From Vulcanimicrobiota bacterium (GTDB lineage Bacteria > Vulcanimicrobiota > Vulcanimicrobiia > Vulcanimicrobiales > Vulcanimicrobiaceae): a stretch of 64,000 nucleotides of DNA. Each line of letters begins with the position of its first letter. Position 1 is the stretch's first letter. The stretch lies in the NCBI GenBank assembly GCA_963812155.1, contig CAWETW010000001.1, positions 608,001-672,000 on the forward strand, given 5' to 3'. Of the stretch, positions 1 through 64,000 are shown one piece after another. A program made the translations under genes and the position numbers. The notes under the pieces were generated by a model. It did not search any database, was not told the DNA's origin, and saw nothing but the letters and a program-made list of their open reading frames with translations.

Positions 1-1245
1 CTCGACGCGACCGACCTCGGAGAGTTGCTGCACTTGGCGGGCGTGGAATACGCGCTCGGCGCGGAAAGCCGCGACGAAACGCACGAACCGAACGCGCCGC
101 CGGTGGCGCGGCCCGGCTGGATTCAGCCGATAACCGTTGTGGCGGCGCTGGAGCGGCGGCCCGACGGCGAAGTTCACACGATCGGCGAGCCCGCGAACTA
201 CCAGGCGCTCAAAGCACAACAGCGCTTTACGGTTCGAAGCGGTTACGTCAAAACGGTTTTTCAGACGCCCGCCGATCTGTGGGGCTACCGGCGCTATATT
301 GCCGCAGCGAATTTCAACGATCCAGCGCTTCCCTACGACTTGAGCATGCTCAACATGGGAAGCAACGACTATCAGGCCGCGGCGATTCCCACGGGCGATG
401 CCGATAAGGATACGGCGATCGTCGAAGCCGCCCGGCAGGCGACGCTCGCGTACGTGTATTGGCTGCAAACCGAGGCTCCGCGCGACGACGGCCGCGGCAG
501 CGGATATCCGAATCTGCGGCTGTGTCCCGAGGCGTTTACGACGGCCGACGGAACCGCCGCCCAGCCATACATTCGCGAGTCACGCCGCATTAAAGCGCAA
601 TACACGATCGTTCAGCAGGACGTCGATCGAGCGTCCAATCCGGGGCCGCGCGCTAGGAACTACGACGATTCGTGCGGCATCGGATTCTATGGCGCGCTCG
701 ACATTCACGGGCTGGCCGGCGCCGGCATGCCGGAACAGTGGATTCCGATCAATCCGTTCGAGATTCCGGTGCGCTCGCTGTTGCCCGTGAGGGTTACGAA
801 CTTGCTGCCCGCATGCAAGAACATCGGCACGACCCACATCACCAACGGCGCCTACCGTCTGCATCCGGTCGAATGGGCGATCGGCGAAGCGGCGGGAACG
901 CTCGCGCTCGACGCATTGGCGAACGGCATCGCGCCGGGCGGCTACCCCAGCGACGCCTCGAAGCTGCGCGCATATCAACAGCGTTTGCTGCGACGCGGCG
1001 CGCCCATATTTTGGTGGACGGACGTGCGTTTTGGCGACGACTGGTTTGCCGCGGCGCACTTGATGGGCGTTTCCGGGCTGATGAGCGGCACGGATGCTAC
1101 GATGAATTTCTATCCCGCGCAACCCTTTACGGCCGCCGCCCGCACCGCCGTCGAGCAGAAGCTCGGCCAGTCTTTCGACTGGCCGAGCGATCCGATGACG
1201 AGAAGCGCGACGGCACAATGGCTCGTCGATCAACTAGGCTGGTAG
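1..1245 (+). CDS. FAD-dependent oxidoreductase (FAD_oxidored-type), 5' truncated by window edge
   Basis: Frame is open from base 1 (LDATDLGELL). Motifs PYIRESRRI and ACKNIGTTHITNGAYRLHPVEW.IGEAAG are typical of this family. Confidence 0.8.
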   Translation, partial: LDATDLGELLHLAGVEYALGAESRDETHEPNAPPVARPGWIQPITVVAALERRPDGEVHTIGEPANYQALKAQQRFTVRSGYVKTVFQTPADLWGYRRYIAAANFNDPALPYDLSMLNMGSNDYQAAAIPTGDADKDTAIVEAARQATLAYVYWLQTEAPRDDGRGSGYPNLRLCPEAFTTADGTAAQPYIRESRRIKAQYTIVQQDVDRASNPGPRARNYDDSCGIGFYGALDIHGLAGAGMPEQWIPINPFEIPVRSLLPVRVTNLLPACKNIGTTHITNGAYRLHPVEWAIGEAAGTLALDALANGIAPGGYPSDASKLRAYQQRLLRRGAPIFWWTDVRFGDDWFAAAHLMGVSGLMSGTDATMNFYPAQPFTAAARTAVEQKLGQSFDWPSDPMTRSATAQWLVDQLGW

Positions 1246-1247
1246 CG

Positions 1248-2880
1248 TCACCGCGTATGGCGATGATGCGGGGTTCGGCGCGAACCGCCGTCTCCACCGC
1301 TGTCTCCGCCGCCGCCGTCATCTGACGAACTCGAATCGCCGGAGTCGTCGGAGCTCGAGGAATCGTCGGAGCTCGGGAATCGTCGGAACTCGAGGAATCT
1401 CGGACGAACTCGAATCGTCGGAACTCGAGGAGTCATCGGACGAACTCGAATCGTCGGAGCTCGAGGAATCGTCGGACGAACTCGGAATCGTCGGAACTCG
1501 ACGAATCGTCGGACGAACTGGAATCGTCGGAACTCGAGGAATCATCGGACGAACTCGAATCGTCGGAACTCGACGAATCATCGGACGAACTCGAATCGTC
1601 GGAACTCGACGAATCGTCGGACGAGCTGGAATCATCGGAACTCGAGGAATCGTCGGACGAACTCGAATCGTCGGAGCTCGAGGAATCGTCGGACGAACTC
1701 GAATCGTCGGAGCTCGAGGAATCGTCGGACGAACTCGAATCGTCGGAACTCGACGAATCGCCGGACGAACTCGACGATGTGCCTCCGCCTCCCGACGTCG
1801 ACGAACCGCCGCCGCCGGCAGAGCGACGACGTGCCACCGCCTCCCGACGTCGACGACACCGCCGCCGCCGGCAGAGCTCGACGACGTACCGCCGCCACCG
1901 GCAGAGCTTGACGACGTGCCGCCGCCCGCGGAACTCGACGACGTGCCGGCCGAACTCGATGACGTTGAGGTTCCGCTTCCGGCGTTAACCACGCTGAGGC
2001 GAGGGCCGTCGAGCGCGGCATTCATGCGGGCGACCTGCCCCAGCGAAAACATGACCATCACGGCATCGTCGACGTAATCCATGTAGTTCATGAACATGTC
2101 GCCGTTGGGACCGTTACTGCACGAAACGTGCGGGAACTTCGGCGTGCCGTAGTTCGGGCTCTGTTGCGTCGGCGTATCTGAAACTTGATCGGAACCGCTG
2201 CAGTCGTTCGTGTCGCCCCAGATATGAATGAGATTGAACCAGTGGCCGCACTCGTGCACGGCGGTACGGCCGAGGTTGAACGGCGCCGCGGCCGCGCCGG
2301 TGGTGCCGAACGCGGTATAGAGAATCACGACGCCGTCGGTCGCCGCCGGTCCGCCGGGGAACTGCGCGTAGCCAAGCAATCCGCCGCCCAAATTGCAGAC
2401 CCAGAAGTTCAGATACTTATCGCTCGGCCACGGATCGGCGCCGCCCTTGGCGGCCGACTTTACCGAATCGTCGGTCGAGAACGACGCGCTCGTCGTCTGC
2501 GTGCGCGTGATTCCGTTGGTCGTGGCGCCCTTGGGATCGGTGGTCGCCATGAAGAACTGAATCTGCGGATTGCCGATAACGCCCTGAAAGACCGACGGAA
2601 CGCTAGTCTGCGAGTTCTGCTTCTGATAATCGGCGTTGAGAACGGGGATTTGACTCGTGATTTGTGCGTCGGAAATGTTTTGCGCGGTCGTGTTGTACAC
2701 GACGTGAACGACGACGGGAATCTTGACGACCGCCGCACGCGACGTTCCCCTGGTACGGATGTGCGATTCGGTAAATGCTTCGATCGCCGCTCGGCGCTCG
2801 GCGTATCCCGGCACGGTCGCGAGCAGGCGCTGATGTACGTCGTACGTTCCACAAGATCGGCGGCGCGGTAGATCGGGCAT
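1248..2880 (-). CDS. M43 (pappalysin/ulilysin-like) zinc metalloprotease with Gly/Ser/Asp-rich C-terminal tail; tail frameshifted in this sequence
   Basis: Zinc motif [11 protein letters not shown], Met-turn [13 protein letters not shown] and an N-terminal RSCG cysteine switch. The SSSSDD tail continues across three frames to a stop at 1248. Confidence 0.85.
1321..1770 (-). repeat. 18-bp coding tandem repeat (Ser4-Asp2 units, roughly two dozen copies)
   Basis: Recurring GAATCGTCGG-A(A/G)CTCGA / ACGAACTC units translate as SSSSDD on the minus strand. Confidence 0.9.
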
Positions 2881-2921
2881 CGTTTATCTCCTTATCGTTT
2901 CGTCGTGAAAAACTCCGGACG

Positions 2922-3230
2922 TCATTTAGCGCGAGAAAGAACCAAGCGATCCGGCTGTGCCGAAACCACTTTGAACGTACGGCGCTGTTGAACGTCGTCG
3001 GGAATTAGATCCAATTGCCCATTGGTCAGCTGCCATTTTCCGGGACTTGGCGCGTGGGCGTCGACGGGAGATATGGCGATGTCGTTTAGCGAGCCATCCG
3101 GTTTCAGTTCGAAACCAGACCGCGTTCTGCTCGGCGGAAATTCGTAGGAAGCGGGGCGAAACACCGTCGTGTCCCCGCTGTCTTCTTCCCAGGAGTGCAT
3201 CCACGTCCCGGCGATGCTGTTGGGATCCAT
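2922..3230 (-). CDS. Small conserved hypothetical protein, lipocalin/beta-barrel-like
   Basis: MDPNSIAGTWMHSWEED...FRP...FPPSR...G.W; co-oriented 41 bp upstream of the M43 protease. Confidence 0.7.
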   Translation of the reverse strand: MDPNSIAGTWMHSWEEDSGDTTVFRPASYEFPPSRTRSGFELKPDGSLNDIAISPVDAHAPSPGKWQLTNGQLDLIPDDVQQRRTFKVVSAQPDRLVLSRAK

Positions 3231-3302
3231 CGGGACCCGCTGCGTTCCATGCAGCCGGTATGGACTCCTATTGAAGAATTTATGCCGCTCGGAACCGGGC
3301 AC

Positions 3303-3331
3303 TTGACGCCCTTAGAGCCGCTTGCTATCCT
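3303..3331 (+). promoter_or_regulatory. sigma70-type promoter
   Basis: TTGACG-17 bp-TATCCT with extended TG, upstream of the 3412 operon. Confidence 0.6.
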
Positions 3332-3411
3332 ACCATCGTAATCCTTGCACGGACGCGCTTTTTGCGTATTCGTCGCTCGCGCATAAGCCGAGCGCGGAAG
3401 GTGTGATTGCG

Positions 3412-4347
3412 ATGAATCGCCGCCTCGTGCCGATCTTCGTTGCGATCGGCATCTTTTTGACCGGATGTCGCTCGACCCCGGACCTCGCGATGGTACAAAA
3501 ATACGCCGAAACGACGGCCGCTGCGGCCGGTTCGTTCGATGCCGTTGCGGCGGACTACGGGCAGACGTGCGTGCGGGCGAACGAATACGAGATGGCACCG
3601 CGCGAGATGCCTTTCGTCGCCTTCACGCTGGCGCCGGGATATGCCGTCGCCGGTTCGCCTCCCGACCAAACGCCTGCGAATATGTTGCAGACCTGCGCCG
3701 GCGCAATTGCAATCGGCGCCGACTGGAGCCGCCACAATGCAGTCGTCCTCGGCTACGTTCAAGCACTCGGCGCGATTGCGTCGGTCGACAACGCTCCGTC
3801 GTTTCAACCGCTCGGAAACGCTCTCGTGGCGCCGGGATTGCTCAGCCAACCTCAGAGCGATGCATTTTCGAGCCTCGCCAATCATATCGCGAACTTCTTC
3901 ATCGTTCAAACGCAACAGCGCGACATTGCCGCGCTCGTCGTACAGGTGGATCCCGATCTCAAAACGGCGATCGACTCTCTGAAGATCGTCGCTTCGAACT
4001 ATTCGGTAAAGCTTTCCACCGAATACGACGTGACGTTCGGATTCTACAACGGGCTGATTCGCTCGGAAATCGGCTCGCGGCCGCCCGCGCAAGGAAAGCT
4101 TCCGCTCAAGCTCAAGGAGCGCATTCTGCGGCAACGCGCCGCAATGATCGCCGCGCTGCGGGCGATCAACGCAAAACGTGCCGCCTCGATCGCTTATGCA
4201 AAGGCGCTCGATTCTATTTACGCGACCCACGAGCAGCTCAAGAATAGCAGCGAACACCCCTCCACCGACGATCTCGTCAAGGCCGTCGAACAAAATCTTG
4301 CGACGTTTGCCGGCGATATCGCCACAATTCAACAGGCGGTGCGATAA
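3412..4347 (+). CDS. Hypothetical helical lipoprotein
   Basis: Signal peptide MNRRLVPIFVAIGIFLTG-C (lipobox); Ala-rich helical body. Confidence 0.75.
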   Translation: MNRRLVPIFVAIGIFLTGCRSTPDLAMVQKYAETTAAAAGSFDAVAADYGQTCVRANEYEMAPREMPFVAFTLAPGYAVAGSPPDQTPANMLQTCAGAIAIGADWSRHNAVVLGYVQALGAIASVDNAPSFQPLGNALVAPGLLSQPQSDAFSSLANHIANFFIVQTQQRDIAALVVQVDPDLKTAIDSLKIVASNYSVKLSTEYDVTFGFYNGLIRSEIGSRPPAQGKLPLKLKERILRQRAAMIAALRAINAKRAASIAYAKALDSIYATHEQLKNSSEHPSTDDLVKAVEQNLATFAGDIATIQQAVR

Positions 4348-4754
4348 TGGCAGCAGGTGCTCTCGACGCGCTTCAAGTCGCACAGCTCGCGCAAGACTTC
4401 GCGAGCCTCTCGTCGGTGCCGAGAAACATTCTCAACGATCCGAACTTCAACCTCACGGCCGGACAGGTCGCGACCTTGAACAGCGACATGACGACCCTGG
4501 GAAACATCGCTTCGAGCCTCGCCGATTGGTCGTCGAAAATCGCGTTCGACGATGCGGCGAAAGCGTTCTCGAACATTTCGTCCGCAACCAAAACTGGAAA
4601 CGCTCAGGCACACGCGTTGCAAGCCGACGTCTCGAAACTGTCGAAGGTCATTACCATTTTGGGGAAGGCGGTCGCCCTCGGGATCGCGTTTAGCACCGGC
4701 GGCGCATTCGCGGTGATAGCCGCAGCCGCGTCGCTCGCTCAAGCGGCGGCGTAA
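4347..4754 (+). CDS. Hypothetical protein (amphipathic helices, hydrophobic C-terminus)
   Basis: TAATG stop/start overlap with the upstream gene. Confidence 0.7.
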   Translation: MAAGALDALQVAQLAQDFASLSSVPRNILNDPNFNLTAGQVATLNSDMTTLGNIASSLADWSSKIAFDDAAKAFSNISSATKTGNAQAHALQADVSKLSKVITILGKAVALGIAFSTGGAFAVIAAAASLAQAAA

Positions 4755-4758
4755 CGCG

Positions 4759-5514
4759 GTGCAGCCGGCGCCGGGGACGACTTTCAAAGATTTCCGGCTC
4801 TACGGCCGCGCATCCGAACTCACGCCGCCGCGCGACGTGTATTGCGCCGGGTCCGGGCCGCCGGTGATCGTTTTCCACGAACTGTACGGCGCGTCACCGG
4901 AAGACTTCGCATTTGCGGGGCGGCTCGTCGACGCGGGCTTTACGGTTTTCGTGCCGGTTCTGTTCGGCAAGCCGAACGCACGCGGCTTGGGCTTTTTCTG
5001 CGTCGCCCACGAGTTCGCGGTTCTTTCCTCGTGCCGCTCGAGCCCGATGGCGGAGTGGGGACGCTCGCTCGGGCGTCTCATCTCCCAGGATTTCGGGGGA
5101 CGGGGAATCGGCGCGATCGGGCTGTGCCTCACGGGCGGCTTCGCCCTAACGATGATGCTCGATCCGTGGGTTTTGGCGCCGGTCGTATCCGAACCGGCGC
5201 TCCCGTTTGGGCTGACGACTTCGCTGAAGTCGGCGCTTCCGCTTTCGTGCGAAGACGTGAGCGCCATACGGCAGCGCATTGCCGCGGGCGCCGAAATCCT
5301 CGCGTTTCGGTTCGCCGGCGATTGGATATCGCCGGAACTTCGCGACCTGACGCTGCGCTCGACGTTCGACAACGTTCGCGGAAACGGCCGGCTCAAGCCG
5401 ACGTGCCCGCACGCGCACGCGGTGTTCACCACGCACTACCGCGATACACCCGGCTCGTCCACGCGGGCCGCCTACGACGAACTCATCGCCTTTCTGAACG
5501 AGAAGTTGGGATGA
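4759..5514 (+). CDS. Dienelactone hydrolase family protein
   Basis: VFHELYG, GAIGLCLTGG (Cys nucleophile elbow), AHAVFT. Confidence 0.8.
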   Translation: MQPAPGTTFKDFRLYGRASELTPPRDVYCAGSGPPVIVFHELYGASPEDFAFAGRLVDAGFTVFVPVLFGKPNARGLGFFCVAHEFAVLSSCRSSPMAEWGRSLGRLISQDFGGRGIGAIGLCLTGGFALTMMLDPWVLAPVVSEPALPFGLTTSLKSALPLSCEDVSAIRQRIAAGAEILAFRFAGDWISPELRDLTLRSTFDNVRGNGRLKPTCPHAHAVFTTHYRDTPGSSTRAAYDELIAFLNEKLG

Positions 5515-7149
5515 CACAAAACAAAACCGCGGTCGTCGTGATTCACGGCATCCATCCGACGGCCCGCTTCGAGATTCAAGACCTGTTCGGTACGCAGCTG
5601 CACCGGCGCCTTAACGAGATGCCGGGCGGCCACGAGTGGAAACTAAATATTCTCTGGCCGAAGATTGCGAAACCAAACGCGGACCCGGGCGATGTTCATG
5701 CGACCGCGTTGCGGGTCTGCGAACGCACGGATAACGCCGACGATCCCAAACGGTCGTACTTTGACGTTTTCGAAGCCTACTGGAGCCCGATCGATAAGAA
5801 TCAGACGACGGTCGGCAAGATGCTGGCGTGGCTCGCCGACGCGATGTTCGTTCCGCTCAATGCCAGCGCTCGGCTGTACTCCAGCTTTCGGGAAAGTGGC
5901 GTTCGATCTCGTCTTGCTGGTAGCCGTTTTGGCGATCAGCCTCGCCTTTCTGCTTGCGGCCATATGGGCAGCCGATTGGGGCTACAATATTTTCTCCTAC
6001 GCAGCGGCTTGTGCATTGAACAACCACGCGCCGCAATGCGGAACTGGGGTACCGTCGCTCTTCGACTTCACCTTGCACCCTATATCATCGCTGCAGAAAT
6101 TCGCATGGCCGGCAATCGCTTACGTCGCCGTACTCTTTATCGGCGCGTACGCCGCGACACAATTAGACTATCAGCCTCTATCATACTTGTGCGGAGTCTT
6201 ACCGGCGCAAGCGGGTAAGCCGGACGGCTCCCGGAGTGCTCGAGCCGCGTCGGCTCTGGCGAGTGTGGTTCATGGCTTTGCTTGCAATCGTAGCCGGTTT
6301 CGGCCTTAGGGTGGTGGCCGTGGTTCAGACCTTTCGTGCCGGATCCGACCCACCGGCTCATGTGGGCGCACACTAACGGTGGTTGCAATCGTCGGCTTCT
6401 TTCGAGCGGCGTTGGGCACGCTCAACGAGTTTTTCGTTAACACGCTCGGCGACGTGCAAATATATACCACGCACGATGAAAACTCGGCGTTTTACAAGTT
6501 TCGCAAAGAGATCGTCGAGCTCGTCGAAGGGGTGATTCTCCAGGTTTTGCGTGCCGAATCCGGCCCGCGTCGACGCTGGAGGTGGACCCGTTCCAGCCGA
6601 CGGTTTTTGCCATACGCGGCGTCAACGATCCCACGCCGCTCTACGATCGGGTCGTCGTCGCGGCGCATAGCCTCGGATCGACGATCGGCTGGACGCCTTC
6701 TTAGCGTCCACGAGCTGACGCAGGAGGGTGGCGTTACTTCCGGAGCAATGGAATCGCGTCCGCGCGTTCGTCACGTTTGGCTCGTCGCTCGAAAAGACGA
6801 AGTTCTTCTTCGACGTAAAACAGCCGACGGTTTCGGCTTCGGCGGATCATTGGCGCAACGACGTCTACGGCAAGCTCTTCACCGAACGATTTTGCATTCG
6901 TCAGCTCCGACCCCGCGACACCGAATGTTTTGGGCGAACCACTGGTACTTTACCGACCTCGTCGCCAATCACATCGAATCCTATACGGACGGCGCCACGA
7001 CGCAGATTTGCGAAAATACGCGGTTAAAGTCAAGTTTTCACTCTTGTCATCCGTGGGTGCACAGCGATTACCTTTGGGACGAAAACTTCTGGCGCCGCCC
7101 CGACGATTCGAAGACGCACGGCATGCTCGACGTGCTGCTGTTAGATTAG
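5511..7149 (+). CDS. Membrane-associated alpha/beta-hydrolase-like protein, multiple frameshifts in this sequence
   Basis: ATGA coupling. Motifs VVVIHGI, EAYWSP, hydrophobic segments, GDVQIY, VVVAAHSLGS (~6651-6680), FVTFGSSLEK and WVHSDY are spread over different frames. Confidence 0.6.
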
Positions 7150-7293
7150 GGCCGCCCTTCGACTTCGCATCGAACTGCGTTCGATGCTGCGCTCAGGGTG
7201 ACACCGTAAAGGATGCTCGCGCTCGGGCCGCCCTTCGACTTCGCGTCGAACCTCGTTCGATGCTGCGCTCAGGGTGACACTGTAAAGGATGCT
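7149..7293 (+). repeat. Two tandem REP-like elements (76-bp period)
   Basis: GGGCCGCCCTTCGACTTCGC-hairpin-GCTGCGCTCAGGGTGACAC.GTAAAGGATGCT at 7149 and 7225, between convergent genes. Confidence 0.85.
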
Positions 7294-7297
7294 GCGC

Positions 7298-8074
7298 TTA
7301 GTGTGAGACGTTTTGTGAGGCGATCCATTCGTTGTAGGCTTGACGCTCGAGCGGAGGCATAATCGTACCGGGCGGCAGCGTGTAGCCGGCTTCCGGCAAC
7401 GGAAACGGCATTGGATGCGGCGGTTCGTGGAACGGATCCGTCGCGGGCTCGTAACAGACCGGCCACGGGATCGACCCTTCTTCCGAAGCGCCGCTGGGAT
7501 ACGTGTACTCGTAGCGCGCGTAATAGCAGTCGAGTCCGCGCTCGTGCCAGCTTCGCACCGGAAAGATGAGACCGTTTCCGTGCGACTCGCCGTTGTTGTA
7601 ACGCGCCGCGTCGAACGAGTACGATTTCGACCCCGATTCCGCCGACGCGGGATCGATCGTGGGAATCGCGTGCGGATCGTTGCGCCGGTTAAGTTGCGCC
7701 ACTTCTTGCGCAAACGCCGTGCGATCGCGTTCGATCGACGACACGCCGGCCTTATGCGGGCGTTCGGGCGGCGGCTGGGGAGGTGCCTCGATATTTTCCT
7801 TTGCGAGCTCGTGGCGTGCCGGAGCCGGCGGCGGAAGACTCGTCGGTTTACGAATCGCGTGATGCTGCACCGAGCGTTTCCGTACGACCGGTGCCGGGTG
7901 TTCGATCGCAATCGCCGTCGTGTCGGAAATGCGCTCGCGGCTGCCTTCCGGCGTGATGACGATTCGCGCGAACGCGTAAAACAGCAGCGAAAGCACAACG
8001 ACGTGCAGCACCGCCGAAATCAAGGCCGACCAGGCTAACGTTTTCCGGCGCCCGCGGCGCCTGCCGGAGATCAA
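7298..8074 (-). CDS. Membrane-anchored Pro-rich protein (TonB/TolA-like N-terminus)
   Basis: Single TM helix with S-x3-H (SAVLH), Pro-rich linker, unrecognised C-terminal domain. Confidence 0.55.
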   Translation of the reverse strand: MISGRRRGRRKTLAWSALISAVLHVVVLSLLFYAFARIVITPEGSRERISDTTAIAIEHPAPVVRKRSVQHHAIRKPTSLPPPAPARHELAKENIEAPPQPPPERPHKAGVSSIERDRTAFAQEVAQLNRRNDPHAIPTIDPASAESGSKSYSFDAARYNNGESHGNGLIFPVRSWHERGLDCYYARYEYTYPSGASEEGSIPWPVCYEPATDPFHEPPHPMPFPLPEAGYTLPPGTIMPPLERQAYNEWIASQNVSH

Positions 8075-8134
8075 ATTGCCGTGCTCCTCCGAGGGTACCT
8101 TACGCTCGGCGGCTGAGAAGGCGCACAGCGCGCG

Positions 8135-9472
8135 TTACTGGGCGTCGGGGATGCGCGAGTCGTCCGGCTGGGTGCGGAAATACATCGCGTTCTGCGGCGC
8201 TTCGATCGGCACGAACTTGCGGGGCGGCCGCGCGAAGTTGAGGCAATCGGCGGCCGGTGACGTGGCGCGCGCGTCCGGCACGGAGAGTTGAGGCAAGCCG
8301 AACAAGTCTTCGGCAAAACGCAGCACGCTGGCGGTTTCGTATTGCACGTGGGTGACGTAGTTTTGCTTGGCATAGGGCGAGATGACGATTAGCGGCACTC
8401 GGAAGCCCAAGCCGTCGTACGACTTATGCGGCGGCGGAACGTGATCGTAGAAACCGCCCCAATCGTCCCATTGCACGAAAATCACCGTCGAATCCCAGAA
8501 CTGGCTTTGGCCGACCGCATTGACGACCGACGCCACCCACGACGGCCCTTGCCCGCCTCCGCAGTCGCTATGATCGGATTCGCGGCAGAGCGGCGTAATC
8601 CACGTAAAGTTTGCGAGTTTTCCATTGGCGACGTCGGTGAGAAACGTCTTTTGCGGCGTGATGACGTCGGTCTTCCAATCGGGTCCGCGGAAGATGTGCC
8701 GAACCGCCTGATACCCCGACCAGAGTCCGGAGAACGGCGTCCGGAACGTGCTCGTATAGAAACGCCACGATAATCCCGCCGAGTCGAGCTCGTCTCCGAG
8801 CGTTGGATAGTCGAAACAGGCGCGCTGCTCGCCGCCGTAAGTGCGCTGCTGCGTCAACGTTTCGACGTCGTCGGTTTTGCCGCCGCCGCAACCCCAATAG
8901 AAAAACGGTACGTTGACGCTCGATTGTGCTTGCGCGGCGATGATGTATTGATGCGCGACGAAACTTTCGTCGAGTTGCGAAGCGAACATCTTGTCGGCCA
9001 GCACCCACTCGTGCGCCATGTCCCAGTAGGGCTTCGATTCGTTCTGCGGCACGTAGGCGAACATGCCTTGCGGCGGCCCGTTATATTGACGTTCTTGGTC
9101 GAAGCCGTCCATCCGGCACTGCGTGCCGGGAAGTTTGCCCTTCCCATGACACGCATGAAACATCGCTTCGGAGGAGTGGTCGACTTCGTAGGCGGCTTTC
9201 AGCGAGATGGCCTGCAGCGGAATGGTCTTGCCGCTCGAATTCTTTGCGCTCGAGACCGTATCGGCGCCGGGATATTTTTGGAAGAGATCGTCGAAACTGC
9301 GGTTTTCCTGCACGACCCAAATGACGTGTTGGATTTTTCCCGCGCCGGTCGCATTGAGTCTCGTGAGAACGGCGGTTTGCTCGAGCGGCAGCGGCCGCAC
9401 ACTCGGCGAGGCCGAGCATGCAACGATCAGCAGCGATGCGCATATCGCCGCCGTACGATGAAACCGTTTCAC
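8135..9472 (-). CDS. Phosphoesterase / phospholipase C family lipoprotein (alkaline phosphatase superfamily)
   Basis: [33 protein letters not shown]; lipobox LIVAC; probable GTG start at 9472. Confidence 0.85.
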
Positions 9473-9628
9473 AATGCGGCGAAATGCCACGCGGCGCAAT
9501 GCATTCCTTTCAGCATTCGGGAGGTCGCCTCGGCTAGTAAGCAAGCAAGCGGAAGGGCCATCCTCAGCGGTTTCTAATACAGCCATCCCCGAGACAAAAT
9601 AACTCTTCTTAGTCCTAAGGAGTTTCTT

Positions 9629-10891
9629 GTGAATCGATGGTGTAAACTCGCGGCACCGCTGGTGGCGGTGCTCGCAATGGCCGCTTGTAATGCAGGCGGT
9701 TCTTCGAACATGCCGGCATCGGGCGGCGTTCAGGCCGTCTCTCCCATGTTCAAGCACACTGTTCCCGAGTGGGAAGCAAAACATCAGGCGAAGCGGATGT
9801 GTCCGACGCTTGAGGGAAAATTCTCCTGTTTGGCGCTTCGAGTGGGAGCCGGCGACATCGTACCCGCCTGTTCGCCTACCGGTGGCTGCGGCTTCACGCC
9901 GCAACAGCTCGAGACCGCCTATGGTCTCACGCCCGTGATTGGCCACGGAGCCGGCACGAAAGTAGCGCTCATCGAAGCCGGCGATTATGCCGCGGCGACG
10001 TCCGATCTCGCAACCTATCGCACCCAGTTCGGCCTCGGCACCGGCAATCTCACCCGATATAATGAGAACGGGCAGACGTCGAACTACCCGCCGACCTGCC
10101 GCAACTACGGCTGGTGCTTCGAGACGGCGCTCGATATCGACATGGTTTCGGCGTCGTGTCCGCAGTGCACGATCTATCTCATGGAAGCTAAGGGCGGGAT
10201 CAGCGACTTCGAACAAGCCGAGAAGTCAGCCGTGACGCTGGGCGCGACCATTCTCAGCAATAGCTGGAGCTGCCCCAACGATTGGGATTGCGGCGATTCG
10301 AACTTCCCGAACTTCTTCAACACCCCCGGCATTGCGTATCTCGCTTCGACCGGCGACAATGCCTACAACACGATCGGCGCTCCGTCGGACCTCGATACCG
10401 TCATCGGTGTGGGCGGAACGCAACTTGCAACCAGCGGCAGCGGCTTCACGGAAAGCATCTGGTCCGGCGCGTCCGCAGGCTGCGCGGATATGGCCGTGGT
10501 CGGCGCCAACGTTCCCAAGCCCTCGTGGCAGCACGACAAGGGCTGCACCAGCCGAACCGACGGCGATATCTCGTCGCAGTCGGGTTGCTCGCCGGGCGTC
10601 GCGATCTACAGCGGCGTCTACGGTGGCTGGAACGGCGCATGCGGCACGAGCGTTGCATCGCCTTTCCTCGCCGGCGTCATCGCGCTGAAAGGTAACGCGG
10701 CGCACATGAACGGCGGCGAACACTTCTGGAAACTCAGGGTGCAATCGCGGAACAATAACCTGCACGCGATAACCACCGGCAACGACGGCAGTTGTGGCGG
10801 AAGCTACCTCTGCACCGCCGGCACCGGTCAGTTCAAGACGTACTCCGGCCCGGGCGGCTGGGGCTCGCCGAAGAACGATAAGGCCTTCTAA
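9629..10891 (+). CDS. S53/S8 family serine peptidase, lipoprotein
   Basis: [33 protein letters not shown]; lipobox MAAC. Confidence 0.85.
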
Positions 10892-10914
10892 AATCAAGGC
10901 ACTACGTCCAACGC

Positions 10915-10949
10915 AAGGGCGGGCGCGAAAGCGTCCGCCCTTTTTATTT
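10915..10949 (+). terminator. Rho-independent terminator
   Basis: AAGGGCGGGCGC-GAAA-GCGTCCGCCCTT followed by TTTATTT. Confidence 0.85.
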
Positions 10950-10997
10950 GTGTGGGTCAATCGTAAGGGTCGTCGCTTTCCCGGCCGCCTCACCGAG

Positions 10998-11269
10998 CGC
11001 ATAATCAAATGCAGATCTCGATTATTTATGCGATGGTTCAGCGCGTGACCGGTCGCAACTAGACGTCCCTTCACAGGGAACGGTCTTGGGGGTACCAAGG
11101 CGGAGGCCCGTTCTCGAGCGATCGGGGCGGGCCTCTTGCACGAAAAGGGAACGAACCGGGCCGCAGCTGCGTTTATCGAGTAGTGCGGTTGCGCGATGAA
11201 CGCAGCCGGCGCTTTTCATTGGCCCGCAGCTGACATGAACGAGGGGGACAGATGCGGGCCTTCGTTTTT
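10998..11269 (+). ncRNA. Candidate structured RNA / regulatory leader
   Basis: Six hairpins in a 460-bp intergenic region; G-U pairs favour the + strand; the last hairpin is followed by TTCGTTTTT. Confidence 0.35.
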
Positions 11270-11355
11270 GCCTCCCATCAAGGTTCCCTCAAATCAACCG
11301 GCTCGGCGAACGATGCGGTCGGAATTTTGCCGCCTTACCGCGAAAAGGCGCCGTT

Positions 11356-13434
11356 ATGATGGATAGGACTACGCGAATCGTCTCTGCGCTACTCGCAATG
11401 CTGATGGCGCCGTTGGCCCTCGGCGCCGCCCCGGCGGAGCCGCCGCCGCTTCAACCGGCTCACCCCACCCAGATCGACTGGAATCTCACACCCGAGCAGA
11501 TCACGGCGACGTGCACGGCACAAATAGCCGACTTGGATGCAGCGGTCAAACGGATCATGGCGGTGCCGAGCCCGCGCACATTCCAGAATACGCTGCTTCC
11601 GCTGGAAAACGCGGAAGCCGACTTGAACGACCAATTCGTAGCGCAAGGGTTCCTCTTCAACATGGCGCTCGACAAGCCGGTACGCGATGCGTCCGATCGC
11701 TGCAACATTGCCCAGAGCAACTATTTCGCCGCTTTCGGAGCGCGTCCGGACGTCTATCATGCACTGGTCGAGGTTCAGCACAGTGGGACGGCTAAGACGC
11801 CCGCCGACAAGAAACTTCTCGAGTATTATCTCGTCAGCGCTCGCCGCTCCGGCGCGGCGCTCTCGGCCGACAAACGCAAGAGCTTCGTCGCCCTATCCAA
11901 CCAGTTGACCGATCTCGGCAGCAAATGGCAAGCCACCCTCAACAACGACGAGGCGACGGTGACCATCACGGCCGCTCAAACACAGAGCTTGCCGCCCGGA
12001 TTCGTGAAAACGCTGACGCAGAATGCCGACGGCACCTATACCGTGAAGGTCAACGAAAGCACGGTGGTGCCGTTCCTGGAAAACCAGAGCGATGCGGCTG
12101 CGCGTAAGACGTATTACGTGGCGTACAACAATCGCGCCGTCGGCAACGTGGCGGTCCTCGAACAGGCCATCGACGTGCGCTACCAGTTAGCCCGGCTGTT
12201 GGGATTCGATTCTTGGGCCGCCTACCAGCTGGCCGATCGCATGGCGCAAACGCCGGCGCGGGTCTTCTCGTTCGAGCGTTCGCTGGACGCAAAACTCATG
12301 CCGCAGGCCAAACGCGACCTCGCGGCGTTGGCGGCGCTCAAAGCGAAGGAAACCGGCGATCCGAACGCGCCCATCGAGCCGTGGGACGTTACGTATTATA
12401 ACAATCAACTCGTCAAGACAACATACTCGGTGGATAACGAGGAAATACGGCAATATTTTCCCGTCGAGGTCGTGATCGACCGCATCATGAACCTCTACCA
12501 CAAGCTTCTCGGCGTAACGTTCGTTAAAGTAGCCGATCCAAAGGCGTGGGCGCCGGACGTGATTAGCTACAACGTGTTCGACACGCAGAGCGGACGGTTC
12601 GTCGGGACGACCTACTTCGATCTCTTTCCGCGGCCCGGTAAGTATTCGCATTTTGCGAACTGGCCGCTCGTCCCGGCACGCCGGCTGGCCGACGGAAGCT
12701 ATCGGCCGCCGGTCACCGCCATCTTAGGCAACTGGCCACGGCCGGCTCCGGGCGCGCCCGCGTTGCTTTCGCATCAGGACGTCATCACGTTTTTTCATGA
12801 GTTCGGGCATAATCTCGCGGCACTGCTGGCGACCGCGCCGTACGAAACGCTGAGCGCCGGGTTCCGTCAGGATTTCGTCGAGGCGCCTTCGCAAATGCTC
12901 GAGAACTTCATGTGGGAGCCGGCGATTCTTAAGGAAGTCAGTTCCAACGTCACAACCGGCGCGCCGCTCCCGGACGATCTCATTGCAAAGATGGTCGCCG
13001 CGCGTTACGTCGACCAGGCGTATTTTACGCTCGGCCAAATCAAGCTGGGAATGGTCGACATGGCCTACCATTCGACCGGTCCGCACGTCGACACGACGGC
13101 CGTGTGGGGGCAGATTTCTTCGGAATACACGCCGCTGCCGATGGTTGCCGGAACGCATCCGCAAGCATCGTTCGGGCACCTCTTCGGCTACGATGCCGGC
13201 TACTACAGCTACTTGTGGGCGCTCGTGTACGCGCAAGACATGTTTACCGCGTTCAAAAACGGCGGCCTGGAAAACCCGGCGGTCGGGATGCGCTACCGCG
13301 AGACGATTCTCGCGCCCGCGCGCATCTACGAACCCGACGTTGAGGTGCGCGACTTTCTCGGCCGGCCGATGAGCAGCGACGCGTTCTACAAGCAGTTTGA
13401 AACCGCACCGGAGCCGACGCCGGCCCCGCACTGA
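11356..13434 (+). CDS. M3 family metallopeptidase (thimet oligopeptidase-like), secreted
   Basis: FDLFPRPGKY.H, FFHEFGH, DFVEAPSQMLE, FGHL.GYDAGYYSYLW; N-terminal signal peptide. Confidence 0.92.
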   Translation: MMDRTTRIVSALLAMLMAPLALGAAPAEPPPLQPAHPTQIDWNLTPEQITATCTAQIADLDAAVKRIMAVPSPRTFQNTLLPLENAEADLNDQFVAQGFLFNMALDKPVRDASDRCNIAQSNYFAAFGARPDVYHALVEVQHSGTAKTPADKKLLEYYLVSARRSGAALSADKRKSFVALSNQLTDLGSKWQATLNNDEATVTITAAQTQSLPPGFVKTLTQNADGTYTVKVNESTVVPFLENQSDAAARKTYYVAYNNRAVGNVAVLEQAIDVRYQLARLLGFDSWAAYQLADRMAQTPARVFSFERSLDAKLMPQAKRDLAALAALKAKETGDPNAPIEPWDVTYYNNQLVKTTYSVDNEEIRQYFPVEVVIDRIMNLYHKLLGVTFVKVADPKAWAPDVISYNVFDTQSGRFVGTTYFDLFPRPGKYSHFANWPLVPARRLADGSYRPPVTAILGNWPRPAPGAPALLSHQDVITFFHEFGHNLAALLATAPYETLSAGFRQDFVEAPSQMLENFMWEPAILKEVSSNVTTGAPLPDDLIAKMVAARYVDQAYFTLGQIKLGMVDMAYHSTGPHVDTTAVWGQISSEYTPLPMVAGTHPQASFGHLFGYDAGYYSYLWALVYAQDMFTAFKNGGLENPAVGMRYRETILAPARIYEPDVEVRDFLGRPMSSDAFYKQFETAPEPTPAPH

Positions 13435-14198
13435 ACCGAGCCGGCACCCCGCTCGACCACACCGGCCCGCGCAGAAGCGTTGGCTACTGAAAGAACGGGC
13501 TCGCTTCGGCGGGCCCGTTCTGCGTTCTGCTTTTGCCATGAAAGCGTCGCCTCGGCAACGACGCGACCGCCATCCATGAGCGCGAGCCGATCCATGCGGT
13601 GGCTCTTCGGAAGATAGAGCATCGCGACGCTGCCGGCCGGAACAACATTGCCGAGCATCGTGCGCGTGCCGTCGTGCATCCACGCGACCGCGAGTGCCTT
13701 CGATGCGCTTCGTACGACAACCACGTACCACGACCCGTCGAGCGCGTACATCACTTCCGCGGGCGGGCTCGCGTTGGCCGGCTGAAATCGCGCCGTCCGA
13801 TGCGGAGCGCTCGCCAGGCGACCCATCGCATCGCTTTGCGCGAGCATGGCGACGTGCGCCGCCCGATTCGCCGACCAGAAATAGGCTGAGGGCAGAAGTC
13901 CGAGGAGCAGCGCTGCTGCCATCGCTGCCGCGTACGGCCACGCCACACGCCGCGAACGGCGCTGCGCTTCGAGGAAGCGCGGTTGCACCAATTGGCCGAT
14001 ACGGGTCTCGAGGGCAGGCGGCGGCGTGCGTTGCGGCTCCGCCAAAGCGATCCGAGCGACGTCGTCCTCGGCGGCACCGACCTCCTCCATGCAGACGGTA
14101 CACTCGCGAAGGTGCGCGTCGATCGCCGCGCGTTCGTCGTCAGAGAGTGCACCGAGCGCGTACAGCGCGGCTCGATCCTCGACGTGCTCGTATCTCAC
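13386..14198 (-). CDS. Anti-sigma factor (RskA-like, zf-HC2 N-terminus); true 3' end may be earlier
   Basis: YALGAL...HLRECTVC (HxxxCxxC), one TM helix; overlaps the sigma gene stop. Confidence 0.8.
   Translation of the reverse strand: MRYEHVEDRAALYALGALSDDERAAIDAHLRECTVCMEEVGAAEDDVARIALAEPQRTPPPALETRIGQLVQPRFLEAQRRSRRVAWPYAAAMAAALLLGLLPSAYFWSANRAAHVAMLAQSDAMGRLASAPHRTARFQPANASPPAEVMYALDGSWYVVVVRSASKALAVAWMHDGTRTMLGNVVPAGSVAMLYLPKSHRMDRLALMDGGRVVAEATLSWQKQNAERARRSEPVLSVANASARAGVVERGAGSVQCGAGVGSGAVSNCL
13492..13521. terminator. Stable hairpin between convergent genes
   Basis: AGAACGGGCTCGC-TTCG-GCGGGCCCGTTCT; lies in the doubtful C-terminal extension of the anti-sigma ORF. Confidence 0.5.
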
Positions 14199-14758
14199 AA
14201 CCGATCGCCCCCGTTAGCTACGGTCGATTTCAGAACGGAGCCGAGTTTTCGCAGGCCGTGCTTGATGCGGCTCTTGATCGTACCCAGCGGCGCGTGAAGT
14301 TCGGCTGCGATCTCGCTGTGCGTCTTTCGTTCGTAGTACGCCAGTTCGAGCGCGGTGCGCTGATCGGGCGGCAGCGCGCGGAGCGCGCTTCGAACCCGGT
14401 CGCGCTCGATCGGATCGGCCACCTGCAACTGCTCGTGCTCCACCGGCAGCGCGGCAAGGCGTTGCTCCAGACGAAGTGCGCGAGACTGGCGCCGGCGGCG
14501 CGAGATTGCTTCGTTGCGAACGCAGACCACGAGGAAGCTTCGCAGATTGCCGCGGGACGCTGAGTATGCTCCTCGCGATCGCCAAAGCGTTGCGACTGCG
14601 TCCGCTATGCAATCTTGAGCGTCGTCGGCGTTACCCAGCACGTTATAGGCTGCCGAATAGAGCAGCGCCGCGTAGCGGCGATAGGCCTCGCCGAACGCCC
14701 AGCCCTCGTGCGCCGCAAACGCAGCAGCCAAAACCTCATCTCCCTCGCCCGCCGGCAT
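14195..14758 (-). CDS. ECF RNA polymerase sigma factor (SigK-like)
   Basis: Region 2 (AQD, LW, RNEAI) and region 4 (LPPDQR.ALELAYY..THSEIA..L..PLGTIKSR). Confidence 0.9.
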   Translation of the reverse strand: MPAGEGDEVLAAAFAAHEGWAFGEAYRRYAALLYSAAYNVLGNADDAQDCIADAVATLWRSRGAYSASRGNLRSFLVVCVRNEAISRRRRQSRALRLEQRLAALPVEHEQLQVADPIERDRVRSALRALPPDQRTALELAYYERKTHSEIAAELHAPLGTIKSRIKHGLRKLGSVLKSTVANGGDRL

Positions 14759-14805
14759 CGTGGGGCACAGACTTCGACGCGGGCGACCGTATCATCCGCT
14801 CAGAG

Positions 14806-14870
14806 AACGCCGGAGGAGCTCGGCCGGATGCTTTTCGAATCACTCATCCGGTCACGTTGGGCAAATCGTA
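14806..14870. promoter_or_regulatory. Divergent ECF-type promoters
   Basis: Minus strand GCATCC-16-CGTT (14831-14806); plus strand TCATCC-17-CGTA (14844-14870). Confidence 0.5.
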
Positions 14871-14878
14871 CCAAAGCA

Positions 14879-15346
14879 ATGAATGTTTTACTTTCCGTCA
14901 TCCTGCTCGCGCAAAGCGCCTTCGCTCCGCTTTACGGCGCCCCGCAGTGGATCGGATCGCGACCTGCCGCCGCGTCGTATGCGGGCAAAGTCGTCGTCGT
15001 CGACGTCTTTACCTTCGATTGCATTAACTGCCAGCACGTCGTCCCAGAACTGCGCTCCCTGCGCGCCCACTACGCGACGAAGGATCTGCTCGTCGTCGGG
15101 ATCCATACTCCGGAAACGCCCTTTGAACGCGTACGGGCGAACGTCGTTGCGGCGCTCGCGACGCAAGGGATTTCGTGGCCGGTCGCGATCGACAACGACG
15201 AGAAGCTGTGGAACGCCTACGGCATTGCGTACTGGCCGACGCAGCTGATCTTCGACCGTCACGGGCGGCTCAGAAAGACGGTCATCGGCGAGGGCCAAGA
15301 TGCCGAAGTCACGTCAACGGTCGCCGCGTTAGCGGCAGAGCGATGA
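14879..15346 (+). CDS. Redoxin (TlpA/DipZ-like thioredoxin domain)
   Basis: FTFDCINC, GIHTPE, WPVAIDND, YWPT, GEG. Confidence 0.85.
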   Translation: MNVLLSVILLAQSAFAPLYGAPQWIGSRPAAASYAGKVVVVDVFTFDCINCQHVVPELRSLRAHYATKDLLVVGIHTPETPFERVRANVVAALATQGISWPVAIDNDEKLWNAYGIAYWPTQLIFDRHGRLRKTVIGEGQDAEVTSTVAALAAER

Positions 15347-15450
15347 TCTCAACGACGTGATGCCGTCGCACCTTTCCATTCTGAGGAGGTCTGCGTACAA
15401 CGTAGGACAAAACCAAGCCACTGAAAACCTGCGCATGGGAGGGCTCAGTC

Positions 15451-15987
15451 ATGACGCAGGAGACCTTAAACACCGTCGCCACTGTCGGCACATTTATCGT
15501 GATTGCGGCGACCGCGATCGCCGCCGTCGTGCAACTACGCCATTTACGCGACCAGAATCAACTTACCGGCTTGCTAACCGTCCTGGAGCGAGTAGAGGAT
15601 CCGCAATTCAACGAATGGGTGGATGGGGCAAGGGAACTGCTCAGATTACGTATGCCTGATCCCGCCTACCGGCGCACGCTCCTCGACGGGACGTTTGAGC
15701 GAAGAAACAACCCGTGGCTAAATCTCGCGAACTCATATGACTGGGTTGGTAGCCTGGTGAAGCACAAGCTGATCCCTGAGGAGTCGTTGCTCGATGTGTA
15801 TTCAAGATGGCAGATTGTCGAGGGCGTTGTTCCGCTAGTACGCAAGCGCGGAGGACCGGGCGTATGGGAGAACTTTGAATATCTCGTCGTCCAAGCGCGC
15901 AACTGGAGCATGCGATATCCGGACGGAGCTTATCCAAAAGGCGTCGCAAGGCTTCAGATTGATGTTACGTGGCCGGAACTCGCATAG
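15451..15987 (+). CDS. Hypothetical protein, N-terminal TM helix (DUF4760-like)
   Basis: TFIVIAATAIAAVVQLRHLR...N.YDWVG.LVK...WENFEYL; SD GGAGG. Confidence 0.6.
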   Translation: MTQETLNTVATVGTFIVIAATAIAAVVQLRHLRDQNQLTGLLTVLERVEDPQFNEWVDGARELLRLRMPDPAYRRTLLDGTFERRNNPWLNLANSYDWVGSLVKHKLIPEESLLDVYSRWQIVEGVVPLVRKRGGPGVWENFEYLVVQARNWSMRYPDGAYPKGVARLQIDVTWPELA

Positions 15988-16091
15988 ACACGAGGTCTCA
16001 GGAGCCAGACGAACGATGCCCTTGTCGTTTGCACCTCTACGCGTTGCCGTGCCTCACAGTGTGCCGCCGAATGGAGCCTAGGTCTTAAACC

Positions 16092-16163
16092 TCGGACCCG
16101 GTCGTTCTCGAAAATCGTCTTGTACTTATCCGGATCGGTGCATGTCGGATCTAGGTCGTCCAT
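16092..16163 (-). pseudogene. 5' stub of a cupin-domain gene
   Basis: MDDLDPTCTDPDKYKTIFENDRVR is a typical small-cupin N-terminus; similarity stops abruptly. Confidence 0.6.
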
Positions 16164-16304
16164 GTCGCTGTCTTCTTTCTCTCAACGGACAATCGCTATG
16201 AATGCATCGTATCGTCATATTGTGGTCGAGGGGACACAAATCGCATTGTTAGCACCCCAAATCGCAATTCTGAAGCTGTCCGGTCCGCGCGTGCTAACGT
16301 CCAG

Positions 16305-16685
16305 TTAGTCCTTTGCAGACGCTATAGCTTCATGCACCGCCAAGAATGCCTGTCGACCCGTGGGCGTTCCGCAGTAAACGGTGATCTGAACCAAAGCCTC
16401 TTTGATTTCGTCGACCGTTACGCCGCTGCCGAGCGCGGCATTCGTGTAAATGCCCAGCTCTTGAAAACGGCCCAGTCCTGCGAGGATTCCAAGCGTCAAG
16501 ATACTTCGTGACTTCCGGTCGAGTCCGGGACGACTCCATGCGTAGCCCCAAGCCAATTCCGTAACGGCTCGTTGAAACGTCTGCATGAATTCGTCAGAAC
16601 CTTCAAGGTTCGCGTCCACATACTTAGCGCCGAGTACTTGCCTCCGCGTCTCGAGACCCTTCTCGAATAACTCGTTGTCAGCCAT
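16305..16685 (-). CDS. Carboxymuconolactone decarboxylase family protein
   Basis: GLETRRQVLG..YV, AWG..WSRPGLDRKSRS, EIKE.L.Q..VYCG.P. Confidence 0.85.
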   Translation of the reverse strand: MADNELFEKGLETRRQVLGAKYVDANLEGSDEFMQTFQRAVTELAWGYAWSRPGLDRKSRSILTLGILAGLGRFQELGIYTNAALGSGVTVDEIKEALVQITVYCGTPTGRQAFLAVHEAIASAKD

Positions 16686-16750
16686 CGCCTGACTCTCCGT
16701 TCCTTCGGCATGATTGCTCTCAACGGTGAGGCGCGCGTCACGAAGCTGAT

Positions 16751-16789
16751 TCACCAAAACAGGCCGCCAACTCCCGTGACGCGTTCCAT
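16751..16789 (-). pseudogene. 13-codon stub of a VOC/glyoxalase-family gene
   Basis: MERVTGVGGLFW* resembles the M.RVTGIGGVFF N-terminus of VOC proteins. Confidence 0.5.
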
Positions 16790-16868
16790 CCCGACTAATT
16801 TGGTGGAACGATGACGATCCTCCCGCAGGTAGATCCGCGAAGGGCCGCGCAGTGCATTGCTTACACAG

Positions 16869-19610
16869 ATGGCCCTCAATGCACCCCGTCCTACTGGAAC
16901 TGTCACGCTGCTTTTTACCGACATCGAGGGCAGCACGCAACATTGGGAGCAGCAGCGCGCGGCGATGCCCGATGCATTGCGCCGCCACGACGAGCTGCTT
17001 CGAGCGGCCATCGAAGCACATAGCGGTTACATTTTCAAGACCGTAGGCGATGCGTTTTGCGCAGCGTTTTGGCGGGCGTCAAGCGCTGTCGCAGCTGCTG
17101 CTGATGCGCAACGGGGACTCGCGAGCGCGGACTGGAGCGCCGTCGGCGGTCTGGCGGTGCGCATGGCGCTGCATAGCGGCGCAACCGACGAGCGCGACGG
17201 TGATTATTTCGGACCGGCGGTCAATCGCGTCGCGCGGCTCGTGGCTATCGGTCACGGCGGCCAAATCCTGCTCTCCGGCGCTACCCGTGAACTCACGCAT
17301 GGCGATCTGCCCGCCGGCACGGCGCTCGTCGATCTCGGTGAGCAGCGGCTGCACGATCTCACCGACACCGAGCACGTGTGGCAGATTGACGTCGAGGGGT
17401 TGCCGAGCGAATTTCCGTCGCTGCGCTCACTCGACGCACTGCCGAACAACTTGCCCGTTTCGCGCACCACCTTCGTGGGGCGCGAACGTGACGTAGCCGA
17501 AGTCAAGGAGCTGCTCGAGCATCACCGCCTGCTCACGCTGGTTGGTTCGGGTGGTGTCGGCAAGACGCGCCTGGCAATCCAGGTCGGCGTTGAACTGCTC
17601 GATCGCTATCCCGACGGGGCGTGGTTCGTCGACTTCGCCCCGATCAACGACCCGGAGCTGGTCGCCAGCGTCGTCGCGCAGGCGCTGGGTATGAGCCAAC
17701 AGGAAGGGCGGCGCATCGACGAGGCGATTCCGCAATGGCTGCGGCGCAAGAAGTTGCTGGTCATCTTCGACAATTGCGAGCACGTGCTGGAGCCGACGGC
17801 AGCGCTTGCGGATAACATCTTAGCAACGGCGCCGGATGTTCGCATCTTGTCGACGTCGCGCGAAAGGCTCGACGTCATCGGCGAAGCGGTGCACCGGCTC
17901 CCGTCGTTGGCGGTTCCAGCTGAGGCCGCCGGCTTGACGCCCGATGAAGCGCTGCGCTATGGCGCCGTTGCCCTTTTCGTGGATAGGGCCAAGGCCGCCG
18001 ATACGCGCTTTACGCTCACGGATGACGGCGCACCAATCGTCGCCCAGATCTGCCAGCGGCTCGATGGCATTGCACTGGCAATCGAACTCGCTGCCGCGCG
18101 CGTCAAGATGCTTTCCATCCCTAACCTCGCGCAGCGACTCAACGAACGCTTCAAGCTGCTCACGGGAGGGAGTCGCACCGCGCTTCCGCGCCAGAAAACG
18201 CTCGGCGCGCTGATCGACTGGAGTTACGACCTACTCGCGTCACACGAGCAACTGTTGTTTGCGCGCCTTGGGATCTTTGCCGGCGGATTTGGCCTGGATG
18301 CCGTGAAAGCAGTCTGCGGCGGCGATCTCGACGACGTTGACGTTTTCGAGGTGCTTGAGTCCTTGACCGACAAATCGCTGGTCGTCGCCGACACCGGCGG
18401 CGAGCGCGAACGCTACCGGCTGCTCGAATCAACGGCCGCGTACGCGCTCGAGAAACTCAACGCATCGGGACAGGGCGAACGCATGGCCAGACGTCACGCC
18501 GAATACTTTCGCGACGAGGCCGAAGCTGCGGACGAATGGCTCGGCGTCTCGACGATTGCATGGCTTGCCGCCGTCGAGCCCGAGCTGGACAACTACCGGA
18601 CGGCGCTGGAGTGGGCGCTTACGCTCGAGAATAACGCCGTGTTAGGCGGCGCGATTGCCGGCGCAATCGAACGCCTTTGGTTGCATACCGGCCTCGTCGT
18701 CGAAGGGCGCTATTGGATTGGGCGTGCGCTCCCGCGCATTGACGAGGCCGAGCAGCCGCGCATTGCAGCGAGGTTGTGGTTGACGCAGGCGAGACTCTTA
18801 CCCGGCAAGGGCTGCTATGACGCGGCCGAGCAGGCGCTGCGGCTTTACGAATCTGTCGGCGACGTACGTGGCGCGGCGCGCGCACTGCGACTTCGCGGCT
18901 ACGCACTGTATCAGATGGGCCGCCTCGATGAGGCCCACAAGACGACGGTCCTCGCGCTTGCGGGGTCGCGCACGTGCGCAGATTCGTTGATGGTTGTCGA
19001 CTTGCTCGTGCTGCAGGCGGCCATCGAAATGAGCCGAGGCGATCTCGGCGCGGCGCGCGAGCTCTATGCGCATGCTCTCGCGGGCTGGAAATCGACTGGC
19101 GATGAGCTTGGCATTGCATCGGTATTGGGCTCAATGGCGGAGATGGAATTTGCGGCGGGCGATCCCGCGCAGGCGCTGCGTTGGACGAACGAGGCGCTGG
19201 AGCTCGGATCGCTCGGGAAAAACTTATCGTTTGCAGCGAACTGGCGCGTTAACAGCGCCGCCTATCGCATCGCACTCGGCGACCTTACAGGAGCCCGCGA
19301 GTCGGGACGCGGCGGATTGCGTCTCGCCCGGCAGGCAAGAAGCGAACTGTTCCTCGCCACCGCGCTTCAGCATCTGGCCCTCGTTGCAGCGCTCGCCGGA
19401 GATACGCGACGCGCTGCTCGGTTGTTGGGCTACGTCGATGCGAAATACGGCGAGCTCGGAATGAAACGCGAAATCACTGAGCAATGGGGCCATGACAAGT
19501 TAGTCGCGACGCTGCGCGAAACGATCGGCGCAGATGAGATCAAAAAACTTGCGGCCGAAGGCGCCGCATGGCTGGAAGACCACGCAATCGAGGAAGCGTT
19601 AGCGGTTTAG
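16869..19610 (+). CDS. Class III nucleotide cyclase - NB-ARC-like ATPase - TPR protein
   Basis: LLFTDIEGST, KTVGDAF, DYFGPAVNRVAR; Walker A GSGGVGKT, FDNCEH, LDGIALAIELAA; C-terminal helical repeats. Confidence 0.9.
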   Translation: MALNAPRPTGTVTLLFTDIEGSTQHWEQQRAAMPDALRRHDELLRAAIEAHSGYIFKTVGDAFCAAFWRASSAVAAAADAQRGLASADWSAVGGLAVRMALHSGATDERDGDYFGPAVNRVARLVAIGHGGQILLSGATRELTHGDLPAGTALVDLGEQRLHDLTDTEHVWQIDVEGLPSEFPSLRSLDALPNNLPVSRTTFVGRERDVAEVKELLEHHRLLTLVGSGGVGKTRLAIQVGVELLDRYPDGAWFVDFAPINDPELVASVVAQALGMSQQEGRRIDEAIPQWLRRKKLLVIFDNCEHVLEPTAALADNILATAPDVRILSTSRERLDVIGEAVHRLPSLAVPAEAAGLTPDEALRYGAVALFVDRAKAADTRFTLTDDGAPIVAQICQRLDGIALAIELAAARVKMLSIPNLAQRLNERFKLLTGGSRTALPRQKTLGALIDWSYDLLASHEQLLFARLGIFAGGFGLDAVKAVCGGDLDDVDVFEVLESLTDKSLVVADTGGERERYRLLESTAAYALEKLNASGQGERMARRHAEYFRDEAEAADEWLGVSTIAWLAAVEPELDNYRTALEWALTLENNAVLGGAIAGAIERLWLHTGLVVEGRYWIGRALPRIDEAEQPRIAARLWLTQARLLPGKGCYDAAEQALRLYESVGDVRGAARALRLRGYALYQMGRLDEAHKTTVLALAGSRTCADSLMVVDLLVLQAAIEMSRGDLGAARELYAHALAGWKSTGDELGIASVLGSMAEMEFAAGDPAQALRWTNEALELGSLGKNLSFAANWRVNSAAYRIALGDLTGARESGRGGLRLARQARSELFLATALQHLALVAALAGDTRRAARLLGYVDAKYGELGMKREITEQWGHDKLVATLRETIGADEIKKLAAEGAAWLEDHAIEEALAV

Positions 19611-19709
19611 ACGTGCGTTCGAAAGTTGCGTGGGAATCGACGAAGAGCCCCATGCTTAGCGGCACGGGGAACCCAGGGGGCCGAACGATGCCACCGAAAG
19701 CGGCCTTCT

Positions 19710-20927
19710 ATGAATAGCGTTAATCTGCGCCGTTATGCGTTGAGCACCGCGGCTTTGGCTTTACTCGCGGCCTGCGGCGGTTCGCAGCCTCCGATCCAGG
19801 CAACGCAAGCGTTCGCACATCGCATTCCGGCTACCCAGAACTACGAGGTGCTGTATAGCTTCGGCAACGGCGCCGACGGCGCAAACCCGGCAGCGGCGTT
19901 AGTTGCGTTGAGTAACGGTTCGGGCTGCTGCTTCTACGGTACGACACAATATGGCGGCAAATACAACAAAGGCACGGTGTTCGGGTACGGGGCTGCCGGC
20001 GAGGCCGTGCTACACAGCTTTGGCGCCGGCTCCGACGGAGTTTCTCCGCAGTCGGGTTTGGTCGAAGTCAACGGCGCGCTCTACGGAACGACGCCCTACG
20101 GCGGGAAACATGGCGACGGTACGGTCTTTAGCGTCAATCCAACGACCGGCGCGGAGACCGTTTTGCTCGATTTTAACGGTCACGATGGAGCGCTGCCGTT
20201 CTCGGGACTGCTCGACGTCAGCGGCACGCTCTACGGCACAACCTACGAAGGCGGCGACGGCAATCGCGGAGTCGTGTACGGCATCACCACGAGCGGTACG
20301 CAAAAAGTGGTATATAGCTTCCACGGGCGACCGCACGGCGGCAACCCCGACGGCGCATCGCCGATTGGCGGCTTGATCAGCATGGACGGTTTGCTGTACG
20401 GCACGACCGATCAAGGCGGTAATTCGGGTGACGGGACGGTCTTTAGCCTCAACCCCGCTACCGGCGTGGAAACGGTGCTGCACGCGTTTGACGGGTCCGA
20501 CGGGGCAAACCCCTGGGTGGGATTGCTCGACGTAAGCGGCACGCTCTACGGCACCGCACAAGGCGGCGGAACGAATGGCGACGGCACGATTTTCAAACTC
20601 ATTCCGCCGACGAAAGTGCGGCCTATCGCTTTCGCCGTGGTTCACGATTTTGTCGCGGCCGAGGGAGCGCGGCCGCGCGCGCCACTCGTTAATTTCGATA
20701 ACGAACTCTACGGCACGACGAGCTTCGGCGGCGCATCCGATAAAGGCGCGATGTATAATATTTCGCTGCAGGGAGCGTTGGGAGAAACGCATAGTTTCGC
20801 CGGCGGCCCCGGCGACGGATCGCAGCCGTGGGCGGGAGTGCTGCTGATGGACGGCACGTTGTACGGCACGACGCTCAAGGGCGGCCTATACCGTAAGGGT
20901 GCGATCTTCTTGTGCGAGTTCTGTTAG
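19710..20927 (+). CDS. Lipoprotein with tandem beta-propeller repeats (GloVer-type)
   Basis: Lipobox LLAAC; about seven repeats of DGA.P...L....G.LYGTT..GG....GTVF. Confidence 0.85.
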   Translation: MNSVNLRRYALSTAALALLAACGGSQPPIQATQAFAHRIPATQNYEVLYSFGNGADGANPAAALVALSNGSGCCFYGTTQYGGKYNKGTVFGYGAAGEAVLHSFGAGSDGVSPQSGLVEVNGALYGTTPYGGKHGDGTVFSVNPTTGAETVLLDFNGHDGALPFSGLLDVSGTLYGTTYEGGDGNRGVVYGITTSGTQKVVYSFHGRPHGGNPDGASPIGGLISMDGLLYGTTDQGGNSGDGTVFSLNPATGVETVLHAFDGSDGANPWVGLLDVSGTLYGTAQGGGTNGDGTIFKLIPPTKVRPIAFAVVHDFVAAEGARPRAPLVNFDNELYGTTSFGGASDKGAMYNISLQGALGETHSFAGGPGDGSQPWAGVLLMDGTLYGTTLKGGLYRKGAIFLCEFC

Positions 20928-20933
20928 CGATCG

Positions 20934-21280
20934 TCAGCGAGGGCGAACGATAATGGCCGTCTGCCCCGCGTCGAGCCAGACGGCACGGGATACGTAAGGG
21001 CTCGTCAGCCAAGCGAACGCGGCGTCGACCTCTTCGCGGGCAACGCCCCGCGTGCTGTTATATGCTGCGAGCCGGGCGTCGAGCAGGCTGCGCGCAACGT
21101 CGCGGGTGAAGTTCGGCGGAGCCCCGTCGCCCATTGCGTGCGCCATGCGCTGCTGCTCTAAGCCGAGTTCGATCAACCACGACGCTACGACCCGCAGCCG
21201 CTTCGGTGCGCCGTGCACCGTCTCCCAGGCGAGATCGCCGAGTGGATCGGCGGCGAAGCCAAGCCGATCGCTTGAGGGCC
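20934..21280 (-). pseudogene. Probable 3' fragment of a hypothetical gene
   Basis: Coding-like frame (DPLGDLAWETVH...AFAWLTSPYV) without a convincing start. Confidence 0.35.
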
Positions 21281-21352
21281 GCGCTGCGCTACACTAACGA
21301 AAGATGTCACTTGTCACGACTAGGTAAACGAGCGTGATGCTAAGATCGAAGC

Positions 21353-21404
21353 GAGGCCTGGCCTGACGTTCCGAGATCCTCATGTAGTGTCGCCAGCCCT
21401 GAGA
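21353..21404 (+). repeat. Island repeat, copy A
   Basis: 38/52 ungapped identity to the reverse complement of 22767-22818. Confidence 0.65.
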
Positions 21405-21490
21405 CCAGGGATAAACGACTAGGGATAACCCTGGTTTGCCGATTGCATGCGCTGACGAGAGTACAGCCGATGACCGATTGCTGGCATTGG

Positions 21491-22048
21491 TTATGTGAGC
21501 AAAGAGGCTGCTTCGTCCTCCAGCATAGCGTACAGGTATGAGCTACGCCAAGTTCCCTTTTGGAAGACGTCACCCTGGAATTCCGCTTCGCGACGCATCC
21601 CTAGCTTTTCTAATACTCGCCACGAAGCCACGTTGCGCACATCGCAGGTAGCCCAAACACGATGCAGTTGTAATACAGAGAACGCTACGTGAAGAACTGC
21701 GCGACTGGCTTCCGTGGCATAGCCTTGGTTCCAGTAGCGCTTATTGAATGCGTATCCAAACATGGCGGTTCGATTCGGTGGATCTAGAATTGTAAGACCA
21801 ACTCCCCCGATCACTCTATGCTCGGCAAGAAGTTCGGCCGCTAGTAGCACTTTATCGCGAGGCCACGTTAGCTGATCGCGCAATCGAGACGACAACAAGT
21901 CGTGTGTCTCGTGTGGCTCGTTTGGTCCCCAGTCAACATACTTTGAAATGGCGGGGTCGCCGCGATACTCATGGATGTCTGCTTCATCGTTAGCGGTAAC
22001 CTCTCGGAGCGTCAGGCGGGTTGTCCTAATCGGAAACCACTTTTCCAC
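21491..22048 (-). CDS. GNAT N-acetyltransferase (RimJ/RimL-type)
   Basis: RTTRLTLRE, YWNQGYATEA, N.ASWRVLEKLGM; GTG start 6 nt after TATACT. Confidence 0.88.
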   Translation of the reverse strand: MEKWFPIRTTRLTLREVTANDEADIHEYRGDPAISKYVDWGPNEPHETHDLLSSRLRDQLTWPRDKVLLAAELLAEHRVIGGVGLTILDPPNRTAMFGYAFNKRYWNQGYATEASRAVLHVAFSVLQLHRVWATCDVRNVASWRVLEKLGMRREAEFQGDVFQKGTWRSSYLYAMLEDEAASLLT

Positions 22049-22094
22049 AACCAAAGTATACGTCGCGTATTTCCAATTACGCAATATAAAGGTT

Positions 22095-22132
22095 GATACT
22101 ACATAAGGCCTCGGAACTTCCGGTTTTCGGCC
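22095..22132 (-). repeat. Island repeat, copy B
   Basis: GGCCGAAAACCGGAAGTTCCGAGGCCTTATGTAGTATC, nearly identical to copy C. Confidence 0.75.
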
Positions 22133-22159
22133 ATATAAGGGGGCTTCCAAGCCTCGGGT

Positions 22160-22672
22160 TTAGGTTTTCTTATCGAGGTTCAGCGCAAGGACCACTCGGC
22201 TACCCAGTTGATCCAATCCTAGCGCTTTCTCGCGTTCGCGAAGCCTTTTTAGTCCGGTCGTCAATTTCGGTAGAGGATTGAACCCCCGCTTCAGATAGAA
22301 CGGAGCATTCCATGTAATGTGAGCAAACGTAATCAACGTCAAACGAGCGTACCCACACTCTCGTGCTGCTTCAATGACGTGGCACAAAAGTTCGCTTCCC
22401 ACGCCTTTCCCCGTATGCTTGGGAACCACCGACATCTGCTCCAAGTGGAATTCTCCATCGATTTCGATGGCACGAACGAATCCGACTGGCGGATCACCGG
22501 CGACAAGCGTGAAGAGCGATCGTCGATACGTTTCTTCATCTGCTGGCGAAGGTAACGGACCTATACCCTGCTGCCGAAACAGTTCATCGGCAGCATATTC
22601 GATTGCAGGAAGTAGTGCTATGTCCGCATCCAGTGCCTTGCGGATTGCGTAGCGCTTAGATGAGGCGGCCAT
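22160..22672 (-). CDS. GNAT N-acetyltransferase
   Basis: HLEQMSV.P.H.GKGVG, LTL.TF....WNAPFY..RGF. Confidence 0.88.
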   Translation of the reverse strand: MAASSKRYAIRKALDADIALLPAIEYAADELFRQQGIGPLPSPADEETYRRSLFTLVAGDPPVGFVRAIEIDGEFHLEQMSVVPKHTGKGVGSELLCHVIEAARECGYARLTLITFAHITWNAPFYLKRGFNPLPKLTTGLKRLREREKALGLDQLGSRVVLALNLDKKT

Positions 22673-22766
22673 CAGATGGCCGAGGTTCTGACTGATTCGT
22701 CAGTCTTCCGCCATCCTGCTGGTAGATCAGGTTACCAATCCTGGCTTTCTGGTTATCGATCCGCAA

Positions 22767-22868
22767 TCTCCGGGCTGACGATACTACACAAGGGCTTCGG
22801 AACTTCCGGTTCGGCCCCTGAGACCTCGCGTCTTATGCGAGTTCCGTCCATGTAACATCGATCTGCAG
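22767..22868 (-). repeat. Island repeat copy C plus 3' stub of a DUF4760-like paralogue
   Basis: The reverse complement of 22813-22868 matches 15952-16006 (49/56) and encodes LQIDVTWTELA*; the repeat follows. Confidence 0.8.
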
Positions 22869-23032
22869 GCAGCGCTGCCGACGCTCGTCAACTGGTTCCC
22901 GCGGATCCTTCTGCTCCGAGTTTTCTTCGCGTATTTCGCCTATGCCGCTAAAGCTGAAAGCGAACCATGATAAAGCAGTTCCCGAAGGAGTATCCAGCGT
23001 ACGTCAGCCGAACGAAAATGCTCGTCCCGTTT

Positions 23033-23896
23033 CTACTGTAAAAGCGACGCGCTCGGAACGCTCTCAGACGGCCTCCGAACCGCGGAAACCTTGACCACCT
23101 GGTCGAAGCCTTTGAGCCTTACATGGCCGAGGTCTTGGAACGCCAAGCTTTTTCCGATGCACAATTCTGCAACCACGTTCGACACCAGACTCTGTTCGGG
23201 CTGAGCGTGCGAACAAAGCCTCGACGCGAGTTGAACCGTCGATCCGAATAGATCGCGATTACTTTCCACCGGCTCTCCGGCAGCCGCGCCGATTCGAACT
23301 TTCACACAGCAGTCGTCGTTTTCCCACGTATGTTCCGCTAGCGTTTGATGAATGGTATTCGCACATCGAACGGCTGATGCAGCCGACAAAAACGCTGCCA
23401 TTACGCCATCGCCCGTGTGCTTGACTTCACGGCCTCCGAACGATTCCAGAGCACTTCGCACGATTTCGTCGTGAACCCTAAGTAACGCCATACCAGCGTC
23501 ATCACCAAGGCGTTGAGTCATCGACGTCGATCCGACAACGTCCGTAAACAGAATCGTTCTTATTCCGGAATCGTGCTCGTTCCCGGCGTTGCCGGGCACA
23601 AGGGCCGCACCGTCCGAATTCACTTCACTTCCGCCTAGAAAGCCTTCCGCGACCTCGGGTGCGACCTCGATGATCTTCACGGCGACGAGACCGTGCGCCT
23701 CGCGATGCACGCTCATGGCTGCCTCGGGATCCGGCGCGGTGCAAAGGCAGAACACCTTGCCTTGGGCTTCATTGAGCCAATACTTGTGATAAACCACCCC
23801 GTACTTGCCCTGAGTCGCAACATCTGCCGCATGCGCGACGCCAACCGCTTGTGCGGTAACTCCCGGAATCTCGTGGATATCCATGTACGTGGGCAC
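23033..23896 (-). CDS. DUF4242 (SCO4226-like) domain fused to class III adenylate/guanylate cyclase
   Basis: MPTYMDIH...AH.AD...YW......FCL..AP......VHREAHG; ILFTDVVGST, VKHTGDG, DLFGSTVQLASRL. Confidence 0.85.
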   Translation of the reverse strand: MPTYMDIHEIPGVTAQAVGVAHAADVATQGKYGVVYHKYWLNEAQGKVFCLCTAPDPEAAMSVHREAHGLVAVKIIEVAPEVAEGFLGGSEVNSDGAALVPGNAGNEHDSGIRTILFTDVVGSTSMTQRLGDDAGMALLRVHDEIVRSALESFGGREVKHTGDGVMAAFLSAASAVRCANTIHQTLAEHTWENDDCCVKVRIGAAAGEPVESNRDLFGSTVQLASRLCSHAQPEQSLVSNVVAELCIGKSLAFQDLGHVRLKGFDQVVKVSAVRRPSESVPSASLLQ

Positions 23897-23918
23897 GCCG
23901 CGGTCCGTGTCTTGGAGT

Positions 23919-24434
23919 CTAAGCCGGAGGGCCGGCGGAAACGGATATCTCGGGCGGTTGTCGGAGCGTCTGATACACGACGCAATATCGTTCGGTTAGG
24001 CGAATCAGTGTGCTGATCTGCTCCTCGGATGCGTCGGTGTCCAGTGCGAACCCAAGCCGAATTCGGCTAAATCCGACCGGTGCATCTTTGGCTACTCCGA
24101 GGGTTCCTCTGAAGTCAAGATCGCCGTCAGCTTTAACCACGGCATCTCGAATGTCGACTCCTATTGCGGTGGCCACGGCGCTGAGCGTAACTCCGGCGCA
24201 TGCGACAAGCGCCTCGAGCAACATGTCTCCGGAGCAAGCGCTCAAACCGCTTCCGCCCGTAGCGGGATGTAACCCCGCTTCGATGAGCGCCTTCCCGGTT
24301 TGAACGTTGCACGTAATGCCTTCGCCGAGACGGCCTTCGGCTTTCAGCGTGATTAACGCGGCATCTGGCTTCGCTTTGTATTGCTCTTTTATCGGCGCTT
24401 GAATCGCCCGCAGTTCTTCAGCGTTGATAGCCAT
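23919..24434 (-). CDS. OsmC/Ohr-like protein
   Basis: AGLHPATGG, CSGDMLLEALVACAGVT, GDLDFRG, TERYCVV; SD AGGAG. Confidence 0.88.
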   Translation of the reverse strand: MAINAEELRAIQAPIKEQYKAKPDAALITLKAEGRLGEGITCNVQTGKALIEAGLHPATGGSGLSACSGDMLLEALVACAGVTLSAVATAIGVDIRDAVVKADGDLDFRGTLGVAKDAPVGFSRIRLGFALDTDASEEQISTLIRLTERYCVVYQTLRQPPEISVSAGPPA

Positions 24435-24491
24435 ATGCTCCTATACTCGCAAATGCAGGTGTGCGCCCGTTTTCTAAGCCCCGGGCGATTG

Positions 24492-24764
24492 TCATGGATT
24501 TGCGAGGCCACCTGGCAAACTCCTGGAATCGATAGCGGGCGGCGACGCAACGAAGGGCAACACAGTCTTGCTTTCTGCAGCAAAGGCATCAAGTGTTGCG
24601 TTCAATAAAGGAGCAGCCTGCTTCGGGTCAATCTTCACCTTCATAACGCTGACGATCCGCTTATCATATTTTCCCGCAGTGCGATCATCGATCAAAACCA
24701 TTTCAGCCGAGTCCCCTCTCGAATGCACTATCGGCGCTACGCCTTCAAAAAGGTGGAACCGCAT
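24492..24764 (-). other. Possible hypothetical gene or fragment
   Basis: 90-codon ORF in the island; no recognisable motif. Confidence 0.25.
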
Positions 24765-25081
24765 ATCGCGGATCGCTCACCATTTGCGGTGTCTTCATCA
24801 GTAAGGGGCGCGGCCAATCCGAAAGGCTCATCAAGTTCGCAGATTTTGAAAACGTGAACAATGTGCCGTGCGAGCTTAAAGCAAGTAGCTGTGAGCCTGG
24901 AGTCCACCTATTCTAGGCTAAAGCATACGCCTAGTCGCTGTTTTAAATCTGTACGTAATCGCACCCCGAGAGGTTTGCTTTGCCGCTGGTTAGGGGAATC
25001 GCGGACAAGATAAGGACCATACACTTGGCCCGGACGCGATAGCGGGCGCCATTTGCAAAGGGACGTCGCACCTCACGCCGC

Positions 25082-25753
25082 CTAGATGACTGGGGCGGTA
25101 ATGGCTGTAATTCCCGCGCCGTTCCAATGCGCGAAGAGCGGCTTGATCGGATGGCAGCGTGAAACGCGCGGCGGTTTGAAGATGGCAGCGCACTCGCCGG
25201 ACGGGTCTCTAACGCTGCGGTATACGATACCATCGCTGCCGGCGGCGTGCAGACGGACGCCGAGGGGCTGCGATTTTTCGTAGCTGACGGGGCTGTACCA
25301 GCCGCGATTGTCGCTTGCGCGGATATCGGTGAAGTCGCCGCGCACTGAGGCCTCGTACAGCATCAGTTCGAGCATCTGCGGCGCTTCATGGGAAGCGCGC
25401 ATGAAGCGTTCGCGATGGTAGCGGACTTCGGCTATCGCCGTCGGCAATGTGTGGCCGGCGTAGAACGCACCGAATGTCGGGTCGCAAAAGCGTGACCCTT
25501 CGGGATTCGGGTGGGCGAACGGCGCCATGATCACGGTTGCGCCCGGCCCGATGACGCGCTCGGCCGGTGCAATCGAAGCGATCGCGCCGAGTTGCTCGCG
25601 TAGACGCGGATTTGTGCGCGCGTCGAGTTCGAGCAGTGCGTCGAGTTCCGACTCGTCGACGAGGCGGTCGAGGATTCCAACACTGGGGAACCGAGTCGAA
25701 ATGATTCTCTTCGCCGCACGCCAGTGGACGCGCGAGGTTGGAATGGATGACAC
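25082..25753 (-). CDS. RES-domain toxin (NAD+ phosphorylase family)
   Basis: RII..RFP, GSRF, FYA, TAIAE, Y..SQ, GI.Y.SVR; GTG start just after the antitoxin stop. Confidence 0.88.
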   Translation of the reverse strand: MSSIPTSRVHWRAAKRIISTRFPSVGILDRLVDESELDALLELDARTNPRLREQLGAIASIAPAERVIGPGATVIMAPFAHPNPEGSRFCDPTFGAFYAGHTLPTAIAEVRYHRERFMRASHEAPQMLELMLYEASVRGDFTDIRASDNRGWYSPVSYEKSQPLGVRLHAAGSDGIVYRSVRDPSGECAAIFKPPRVSRCHPIKPLFAHWNGAGITAITAPVI

Positions 25754-25754
25754 C

Positions 25755-26153
25755 TTAGCCGCGTTCGGCGTCGAGGTATGCGCGAACGACGTGCAAATCG
25801 TGCATCGTGCCGGAGAGCATGCGTTTGAGTGGTGCGTGGCCGGCAAACAGCGGCGTATCGTTTGCGCGGTGGATCCACGAGTCGGCGGCGTTGTCGTCGG
25901 GGAGCAGAATATGCAGCGCCTTGTAGATTCCAGTGAGGTACGAGATGCGATCGAGCGTGTCGTGCGAGAGGTTGGCGCGTTGCGGCTGGCTCTTCCACTT
26001 GTACAGCGTCGACAGTTGGGTGTCGTCGAGGCCGAGGAGTTTCGCTTGCTGAGCGCCCGTCAGGTGCCAGATCTCGGCGAGCCGCGTGAAGGCACGGACC
26101 GCCGTCGGTGCGAGGTCGCGCCGGGAGAGGGTGGAGACGGCGGGGGCGTCCAT
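25755..26153 (-). CDS. Xre/MbcA/ParS-type antitoxin
   Basis: HTH (W.LT......LLG, TLYKWK), DRISYL.GIYKAL..L, W....N....F.G..PL. Confidence 0.88.
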   Translation of the reverse strand: MDAPAVSTLSRRDLAPTAVRAFTRLAEIWHLTGAQQAKLLGLDDTQLSTLYKWKSQPQRANLSHDTLDRISYLTGIYKALHILLPDDNAADSWIHRANDTPLFAGHAPLKRMLSGTMHDLHVVRAYLDAERG

Positions 26154-26159
26154 GGGTGT

Positions 26160-26189
26160 AGGTTACTCCAGATATGGAGTATGAGTCAA
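26160..26189 (-). promoter_or_regulatory. TA operon promoter with palindromic operator (leaderless)
   Basis: TTGACT-18-TAACCT-6 nt-ATG; perfect-arm inverted repeat TACTCCA-4-TGGAGTA (26164-26181). Confidence 0.7.
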
Positions 26190-26210
26190 GATTTCTCTTA
26201 AATTGGAGCC

Positions 26211-26343
26211 GTCCTTCGACTGCGCGCCTGAGGGCGCTCCGCTCAGGATGACACCAAGAGAGGGCGCCTTCGCTCAGGATGACACCGAGGAGGCCGGCGG
26301 TCCTTCGACTGCGGCGCTACGCGCCTTCGCTCAGGATGACACC
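26211..26343 (+). repeat. Cluster of REP-like elements (two full, one half)
   Basis: GTCCTTCGACTGCG-hairpin-CGCTCAGGATGACACC; the last copy overlaps the hutH 3' end. Confidence 0.85.
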
Positions 26344-27861
26344 GGCAGCGTCGACCAGCTCGCCGGAACGGATGAGGGTGCGGGCGGAGGCGATGTCGGG
26401 GGCGGGGGCGCGGTCTTCGGTCCAGGGCGCGATCGTTTGGCGCGCGAGATCGTGGGCGGCATGCGTGCCGGCGCCCGAACGCAGCGGTCGCCGCAGATCG
26501 GTCGCGGCGAGCGCGCCCAACAGTTCGCACGCCAGCGCGCCTTCCACGTTGTCGAGCACGCGCTCGAGGTTGTTGGCCGACGTCATCCCCATGCTGACGT
26601 GATCTTCTTGCCCTGCCGACGTCGGGATCGAATCGACGCTCGATGGCCACGCCAGCCCCTTATTGTCGTTGACGAGCGCCGCGGCCGTGTACTGCACGAT
26701 CATCAGCCCCGACTGCAGCCCCGAGCGCCCGGTCAGGAAGAGCGGCAGCCCGCGATCCTCGGCGTTGAGCAGCAGGTAGAGCCGCCGTTCGCCGATCGAC
26801 GCGAGTTCGGAGATCGCAAACTTCAGAAAGTCGATGGCGACGGCGATCGGTTCGCCGTGGAAGTTGCCGCCGGACAGAAACTCACCATCGTCGGGAAACA
26901 CCAACGGGTTGTCGGTCACCGAGTTCGCCTCGATCTCGGTCACCCGCCGCACGTGGGCGATCGAGTCGCGCACCGCGCCGTGCACCACCGGGATGCAGCG
27001 GAACGAGTACGGATCTTGCACCCGTCCGCACTCGGCGTGCGATTCCACGATCTGCGATCCGGCCAGCAGCGCCCGCAGATTCTTGGCGACACGCATCTGC
27101 CCCGGATGCGGGCGCAGTTCGTTGAGCCGCCGGTCGAAGACGCGCTCGCTGCCGTGAAACGCCTCGAGCGACATCGCGCCGATAACGTCGGCCGCCGCCG
27201 CGAGCCGCTCCGCGCGCAAGACGCCGAGCCCGCCGATCGCCGTCATCATCTGCGTGCCGTTGATCAGCGCCAGCCCTTCTTTTGCGCCGAGCGTTACGGG
27301 CGTCAGTCCGGCTCGGCTCAATGCGTCGGAGCTCGACAGCCGCTCGCCCTGAAAAAACGCCTCGCCCTCGCCGATCAGCGTCAGCGTCATGTGCGCGAGC
27401 GGAGCGAGGTCGCCGCTGGCGCCGACCGATCCCTGGCACGGCACCACCGGCGTCACGCCCCGATTGAGCAACTCGACGATGAGGTCGAGCGTCTCCGGCT
27501 TGATGCCGGAATGGCCGGCCGAAAGCGAATTCGCGCGCAACACGCCGGCCGCGCGCACGAGCCGCGCGTCGAGCGGCGCGCCAGTGCCGGCGGCGTGGCT
27601 GCGCACGAGGTTGAGTTGCAGCAGCCCGGCGTCGGCGGGCGCGACCGGCACGTTGGCGAGCCGGCCGAAGCCGGTCGTGACGCCGTAGATCGCGTCGCCG
27701 GATGCGAACCGCTCTTCGACGAACGCGCGTGCCCGTTCGACGCGTTTGCGCGCCTGCGCCCCGATTCGAACCGGTGCGCCGCCGGCCGCCGCTTCGAGCG
27801 CTTCGAGCGTCAGGCTGCGGCCGTCGAGTTCGACGGGTTCGGCGGAGCGTTCGGCGTGCAC
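26317..27861 (-). CDS. hutH: Histidine ammonia-lyase
   Basis: YGVTTGFG, NLVRSHAAG, MIO motif GSVGASGDLAPL, KEGLALINGT, QDPYSFRC, GGNFHG, QEDHVSMG. Confidence 0.95.
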   Translation of the reverse strand: MHAERSAEPVELDGRSLTLEALEAAAGGAPVRIGAQARKRVERARAFVEERFASGDAIYGVTTGFGRLANVPVAPADAGLLQLNLVRSHAAGTGAPLDARLVRAAGVLRANSLSAGHSGIKPETLDLIVELLNRGVTPVVPCQGSVGASGDLAPLAHMTLTLIGEGEAFFQGERLSSSDALSRAGLTPVTLGAKEGLALINGTQMMTAIGGLGVLRAERLAAAADVIGAMSLEAFHGSERVFDRRLNELRPHPGQMRVAKNLRALLAGSQIVESHAECGRVQDPYSFRCIPVVHGAVRDSIAHVRRVTEIEANSVTDNPLVFPDDGEFLSGGNFHGEPIAVAIDFLKFAISELASIGERRLYLLLNAEDRGLPLFLTGRSGLQSGLMIVQYTAAALVNDNKGLAWPSSVDSIPTSAGQEDHVSMGMTSANNLERVLDNVEGALACELLGALAATDLRRPLRSGAGTHAAHDLARQTIAPWTEDRAPAPDIASARTLIRSGELVDAAGVILSEGA

Positions 27862-27863
27862 GC

Positions 27864-28343
27864 TTACATCTTCGTCCAGTCGGAGGCGGCAGGCCTCGCG
27901 AACGGCGGCCCGGCTTGAATCACGATGCTCTCGTGGTCGCGCAGGACGATCGAGCGCGGATCGGCGCCGTGCCACGCCTTCCCGTTCACCCAAATCGACA
28001 GCCGGCTGCCATGTTTGGCGACCGCGGCGGCGGCGCGCGTCCAACTCAACTCGGCGCCCCAGATGTCGAAGAACTGCCCGAGGGTGAAGGTCCGCGTCAC
28101 CGGCGATTCGATGTGGATGTAGCCGTCGCCCGAGTGCGTGTGAATCCAGTAGAGGCAGTTTTGCACTTGTGAAATTCCGACGCCCTGCGGTATCGCGACG
28201 GCGTTGCCGTGATTGAAAATCTGCAGGTGTGCGTGGACGTGCTCGACGGCGCCTTCGGCCGAGTTGCACTGCACGCCGTCGATCGGCAATCCGCCGAAAA
28301 GGGTCTGCGCGACGACGAGCAATGCGAAGATAAAAGCCAACAT
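27864..28343 (-). CDS. Exported His-motif hypothetical protein
   Basis: Signal peptide; HVHAHL, CLYWIHTH..DG.IHIES, TLGQFFDIWG. Confidence 0.7.
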   Translation of the reverse strand: MLAFIFALLVVAQTLFGGLPIDGVQCNSAEGAVEHVHAHLQIFNHGNAVAIPQGVGISQVQNCLYWIHTHSGDGYIHIESPVTRTFTLGQFFDIWGAELSWTRAAAAVAKHGSRLSIWVNGKAWHGADPRSIVLRDHESIVIQAGPPFARPAASDWTKM

Positions 28344-28366
28344 GCAAGCGCGTGTTCGCCGTGCGC

Positions 28367-28428
28367 CGTGGATAACCCGACCGTTGCCGGTGCATAACGA
28401 AAAAAAGTTGTGGAGAGCTTGTGAATTA
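28367..28428 (-). promoter_or_regulatory. Cluster of four DnaA-box-like 9-mers
   Basis: Reverse complements TTATCCACG, TTATGCACC, CTCTCCACA and TAATTCACA versus TTATCCACA. Confidence 0.4.
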
Positions 28429-28442
28429 TGTCGAGCGCACGC

Positions 28443-28471
28443 TTGTCGTGGGAATAGCTGCGTGCTATGAT
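28443..28471 (+). promoter_or_regulatory. sigma70-type promoter with extended -10
   Basis: TTGTCG-17-TATGAT, preceded by TG. Confidence 0.7.
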
Positions 28472-28477
28472 GCACGA

Positions 28478-28686
28478 ACTTCGACGTTCAGTTCGAAGCG
28501 CGACACACGTATCGGTCGCGATCGGAAGTACACGTGGACGTTGCGATGAGCGACGTTCCGAGAAGCCGATCAAACCGCCGATCGACGTCGGTGAGGTTCT
28601 CCCACCCGAGAACCAAACAGGCGAGTACGGTGAGTGAATACGTCGGAACCCGCAGGGGGCTTTGCCCTCAGCGGGTTTCGTTATTT
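28478..28686 (+). ncRNA. Candidate small RNA, 6S-like rod fold
   Basis: Own promoter and terminator and no credible ORF. 5' TTCGACGT-TCA pairs with 3' TGA-AT-ACGTCGGA. Nested stems ATCGG/CCGAT, GATCGG/CCGATC and GGACGTTGC/GCGACGTTC; side hairpin GGTTCTC/GAGAACC. Confidence 0.55.
28646..28686 (+). terminator. Terminator hairpin (possibly bidirectional)
   Basis: GAACCCGCAGGGGGC-TTT-GCCCTCAGCGGGTTTC then GTTATTT; abuts the WYL gene stop. Confidence 0.6.
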
Positions 28687-29686
28687 ATGGTGCGTCGTAC
28701 TTGGTGGCGACTTCGGAGGCGAGCTCGGCGATGCGGGCGCGGGCTTCGGGCGGGTCGACGATTTCGGCTTGCGCGCCCCAGCCGAGCACCCAGCGTACGA
28801 GTTCGTCGGCGTCGGTGACGACGTAGGTGATCAGCGCCGAACCGTCGGCGCGACTTTCGATTCGCCGCTCTTCGACCACGCGCGCCGCGATGGCGGCCTT
28901 GGCCACGCGCGCCGCAAAGGCGACCGTGACGGCGATCGTCTCCTCACCGTGCATCACGCCGCTGATAGAGCCGCCGGCAAACTCGCCGATGCTGAAGCCG
29001 GCCGGCTTCAGGAACGTGCCGCCGAGGACGTCCGGCTCGCTCACGTTGTCGATGGCGAAGGTCCGCTTGTCGCGCCGGTCGTGATCGTAGCCGACGCAGT
29101 AGATGCGTCCGGCGTTGATGACGAAGCCGTAGGGGTCGATCGTGCGCGTCGAGCGGCGGCCGTCCTTGTCGCGATACGAAAAGCGTACGCTGCGCGAGGC
29201 GCGTTCGGCGGCCGAGAGCATCGCGAAGGCGCGCTCGCCATTCGCGTCGAGCGCGATTTCGGAGAGCCGGAATGCGACCGGAGATTCCCCGTTGGCGTGC
29301 ATGCGAGCGCCGCGCCCAGCCGTTCCGACGAGTTTTTCGGTGACTTCGTCGATCGAGGATCCGATGGCGCCGCCGATGCTGGCGCCCAGCGACCGCAACG
29401 CGACCAGTCCGAACAGCTCGCCGTTGCTGAGATCGAGGCGCTTCAAACTGTAGCCGCCGGCGAACCGGTACGTGTTGCTCGCGCGATCGAAGTGGATCGG
29501 GAAGCCCGCCTCGGCGAGAATCGACAGGTAACGCCGCAGGCTGCGAGTACTCGGGCGGCGGCCGCCTTCGGCAATGCGGTCCTTGAGGGACTCGAAGCTG
29601 TGATTGCCTTCGTCGATCGCGTTGAGCAATCTCACCAGGACGACGATTTTCGGTTCGCTCGGCGCGGCATCGAGCACAGCGGTCAT
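28685..29686 (-). CDS. WYL-domain transcriptional regulator (HTH-WYL-WCX, PafB/C-like)
   Basis: N-terminal HTH (RSLRRYL..L..AGFPI), F.Y......S.R.IDPYG, YCVGYD..R...RTF.IDN, WVLGWG..AEI..P. Confidence 0.9.
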   Translation of the reverse strand: MTAVLDAAPSEPKIVVLVRLLNAIDEGNHSFESLKDRIAEGGRRPSTRSLRRYLSILAEAGFPIHFDRASNTYRFAGGYSLKRLDLSNGELFGLVALRSLGASIGGAIGSSIDEVTEKLVGTAGRGARMHANGESPVAFRLSEIALDANGERAFAMLSAAERASRSVRFSYRDKDGRRSTRTIDPYGFVINAGRIYCVGYDHDRRDKRTFAIDNVSEPDVLGGTFLKPAGFSIGEFAGGSISGVMHGEETIAVTVAFAARVAKAAIAARVVEERRIESRADGSALITYVVTDADELVRWVLGWGAQAEIVDPPEARARIAELASEVATKYDAP

Positions 29687-29724
29687 GACTCACCCTGACC
29701 TACGCCAAGGCGGCGACGAAAGTT

Positions 29725-31317
29725 TCAGGGCTTCGGAAAGCACCCGTCCGGCGCGTTAATGGGCGGTGCCGTTGGGGTGGGCGGCGTGGCCGTCACGCCC
29801 ACCTCGACCGGATAGAACGAGCCGCCGTCGGTCATCGTCTCGAGCGTGGCGCGCGTTTGGCCCGGCGGCAACGTGAGCGCGGCGATTTGATACGGCACCG
29901 GCTGGCGCACGCAGCCCAGTTCGACGAGGCTCCCGTTGACGAGGAAGCTGGAGCGCGCGATGCCGGCAATCGGTCGAAAATACAGATAGGCGGTCGCCGC
30001 CGCGTCGCCGGGATTGGAGAGGTTGAGATCGACGCGGTGCGCGACGCCGTAGTCGCCGTAGTCGTGTCCGGGCGCGTTCGGATCGGCGCTCGGCGGCGTC
30101 GGTTCGCGGTCGCCGATGACGACCTTTGCGTCGGCGCCTCCGACAGCGTAGGTGAGACTATCGGATCCGAAGCCGTCGAGCCGGAAGACGCCGGTGCGCT
30201 GGTGGCCGTCGCCGGCCAGCGGCGCGCCGCCCAGGAGCGAGCGCGCATCGACGCCGGGCGACGCCGCCAGCACGGTCACCGTAATCGGTCCGCCGGAAAG
30301 CACCCGGAGGTCGACGCTTCCGGCCACGCCTTGCCGCGACGTCATCGGCGCGTCGCGCAGCGCGAACGGCGCGCCTTGCGCGACCTGCACTTCGATGCCT
30401 TCGTTCAGCGGTTTGCGCAGCAAGAAGTCGCGGCTGACCGTGTGCCCGACTTGCATCACGTCGATATTGGGGCCGGCGGGCGCGTCGACTAAGTGCACCT
30501 GCGCCGGATCGTCGCCCTCGGTGCTCAGCAGCACGACGATGCGCCGCGGATCGCCATAGTTGTCGTGGTAGTAGTAGAGGCGCGCGGGCGTTGCGGACGT
30601 CACCGTGCCGCGAAAGAGGACGCCGTCGGCGGTGACGTGTTCGGGATCGTCGTCGTAAAACAGCAGCGACGGAACGAACGGGGCGGCGGCGACGTTCTGC
30701 ACGTCTACCGTCGTCTGGCCGGTCTGGTCGAAGTAGCGCCCGTCGCTCGTGATTTGCACGGGAACGACGAACTGCTGCTGGGTTCCCGGAGCGAGCGGCT
30801 GGGCCGGCGCGTCGACGGCGCCGACGGCGGCTTGCGCGCCGGGAAGTGCCGGGGTGAGGCGCGCCACCCACGCGCGAACTTGGCGCGCGAGCCACGCGGG
30901 ATCGGCGGGATTGCCGGTGACGGTCAGCGCCGTCTGCGGCACGATCGTGCCGGCGTTGAACGCCACGCGAATCGGCACGTCGGCTTGGGCGCCGTTGGCG
31001 TCTGCGAGGTGCAGCACGTCCTCGCCGGTGGCTTGGCTTGCATCGATCGTGACGCTCGTCGCGCTCGGGTCGACGCTTACGGTGACGAGCTTGCGATCGA
31101 GCGTCGCGGTGAGCGGGGCGGTCGCGCCGCTTACGGTGACGACACGCTGCTGCGCCGGGTTGAGATTCACGGCGTTCGGCGTAACGCTCAGCGAGCCGGT
31201 TGGCGGTGCGCCCGGGAGCGGCGACGCGGTGGGCGCCGGCGATGCCGGCGCTTGGGGTGAAGGCGTCGCGGGCGCGGGCTGTGCGGCGAGGAGTCCGGCC
31301 ATCAACAGATGCAGCAT
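29725..31317 (-). CDS. Secreted hypothetical protein (Pro-rich N-terminus, beta-rich domains)
   Basis: 530 aa ORF with strong GC3 bias; LLFYDDDPE, RLYYYH.N, GDYGV; TAGAGT-6 nt-ATG. Confidence 0.7.
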   Translation of the reverse strand: MLHLLMAGLLAAQPAPATPSPQAPASPAPTASPLPGAPPTGSLSVTPNAVNLNPAQQRVVTVSGATAPLTATLDRKLVTVSVDPSATSVTIDASQATGEDVLHLADANGAQADVPIRVAFNAGTIVPQTALTVTGNPADPAWLARQVRAWVARLTPALPGAQAAVGAVDAPAQPLAPGTQQQFVVPVQITSDGRYFDQTGQTTVDVQNVAAAPFVPSLLFYDDDPEHVTADGVLFRGTVTSATPARLYYYHDNYGDPRRIVVLLSTEGDDPAQVHLVDAPAGPNIDVMQVGHTVSRDFLLRKPLNEGIEVQVAQGAPFALRDAPMTSRQGVAGSVDLRVLSGGPITVTVLAASPGVDARSLLGGAPLAGDGHQRTGVFRLDGFGSDSLTYAVGGADAKVVIGDREPTPPSADPNAPGHDYGDYGVAHRVDLNLSNPGDAAATAYLYFRPIAGIARSSFLVNGSLVELGCVRQPVPYQIAALTLPPGQTRATLETMTDGGSFYPVEVGVTATPPTPTAPPINAPDGCFPKP

Positions 31318-31372
31318 GGCGCTACTCTACGCGGCGCGATGAGTTTGCACCGCCTGGTTCGAACCCGCACGC

Positions 31373-31639
31373 ATGGCCGAATTTACGAGCTGGGATGCGT
31401 TCGATTGGAATGCCTTCGCGAAACTTCTTCCCAACGTGCCCGACGAGGTCGTCGTGCAAATGGTCCGAGCCGCGCCGCAGGGTGAGGCCGTTTTCGAGGC
31501 GTGGGAAAATGCGTGGAAGACGGCGACGGGCGCGATCGGCGTGCCGACCGAGAAGCTGGTCGCGAGCAATCGCGCGTTCCGATCGGTGATTGCGGCGTTC
31601 TACAAAGCCGAAGCGGCGCGGCGCGGTCTCGACGTCTGA
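31373..31639 (+). CDS. Hypothetical protein
   Basis: 88 aa ORF with normal codon usage, 3 bp upstream of the MaoC gene. Confidence 0.6.
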   Translation: MAEFTSWDAFDWNAFAKLLPNVPDEVVVQMVRAAPQGEAVFEAWENAWKTATGAIGVPTEKLVASNRAFRSVIAAFYKAEAARRGLDV

Positions 31640-31642
31640 CCC

Positions 31643-32089
31643 GTGGCGAAGGCGTTTCTCGACGATTTCGCCGTCGGCGAGACGTTTGAAACCGCGGAGC
31701 TGACGATTTCCGCCGACGAGAGCTTCGCGTTCGCGCGCGCCTTCGACCCGCAGCCGTTCCATCTGGATGCCGGCGCGGCCAAGCGCAGCGTGTTCGGAGA
31801 GCTCACGTGCAGCGGCTGGCACACGACGGCGGTAACGATGCGGCTGGTGGTCGAGTCGGGCGTCATGCGGGAAACCGGCATTATCGGCAGCGGCATCGAC
31901 GAACTGCGGTGGCTCGCGCCGGTGAAGCCTGGCGACACGTTACGCGTTCGCGGTGAAATCGTGGAGCGGATTCGCTCGGAGCGGCGCCCCGATCGCGGAA
32001 CGCTGCGCGTTCGGCTGGAAACGCTCAATCAGCACGACGTTGTAGTGCTGTCGCAAATCGCGAATTTGGTAATGCCGGCGCGTGCGTAA
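31643..32089 (+). CDS. MaoC-like (hot-dog) dehydratase
   Basis: FDPQPFHLD, SGWHT, LRWLAPVKPGDTL. Confidence 0.9.
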   Translation: MAKAFLDDFAVGETFETAELTISADESFAFARAFDPQPFHLDAGAAKRSVFGELTCSGWHTTAVTMRLVVESGVMRETGIIGSGIDELRWLAPVKPGDTLRVRGEIVERIRSERRPDRGTLRVRLETLNQHDVVVLSQIANLVMPARA

Positions 32090-32117
32090 TCCGGTCGATG
32101 TAGAGTTTGGTCCCTAA

Positions 32118-32168
32118 CCCGAGATTGGTATCTCGGGGGCCAGCATCGTTAATCTGGCCCCCAAGATG
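32118..32168. terminator. Overlapping hairpins between convergent genes
   Basis: CCCGAGAT-TGGT-ATCTCGGG and GGGGGCCAG-10-CTGGCCCCC. Confidence 0.45.
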
Positions 32169-32181
32169 ATACGGGGAGAAG

Positions 32182-33225
32182 CTAGATGTGCTTCGCTGCT
32201 ACGACACCGAGTGGTTCGTCGAAGCTGCCCGTAAGGATCGCAACCGCGGCACCACCGGCTGGGTACGCGAACACCTCGCCGTCGTTGTTTCCGGCGTCGC
32301 CGCAGTAGATCAGACCTTTAACGATCCAGGTTTGCGCGCAGTCGCTCGCTCCAGAGTATTGGATCGTGCGCTTGAGCGTGGCCGTCGTTCCGCTCACCGT
32401 GTACCGATACGTTTCGCTCGTGATCTGATCGAAGACGGTGATGAAATTTCCATCCCACTGCACGGATCCGGGGAACTGGGGAGAGTTGCTCGTTTTGATG
32501 GTCACGAAGTTCTTGGCGCCTGCAGGAAGCTCGACGAGCGTGAAGTTCCCGTTCGCATCGAAGCCGTCGGCAAAGAGATTGCCGCTCGGGTCGTAACCGC
32601 AGAAATACTCTCTGGCCAAGGGCGTGGGATAGACCTTGCCCGTCCCAGTTGCTCCCTTGAAAATGATGACCTGCCCGGCGTTGCTGAAGCTATCACCCAG
32701 CAGAACTCCGACTGCAAGGTCGCCGTTTTTATTCATGGCGCAGCTGGACGTGTACGTATAGTTGAGGGGCAGCGTCTTGAGCACCTTATTGCTGGGGACG
32801 GCGTATTCGGTAATCACGTTATTGGTACGCCCCGCGTTCCACATGATGTTTTTCCCGTAGCCTTGCAGACGGTTCGTGCACCCCTGGCCGCCGGCACCGT
32901 TAAGCGTACCGACCTGGTTGGTGCTGGTCGGATAGTTGAACATGCTGGCGTACGAGTAATAGAAGTTGAAGACGTACTCGTACTGCGTGACTTTAGCATT
33001 TGGGACGAGCTGAGCGTAACGAGGAAGCGGGTTGATCCTCGCCGCCGTCGTCGGCTTTCCATGGAGAAACAGCGTCTTGCCGACGTAGTGCGGCTTGAGC
33101 GAGACGGCTTCGCTCGACGAAGCGGCCGAGCCCAGCGGCGCGACCGACGAGCCGCTTCCGCATGCCGAAACAACTGCAAGTGCGACGATGGCGCCGGCGC
33201 ACTTTAGTAAACCACGGGTGTTCAT
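32182..33225 (-). CDS. Hypothetical beta-propeller lipoprotein
   Basis: SD AAAGGAG, lipobox VSAC; FCGYDPSGNLF.DG, PGSVQWDG, V.AYPAGG. Confidence 0.75.
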   Translation of the reverse strand: MNTRGLLKCAGAIVALAVVSACGSGSSVAPLGSAASSSEAVSLKPHYVGKTLFLHGKPTTAARINPLPRYAQLVPNAKVTQYEYVFNFYYSYASMFNYPTSTNQVGTLNGAGGQGCTNRLQGYGKNIMWNAGRTNNVITEYAVPSNKVLKTLPLNYTYTSSCAMNKNGDLAVGVLLGDSFSNAGQVIIFKGATGTGKVYPTPLAREYFCGYDPSGNLFADGFDANGNFTLVELPAGAKNFVTIKTSNSPQFPGSVQWDGNFITVFDQITSETYRYTVSGTTATLKRTIQYSGASDCAQTWIVKGLIYCGDAGNNDGEVFAYPAGGAAVAILTGSFDEPLGVVAAKHI

Positions 33226-33412
33226 TAACCTTGCTCCTTTGAAATTATCAGGCGTCGTGCCCGGCTTCTTGCAGTGTGAGGCATAGTTGCCAACCAGCAC
33301 GGCTAATAGCAGCACTGGCGTGCGCTTCGACTGGGATTTGGGCCCGGCCTCCGTGAGCGCATTCATGAATCGCTTTATTGACGCACGGGGCGCATCGCGG
33401 CAGGTAGTGCCA

Positions 33413-33456
33413 GTCCTTCGACTGCGCGCCTGCGGGCGCTTCGCTCAGGATGACAC
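33413..33456 (+). repeat. Single REP-like element
   Basis: GTCCTTCGACTGC-GCGCC TGCG GGCGC-TTCGCTCAGGATGACAC. Confidence 0.85.
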
Positions 33457-33547
33457 AACCAGCGCCACTGCTCACGGTCAGGTGGGGTGCGCGCTGCGGT
33501 CGGCGTGGCACCAATTAGCGGCGGTCAGCCGTGACACGGTTAGACGG

Positions 33548-36048
33548 TCAGGATGACACGGCGGGTTCGGGCGGCGCAGCGGCGGGCGGTTCGACAGACG
33601 GAATCTTCGAATACTTCATCTTGTCGGGATCGTCGGGATCGACGTCGCCGAGGATGTGATCGCCGCTGCCGAAGACGCCTTTAATCATCTCCTCGGCCAA
33701 CTCGTCTTCGACCATGCGCTGAATCGCGCGCCGCAACGGACGCGCGCCGAACTGTGGATCCCAACCTTTGCGCGCGAGCAAAAGTTTGCCCGCATCGGTG
33801 ACCTTGAGATCCATCTCCTGCGCCTTGACTTCGCGGACGACTTTTTCGAGCTCGAGCGTCACGATTTGCTCGATCTCTTCTCGCGTCAGTTGATGGAACA
33901 CGACGATCTCGTCAACGCGGTTGAGGAACTCGGGGCGGAACGTCGTCTTCACTTCCTCGAGCACTTTATTCTTCATGCGCTCGTAGGCTTTTTGTTCGTC
34001 TTCCGCCGTGCTCTTTTGCGGGCGGAAACCGATATCTGTGGTCGTAGCCATGCCGGTCGCGCCGACGTTCGACGTCATCACGAGCACGCAGTTCTTGAAA
34101 TCGACTTGGCGGCCCTGAGAGTCGGTCAGACGGCCGTCGTCGAGCACTTGCAGCAAGAGATTGAAGACATCGGGGTGCGCCTTTTCGATTTCGTCGAGCA
34201 GCACGACTGCATACGGACGGCGACGCACCGCTTCGGTGAGTTGTCCGCCTTCTTCATATCCCACGTATCCCGGCGGCGCTCCGACGAGCCGGCTCACCGA
34301 ATACTTCTCCATGTACTCCGACATGTCGATGCGAATCATCGATTCGTCGTCGTCGAACAGCAATGCCGCGACGCTGCGCGCGACTTCGGTTTTCCCGACG
34401 CCGGTCGGCCCCAGGAAGATGAACGAGCCGATCGGCCGGCTCGGATTCTTGAGGCCGGCGCGCGAACGGCGAATGGCGCGCGTAATCACTTCGATCGCTT
34501 CGTCTTGGCCGACGACGCGCTCGTGCAGCAGATCCTTCATCTTCAGCAGTTTGGCGGTTTCGGCTTCGGCGAGGCGGCTCACCGGGATGCGCGTCCACGC
34601 CGATACGATGTCGGCGACGTTTTCCGCGGTCACGCGCAGAATGCGGTCGGCTTGCAATCGGCGTTCCTGCCACTGCTGCTCGAGGCGCGCCGCTCGAGGC
34701 GCAACTTCTCTTCGCGGTCGCGAATGGCGGCGGCTTTGTCGAACTCCTGATTCTTGACGACGGCTTCTTTTTCGGCGACAACCGAGCGCAGCTGCGCATC
34801 GATCTCGCGAACTTCCGGCGGCGGAAGCGTTGCCTGCAAACGTACGCGCGAACTCGCTTCGTCGATGAGGTCGACGGCTTTATCGGGAAGGAAGCGATCG
34901 GTGATGTAGCGATCGCTCAACTTTGCCGCTGCGCTCAGCGCTTCGTCGGTGATCTGAACCTTGTGGTGCGCTTCGTAGCGGTCGCGCAGGCCCTTAAGGA
35001 TCTCGACCGTTTCGGCGACGCTAGGCTCGCCGACCATCACCGGCTGGAAGCGCCGTTCGAGTGCCGAGTCCTTTTCGATGTGCTTGCGAAATTCGTTGAG
35101 GGTCGTCGCACCGATGCACTGCAGTTCGCCGCGCGCGAGCGCCGGCTTGATGATGTTGCTGGCGTCGATCGCGCCTTCGGCTGCGCCCGCACCGACGAGC
35201 GTGTGCAGTTCGTCGATAAAAAGGATGATCTCGCCGGCGGCGCCGCGGATTTCGTCCATGACGCGCTTCATGCGCTCTTCGAACTCGCCGCGGTACTTCG
35301 TGCCGGCAACTAAGCCCGCCAAGTCGAGCGTGATGACGCGCCGGTCGCGCAGCGGTTCGGGAATGTCGCCCTTGATGACGCGCTGCGCCAGACCTTCGGC
35401 GATCGCCGTCTTGCCGACGCCGGGCTCGCCGATGAGCGCCGGGTTGTTTTTCGTACGCCGCGAGAGAATCTGAATGACGCGCTCGATCTCGTTGTTGCGG
35501 CCGATGACCGGATCGAGTTTGTTGTCGCGCGCGAGCTGGGTGAGGTCGCGCCCGTACGCGTCGAGCGTCGGCGTCTTGCTCTTGCCCTTAGGCGCGGGCG
35601 GCTGCCCTTCGGCCCCAAGCAGCGAGGTCGTCTGCACGCGGACCTTGGCCGGGTCGACGCCGAGGTTGGTGAGCACGCGAGCGGCGACGCCTTCGCCCTC
35701 GCGGATGAGTCCGAGCAGGAGGTGCTCGGTTCCGATGTAGTTGTGGTTGAGCTGGCGGGCCTCTTCGAAGGCGAGCTCGATGACGCGCTTGGCGCGCGGA
35801 GTGAAGACCATCTCCTGCTGGACGGTCTGGCCGCCGCGGCCGACGATGGCCTCGACTTCTTGGCGGACCTTGGCGAGGTTGACGCCGAGCGACTCGAGCA
35901 CTTTGGCGGCAAGGCTCTCGCCCTCGGAGATGATTCCGAGCAGAATATGCTCGGTCCCTATGTAATTGTTGCCGAGGCGCTGCGCCTCTTCTTGAGCGAG
36001 CACGATGCTACGACGCGCTCGCTCGGTGAAGGGCTCCCACATTGACAT
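33548..36048 (-). CDS. clpC: ATP-dependent Clp protease ATPase subunit; one frameshift near 34686
   Basis: Two Clp-N repeats, [11 protein letters not shown]-type middle domain, [15 protein letters not shown]. Restoring one base joins ...RLERR to [14 protein letters not shown]. Confidence 0.95.
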
Positions 36049-36213
36049 CGGTTTCGGCTATCCTTTCCGCGCGTTACCTTGTAACTCTACCGCAGCCGGA
36101 CCGGTTTCGTAACGCGAACCGCCTTAAGTCTCTTGTCGGACGCGGGGCTTGCCAGGTCCTTCCTTAAAGGGTGTTCCAGGTGTTTTGCGAGGGTACGCGG
36201 GGAATCCCGACTC

Positions 36214-36525
36214 ATGCCGACCGTTGAGCAGGTGCGCGATGCGCTCGTCGACGTCAAGGACCCCGAGTTGAACCTCGGCATCCTTGAACTGGGTTAAGTT
36301 TACGACATTGCAGTCGAAGGCGAAAACGGCGAGCACGTCAACGTCATGATGACGCTGACCTCGCCGATGTGCCCGGTCGGGCCGATGTTCAAGAAGTCGG
36401 TCGAAGACAAAGTGCTCTCGCTCGAGGGCGTCAAAGACGCGAACGTCGAGATCACCTTCACACCGCCGTGGGACCCACGCACCATGGCATCCGACGACGT
36501 GAAAGTGCTGCTCGGTATCTGGTAA
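36214..36525 (+). CDS. Metal-sulfur cluster assembly factor (DUF59/SufT-like); in-frame TAA at 36295
   Basis: MPTVEQVRDALVDVKDPELNLGILELG*VYDI...MTLTSPMCPVG...FTPPW; absent from the ORF track. Confidence 0.85.
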
Positions 36526-36551
36526 GCCCCTCAACCCAAAGGAGCACCGTC

Positions 36552-37925
36552 ATGAATCGTAGCCGCTTCTTGCTTTCCTCTGCGTCGGCCACCGCACTCG
36601 CCGCCTGTTCGTCCCCTAACGCATTCATCGAACCCGTATCGCGCGGATTCCAGCGCCAAGGTTCGCCGTTCGCAAAGACCCTCTTCACGCGGATGGAGAT
36701 CGAAGAGTTCAGCAAGCACCCCGATCTCGTAGCAGCACTCCGCACGGGCATTCAAACGATGCGTGACGTCGTCGACCCGAGAAACACGGGAAGCTACAAA
36801 TACTGGCACAACAGCCACTGGATGCCCGCCGGCAATCCTCCGCCCGATATGATTTCCGTTTGGAATCAATGCAAGCACGCAGATTCATTTTTCATCTCGT
36901 GGCACCGCGGCTTCTTATACTACTTCGAACAAATATTGCGTCAGGCGTCGGGCAACAAAAACTTTTGCTTGCCGTATTGGGACTACTACAAGAATCCGAA
37001 TCTTCCGAAGATCTTTACCGAACCGACGCTGAAGGACGGCGCCGCCAACCCGCTCTACTGGTCGAGACGGCAGCGTACGAACGTGCCAGGTTTGACGTTT
37101 AGCGCGTTCGACGACAGCGTGACCGTCTTTCCGTGGGGACCGGGCACAACTTTCGAGGACCTGGCCGAGCGCAATCCGCACAACCGCGTGCACGACCAAG
37201 TCGGCGGCTCGATGGGGCAAGTGCCATCAGCGCCTCAGGACCCCATCTTCTGGGTGCATCACTGCAATATCGACCGCTATTGGTCGGCGTGGATCGCGGC
37301 GGGGAATGGCCGTCACATGCCGCCTGACAACGACGGGCTGTTTTGGAACCAGCGGTTTGCCTACAACCTCGGCGGATCGTGGAACGTCAGCGTTCGTGAA
37401 ATGAACGATTCGAAAAACCTCGGGTATACCTACGATAGCCTTTCGCTGCCCACGCCGCCGCGGAACGCTTTACTGCCGGCACGGCCGCCGGTTGCTGCGA
37501 GGGGTGTGCAGAACTCCGCCGGCGCGATCTCGCTGGGCCTGCGACCGGTAACGATTGAAATTCCGCTCGAAGGCCTCGTCGCGAGCGCACGCTCGGTGTC
37601 GATTGAGCTCGACGGAGTGCAACTTACGGCTCTTGGCGCACGCGGCGGCTACAGTTTCGGAGTCTATGCCAATCTACCGATGGCCCGAGCGCCGATTACG
37701 CAGGCACGCTCGTTCGAAATCGGTGAGTTCGGGAGCTTCGAACTGTCGATGCCGCGCATGAACGGCATGGCGATGTCGCCGGGCGGCGCGAGGACGCTTC
37801 AATTCACGGCGACCGGACCGGGGACATCGCTGTTCCTCTCCTTCGTCGCCTTCGGTGGCCCGGCCGGCGTGACCAGCGATGCGGAACTCGTGCGGATCGG
37901 CCGGATCAGCGTGGCGCCGCATTAG
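36552..37925 (+). CDS. Tyrosinase family (type 3 copper) protein with Tat-like lipoprotein signal
   Basis: MNRSRFLL...LAAC; CuA H...CKH...F.SWHR; LPYWD; CuB HNRVH...DPIFWVHHCNIDR. Confidence 0.88.
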   Translation: MNRSRFLLSSASATALAACSSPNAFIEPVSRGFQRQGSPFAKTLFTRMEIEEFSKHPDLVAALRTGIQTMRDVVDPRNTGSYKYWHNSHWMPAGNPPPDMISVWNQCKHADSFFISWHRGFLYYFEQILRQASGNKNFCLPYWDYYKNPNLPKIFTEPTLKDGAANPLYWSRRQRTNVPGLTFSAFDDSVTVFPWGPGTTFEDLAERNPHNRVHDQVGGSMGQVPSAPQDPIFWVHHCNIDRYWSAWIAAGNGRHMPPDNDGLFWNQRFAYNLGGSWNVSVREMNDSKNLGYTYDSLSLPTPPRNALLPARPPVAARGVQNSAGAISLGLRPVTIEIPLEGLVASARSVSIELDGVQLTALGARGGYSFGVYANLPMARAPITQARSFEIGEFGSFELSMPRMNGMAMSPGGARTLQFTATGPGTSLFLSFVAFGGPAGVTSDAELVRIGRISVAPH

Positions 37926-38088
37926 CGCAGATGAGTTGACAGCGCGTGGTACGATAGGCCTGTTATGAAACCCGTTCGTTTTGGGGTATTTCCCGCTCAC
38001 ACGCACCGATAACCCGGACCGAACGCTCGTTGGTTCTGAAACCGAGGTTATCGCCTCGGTTTCTTCTTTTTGACGAGGAGCAAGCATC

Positions 38089-39543
38089 TTGCGACGGCTT
38101 TCATATTCTTTCGACTCGCGCTGGAGCGCGCTGATCGTCCTGTGCACCGGAATGTTGATGATCGTTCTCGACAACACGGTCGTCAACGTCGCGCTTTCCT
38201 CCATTCAGCACGACCTCGGCTTTACCAACGCCGGGCTCGCGTGGCCCGTAAATGCGTACATGATCGCATTCGGCGGTACGTTGCTGTTGGCGGGTCGCTT
38301 GGGCGATCTCGTCGGTACGAAACGCATCTTTGCGGTCGGCATCTGCATTTTCACCGTTGCCTCGTTACTCTGCGGCCTTTCGAATTCACAGTGGATGTTG
38401 GTCGGCGCGCGCTTCGTTCAAGGCCTAGGAGGCGCGATGGCGTCGGCGGTCATTTTAGCGATGATTTTCACCACGTTCACCGGCGCGCACGACCGCGCGA
38501 AAGCGCTTTCCGTGTTCAGCTTCACCGCCTCGGCCGGCGGATCGGTGGGACTGCTCGTCGGCGGCGTACTCACGCAAGCCCTCAATTGGCACTGGATCTT
38601 TTTCGTGAACGTTCCCATTGGAATTGCCACATATTTCTTTGCGAAGCGCATTATCCCGGATGCGCACGGCATCGGCATACAGGAGGGCGCCGACGGCTTC
38701 GGAGCGTCCATGTTGACGCTGTCGCTCATGCTGGCGGTCTACGCGGTCGTGCAGGTGCCTCAAGGCGAATCGTTGTGGCAGATCGGGGCATGCGGCGCGG
38801 TCAGCGTCGCCCTTATGGCGATGTTCGTCGTTCGTCAGGCACGCAGCGAGAAGCCGTTGCTTCCCTTGCACGTATTTCGTGCCCCCAACGTCGTCTGGAG
38901 CAACGTCCTTCAAGTGCTCGTCGTCACCGGTCTGTTTGCGTTCTTCTTCCTTTACTCGCTGTACTTGCGCCGAGTGCTGGAGTACGACGCGATCCGAACG
39001 GGGCTCGCATTCCTTCCGATCACGATCGCAATCGGCATCCTCTCGGTTGGCCCGTCGGCACGCCTCATGCAGCGTTTCGGACCGCGCGTACCGCTGATCG
39101 CGGGTCTTCTCTTGTCGGCAGCGGGCCTCGCGGTGTTTGCGCTTGCGTCCCCGCACGCGTCGTTCGCAGCCGTGATTCTTCCGGCAATGTTGCTCATGGG
39201 CGTCGGGATGGGCATCGCATTCCCGTGCGTGATGGATTTTGCCATGTCGACCGCCACCCCATCGGACGCCGGGCTCATTTCCGGATTGGTCAATACCAGC
39301 GCCGAGGTCGGCGGGGCGCTTGGTCTCGCGGTGCTCGCTGCAATCGCTGCCACGTACACGAGCTCCGCTCTTTCCGCCGGGCTCTCATCCTCGGAAGCGC
39401 TGACCGCGGGGTATCGCCTTGCATTCGGCATCTGCACGATCTGCCTGCTCTTGAGCGCCGCGATATCCGCGTTTGGATTGCAGATGCCGAGGACCACTCG
39501 CGAAGGGTGCGCGCGCGGTGCCGTGCAACACGCACGACGATGA
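38089..39543 (+). CDS. MFS transporter, DHA2 (14-TM) type
   Basis: [40 protein letters not shown]. Confidence 0.9.
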
Positions 39544-41093
39544 AGACGACGCGCGAGAAGTACGACGAGCTCGCCCGAAAACGCCGCCAGGCGGAGACGC
39601 CCGGTGGCAGCGAGGCTGCCGAAAAGCAGCACGCGCGCGGTAAGCGCACCGCCGCCGAACGCGTCACGGCGCTCGTCGATTCCGGCTCCTTCACCGAGTT
39701 CGACCGCTTCGTCGTGCACCGCACCAACGCGTTCGGGCTCGACGAAAAAGAGTTTCTCGGCGACGGCGTCGTGACGGGACGCGCCACCATCGACGGCCGC
39801 CAAGTCTTCCTCTTCTCTCAAGATTTTACGGTTCTCGGCGGCTCGCTGGGCGAAGCGTACGCCGAAAAAATCTGCAAGGTGATGGATCTCGCGGTGCGCA
39901 CCGGCGCGCCGATCGTCGGCATCAACGATTCGGGCGGCGCACGCATTCAGGAAGGCGTCGTTTCGCTCGGCGGCTATGCCGAAATCTTTTGGCGCAACGT
40001 GGCCGCCAGCGGCGTCGTTCCGCAAATTAGTCTGATCGCCGGACCGTGCGCCGGCGGCGCGGTCTACTCGCCCGCAATCACCGATTTCATCCTCATGACC
40101 GAACGGATCTCGCAGATGTTCATCACCGGCCCCGAAATCATCAAGACGGTCACCGGCGAGGACGTGACGTTTGAAGAACTCGGGGGCGCCACGACGCACG
40201 CAACGCGCAGCGGCGTCGCGCATCTGGTCGCATCCGACGAAGACGAACTCAACGCGTTGACGCGTTCGCTGCTGTCGTATCTTCCGCAGAACAATCTCGA
40301 GGATCCGCCGCGCTTCGCCTGCGACGACGATCCGCATCGTAAGGTCGACGCGCTCGACGACGTCGTTCCCGAGGCGGCCAACAAACCGTACGACATGCGC
40401 GATGTCGTCACGGCCGTGCTCGATTACGAGGACTTCTTCGAAATCCAGCCGGCGTATGCGCGCAACGTGCTCTGCGGATTCGGCCGCGTCGCGGGACGCA
40501 CCGTCGGCATCGTGGCCAACCAGCCGAACGTGCTCGCGGGCGTGCTCGACATCCGCTCGTCGGTCAAGGCGGCGCGCTTCGTGCGCTTTTGCGACGCCTT
40601 CAACATTCCGCTCGTGACGTTCGTCGACGTTCCCGGGTTCTTGCCGGGAACCGATCAAGAGTACGGCGGCATCATTCTTCATGGTGCGAAACTGCTCTAC
40701 GCGTTCGCGGAGGCAACCGTTCCGAAGATTACGATCATCACGCGCAAGGCATACGGCGGCGCCTACGACGTCATGGCGAGCAAACACATTCGCGCCGACG
40801 TCAATCTCGCGTGGCCGACCGCCGAGATTGCGGTGATGGGCGCTGAGAGCGCGGTCAAGACGATCTTCCGGCGCGAAATCGCGGCGGCGCCCGATCCGGC
40901 GGCGCGCATGGCGGAGATGGTCGAGGAGTATACCGAACGCTTCGCTAGCCCGTACATCGCGGCGCAGCGCGGCTACGTCGACGACGTCATTCCGGCGCAC
41001 CAGACGCGCGCTGCGATCGCCGATGCACTCGACATGCTCTCGACCAAACGGGTCGAGCGGCCGAAACGCAAGCACGGCAATATCCCTCTGTGA
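39540..41093 (+). CDS. pccB: Acyl(propionyl)-CoA carboxylase carboxyltransferase beta subunit
   Basis: [62 protein letters not shown]. Confidence 0.9.
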
Positions 41094-41797
41094 TGCGCAA
41101 GATTACTGCGGCCGCTGCGTTGGCTGCCGGGCTGCTCACGCCGGCCTTCGCGTCGGCCGCAAGCGATCCCGGACACATCGATGCGTACGTGACGCCATAC
41201 TACAACTCGGCGGGTCCGGCCGTTCGGGTCGGAACCTACAGCGCGGGGCTGGCTTCCAATAACCAGGCGACCGTCGTGGCGACGATTCTTCAGATGAAGC
41301 AGCACTGGAGCCGGCTAAATTTCCTCGAGCTCTACGTCGCCGCGATTCGTTTGTACGATCTCGGCTATCGCAACGAGGCAACCTACTGGTTTTACTCCGC
41401 ACAATACAAAGGACGGCAGTTTGCTCTGTTAGCCGACCCAAAGCGGTTGGGCAGCATCGGCAATCGCGCCTTCGAACTCTACCACGCGCAGGATGGGTTT
41501 CTTCAACTCGTCGGACCGTCCATCAACGGCTACGCGTTCGGCGACATAGACCCGCTGGTGCGCACCATCCGAAAGGTGCAGAGCGAAAATCATACCGTCC
41601 TGGATATGCCGGCGCTCTATCCGGGCGTCGCATTTATCCCAAAGGCGCAGTGGCAGCGCGCGAACGAAAAACTCAATGCCGGTTTAGGCGAACTCGCATC
41701 GTCACTCGCCGGCAGTAAAGCCGACATCGCGCGGGAGCGCGCGCAAAACGGAACCCAGGCGCGTTTGGCACACTTGACCAGCCGTCCTTTCCCGTGA
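41093..41797 (+). CDS. Exported hypothetical protein
   Basis: TGATG coupling; signal peptide; A.YWFY.AQ motif. Confidence 0.7.
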   Translation: MRKITAAAALAAGLLTPAFASAASDPGHIDAYVTPYYNSAGPAVRVGTYSAGLASNNQATVVATILQMKQHWSRLNFLELYVAAIRLYDLGYRNEATYWFYSAQYKGRQFALLADPKRLGSIGNRAFELYHAQDGFLQLVGPSINGYAFGDIDPLVRTIRKVQSENHTVLDMPALYPGVAFIPKAQWQRANEKLNAGLGELASSLAGSKADIARERAQNGTQARLAHLTSRPFP

Positions 41798-41798
41798 G

Positions 41799-43826
41799 GT
41801 GAACGTGTACATTCTCCGCCGCGTCGTCGCCGCATCAATCTGCGTTCTCCTCACGACCGGAATCACGGCGCGCGGGTTCACGCCTTCGCAGTTGGCCGGC
41901 GAGACGCGTTACGAGGGTATCGTTGCGGCGTCGCCGTCGGAGTCGCAAGCGCGGCGCGACGAAGTCGCGCTGGCGGGATACGTGCACCGCATGGGAACGC
42001 CCGGCGACCTGCGGACGGCGCAATACGTGCAGGCGGAACTGACGAAAGCCGGGTGGGATGCCAAGCTCGTCACCTATGACGTTCCCATCGCGTGGCCGAC
42101 GCAACATCGCTTGACGCTTCTGGGCGCGCATCCCCACGACATCAGTCTCTACGAGCCGGCGGTCGCGGGCGATCCCTACTCACACAATCACGCGGCGATC
42201 GGCATTCCGTATTCGGGTTACAGCAACGACGGCGACGTTACCGGGCCACTCGTGTACGCGAATCATGCCGTTGCGGACGACTTCGCGGCGTTGGCGCAGA
42301 AGCACGTCGACGTCCGCGGCGCAATCGTCGTTGCGCGCGGCGGCGGCGGCGCGCTCACCGCCAAAGCGTTTGAAGCGGCGAAGCACGGCGCGAAAGCGGT
42401 GCTGGTATTCAACGACCCGCTGACGAGCGGCTATTTTATGGGCGAAACCTATCCGCGCGGGGCGTGGCGACCGCTGGGCGCCGCGGTGCGCAACACGATG
42501 ACGTTCACGAACGATCCCGGAGACCCAACGGCGATCGGGATTCCCGTACCCGGCGCGCAGCACAAGGCGTTTTCATCAATCAAGCTGCCGTCAATTCCGG
42601 AATCGCCGATTACCGGTGCGGTGGCGCGCGAACTGCTTGCCGCAATGGGCGGCCCCGTCGGCGCGGCGGACTGGCATCCCGGATTTGCGTTTCCGCTGCA
42701 TCTCGGCGGCGACGTGCGCGCGCACTTCGTGCTGAAAACGCGGCGATTTTTGGGTCCGATTTGGGACGTCATCGGCACGATGCCGGGTGCGTCGACGAAC
42801 GGCCAAATGGTGGTGGTCGGCGGGCATCGCGACGCGTGGACGTACGGCGCGGTGGATCCGATTAGCGGGACGGTCGACCTATTGCAGCTTGCGCGCGCCT
42901 TCGGAAAACTCAAGGCGGCGGGATGGCAACCGCAGCGGACGATCGTCATCGGTTCCTGGGACGGCGAAGAGCTCAACCTGTTCGGCAGCGACGAGTGGGT
43001 CGAGCAGCATCAGGAGGCGCTTCGGTCCGGGTGCGTTGCATACGTGAATACCGACGAAGTCGCGTTTGGGCCAACGTTTTACGCTGCGGCGACGCCGGAT
43101 CTGGCGGCCATGCTGCGCGACACTTCCACCGCCGTTTCGGCGCCCGGTGGCCGCGATTTACTTTCGGAATATTGGCAGAAGCAGGATCCCAAGCGTGAGG
43201 TTTCGGCGATCGGCGGCGGCAGCGACCACGAGCCGTTCGTCTACCGCCAGAATATATCGGCCGCAGCCGGTGCCTTCGGCGGTCCCTTCGGAACGTATCA
43301 CTCCGCGTACGACGATCCGGCATCGCTTACCGTGTACGATCCGGGAATGCACGAAGCTGCGGCGGCGGCGCGCTTTACGTCGATCGTCGTCCTGCGCTTA
43401 GCGGATGCGACGTACCCGGATGTGCGATTGGCAACCCTTGCGACGGCGCTCCGTGAGCGCATTGCGGATTTCGCGAAGGCGAAAGGCGACGACACCCGTC
43501 GCGCGGCCGTCGTCGCTGCACTCGGACCCAGCGCCGACAGCTTCCTCGCGGCTGCGACTCAGCTCGATGCAGCGGCCGACGCCGCGATTCAACGCGGTGA
43601 TACCGAGGCGGCGTCTACGTTGTACGGCCGGTTGCGCGCGGCGGAAAACGCATTCTACCAGCCTTCCGTGCCGACGTGGAACCGCAGTTTGCTTTACGAT
43701 CTCCATGGCGACTCCGGCGTTTTGCCTTCGCTAGACGCAACGCTTCCCGCCGACGGCGGCAACGCCGCACTGTCCACGCTGCAAGATGCCTTCAAAGCCG
43801 CCACCGCCGCCGCCGTATCACGCTGA
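41799..43826 (+). CDS. M28 peptidase with PA domain (glutamate carboxypeptidase II-like)
   Basis: GGHRDAW..GAVDP.SG, SWDGEE, YVNTD, GGGSDH, YHS.YD. Confidence 0.88.
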   Translation: MNVYILRRVVAASICVLLTTGITARGFTPSQLAGETRYEGIVAASPSESQARRDEVALAGYVHRMGTPGDLRTAQYVQAELTKAGWDAKLVTYDVPIAWPTQHRLTLLGAHPHDISLYEPAVAGDPYSHNHAAIGIPYSGYSNDGDVTGPLVYANHAVADDFAALAQKHVDVRGAIVVARGGGGALTAKAFEAAKHGAKAVLVFNDPLTSGYFMGETYPRGAWRPLGAAVRNTMTFTNDPGDPTAIGIPVPGAQHKAFSSIKLPSIPESPITGAVARELLAAMGGPVGAADWHPGFAFPLHLGGDVRAHFVLKTRRFLGPIWDVIGTMPGASTNGQMVVVGGHRDAWTYGAVDPISGTVDLLQLARAFGKLKAAGWQPQRTIVIGSWDGEELNLFGSDEWVEQHQEALRSGCVAYVNTDEVAFGPTFYAAATPDLAAMLRDTSTAVSAPGGRDLLSEYWQKQDPKREVSAIGGGSDHEPFVYRQNISAAAGAFGGPFGTYHSAYDDPASLTVYDPGMHEAAAAARFTSIVVLRLADATYPDVRLATLATALRERIADFAKAKGDDTRRAAVVAALGPSADSFLAAATQLDAAADAAIQRGDTEAASTLYGRLRAAENAFYQPSVPTWNRSLLYDLHGDSGVLPSLDATLPADGGNAALSTLQDAFKAATAAAVSR

Positions 43827-44007
43827 GCGCAGCCGATCCGTGTCACGCTGAGCGAAGCAACTCCGTGTCACGCTGAGCGCAGCGAGCGGCGTCGAAGCGC
43901 CGGCACCCTGTGTCACGCTGAGCGAAGCAACTCCGTGTCACGCTGAGCGCAGCGAGCGCAGCGTGACTCATCCAGCGTGACACATTTTCTTTCGCTCAGC
44001 GTGACAC
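43815..44007 (-). repeat. Cluster of REP-like half elements (variant GCTCAGCGTGACAC)
   Basis: Five copies of (TG)TCACGCTGAGCG(A/C)AGC plus opposed CAGCGTGAC copies; between convergent genes. Confidence 0.85.
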
Positions 44008-44009
44008 GG

Positions 44010-46490
44010 TTACACATCCAGGGCGGTGGCGGCGGCGGAGTCTTCCGACCAATCGGCGCCGAGCGCCAGCGTAGCTTCGAAATCCTCGCCGAGAGCGTCG
44101 CGCAGGGCCGCCGTGATTCGATCGTACTCCTGGCGTTCCGTATATTCGCGATACGCCTCCAGTTTTGCGAGCCGCGCGTTCACGAAGCCGAGCAACATTG
44201 CGGCACGCTTGCGCGTATCGCTGGCGGTGCCTTGGTTGCCGGCGTTATCCGTATCGCGGGGATGCAATATGCCGATTGCCGCCAAATGCTGCAGCACGAA
44301 TGCCGTGAGCACCGTTTGCCGGACGTCGCGAACGGCGAGCAGCGCCTCCGCTCCGCAAGCGCGCGCATCGTCGAAACGGTCGAGGGCAATCAGATAGGCT
44401 GCCATGTTGCAAAGATCGTTTGCGGCGGAGCGGCGATTCTGCGTCGCGACGTGGCCGGTGTGAGCCTTCTCGGCCAGCGCAAGCGCCGCAGCGGCGTTTC
44501 CGGAGGCAAACTCAACCTCCGCGAGATTGCCCGCAATCGACGCAGCGGCTCGTTCGAGATTGAGCGTTTCGTAGAAAACGAGTGCCTCGGCGTACAACCG
44601 TCTCGCTCCCTCGACGTCGCCGCGTCGAGAATGCGCCGTTCCGAGGTCGCCGAGCACGAGCGCCTGCATGCGGCGATTGTTGAGGGAGCGCGAAATCGCA
44701 AGCGCCTCCTCTAGCAGCCTCTGCCCTTCTTCCGACCGGCCTAGTCCGCCGAGCGCATTTCCCGCGGCTTCCAGCGCACGCGCTCGCTGCAAGTCGTCGA
44801 GGCTCTCGACAAATTCCGAGGCCCGTTGTGCCGCCGACAGTGAAGCCTTGTATTCGCCGAGCGATCCGCACAACTCCGCATCGGCAACGTAGAGGCGTCC
44901 CTGCAAGCCAGGCGGCGTTTCGCCGCTCGTGCATTCGATCGCGAGGCGAACCCATCGCCGCCCTTCTACCGGCGCAATAGAGTACCAGACGCGAGCCAGC
45001 GCCGCAGCAAGCATCTGGCCGGAACGCACGTCGTGCCGATCGGCAAGAGCCCAGGTGAGCGCCGCGCGGAAGTTATCGATTTCCGCTTCGGCATCTCGAA
45101 ACCACGCCCGATCCGGCGCATCGTACCACTCCCGATCGAATCGCTCGGCCACGTGCAGAAACGCCAACGCGTGTTGCTCCGCGATAGTGTCTGCTTCGCC
45201 GTACTCGGCGAGTTTTTCGAGAGCGTACTGGCGCGTCGCTTCGAGAAGGTGATAGCGCGCATCGCCGCGTTCGAAATCGACGGCGACCAATGATTGCGCG
45301 ACGAGTGACGATAGCAACTCCAGCAAATCGCTGGGCGGAAGCCGTTCGTCGCAGCAGACGTCGCTGGCGGCTTCGAGCGAAAAGGCTCCGGCAAACGCGG
45401 CGAGCCGAGTAAAGAGCCGGCGCGCCTGCGCAGAGAGCAGGGCGAAGCTCCAGTCGATGACGGCGCGCATCGTGCGATGCCGCGGAACGGCTGCAGCGCC
45501 GTCACCGGAAAGGACTTCGAAGACGCTATCGAGGCGTTGGCAGATTTGATTCGGAGAAAGAACCGCCGTCCGTGCTGCAGCCAGTTCGATCGCCAACGGC
45601 AATCCGTTGAGCCGCCGGCAGATGTCAACGATCGGCTTTACGTTCTCACGCGCCAGCTCGGCCCTCGAATCGCTCGCCCTCATCCGGTCGACGAAAAGTT
45701 CAATCGCACCGTAACGAAGCGCATCTTCGGGCGCCGGCCTTCCGCCCTGCGGAACCGCAAGCGGCGGGATGCGATACGCGCGCTCGCCGCTCACGCTCAG
45801 CGGCACACGGCTGGTCGCCAACAGCGCAACGTTCGCACATTCGCGCATGAGCAAGCCGACGACCGTCCGCACTCCGGACACGACCTGCTCGCAGTTGTCG
45901 AACACGATCAGCGCTCGCCTCTGCGCGACGTAGGCAATTAGCGTTTCCAGCAGCGGACGATTCGGCGATTCTTGGACGCGAAGTGCGCTCGCTACGGCTT
46001 GCGGCACGAATGAAGGATCGGCAAGGGGCGACAAATCGACGAACCACACGCCGTCGGGGAAAGTGTTGAGCAGTGCGTTGCCAACGGCCACGGCGAGGCG
46101 CGTCTTCCCCGCGCCGCCGGTGCCGACGATCGTAACGAGCCGCTCGCGGGCAACGAGCGCGGCGACTTCTGTTACCGCTTCCGCGCGGCCGAAAAACGCG
46201 GTGAGTTGGCGGGGCAAGTTGTGCGCCGCCGGTGCGACGGATTCTTCGAAACGCGATTCGCGCGCGCGGTTGGCTGCCGACTCGAGCTCGGTGCGTGCTG
46301 CGCCGGTAAGGCTTAGTGCGTCGGCGATGCGTTCGAGGGTGTGGCGATATGGAACTTTGCGACTGCCGCGTTCCAATGCAGAAACGGCCTGTACGCTAAT
46401 CAGCGCGCGATCGGCGAGCATTTGCTGCGAAAGACCGGCCTGCATCCGAAGACGCTTTAGCAGGCCGGCTAGATCGGCGCCGCCACGCAC
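44010..46490 (-). CDS. XRE-HTH - NB-ARC-like ATPase - TPR regulator
   Basis: GLSQQMLA...SALERG; GTGGAGKT, FDNCE, LPLAIELAA; TPR-like tail; paralogous to 16869-19610. Confidence 0.9.
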   Translation of the reverse strand: MRGGADLAGLLKRLRMQAGLSQQMLADRALISVQAVSALERGSRKVPYRHTLERIADALSLTGAARTELESAANRARESRFEESVAPAAHNLPRQLTAFFGRAEAVTEVAALVARERLVTIVGTGGAGKTRLAVAVGNALLNTFPDGVWFVDLSPLADPSFVPQAVASALRVQESPNRPLLETLIAYVAQRRALIVFDNCEQVVSGVRTVVGLLMRECANVALLATSRVPLSVSGERAYRIPPLAVPQGGRPAPEDALRYGAIELFVDRMRASDSRAELARENVKPIVDICRRLNGLPLAIELAAARTAVLSPNQICQRLDSVFEVLSGDGAAAVPRHRTMRAVIDWSFALLSAQARRLFTRLAAFAGAFSLEAASDVCCDERLPPSDLLELLSSLVAQSLVAVDFERGDARYHLLEATRQYALEKLAEYGEADTIAEQHALAFLHVAERFDREWYDAPDRAWFRDAEAEIDNFRAALTWALADRHDVRSGQMLAAALARVWYSIAPVEGRRWVRLAIECTSGETPPGLQGRLYVADAELCGSLGEYKASLSAAQRASEFVESLDDLQRARALEAAGNALGGLGRSEEGQRLLEEALAISRSLNNRRMQALVLGDLGTAHSRRGDVEGARRLYAEALVFYETLNLERAAASIAGNLAEVEFASGNAAAALALAEKAHTGHVATQNRRSAANDLCNMAAYLIALDRFDDARACGAEALLAVRDVRQTVLTAFVLQHLAAIGILHPRDTDNAGNQGTASDTRKRAAMLLGFVNARLAKLEAYREYTERQEYDRITAALRDALGEDFEATLALGADWSEDSAAATALDV

Positions 46491-46529
46491 TACGAAACGA
46501 TCGTCAACCTTGTGGACGGTGCGATGCGG

Positions 46530-47495
46530 CTAGGCGCCGGGTGCGGGTGCGATTCCGTAGGGGTCGCCGTCGATCGACGTCGTCTGCGATTTAATTTCGC
46601 CCGTCTTGGGATTTACGGCGTCAATATAGCCCGCCGCATCGGCAATCCACAGATTCTTGTGCTTGGCATCGAAGTTGATATTCGTCGGCAAACCAAATCC
46701 GGTGGCAAAGAGTTTGCAGCGCGATGTCTGACGGCACTTATAAACCCCGTTGGCTTCGTCGACGTAATACAAGTCGCCGGCCGGGTCAAAGGCCATTCCG
46801 CCGGCATGCGCGATGCCCGACGCCACCAGCGTTCCGGTTCCACTGCATTGTTGGAACTCCACGATCGAGCCGAGCGCGCCCGGCTTGCTCGCGTCGTTGA
46901 AACTCCAGAAACAGTTGCCTTGCGGATCGATCGCGATTCCCTGCCCTTGCACCGCGCCGCTGCCGTAGGTGAGCACGCGCGACGGCGTCGACCCGCGATC
47001 GAGGTAGACGCTCACGCTACCCGTGCCGCTGGTCCCGCTCGTAGCGTTCGAAACGGCGACGAGGTTCCGGTCCGCGGTGACGGCGACGTCGACAGGCACT
47101 TCGCCACCGTCGTCGAGCGTTCGAACCGGTCCAATCGGGCCCTTGCGGGTGGAACGATAGACGAGCACGTCGGCGGCGCCCGCGTTGGCCAGATACCACC
47201 AGCCGGTCGGAGTGGCCACCGTCCCTTGCGGCGCCGCGATGCCGACGGACAGCGTCTGGACGGGCGTCAGGGTGAGACCCTTGCGTTTGTAGACGGTCGC
47301 GGTGTTTGCCAACGTCTGCGCCGAGTACACGTCGTCGTAACCGTAGAATTGTGCGTCGGGCGAGAGCGGCCCGAACACCGACGAGGGATTCGCCAGCCGT
47401 TGCGGCGGCGTCGCAGGCCCGCCCGAGCAACCGGCCAGCAAGGCAACCGCCGTCAGGATAGAGACCGTACGCCGAGTCTCAGCGTGTGGAAACAC
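46530..47495 (-). CDS. Beta-propeller (NHL-like) lipoprotein
   Basis: Lipobox LLAGC; P.DVAV, GIAIDPQGN, GMAFDPAGDL repeats. Confidence 0.75.
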   Translation of the reverse strand: MFPHAETRRTVSILTAVALLAGCSGGPATPPQRLANPSSVFGPLSPDAQFYGYDDVYSAQTLANTATVYKRKGLTLTPVQTLSVGIAAPQGTVATPTGWWYLANAGAADVLVYRSTRKGPIGPVRTLDDGGEVPVDVAVTADRNLVAVSNATSGTSGTGSVSVYLDRGSTPSRVLTYGSGAVQGQGIAIDPQGNCFWSFNDASKPGALGSIVEFQQCSGTGTLVASGIAHAGGMAFDPAGDLYYVDEANGVYKCRQTSRCKLFATGFGLPTNINFDAKHKNLWIADAAGYIDAVNPKTGEIKSQTTSIDGDPYGIAPAPGA

Positions 47496-47692
47496 AGCCC
47501 GGCAACCTTCAAGACGCCTGAAACGGCCCCTGCCCTCCTTCATAACACCAGGCAGAGCAACTGTAGCAGTAACTGTGTGGGCGAAATGAGGTTTCGAACG
47601 CCGTAAAACGGCTACGATTTTCGCGACCGGTGACGCGCGTAAGCGGGCTTCGCCGAGTCTGACTTGCTGCTACGAACGATAGGAGTCCACCA

Positions 47693-49576
47693 ATGAAGAA
47701 CTCTCCCGTTTGGGCCGCTCTGGCTCTCGGAGTCTCCATGGCGGCCTGCAGTGGAAACGGCGCGTCGCCCCTACCGTCGATGCCGGGTGTAAACGGCGGT
47801 GCCCCTGGACAGTCGCAAATCGAAAACGTCCCGCAAGGCTGGGCGGCTACGGCTACCCACGCTCTCCCCGACAAGAACTTCGCTCAGATTTCGAAACCGA
47901 ACGCCGTACCGGCTACGATGCCGCTGCACGTCGTCGTCGGTCTCGCCATGCGCGACCGCACCGGCGCACAGCAGTACTTGCGCACGCAATACGCTTCCGG
48001 CGGTGCGAACTTTCACCGCTGGCTGACCCCGCAGCAATTTACTGCGATGTTCAATCCCACGCACGCGCAAGCCGCGGCCGTGGCACAGTATCTCGAACGG
48101 CAGGGCTTCACCAAAGCGACGATCGAGCCGAACAACTTGATCGTCAGCGCGACCGGCACCGTCGCGCACGCCGAGGAGGCGTTCCACACGTCGATCCAAG
48201 GCGTCATGGCGAACGGGAAACTCGTGTACGGCAACGTCAAGCCGGCATTCGTTCCCGCCAAGCTCAAGGGCGTCGTCATGGCGGTCCTCGGGTTGTCGAA
48301 CGCGTACGAGATGCACGTTCATCTCAAGAAAACGCAATATCCACGCATGGCGCCGGCCTCTGGCACGCCTCCGCCGTGCTTGCAGGTCGTCAACGGGATC
48401 TGCATCGGTGGCGAATATGGGCCGCCGCAATACCAAGTGGCCTACGATGCTGCGTGTTTGGCCTGCAGCACCGGAAAAAAGACGGCGGTGGCGGTGATTG
48501 CCGAGGGTAACGTCAAGCAAGTCGTTAAGGATTTGCGCACGGCAGAAGCCTTTTGGGGACTGCCGAGAGTGAAGTATACGAAGGTGCAAGTCGGCACGCC
48601 GAGCGCCGATACGTCGGGCATCGACGAATGGGATCTCGATACGCAGATCTCCAGCGGTATCGCCGATAAACTCGAGGGGCTCTACGTCTACGACACGACG
48701 TCGCTCGGTGACTCGGACATTGCGCTTGCGTACAGCAAATGGGTCAACGACAATCTCACTCGCGCCGGCAACTCGTCGTTCGGCGAGGTCGAAAGCGTGG
48801 CGTTCGCAGACGGAGCCATGGCACTCGACGATCAGGAGTTCAATCAGGCAGCGTCTCAGGGCATGTCGATGTTCGCATCGACCGGCGACAACGGCACGGG
48901 GTGTCCGGTGCTGGCGGCGACCGGTGCGCCCAACAGCGGAGCGCCCGAAGTTTGCTATCCCGCATCGTCGCCGTACGTCGTTGCGGTCGGCGGCACGACG
49001 CTCGACACCAATGCGAACGGAAGCGAACCGGGCACGTACTACGGCGAGCACGTCTGGGTCGGAACCGGCGGCGGCTTCAGCGCCTTTGAATCGGCGCCGT
49101 ATTGGCAAGCGAACGGCATCTGCGGCACGTGCGGCCCGGCTGCCATCCGCGGCCTCGCCGACATCTCGATGTGCGCGGATAACAACGGCTGCCCGATGGA
49201 CGTCTTCGTCAACGGCGCACAGGAAGGCGTCGGCGGCACGAGCCTTTCGTCGCCGATGTCTATGGGAATCTGGGCGCGCCTGGAGACCCACTATCACAAC
49301 CGGTTAGGCTTCGCGGCGCCCATTTATTACGGCGTGTACGGCTACTACGAACCGTGCCCGCTGCAATCGACGGCGTGCACGCCGTCGGGTGAGCCCGGCG
49401 ACGATACGCCGGCGCTGGCGCCCGACACGACGGCTCCCATTGGCGGCTTCCACGACGTCCTTTACGGATCGAACGGAATCCCCAGTGCGGCAACGCCGGG
49501 ATGGGACGAACCCTCAGGTCTTGGTTCGGTGGACTACTACGTCATGCAGCAAGATCTCGCAAACTCGATCTTCTAA
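47693..49576 (+). CDS. S53 (sedolisin/kumamolisin) peptidase with pro-domain, lipoprotein
   Basis: SD AGGAG, MAAC; WLTPQQF pro-domain; EWDLD, STGDNG, GGTSLSSP, GWD.PSGLGS. Confidence 0.9.
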   Translation: MKNSPVWAALALGVSMAACSGNGASPLPSMPGVNGGAPGQSQIENVPQGWAATATHALPDKNFAQISKPNAVPATMPLHVVVGLAMRDRTGAQQYLRTQYASGGANFHRWLTPQQFTAMFNPTHAQAAAVAQYLERQGFTKATIEPNNLIVSATGTVAHAEEAFHTSIQGVMANGKLVYGNVKPAFVPAKLKGVVMAVLGLSNAYEMHVHLKKTQYPRMAPASGTPPPCLQVVNGICIGGEYGPPQYQVAYDAACLACSTGKKTAVAVIAEGNVKQVVKDLRTAEAFWGLPRVKYTKVQVGTPSADTSGIDEWDLDTQISSGIADKLEGLYVYDTTSLGDSDIALAYSKWVNDNLTRAGNSSFGEVESVAFADGAMALDDQEFNQAASQGMSMFASTGDNGTGCPVLAATGAPNSGAPEVCYPASSPYVVAVGGTTLDTNANGSEPGTYYGEHVWVGTGGGFSAFESAPYWQANGICGTCGPAAIRGLADISMCADNNGCPMDVFVNGAQEGVGGTSLSSPMSMGIWARLETHYHNRLGFAAPIYYGVYGYYEPCPLQSTACTPSGEPGDDTPALAPDTTAPIGGFHDVLYGSNGIPSAATPGWDEPSGLGSVDYYVMQQDLANSIF

Positions 49577-49597
49577 GACCGGCCACCGAGCACAAGA

Positions 49598-49633
49598 GAG
49601 GAGGCGGCATTTCGGTGCCGCCTCCTCGATTTT
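49598..49633 (+). terminator. Rho-independent terminator
   Basis: GAGGAGGCGGCAT-TTCG-GTGCCGCCTCCTC-GATTTT. Confidence 0.75.
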
Positions 49634-49752
49634 ACCACGGGACGGCACAACGCTAAAGGACGCGTGGAGTTCGTAGCGCACCTCCAATGGTGTGCACTGT
49701 GCGTTGCCGCCGTGCAACGCTCCTCGCTCCCGAAAGGAGTTCCATCGTAGCG

Positions 49753-50496
49753 ATGCAGACGCGTTCGGATTTCATTGCGAGCGGCACTCTCGCATTTCTT
49801 GCGCCCGCGGCCGGAGCAAGCCCCGCGCCTTCGGCATCGCCGGCGCGGCCGGCATCATCGTCGCCGTCACCTTCGCCGTCACCTTCGCCGGCGCCGTCGC
49901 TGCCGCCGCTGCACTTCGATCTCGTCGCCTTCGATACGGTGCTCAACGTTACAGCGCCGCACCGTCATCTCTTCGCTTCTACGAAGCTCGACGGCGGTGT
50001 GGTGCTGGGCGGCATGCGCAACACGCTCAACGCCTATCACGACATCGGAATATCGCTCTCCGACGTGCGTCCGGTTGCGGTGTTCTATCACGGGCTGTCC
50101 GTAACGCTCGGTTTTGACGATACCGCGTGGAACGAATATTTCGTCCCGGTCTTCGTCACGAAACGCAAATCGGTCGACGCTGACGTCGCCAAAGACTTCG
50201 ACAGCGTCTACGACGCAAAGAAGCGCGGTAACCCGTGTCTGCACAAGAAAGGCGGCCGCGAGGATATTTCCATCGAATCGCTGATCGCGGACGCCGGCGC
50301 GCACTTCTTCGTGTGCAATAACGCCGCCCAAGGCTTCGCGCGCTACATCGCCAAGCACCTCAACAAACCGGCGCCCGAAGTGTACGCCACTCTCGTAGCG
50401 CATCTGATCCCAAACGGCGCGCTCGTTCCCGCCGGCGTGTGGGCCGTCCATGCAATACAAGAGCGCCGATACACGCTGCTGCAATCGGCGCTCTAG
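49753..50496 (+). CDS. Exported hypothetical protein (possibly DsrE-like fold)
   Basis: Tat-like TRSDF leader, Pro/Ser linker, FFVCNNA, VPAGV.A....QE..Y. Confidence 0.6.
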   Translation: MQTRSDFIASGTLAFLAPAAGASPAPSASPARPASSSPSPSPSPSPAPSLPPLHFDLVAFDTVLNVTAPHRHLFASTKLDGGVVLGGMRNTLNAYHDIGISLSDVRPVAVFYHGLSVTLGFDDTAWNEYFVPVFVTKRKSVDADVAKDFDSVYDAKKRGNPCLHKKGGREDISIESLIADAGAHFFVCNNAAQGFARYIAKHLNKPAPEVYATLVAHLIPNGALVPAGVWAVHAIQERRYTLLQSAL

Positions 50497-50522
50497 GAGA
50501 AACCTCGTCTAAGGGCAAGGCG

Positions 50523-51560
50523 TCAGTTCACGGCTATGCCCCACGGGCCGGTCAACTGCGTGTTTCCGCCGGTAATCGTCCGCGCCGGCGGCACGTTGCC
50601 GTTGGAACTCGTCGGATAGACGGTCACGCTCTGGCCGAAGACGTTGGCAACGTAGAAGGACGTGCCGCTTACGGCGATGCCGTACGGAAAGTTTAATCCC
50701 GTATTGCCGCCGCTGACAGTTTGGAGCGGCGCCACATTACCGTTGGCCGTAGACGGATAGACGGTCACGATGCTGCACGTATTGTTGCAGTCGTTTGCGA
50801 CGTAGATCTTGTTGCCTCCGTAAGCGATTGCGAGGTCGCCGGAGAGGCCCGTGTTGGCACCGGCGATCGTTTGAACGGGCGTGGCGTTCCCGTTTGCCGT
50901 GGGGCCGTACACCGTGATCGTGCTGTTCTGGATGTTTGTGACGTAGATTCTTCCGTTGGGTTTTAGAGCGAGGCCGGACGGCTGCAGCAGACCGGTGTTC
51001 GCACCTGAAATAGTGCGGATCGGCGCGACGTTGCCATTTGCACCGGCGGCGTAGACGGTAACGGTATTGTTATTCAAGTTGGCAACGTACATTCTGCCGG
51101 TTGAATCCAACGCGATTCCGTGCGGTCCGTTCAGCCCCGTGTTCGGGCCCGCGAGCGTCGCATTGGGCGCGATGTTACCGCCCGCTCCCGCGAGATAGAG
51201 GGTCACGCTATTGCCGCTGTTGTTAGAAACGTACACGTTATGCGACGAATCGAGCGTAACGGCTACCGGGTTATTCAGCCTTGTATTGCTACCGCTGATG
51301 GTACGAACGGGCGTCACGTTGCCGTTCGAGTTCCGATGATATACCGTGACCGAGTTCGAGTTCGGGTTCGTAACGTAGATGCACGCCTGACTCACGCACG
51401 GAGTCGCAGGAAACGCTTTCGCGGCAGCAGCTCGAACGGCGTTTGAGCCGACTTGCGAAGAGGGGACGGTCGCGGTAGCCGCGCCGCACGACGTCAGCGC
51501 AGGTGCCGCAAGCGCCCACGCGCACAATGCGCTCGGGGCCGAGAGGTGAAACGATTTCAT
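50523..51560 (-). CDS. NHL-repeat beta-propeller lipoprotein
   Basis: Six repeats of SVTVY...ANGNV.P..TI.G.NT.L..P.G; LTSC lipobox; SD AAGGAG. Confidence 0.85.
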   Translation of the reverse strand: MKSFHLSAPSALCAWALAAPALTSCGAATATVPSSQVGSNAVRAAAAKAFPATPCVSQACIYVTNPNSNSVTVYHRNSNGNVTPVRTISGSNTRLNNPVAVTLDSSHNVYVSNNSGNSVTLYLAGAGGNIAPNATLAGPNTGLNGPHGIALDSTGRMYVANLNNNTVTVYAAGANGNVAPIRTISGANTGLLQPSGLALKPNGRIYVTNIQNSTITVYGPTANGNATPVQTIAGANTGLSGDLAIAYGGNKIYVANDCNNTCSIVTVYPSTANGNVAPLQTVSGGNTGLNFPYGIAVSGTSFYVANVFGQSVTVYPTSSNGNVPPARTITGGNTQLTGPWGIAVN

Positions 51561-51712
51561 GGTTCTCCTTCAGTATTGCAACGGATTATGATTATGCTTC
51601 GAGCGTTTCGCTCCAGAAACGCCGGCATCGCGTCCGCTGGTAAAGCGGCGGACGCGACTACCGGATGAAGTATACCACGAATCGGGACAAACTTAGCCCG
51701 GTCCGAGGCGTA

Positions 51713-52837
51713 TCAATGTGGAGGGCGGCCTCTCGGTCCGGCAACCATTCCATGCGGAACGCCTCCCCATACGCGGGGCGCCGCCATCATGCGCGGAGCT
51801 GAGGGCATGCGCGGAGCCGAGTGCATGCGCGGCGCCTGCGCGAACGCCGGGGCGCGGCGCGGAGCCGTTGCGAATCTCGCGTGCGCAGTTGAGGTTCTTG
51901 CGTGGGCCGTTGCGAATCTCGCGTGCGCGGCCGCGATGCGAGCGTGTGCGGCGGCGATGCGAGCGTGTGCGATCCGGGCATGTGCGGCCGCGATGCGAGT
52001 GTGTGCGGTCGCTATGCGAGCGTGTGCGGCTGCGCGACGGGCGTGGGCCGATGCAATCCTGGCGCGAGCGATTGCGTTTCGTGTGGCGACGTGGAAGGGC
52101 CGCACGGCGTGCGCGATTCGCGCGGGACCGATAACCCGGCGATGGACGATCGTTCCGTTTCGGCGCACGACGATCGTGTGGGTCACCCGAGCAACGCTAT
52201 TGTTGACGACCGAGTATGCCGCCGCCGGCGCCACCGAAAACGCCGGATTCACGGCCGCCATCGCGTAACCTGGATAGTACGAATACGCGGCGACCGCAGG
52301 GTATGGCGCGGGATAGACGGCTGCCGGATACGCCGTCGGATAGGCGGCGCCGTATAGCGGCGCGTTCACTGCCGACGCGACTAAGCCTAAGACGCCGAGG
52401 CCTACCGCTGCACCCAAGAGCGACCCGCTATACGCCGGATACACCGTGGGTGCGTACGGGGAGTACGCTACGGCAGGTGCGTACGGAGCGTATGTTACAG
52501 CAGGTGCGTACGGCACAGGCGGCGCGTACGTTACGGCGGGCGCATACGGTATCGCCGGCGCGTACGCCGGCGTAGGCGCATACGGTATTGGTGCGTATGC
52601 CGCCGCCGGCGCTACCGGACACCACACCCAACCAACGCCCGGCTGCCACACCATCTGGTTGTAACTCAACGGCGTGCAGTACGGCGTTTGGATCGGAGGG
52701 ATCGGCGGAGAATACGCGACGACACTCGGAGCGAATCCCGCGTAGAGAATCTGAGCATCGGCGGAAAGGGGGCTCATCAGCGCCGCGGCGGCGACGATCA
52801 GCCCAAGGATCAATCCTGCAAACTGTTCTTTTCTCAT
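51713..52837 (-). CDS. Secreted low-complexity protein (Tyr/Ala/Pro repeats, AHARIAA repeats)
   Basis: SD GAGGA; signal peptide ending ADA-Q; internal coding repeats. Confidence 0.65.
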   Translation of the reverse strand: MRKEQFAGLILGLIVAAAALMSPLSADAQILYAGFAPSVVAYSPPIPPIQTPYCTPLSYNQMVWQPGVGWVWCPVAPAAAYAPIPYAPTPAYAPAIPYAPAVTYAPPVPYAPAVTYAPYAPAVAYSPYAPTVYPAYSGSLLGAAVGLGVLGLVASAVNAPLYGAAYPTAYPAAVYPAPYPAVAAYSYYPGYAMAAVNPAFSVAPAAAYSVVNNSVARVTHTIVVRRNGTIVHRRVIGPARIAHAVRPFHVATRNAIARARIASAHARRAAAHARIATAHTRIAAAHARIAHARIAAAHARIAAAHARFATAHARTSTAHARFATAPRRAPAFAQAPRMHSAPRMPSAPRMMAAPRVWGGVPHGMVAGPRGRPPH

Positions 52838-53025
52838 ATGAGCTTCCTCACTGTTATATTGCACCCGCGCGCGTCGAGAGAAGCCGGTCGAGTATTAGCT
52901 TCCGATTAGAAGCCGGCGTCGATCTATCGGGCGCTCTGGAAGGCCGCCGAGGAAACAGCCGGGCGGCTCAGCCTTTCTCATCGTTTATCGCTGCGGCGCA
53001 TTGCCGCCCGTTGTAGAATCGCCGT

Positions 53026-53892
53026 ATGAGACGGGCAATTACGATCGCGATGGGAGTGCTGGCACTGTCGTGTAGTCTCGCGAAAACGCGAGCGCAGGAT
53101 GCCGCGCCGTCTTCGACGCCCGAGTCCTTTTATTCCGCGGCCGTCGCATCGATGCGCGCGTTGCCGCAACCACGATACCTCACCTACACGATAGATGGCG
53201 ACGGCGACAACCTGTCGATCGGCCTGCGAGTCATCCGGCATCTCGTCTGGCTGGAGATGACCACCGGGCCGGGGGCGTTTCCATCGGAATGGTCGATCCG
53301 TCATCGAACCGACGACTACGCATCCGAGATTACCGACTACGAGGGACGCAGGCTCGTCAGCACACGCGCCTTCTTCGACCCGACGTGGTACGGCGCGTTC
53401 CGGGCACTGCGCGACGGCATGCTCATGTATCAGCAACCCGAGCCGCCCGTCTCGGCGTCTGCGACGCCGACACCCGGACCTTCACCCGATTTACGGACGA
53501 TCGCCGTCGTTACCGTCATGGGCAGCGCAGTCTATCGGGTGGAAGACAAGGGTCCCGCGGTGTGCACCGACGGCGATGAAGGACACGCTCTGCATCTCGT
53601 CTCACGCGAACCGAACCCGCGCCATCAACTGGCCGACGTCGTCGTCGACTTGCGGAACATGCATTTCTGTACGATGCGATTCAACGTTCGCGAATCGGGC
53701 TTCAGCGGATCGGTCGAGCAACACTATGGAACCGTCGGTGGTTATTGGCTGCAGACCGACGGCGTCATCGAAACCGGCGTACGCACGTTGGGCTTCATGG
53801 TGGGCCACGGCGTGTGGCGCTACCGGCTGACGCAGATGAGTTTTCCCAGATCCCTTCCGGCGGAAACGTTTCTTAGCCCGCCGTATCAATAG
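53026..53892 (+). CDS. Exported hypothetical protein
   Basis: TAGAAT-6 nt-ATG; signal peptide; FFDPTW.GA. Confidence 0.7.
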   Translation: MRRAITIAMGVLALSCSLAKTRAQDAAPSSTPESFYSAAVASMRALPQPRYLTYTIDGDGDNLSIGLRVIRHLVWLEMTTGPGAFPSEWSIRHRTDDYASEITDYEGRRLVSTRAFFDPTWYGAFRALRDGMLMYQQPEPPVSASATPTPGPSPDLRTIAVVTVMGSAVYRVEDKGPAVCTDGDEGHALHLVSREPNPRHQLADVVVDLRNMHFCTMRFNVRESGFSGSVEQHYGTVGGYWLQTDGVIETGVRTLGFMVGHGVWRYRLTQMSFPRSLPAETFLSPPYQ

Positions 53893-54000
53893 CTTTCCGG
53901 AAGGGGCTCGGCGACGGCGACGTAATACCATGTGACCGCCAATCGCGGGACCGCACGAGTATATCGTGCGGATACTCGATTTGAAGGAATGGAGCACTTC

Positions 54001-55077
54001 ATGAGAGTTTCGAAGGTTTATCGGCCGGCGAGCATCTTTTTATTGACAGCAGTCGTATTGAGCGGCTGCGGCAAAGCCGGGAGTCAGTTTTCACCGCCGG
54101 CCGGATCGACGCCGATGGCGGCGGAAAACGGCCACCACGGCGGCGCGCATCCGGCAAATTGCACGCCCACGCTCTGGGCATCGTCGTTGAGCACCGGCAG
54201 AGTTAACGGATACCTGGCCGCAAATTCCGCGCCGTGCGTGAGTCTTCACGGATCCTACGCCGGCCTACATTTCCAACAACCGTACGCCGTGGCGATGGGC
54301 AGCAACCCCAACTACCTCTACGTCGCGGATCTGCTAAACGATCGCATCGTCGTCTTCGACGCCCAAGGCAACTACGTCAAGTGGCTGAACACGAAACTCG
54401 GAAATACCGACTACAATCCGTGGGGCGTTTGCGTCAGCCCCCAAGGCGTCGTGGGAGTTGGAAATATTCAGCAAGGCGCCGCGCAAGGCATCGTTGAGTT
54501 CTTTGCGCCAACCGCTCCGAGCGGCAGTCTGCCGACGGGGGACGCCACCGGGCAACTGCAGAGACAAACGTACTGCGCTTTCGACAGCGCAGGAAACTTT
54601 TTCGTGGAGGATGGTACGAGCAGCGGGACGTCGCACATCGACTATCTCGCCAGTGCCAACGTTGGTTTACCGGGCCAAACGCTCGTCGACGCGGGCCTTG
54701 GGAGCGGATCAACGTGGGTCGGGATGTATTCGCGAATCGACTCCCCCGCGGGCGACACGCTCAGCGTGGCGAGCAACACGCCGAATAACGCTGCGCAACT
54801 CGTGCAGACGTGGACCGTCAGTGGTCCGCCTGCCGGGCCGTTGACGCTTACGCCGTGCACGTGCTCGCCGTACCATTTCCACCAATTTCCGCATAACACC
54901 GGGAATATCGTCGACGGCGTGGCTCCGACAACCGGGGGAAGCGGCGGGTTTCTCTACTTCGCCGACTACGGCAAAGGGAGAATTCTTCAAGGTCCCGCCA
55001 ACGGCGGAGTGGTGACGACCTACGAAACGTTGCACGGCGCACTGGGGGTCGCGACCAATCCCGGCGGCCAATACTAG
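54001..55077 (+). CDS. NHL-like beta-propeller lipoprotein
   Basis: Lipobox LSGC; LYVAD..N.RI.VFD, YCAFDSAGN. Confidence 0.75.
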   Translation: MRVSKVYRPASIFLLTAVVLSGCGKAGSQFSPPAGSTPMAAENGHHGGAHPANCTPTLWASSLSTGRVNGYLAANSAPCVSLHGSYAGLHFQQPYAVAMGSNPNYLYVADLLNDRIVVFDAQGNYVKWLNTKLGNTDYNPWGVCVSPQGVVGVGNIQQGAAQGIVEFFAPTAPSGSLPTGDATGQLQRQTYCAFDSAGNFFVEDGTSSGTSHIDYLASANVGLPGQTLVDAGLGSGSTWVGMYSRIDSPAGDTLSVASNTPNNAAQLVQTWTVSGPPAGPLTLTPCTCSPYHFHQFPHNTGNIVDGVAPTTGGSGGFLYFADYGKGRILQGPANGGVVTTYETLHGALGVATNPGGQY

Positions 55078-55160
55078 CGGCGCCGGATCGACCGTTCCGT
55101 AAACCTGAGAGGCTCGCCGTGTCAAAGGGGCGCGGCGAGCCGTAATGGTATGTACGCCGG

Positions 55161-55952
55161 GTGAAACTCCTCGAGGGAAAGCGCGCCTTGGTCACCGGCG
55201 TTGCGAATCGCTGGTCGATCGCCACCGGAATCGCGCGTAAACTGCACGAGCACGGCGCCAAGGTCGCGCTGACCTATCAAGGCGAGCGCGTCCGCGACGA
55301 GGTCGAGAAACTCGCAAAGGAGCTCGACGGCGCGCACGTGGTGGAGTGCGACGTCTCGCGCGACGAATCGCTGGAAGCGATGCGAGCCGATCTCGCGAAA
55401 AGCTTCGGCTCGATCGACGCGCTGGCGCACTCGATTGCGTTTGCGAACAAGGAAGATCTCGCCGGTAAGGTTTTCGATACGTCGCGCTCGGGTTTTGCAC
55501 TCTCACTCGACGTCTCATCGTATTCGCTGATCGCGTTGGTGAATGCGCTGCGCGAGGGCCTGAACGACGGCGCCTCGGTGGTTGCCCTGACGTACCTCGG
55601 CGCCACGCAGATCGTGCCGAACTACAATTTAATGGGCATCTCGAAGGCGGCACTTGAATCGATCGTGCGCTACCTCGCCTACGACCTCGGCGATCGGGGG
55701 ATTCGGGTCAACGCCATTTCGGCGGGCCCGATCAAGACGGCGAGTTCCCGTCAAGTCGGCGGGTTCTCGCGCATTCTCGACGTCGTGCCCAAGGTCGCGC
55801 CGCTGCGGCGCAACGTTACGCCGGAAGACGTCGGCAATGCGGCCGTCTTTCTTGCGTCGGATCTTTCGTCGGCGATTACGGCGGACGTCCATTTCGTTGA
55901 TGCCGGATATCACATGATGGGCATGTATCCACCGGATTTTGGGTCGGCGTGA
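55161..55952 (+). CDS. fabI: Enoyl-ACP reductase
   Basis: GVAN..SIA.GIA, HSIAFA, YNLMGISKAALE, NAISAGPIKT. Confidence 0.93.
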   Translation: MKLLEGKRALVTGVANRWSIATGIARKLHEHGAKVALTYQGERVRDEVEKLAKELDGAHVVECDVSRDESLEAMRADLAKSFGSIDALAHSIAFANKEDLAGKVFDTSRSGFALSLDVSSYSLIALVNALREGLNDGASVVALTYLGATQIVPNYNLMGISKAALESIVRYLAYDLGDRGIRVNAISAGPIKTASSRQVGGFSRILDVVPKVAPLRRNVTPEDVGNAAVFLASDLSSAITADVHFVDAGYHMMGMYPPDFGSA

Positions 55953-56131
55953 AGGCGCCGGGGGCGGACGAACTTGCCGCAATCGCCGTCGCGCTCGCCG
56001 TCGCTACGCGGACCGATGATACTGCGGCGAGAGAAGTGCACGTAGCACCTTGGTTGCTGGCGATGCGCTATCCGGAACTCGAGTTCGACGACTTGCTTTC
56101 GCTCAGACACGCGTGTTCGACAAGATCCTAA
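55949..56131 (+). CDS. Small protein, acyl-CoA carboxylase epsilon-subunit-like
   Basis: PGADELAAIAVAL...PW; overlaps fabI stop and biotin carboxylase start. Confidence 0.5.
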   Translation: MKAPGADELAAIAVALAVATRTDDTAAREVHVAPWLLAMRYPELEFDDLLSLRHACSTRS

Positions 56132-57938
56132 TCGCCAATCGCGGCGAGATTGCGGTTCGCGTCGCGCGCACGGCGCGTGAAATGGGCATCGCAACGGTTG
56201 CCGTCTATTCGGAACCCGACCGCGATGCACTCCACGTGCGGATGGCGGACGAAGCATACCTGATCGGCCCCGCGCCTCCGTCGCAAAGCTACCTCGACGG
56301 CGCAAAGCTCGTCGCCGTCGCATTGCGTGCCGGCGCACAAGCGGTCCATCCCGGTTACGGATTTCTCGCCGAAAACGCCGCCTTCGCGCGTGACGTGACC
56401 GCGGCAGAACTGACGTGGATCGGACCGCACGCCGATGCGATAGAGGCGATGGGCGACAAACTGCGCGCGCGGTCGGCAATGCAGGCCGCCGGCGTTCCGA
56501 TCGTTCCCGGGGGCACCGAGCTTATTGCGGATGCGTCTGCCGCACGCCGGGCCGCCGAAGCGTTTGGATTGCCGTTGGCGCTGAAAGCGTCCGCCGGCGG
56601 CGGCGGCAAGGGTCTCAAGGTCGCGCGTACGGCCGAGGAGATCGAATCGGCGTTCGAAACGGCTCGCCGCGAAGCTGAAACCTACTTTAAGAACGGCACG
56701 ATTTACGCCGAGCGATATCTCGAGAATCCGCGCCATATCGAACTTCAGGTGCTGGCCGACAAGCACGGTCGGATCGTACACGTCGGCGAGCGCAACTGTT
56801 CGTTGCAGCGGCGTCATCAAAAACTGTGGGAAGAGGCGCCGGTTACGCTCCCGCACGCGTTGCGGCAGCGAATGCGCGAAGCGGCGGTCGCAGCTGCGCG
56901 CGCGATCGGCTACGATTCGGTGGGCACGATCGAATGTCTCGTCTCGGGCGACGAATTCTATTTTCTCGAGATGAATACGCGGATTCAGGTGGAGCACACG
57001 GTAACTGAGATGGTTTCCGGCCTGGATTTAGTTCGCGAGCAGATCCGCGTTGCGGCCGGCGAGCCGCTGGGGTTTACGCAGGACGATATTGCGTTCTCGG
57101 GATGGGCGATCGAGGGGCGCGTGAACGCGGAGGATCCGGCAAACGATTTTCGCCCTGCGCCGGGGAGGATCACCGCGTATCGCGAGCCGGCCGGGCTTGG
57201 CGTGCGCGTCGATTCGGCGGCGTTCGCCGGTTGGACGATTTCGCCCGACTACGATTCGATGATTGCGAAACTCGTCGTCTGGGCGCCGACGCGTTCCCAG
57301 GCAATTGCGCGGTTACGCCGGGCGATCGACGAGTACGTCGTCAAGGGCGTGCCGACGACGCTGCCGCTGCTGCGAGCACTGTGCGACCAACCCGAAGTCG
57401 TAAACGACACGTACGGCACCGCAACGCTCGAAGCGTTCGCGCGTACGTTGGGGAACGCTCCTTCGACTGCGCTCGCTAACGCTCGCTTCGCTCAGGATGA
57501 CACAAAAAGCTTCGCTCAGGATGACACAAAAAGCTTCGCTCAGGATGACACAAAAAGCTTCGCTCGGGATGACACCGGTGAAGAGACGCAATTCGCGTCG
57601 AGGTGAACGATCGGCTCTTTCGCGTACGGCTCGTCGATCTTCCGCAGAAAAGCGGAAACGCGAACGGGGCGGTGCGCCGGCAGGCGCCTCGGCTCGGCGG
57701 AGTTGCAAAGTCGAAGAGCGCAATCGGGAACGCGGTATTGTCGCCGATGCACGGCATCATCGTCGACATCGGCGTCGCCGCGGGCCAGCGCGTCGAAGAG
57801 GGACAAGTCGTCGCAGTGGTTGAGGCGATGAAAATGATGAACGAGATTCGAGCCGAGCGCGGCGGGACGGTGGCACGCATTCACGGCACCGCCGGCGATG
57901 CGGTCGAGGCCGGTTCGCCGCTCGTCACCTTGACGTGA
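56113..57938 (+). CDS. Acetyl/propionyl-CoA carboxylase alpha subunit (biotin carboxylase + BCCP); frameshift near 57590, REP insertion in the linker
   Basis: KILIANRGEIA, HPGYGFLAEN, GGGGKG, FLEMNTRIQVEH, RVDS. The next frame gives RVEVNDRLF and the biotin motif EAMKM. Confidence 0.9.
57460..57575 (+). repeat. REP-like element with 24-bp tandem expansion inside a CDS
   Basis: CCTTCGACTGCG... then GCTTCGCTCAGGATGACACAAAAA x3 plus a fourth variant copy; reads FAQDDTKS. Confidence 0.9.
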
Positions 57939-58822
57939 GGTTCTTACTCGGCGTCGTCGCGTTCGCCTCGCTGGTGTATGCGAGCGCGTGGAATCAGGCG
58001 CCGGCGCAAACGCCCGTCGCCTCGCCCGCGCCGGCCGCATCAGCGGCACCGGCGGCAACTCCGGCCGCTTCTCCTTCTCCGCCGAGCGATCCGTGCGGTT
58101 CGATATTGTCGATCGTGAACCGGCCGACGTTCGGCACCGGCGTCTGCACCGTTCGCACCGGTGAATTCGACATCGAAAACGGCTACACGAACACCGTGAC
58201 GACGGGCAGCGGCGGCGGCAACTTCGTCGTCTATCCGCAGTCGCTGATTCGCTTCGGCACGTTCGATCCGCATTTCGATCTCGAGTTCGGGGCGCCGAGC
58301 GAAGCGCGCACCTCGGTGGGCGCTCCGGTCGTTTCAGGCGCGACCGATCTCAGTCTCGGAGCTAAATACGAACTCGGGTACACGTCGAACTTCCTGTATG
58401 GCGTTAACGCCGTCGTCACGGTTCCCAGCGGCACGCACGCGTTCACGGCGGGCAACGCGCAGTTTACGGGCAACTTCAACTGGGCGTATACGGTCAACTC
58501 CGTCATCGGCGTAGCCGGGACGCTCGGTGCCAATGCATTCAGCGGCGCGAACTCCTCCGGTGCACCGCAATCGTATTTCGCGTTTACGCCGACGCTCAGC
58601 GTTACGGCCGCGCTTCCGGGTCCCTCGGAGCTCATTGCGGAGTATGCCTTCTTCTCCTCGGCCGGCCCGAACTTAGGCGGCAAGAGTTGGTTCGATTTCG
58701 TCTACGTGCGCGACTTCGGCGGCTCGGTACAGTTCGACGTCGAGTACGGATTTTCGCCCACCCTTATCGGCGGCCAGCGCCAGCACTACGTGGGAGCCGG
58801 CCTGTCGTTTTTGCATCAGTAA
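57935..58822 (+). CDS. Exported beta-rich protein, possible outer-membrane transporter (MetA-pathway-like)
   Basis: Signal peptide, Pro-rich linker, RPT, E.GY, D..LGAKY, C-terminal GAGLSF. Confidence 0.55.
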   Translation: MRFLLGVVAFASLVYASAWNQAPAQTPVASPAPAASAAPAATPAASPSPPSDPCGSILSIVNRPTFGTGVCTVRTGEFDIENGYTNTVTTGSGGGNFVVYPQSLIRFGTFDPHFDLEFGAPSEARTSVGAPVVSGATDLSLGAKYELGYTSNFLYGVNAVVTVPSGTHAFTAGNAQFTGNFNWAYTVNSVIGVAGTLGANAFSGANSSGAPQSYFAFTPTLSVTAALPGPSELIAEYAFFSSAGPNLGGKSWFDFVYVRDFGGSVQFDVEYGFSPTLIGGQRQHYVGAGLSFLHQ

Positions 58823-58835
58823 TCGCGGCCCTTCG

Positions 58836-58907
58836 CCCTTCGACTTCGCGTGCTTCGCACGCTGCGCTCAGGGTGACACCAATAGGCTCGCGGCGGTTAG
58901 GATGACA
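58836..58907 (+). repeat. REP-like element plus degenerate half
   Basis: CCCTTCGACTTC-GCGTGC TTC GCACGC-TGCGCTCAGGGTGACAC; AGGATGACA at 58899. Confidence 0.8.
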
Positions 58908-58951
58908 AAGCCGAAGGTTGTGGAAGGGACTGCGCTACAGGAGGATACGCG

Positions 58952-60193
58952 ATGAATAGTGTGCCGGCTTTCAACATCGGAAACACCGCCTTTATGTTAT
59001 TGTGTGCGAGCCTGGTGATGCTCATGACGCCCGGGCTCGCGTTTTTCTACGGCGGGCTCGTGCAGCGCAAGAACGTGCTCACGATCATGATGCAAAGCTT
59101 CATGTCGCTGGGATGGACGACCGTGCTGTGGTTTGCATTCGGCTATTCGGAATCGTTCGGACCGACGTGGCACGGCATCATCGGAAACCCGACCACCTAC
59201 GCGTTTCTTCACGGCGTCACGCTGAAGACGATGTTTACGGGCAACGACGCGGGCATACCGCTCATCGTCCACATCGCCTATCAAATGATGTTCGCGATCA
59301 TCACTCCCGCGCTCATCACCGGAGCGTTCGCCAACCGCGTAACGTTCAAAGCCTACTTCTGGTTCTTGACGGGCTGGCTGGTCTTCGTCTATTTCCCGTT
59401 CGTGCACATGCTGTGGAGTCCCGACGGCATTTTGGCGAAGTGGGGCGCGCTCGATTTCGCCGGCGGCATCGTCGTGCACGCGTCGGCGGGATTCGCCGCG
59501 CTCGCGTCGGTGCTCTACGTCGGCCGCCGTCACGTGGTGGAAGGCAAACCGCACAACGTTCCGCTCATTGCGCTGGGCACCGGTTTGCTGTGGTTCGGCT
59601 GGTACGGTTTCAACGCCGGCTCCGAGCTGCGCGTCGATGCGGTGACCGCTTCGGCATTTCTCAACACCGACATCGCGGCGTCGTTCGCGGCGATTACGTG
59701 GCTACTCATCGAGTGGGCGAGCGGCCGCCAACCGAAGTTCGTTGGTCTGCTCACCGGCGCGGTCGCCGGCTTGGCGACGATCACGCCCGCGGCCGGCTAC
59801 GTGTCACCGACCACCGCGGTCATCATCGGCGTCGCTGCTGGCCTCGTGTGTTACTACGCGGTCGCGCTGAAGAACCGGCTAGGTTGGGACGATGCACTCG
59901 ACGTGTGGGGCGTTCACGGCGTCGGCGGGTTCTTGGGCATCGTGCTGCTCGGCGTCTTCGCTTCGACGCTGTGGAATCCGAACGGCGCCGACGGTTTGCT
60001 GCGCGGCAATCCGGCGTTCCTCGGCAAGCAGTTCGTCTCGGCGCTGGTTTGCAGCGCGTGGGCCTTCGGCTTTACCTACGGCATGCTGTATCTCATCAAT
60101 TTCATCACGCCGGTGAAGGTCGACGAAGCGACCGAGCAGGCTGGACTCGACGCGGCGCTCCACGGTGAGGAGGCGTACCCGTTAGGCGTCTAG
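58952..60193 (+). CDS. amtB: Ammonium transporter
   Basis: LMTPGLAFFYGG, QMMFAIIT.AL, DFAGG.VVH, LLWFGWYGFNAGS, DDALDV.GVHG; SD AGGAGG. Confidence 0.95.
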   Translation: MNSVPAFNIGNTAFMLLCASLVMLMTPGLAFFYGGLVQRKNVLTIMMQSFMSLGWTTVLWFAFGYSESFGPTWHGIIGNPTTYAFLHGVTLKTMFTGNDAGIPLIVHIAYQMMFAIITPALITGAFANRVTFKAYFWFLTGWLVFVYFPFVHMLWSPDGILAKWGALDFAGGIVVHASAGFAALASVLYVGRRHVVEGKPHNVPLIALGTGLLWFGWYGFNAGSELRVDAVTASAFLNTDIAASFAAITWLLIEWASGRQPKFVGLLTGAVAGLATITPAAGYVSPTTAVIIGVAAGLVCYYAVALKNRLGWDDALDVWGVHGVGGFLGIVLLGVFASTLWNPNGADGLLRGNPAFLGKQFVSALVCSAWAFGFTYGMLYLINFITPVKVDEATEQAGLDAALHGEEAYPLGV

Positions 60194-60237
60194 TTCCGCG
60201 CTGCAATTTCGCACGCCCCGTTGCGGCGGCGCTCGCG

Positions 60238-62220
60238 TTGCTTTGCGCAACCGGCGCCGCCGCCCCGGCGATCGTCAAATCCGACGATTACCGTTTGCTC
60301 GTCAAGTTGTCGTCGCCGGCGCTTGCGCCCGACGGCACGCGGGCGGCGCTCGTCGTTTCGCACACCGTCTGGGACGATAATCGCAGGACCGACGATTTAG
60401 TTCTCGTCGACTTGCGGACGAAAACCCAGCAAACGATCGTCAACGGCGGCAAAGATGTGTCGACTCCGGTGTTTTCGCCCGATGGTTCCAAGCTTGCCTA
60501 TCTCGCGCCCGACGGAACCGGCGACGACGCCCATGCGCAAATCTACGTGAGCGCGCTCGACGGAAGTGCGCCCCGCGCCATTACCGCATTGAAAACCGAC
60601 GTGGACGTGTTCGCGTGGCGCCCCGACGGTCAAGGCGTCGCCTACGCAGCGACCGATCCCGATCCCGTCCGCAGCGGCGCCGATCGTTTCCGCAATAGTT
60701 TCGTCTTCACGACCGAACCGATCGTCGCGCACTCCGAGCCAAAGCCGGATCACTTGTTCGTCGCGGATCTTACCGGCGGCGTTCCCGTACAATTGACGTC
60801 CGGCACGCAAAGCGTCGCCGGCGACTCGACGATTTCGTGGTCGCCCGACGGCAAAGCGATCGCCGTGACGGTCTCCCGTAACGGCGTGCTCAACGATCAA
60901 AGTTATTCGCGCATCGCGCTGGTGGACGTGGCGACCAAGGACGTGCGCTACCTCACCGGCCGGACCATGTGGGAAGGCGGTCCCCTGTTTTCGCCCGACG
61001 GCTCGCACATCGCCTACGCCGTGTCGAACGCGGATCCGCAGGTCAGTCTCTCGCAGCTCTTCGTTACCACGCCTTCCGGCGGTAAGGGTTACGCCGTCGG
61101 CACGTCGCTAGATCGCAACGTTTCCGGCGCGGCCTGGGCGAGTGATTCGCAAAGCCTCGTCGGCGTCTTCGAAGACCGCACGACGAACGCGCTGTATCGC
61201 ATTCCGTTGCACGGCACGCCGCAGCGCCTCGACACGGCCGACGTGACGCCCGGCATTCCGGGCACGACGACCGGCTCCGCCGATCCGCCCAATCTTCCCG
61301 GCGCGATCGCCAGCGACGGCTCGATCGCGTTCATCGCGACGTCCACCGCGCAGCCGCCCGAACTCTACGTGCGCGCGGCCGCCGGAAGCGTCGCGAAAAT
61401 CACCGACTTCAACGCCGCGCTCGCCGCGTTTTCATGGGGAGCCGCGCAGCGCGTGACGTTCCCAACCAGTACCGGCGTCACCGCCGACGGCGTGCTCTAC
61501 GAGCCGCCGGGTTTCTCGCCGGGCCGGCGTTATCCACTCATCGTGTACGTGCACGGCGGTCCGGACGATCCTTCGATGATCGAGTTCGACTTTTGGGCGC
61601 AAGTGATGGCGGCGCGCGGCTGGCTCGTGCTGCGGCCGAACTATCGCGGCAGCCCGAACCTCGGAATACGCTACCAGCGCGCGATCCTGTACGATCCGGA
61701 AGACGGTCCGGGAAAAGACATCATGGCGGCGGTTGCCGCTATCGAGTCGCGCGGCATCGTCGATCGCGGACGCATTGCGGTGTGCGGCTGGTCGTACGGC
61801 GGTATCATGACGGCGTGGTTGATTTCGAAGTATCACATTTGGAAGGCGGCGGTCTCCGGTGCGTCGGTCAACGATTGGATCACCGACTACGGCACGGCCG
61901 ACGATAGTCTCGCCGATGCCGACCTCTTCCACGGATCGCCGTTCGTCGCGAAGAACGCGGCAGAGTGGCGACGCGCATCGGCGATCGAGTACGTGCGCGA
62001 CGTCACGACGCCCGTGCTCATTCTTTCCGACGTCGGCGACAATCGCGACCCCTTCGCGACCTCGTCCATGTACTGGCGCGCGCTGCGCGACAACGGCAAG
62101 GATGCAACGCTGCGCGTGTGGCCGGTCGCCGGACATTTCCCCAGTGACCCGGTGCGAACCGTCGACATCTATCACTATTGGATTGACTATATCGCAACGC
62201 ATTTTGGCGAAACGCCGTGA
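60238..62220 (+). CDS. S9 family peptidase (beta-propeller + prolyl oligopeptidase domain); start uncertain
   Basis: SPDG repeats, VHGGP, PNYRGS, GWSYGG, catalytic D and GH. Confidence 0.9.
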
Positions 62221-63770
62221 CGGACGACAGCGGGGTTTACGATGCGGTGGAAGGGATGTCGCACGAACTAGGGGAGCCGGGGTCATTTCCGTTCGCGCGC
62301 GGCATCTATCCGACGATGTATCGCGGACGGCTGTGGACGATGCGGCAGTACGCCGGGTTTGCGACGGCGGCAGAATCCAACGCGCGCTATCGCTACCTGC
62401 TCGAACGCGGTCAGACCGGCCTGTCGGTCGCGTTCGATCTGCCGACGCAACTCGGTTACGATTCCGATGCGCCGCAAGCGCTCGGTGAAGTTGGAAAAGC
62501 CGGGGTCGCGATCGATTCGATCGAAGACATGGAGACACTGCTCGACGGCATTCCGCTCGACCGCGTGAGCGTCTCGATGACGATCAACGCGCCGGCGTCG
62601 ATCCTTCTGGCCCTCTATCTTGCGGTCGCACGGCGGCGCGGCATTGCGTTCGACAAAATCGGCGGGACCGTGCAGAACGACATCCTCAAAGAATACGCCG
62701 CGCGCGGCACCTACATCTATCCGCCGCACCAGTCCATGCGTCTGGTGACCGACGTGATGGCGTACTGCGCGCGCGAAGTGCCGCTGTGGAATGCGATCTC
62801 GATCTCGGGGTACCACATCCGCGAAGCCGGCTCGACGGCGCTCGAAGAGATCGCCTTTACGCTCTCCAACGGCAAAGCGTATTTGAGAGCCGCGCGGGAA
62901 GCCGGTCTCGACGTCGATGCGGTCGCGCCGCGCGTTTCCTTCTTCTGGAACGCGCACAACAATTTTTTCGAGGAGGTCGCAAAGTTTCGCGCCGCGCGCT
63001 ACCTGTGGGCCCACATCACGCGCGACGAGTTCGCCTGTCGCGATCCTCGCTCGCAAATGCTCCGCTTTCATACGCAAACGGGTGGCTCGACGCTCACCGC
63101 GCAGGAACCCGACAACAACGTCGTCCGCGTGACGCTGCAGGCGCTGGCCGCCGTGCTGGGCGGCACGCAGTCGCTGCACACCAACGGAAAAGACGAAGCG
63201 CTCGCCCTGCCGACCGCGCAAAGCGCGAAGCTGGCGCTGCGCACGCAACAGATCATCGCCTACGAATCGGGCGTCGCCGGCGTCGTCGATCCGCTTGCCG
63301 GCTCGTACTACGTCGAGTCGCTCACCAACGATCTCATCGAACGTGCGGACGCGCTCATTAAGGAAATCGACGCATTGGGAGGCAGCGTCGCGGTCGTCGA
63401 AAGCGGCTGGATGCAAGCGCGCATCGCCGAATCGGCGTACGCCGCCCAGCAGGCGGTCGAACGCGGCGACGCGGTCGTCGTCGGCGTCAACAAGTTCGCC
63501 GAGGACGCGAGCGACGACGCCATCGCGCTCCAGCGCGTGGACGACGCGACCGGTCGCGAGCAGGCCGAACGCGTGCGTGCCTTCCGCGCGGCGCGCGACC
63601 AGCACGCGGCTGACGGCGCACTGGAGGACGTGCGGCGCGCGGCCTCGGGCAAGGAGAATCTCGTGCCGTATTTCATCGAAGCGGTGGATGCCGGCGCAAC
63701 GCTCGGCGAGATTTGCGGCGTGCTTCGCGACGTCTTCGGCGTGTATCGCGCGCGCGAGGTGGTGGCGTAG
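62217..63770 (+). CDS. Methylmalonyl-CoA mutase, substrate-binding (large) subunit lacking the B12 domain
   Basis: [52 protein letters not shown]. Confidence 0.9.
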
Positions 63771-63775
63771 CGCCG

Positions 63776-64000
63776 ATGCAGATCGATCACGTCGCCATCG
63801 TCGTCGAAGACCTCGACGCGGCCGTCCGGCTCTACGGAGAAACCCTGGGGTTCACGGAAATCTATCGCGAGATCATCGCCGACCAAGGGCGTCGAGGCGG
63901 TCGGCTTCGCGGCCGGCGACGCCGTCATCGAACTGCTGCGCCCGCTTCAGGCCGACTCGCCGATCGCGCGCTACCGCGGGAACGCCGAAAGCCGGCTGCA
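63776..64000 (+). CDS. mce: Methylmalonyl-CoA epimerase (VOC family); frameshift near 63888, truncated by window edge
   Basis: MQIDHVAIVVEDLDAA...Y..LG...DQG / VEAVGF..GDAVIELL.P...SPIARY; follows the mutase. Confidence 0.75.
   Translation, partial: MQIDHVAIVVEDLDAAVRLYGETLGFTEIYREIIADQGRRGGRLRGRRRRHRTAAPASGRLADRALPRERRKPAA

Follow-up and report, generated by a model that had tools for sequence, protein, structure and literature searches.

The locus considered here raises the question of why a short, degenerate repeat recurs just behind stop codons within a cassette-like island (positions 15952..22868) of the window, a stretch of 64,000 nt of DNA from a Vulcanimicrobiota bacterium. A first-pass annotation of the sequence had offered two readings, namely the recombination site of an undescribed gene-shuffling system acting in trans or the decayed end of a mobile element. 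The second proved right. The repeat is almost certainly a Cas1-encoding casposon's terminal inverted repeat (TIR), and probably the copies are casposon TIRs in a decayed island, in which clipped, co-oriented copies mark fused tandem casposons.

Four copies had been proposed, three of which (A, B and C) are real. Copy A (22780..22818, minus strand; HMM E 1e-10) is a left-type casposon TIR with its outer end at 22780; it lacks the terminal two C and abuts, on its outer side, the DNA upstream of the acetyltransferase gene GNAT1. Copy B (22095..22132, minus strand; HMM E 5e-8) is a clipped casposon TIR with the junction TATC/AA, located 46 nt ahead of the GTG start of GNAT2. Copy C (21353..21391, plus strand; HMM E 0.026) is a diverged, right-pointing TIR, duplicated together with about 22 nt of A's outer flank. 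The fourth, copy D (15952..16025, plus strand), consists of the 3′ end of a DUF4760 gene and a decayed, internally deleted TIR (16001-16025). It forms part of an 81-bp inverted duplication of 22788-22868, which is 80% identical and takes in the DUF4760 3′ end, and it is not matched by the family HMM. A TIR-like start is also found behind the DUF4760 ortholog of the related genome G009. Inverted duplication of A probably gave rise to both C and D.

In local alignments, each compared with 300 shuffles, copy A scored above the shuffle maximum with B (70 vs 51.5), C (74 vs 55.5) and D (105.5 vs 58). The pair B-C reached 40 against a shuffle maximum of 45 and is thus not significant taken alone. 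The identity of 38/52 given earlier for A and C was exact on recount. The proposed dyad core CGGAA-G-TTCCG is not conserved because the 5 nt past GTT vary. Run over the 2.96-Mb assembly, the family HMM, whose seed included A, B and C themselves, detected these three copies and one chance-level match (E 0.87); the reversed genome gave no match, so that the repeat is indeed confined to the island as far as its own genome is concerned. Contigs of a soil run, which may be the source sample, span 19161-22804 with 11 differences and 22795-25530 with 3. Rfam and ARAGORN reported no structured RNA and no tRNA in the window, and a search of viral contigs for the site gave 0 matches.

The origin of the repeat became apparent from related genomes. 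Read on the opposite strand, it corresponds to the 33-bp TIR of a casposon lineage which the profile scan detected in 59 of 401 genomes of the phylum, 57 of them in the window's own family (Vulcanimicrobiota). A casposase-like Cas1 is encoded in 72 of 321 family genomes. In these relatives, the TIRs bound elements of 15-17 kb with a stand-alone Cas1 and a PolB-like gene, and complete elements share the order TIR, cargo, PolB-like gene, HNH-like gene, HTH gene, a gene for 340 aa, Cas1, cargo, TIR. Among 14 end pairs bounded by the repeat, 12 have flanks identical at 14/14 positions, i.e. a 14-bp target duplication; Cas1 lies inside 8 of these 12 elements, and 7 hold the set of Cas1, PolB, HNH-like and HTH genes within 14.9-17.0 kb. 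Comparative signs, namely filled and empty sites and identical tandem duplications, hint that the elements may be mobile. An inverted repeat of an insertion sequence was rejected as identity of the site, the conserved enzyme between the ends being Cas1 and the IS3-like genes seen being passengers. The end of the element reads GGGATAC... and not, as had been supposed, like a TGT-type transposon end.

The Cas1 proteins of the relatives match the Pfam family Cas_Cas1 (E 9e-37 to 9e-39) and have as top PDB match the casposase of M. mazei, 6OPM (E 5e-15). Their catalytic Glu/His/Glu residues are invariant in 19/19 proteins, and a tree of these 19 local proteins, drawn without reference casposases, shows two clades. 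The protein of 945-965 aa is classified as PolB-like, a predicted family B DNA polymerase: Atlas DNA-polymerase clusters score 0.98-0.99, and weak profile matches (Pfam E 0.008, PHROGs E 0.003, PDB profile search E 0.35) fall at its DFxSxYP and DTDS motifs. The conserved HNH-like gene (212-221 aa) shows an H..N..H-like motif by eye only, with no Pfam match and one unnamed PHROG at E 0.045. No CRISPR repeat array was found in 7/7 elements scanned, and no Cas match in the four core proteins beside Cas1 (with the cargo genes covered in part). The window itself contains single, clipped ends only and no target-duplication pair; as neither Cas1 nor PolB nor a full-length TIR with target duplication was found in its genome (83.85% complete), the island is considered a relic and the casposon assignment rests on the relatives.

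This equipment agrees with that of described casposons (Krupovic et al. 2014, PMC4046053; 2016, PMC4779613), whose bacterial members constitute family 3. Shared features are a stand-alone Cas1, a family B polymerase, an HTH gene, TIRs (25-602 nt in casposons at large), target duplications of 14 bp, a size of 12-18 kb, site-specific and tandem insertion, and solo-TIR remnants; a putative HNH-like gene may be a further one. For MetMaz-C1 of M. mazei (6OPM), the cited parts of PMC6977970 and PMC10359463 likewise give a 31-bp TIR ending in TATCCC, a 14-bp duplication, tandem insertion and solo-TIRs. This element differs in being archaeal and in using tRNA-Leu or intergenic targets; its solo-TIRs adjoin the target motif, and nested clipped ends are not described in those parts.

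The lineage mainly targets a clostripain-like gene in the region of its catalytic Cys, and insertion, often in tandem, occurs at one site in this gene or at 34-bp copies of that site. In the 2016 paper, all family-3 elements are stated to be intergenic (PMC4779613), whereas here the target is located inside a conserved protease gene, which insertion splits. In the window's own genome, the clostripain-like gene is intact and the empty site is a single 14-mer (G000:C4:165702-165715). The target comprises 14 bp and a further ~20 bp, with conservation stopping at position 33-34. The same plan is known from Aciduliprofundum boonei, where a 15-bp duplicated segment is combined with an 18-bp leader (in the cited parts of PMC5137440 and PMC6614799), the difference being that 33 of 47 leader-side ends here are found at a 34-bp target copy without the surrounding clostripain gene. 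It is unlikely that these ectopic leader copies are chance secondary sites, since only the true gene site scores at least 26 bits in the own genome, the leave-one-out median being 33 bits, in a scoring biased by the cutting of matches at 11/19. In 82% of the ectopic copies an A stands where the gene has T, which could mean motif recognition. A Pfam match for the N-terminal half of the target (E 0.22) was treated as chance. Elements meeting head to head are spaced by 18 nt (CC+14+GG) in 24 of 28 junctions. A tentative junction of this kind follows copy C in the window (21392..21441, no strand assigned), where 18 nt (2+14+2) are followed by GGGATA at 21408, a TIR start in an advanced state of decay; its partner alignment scores only 18.5 vs 46 for A, and its 14-mer is unlike the target consensus.

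Copies A and B belong to a recurrent class of TIRs. In total, 48 of the 170 TIR copies are clipped ends, and 42 of these 48 are exactly 2 nt short (positions -1, -2 and -3/other in the ratio 2:42:4). A purine is next to 45 of the 48; counted over independent junctions, this holds for 42/45 (p 1.7e-5, background 0.66). Nested clipped copies lie inside elements, parting gene-sized cargo, and 34/38 are co-oriented with their outer neighbour; the largest array has 24 intergenic copies in one region. No target duplication was detected between clipped ends in 17 pairs (best 6/8). The earlier impression of a cassette array holds at the level of the family. Co-oriented arrays of TIR copies which lie inside the elements and are short by exactly 2 nt are one of the features that set the lineage apart from published casposons.

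Integron arrays and pdif modules likewise consist of variable small genes parted by a recurrent, co-oriented site. The resemblance extends to the occurrence of the same site-gene unit in different genera. Arrays of up to 24 intergenic copies speak for an independent site-specific system, integron-like or Xer/pdif-like, which shuffles cassettes in trans at the site. So does the TTATGT half-site of the repeat, which we take to resemble a XerD arm. The genomes G001 and G013 carry the site and each have only one tyrosine recombinase, a Xer-like housekeeping enzyme; this suits a Xer-based system and argues against an undescribed recombinase. Such a system is nevertheless highly improbable. The very same sequence terminates Cas1+PolB elements with 14-bp duplications, and the consensus is devoid of attC boxes, as had been stated from the outset. 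The folding of single copies does not exceed that of shuffled sequences (z 0.11, -0.35, -1.14). No copy lies near the likely terminus (C1, ~150 kb). Excised circles joined at the site had been suggested as a check, and no joint at the site occurred among the 15 joints listed, of 22, for four runs (contigs only); there is no sign of single cassettes excising. The integron attC was accordingly rejected (no R″/R′ boxes, no hairpin better than shuffles, only the Xer-like recombinase in G001 and G013), as was a Xer dif/pdif site in an IMEX reading (the consensus does not show two 11-bp arms placed about a 6-8 bp spacer, and none of the copies is close to the maximum of the C1 skew). In contrast to integrons and pdif modules, no dedicated tyrosine recombinase, attC hairpin or fixed stop-codon spacing was seen. 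Stop codons do precede each copy in the island by 13-27 nt, one of them closing an ORF that ends at 21337, has no Pfam match and is probably not a gene; across the clipped copies of the family, the distance ranges from 12 to 3047 nt.

For the clipped ends, an origin by fusion of tandem casposons appears to us about an even bet, and A and B are likely inner ends of such fused elements. The casposase would insert every new element next to the preceding one, and a later deletion would remove the junction, with a precise end 2 nt inside the end of the older element and a variable end inside its neighbour. The old end would then be internal, the terminal cargo and the end of the neighbour standing outside it, and repeated rounds would create arrays of alternating ends and genes. 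Having lost the terminal CC, inner ends would be unusable by the casposase, so that the composite would move as one unit. Cutting or joining at the precise end would most likely be the work of the casposase or of a partner nuclease. One clipped end is joined, with no microhomology, to the interior of a cas1 gene, which is what a deletion reaching into an adjacent casposon would be expected to leave. The outer end in G179 and 406 bp next to it share 91% identity with a terminal stretch of the casposon in G193. Short gaps of 19-92 nt also exist, and the one checked (47 nt, in G229) repeats sub-terminal sequence. Microhomology as the cause of clipping was rejected, as it is absent in the sole readable donor, the donor context being readable for one clipped junction only. 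Against fusion counts that insertion is polar, yet clipped copies show no leader-side enrichment (9/41 vs 7/41 ends, Fisher p 0.78), and that published casposases use the full 3′ end (in the cited part of PMC6614799). The 2-nt position and the purine are not accounted for by this route.

A CRISPR-like capture, in which the casposase inserts foreign DNA 2 nt inside its own end and duplicates the TIR, the cargo being gene-sized spacers, would suit the geometry of full outermost and clipped, co-oriented inner copies as well as the sharp inner boundary at ~31-33 bp outside G013. In 45/48 cases a pyrimidine would be the last base of the incoming strand, and some neighbours are identical or nearly so (31/31 in G392, 30/31 and 29/31 in G264). 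On average, however, neighbours are only slightly more alike than unrelated copies (mean 24.6 vs 22.9 of 31, p 0.005), which supports strict repeat duplication too weakly for it to be retained, and many differ in the variable 5-mer. The missing leader polarity speaks against capture, too. In addition, casposases stagger by 14-15 bp and not by ~31 (in the cited parts of PMC6614799 and PMC5137440), and one supposed spacer is the tail of cas1. We therefore regard capture as unlikely.

Another unlikely explanation combines random deletions with selection for clipped ends on which the casposase does not act and from which an outward -10-like box, TAGTAT, would drive the cargo gene; this motif presumably resembles the -10 box of sigma-70 promoters. 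Genes next to a clipped end are directed away from it in 22/29 cases (p 0.008), in 12/14 within 200 bp, and the junction of copy B with GNAT2 recurs with the same spacing in G086 and G100, with another genus represented. However, the endpoints (2:42:4) are too sharp for random breaks, and a promoter scan flagged none of A, B and C. Cargo also points outward at full ends (70/96), so that co-orientation needs no promoter.

Several genes in and around the island are read as cargo. Pfam searches with 13 proteins identified two GNATs, DUF4760, CMD, cyclase-STAND, cyclase, OsmC and RES-Xre domains; no VOC or cupin match was obtained inside 15952-22868. The DUF4760 gene (15451..15987, plus strand; PF15956; 80% to the G009 ortholog) lies inside end D, and a 36-nt stub of the end of a DUF4760 gene (22833..22868, minus strand) is located directly inside A. 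GNAT1 (22160..22672, minus strand; PF00583) occupies the space between the clipped ends A and B. GNAT2 (21491..22048, minus strand; Acetyltransf_3 by Pfam) has a GC content of 0.515 vs 0.635 in the remainder of the window; a TIR accompanies 4/20 of its ortholog loci, a count with an imperfect control, whose sole match (L019) was itself drawn by a weak site match. Further inside end A follow a 3′ fragment of an ICMT/PEMT-family methyltransferase gene (22879..23041, plus strand; 91% identical copy at G000:C3:1160582) and, by Pfam, a module of SCO4226-cyclase and OsmC genes (23033..24434, minus strand), which in G006 (84% identical) is located inward of a TIR copy by ~160 bp.

Casposons are a known kind of element, solo-TIRs and tandem casposons have been published, and the window itself holds a relic only. 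For the present lineage and its clipped nested ends no prior description was found, and literature searches returned no casposon report for this host family (casposon with Eremiobacterota) or for clostripain. The CRISPR adaptation module is proposed to derive from casposons, and it is undecided in print whether TIRs or duplicated target sites gave rise to CRISPR repeats (in the cited part of PMC6452270). This one abundant bacterial lineage provides 170 sequences of ends, a defined target of which an empty allele exists, and a non-standard junction that is precise and recurs. Through this junction, TIRs become repeats standing co-oriented between the genes of the cargo. For casposase assays in vitro, the 2-nt clip and the purine bias make direct predictions. 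It is rather unlikely, though conceivable, that the lineage builds heritable cassette arrays by a dedicated reaction of its casposase, 2 nt within its own terminus and with purine preference, and also spreads portable 34-bp copies of its landing site. If it does, the TIR would be the repeat of a gene-sized array and the elements a living transposon-CRISPR intermediate, bearing on the choice between TIRs and target duplications as the source of repeats. For soil Vulcanimicrobiota, the lineage accounts for the variable islands in which GNATs, beta-propeller lipoproteins and defence genes are found.

The repeat of the island consists of casposon terminal inverted repeats (TIRs), and the feature is real. 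On the opposite strand it reads GGGATACTACATAAGGGC-N5-AACTTCCGGT. When each left end was paired with the next right end, 14 pairs resulted, whose 14-bp flanks are identical in 12 and match at 11/14 and 6/14 positions in the other two. Seven of the 12 duplicated elements (14.9-17.0 kb; two in the relative G010, one each in G183, G193, G194, G207 and G230) contain genes for Cas1 and for a polymerase of 945-965 aa together with one HNH-like and one HTH gene, with Cas1 and polymerase fragmented in G193; of the remaining five, one has Cas1 alone and four, 2.8-8.7 kb long, derive from deletions. Cas1 of the elements matches Pfam, residues E170/H253/E268 are invariant in 19/19 proteins, and the best PDB match is 6OPM, the M. 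mazei casposase (PMC6977970). The polymerase is identified mainly by Atlas clusters (0.98-0.99); matches in Pfam, PHROGs and PDB are weak. No CRISPR array was found inside any of the seven elements scanned.

Of 401 phylum genomes, 59 contain the 31-nt pattern with up to three mismatches, comprising 57/296 of the own family, 1/30 of one other family and the genome of the window (G000), and the reversed pattern gave none. Of 321 family genomes, 72 have a casposase-like Cas1, which falls into two clades. These two tallies and that of the target gene include, or may include, the genomes G036, G246, G250 and G257, which are flagged unpublished; apart from three matches of the target gene, no statement depends on them. 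The names attached to exact-pattern matches are Ca. Cybelea, Ca. Tumulicola and Vulcanimicrobiota/Eremiobacteraeota, with one bin labelled as Acidimicrobiaceae (6 loci). Metagenome contigs gave five matches and the viral contigs searched gave none. The 95 regions fetched (1.9 Mb) were picked by pattern or Cas1 match and are therefore a non-random sample; they hold 170 distinct TIR copies, and one 100-kb region of G013 has 24 copies. The close clade has 21 nearly full Cas1 loci; the fetched DNA includes this TIR at 17 of them, and two of the other four have variant TIRs at the same target. On a contig labelled Acidimicrobiaceae (L026), a perfect head-to-head TIR junction lies amid Cybelea-like propeller genes, reflecting either mis-binning or transfer. 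Close casposases also appear under the labels Gemmatimonadaceae and Dormibacteraeota. The second clade (30-36% identity) was seen at G084:C3, G192:C1, G006:C92 and G176:C8 (L215-L218), at G007:C4 and at the end of G010:C2; at four loci its distance to this TIR and the target motif is 6-11 kb. In G183 (L182:10485-13865) and G264 (L105:11215-13209), a type IIG restriction-modification enzyme and a protein resembling HEPN/AbiU2 are among the casposon cargo.

Filled sites interrupt a gene between the codons QCLMDT and MGFAD. This gene encodes a clostripain (C11) family peptidase (Atlas features 0.95, structure TM 0.80), and because of this membership the Cys at the target codons is presumably catalytic. 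It was present in 55 of 61 relatives, three of these matches resting on genomes flagged unpublished, and is intact in G000 (C4:165186-166397), where the 14-mer is single. Beside the leader-side end, 33-34 bp are conserved, similar to the 15 + 18 bp target of the A. boonei casposon (PMC5137440). At 33 of 47 leader-side ends these 34 bp stand alone with no surrounding gene, also in G001, G007 and G013, whose gene is intact elsewhere. In G000 the true site alone reaches 26 bits (leave-one-out median 33 bits), and of the 61 target matches found in loci totalling 2.2 Mb, 59 are adjacent to a TIR, with no match in the reversed control; it is therefore likely that the elements carry their landing site along. 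Related casposons with other TIR sequences at the same clostripain target were seen in G024:C41 (L185-L186) and G198:C87 (L181), and split target genes also in G040, G203 and G205 of another family.

Among the 170 copies, 97 have a complete CCC terminus, four a mutated CCC and 48 are clipped, with 21 too degenerate to class and left out. The clipped ends, from 25 genomes or contigs, lack exactly 2 nt in 42 of 48 cases (-1 in two, -3 or other in four). The following nucleotide is a purine in 45/48 (A 26, G 19), or in 42/45 with related junctions merged (p 1.7e-5, background at most 0.66). Orientation equals that of the outer neighbour in 34 of the 38 clipped ends having one, across gaps of 19-6819 nt. 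The spacing of head-to-head copies, 18 nt in 24/28 (CC + 14 + GG), marks tandem insertions. In published casposase work, the enzyme integrates the 3' ends of TIRs beside the leader, staggered by 14-15 bp, and tandem stacking is known (PMC5137440, PMC6614799, PMC6977970, PMC10359463).

Ends, duplications, target, gene set and precise clip are established by sequence. We propose that tandem neighbours would fuse through a deletion having one enzyme-set end, that the inner, clipped ends would be inert, and that the composite of fused casposons could move onward. One clipped end is fused to the 3' portion of a cas1 gene, an outer end in G179 with 406 bp matches the G193 terminus at 91%, and a complete casposon in G194:C1 has a 1.2-kb terminal inverted duplication (L173 10257-11423, L174 5342-6506; 98% identical) containing a beta-propeller cargo gene and an inner clipped end. 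Counting against a neat fusion story, clipped ends lack leader-side polarity (p 0.78) and neighbouring copies resemble each other modestly more than random pairs do (24.6 vs 22.9 of 31). No clipped pair checked had a target duplication. As a rival route, a CRISPR-like capture of DNA into the TIR appears improbable. Random deletions kept by selection, with use of the TIR as promoter, agree with cargo genes being directed away from the clip in 22/29 cases, and this account is considered just as improbable as capture.

In the window, A (22780-22818, minus strand) and B (22095-22132, minus strand) are clipped ends of the same orientation, with the acetyltransferase gene GNAT1 (22160-22672, minus strand) between them and GNAT2 (21491-22048, minus strand) outside B; C (21353-21391) lies on the plus strand. 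The first-pass annotation had counted four copies. Alignments of A, B and C exceed shuffles, except B versus C taken alone. D (16001-16025) is the decayed tail of an inverted duplication, 81 bp long, which repeats the flank inside A and includes a DUF4760 gene end. Confinement to the island was confirmed for this genome: apart from A, B and C, the family HMM gave a single chance-level match in the G000 assembly and none in its reversal. A position just after stop codons applies to the window but not generally (12-3047 nt among clipped copies family-wide), and the suspected decayed mobile-element end turned out to be the casposon TIR, with its 14-bp duplications and Cas1 elements in relatives. 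At 15806, the DUF4760 gene has 15 nt fewer than a near-identical soil contig, either an assembly error or an allele; the G009 ortholog also has the five extra residues.

In G086 and G100, of another genus, the same junction as B lies 46-47 nt ahead of the start codon, and the G086 array starts at a full end with duplication and leader; next come the GNAT gene and a clipped end, followed by genes for glyoxalase and GNAT and a further clipped end. The corresponding G001 locus, which lies between the RES-Xre pair and the 336-bp block that follows the propeller gene, carries different cargo, plus a full end that has a leader. Of 20 GNAT2 ortholog loci collected regardless of the site, four contain a TIR (imperfect control, 1/24). 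Eighteen nt beyond C, a decayed GGGATA, a poor match to the TIR start, is perhaps the lost outer end. The island is therefore an array of casposon ends whose core is gone and which is partly inverted and duplicated; in G000 (83.85% complete), neither Cas1 nor polymerase was found. Immediately left of it, an anti-sigma/sigma factor/redoxin block (13386-15346) is inverted relative to G001 (L034:1532-3357; 93% identity). The cumulative GC-skew minimum of C1 (~624,900, window ~16,900) falls inside the island, possibly a rearrangement breakpoint; the C1 maximum is at ~150 kb and dnaA is on C2. Elsewhere, REP-like repeats with core CTTCGCTCAGGATGACAC (families D5, D7, D10, D15), often in short tandem runs, lie at 7149-7293, 26233-26366, 33435-33480, 43801-44007, 57482-57577 and 58861-58903, and a long 18/36-nt tandem array at 1317-1944 (D1, D3, D4, D6, D18) probably reflects a low-complexity repeat in a protein. 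General background on integrons, pdif and promoters served for comparison; G001 and G013 each encode only a single tyrosine recombinase, which is Xer-like (323-324 aa open frame), and the chromosomal dif site was not identified.

In the casposon literature (cf. PMC4779613, PMC4046053, PMC6977970, PMC10359463, PMC6614799, PMC9939771, PMC6452270, PMC5137440), solo-TIRs and tandem casposons are already described, as is insertion into a gene that codes for a protein (aEF-2); the TIR tables of the 2014/2016 papers may be relevant to family placement and to internal copies of the TIR. We found no literature linking casposons with Eremiobacterota or with clostripain and, by titles and abstract openings, no published clipped nested ends or non-autonomous cassette arrays. 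Casposon TIRs themselves are known; what appears new here is that precisely clipped ends stand in arrays, that the target is a protease gene and that copies of this target are probably portable.
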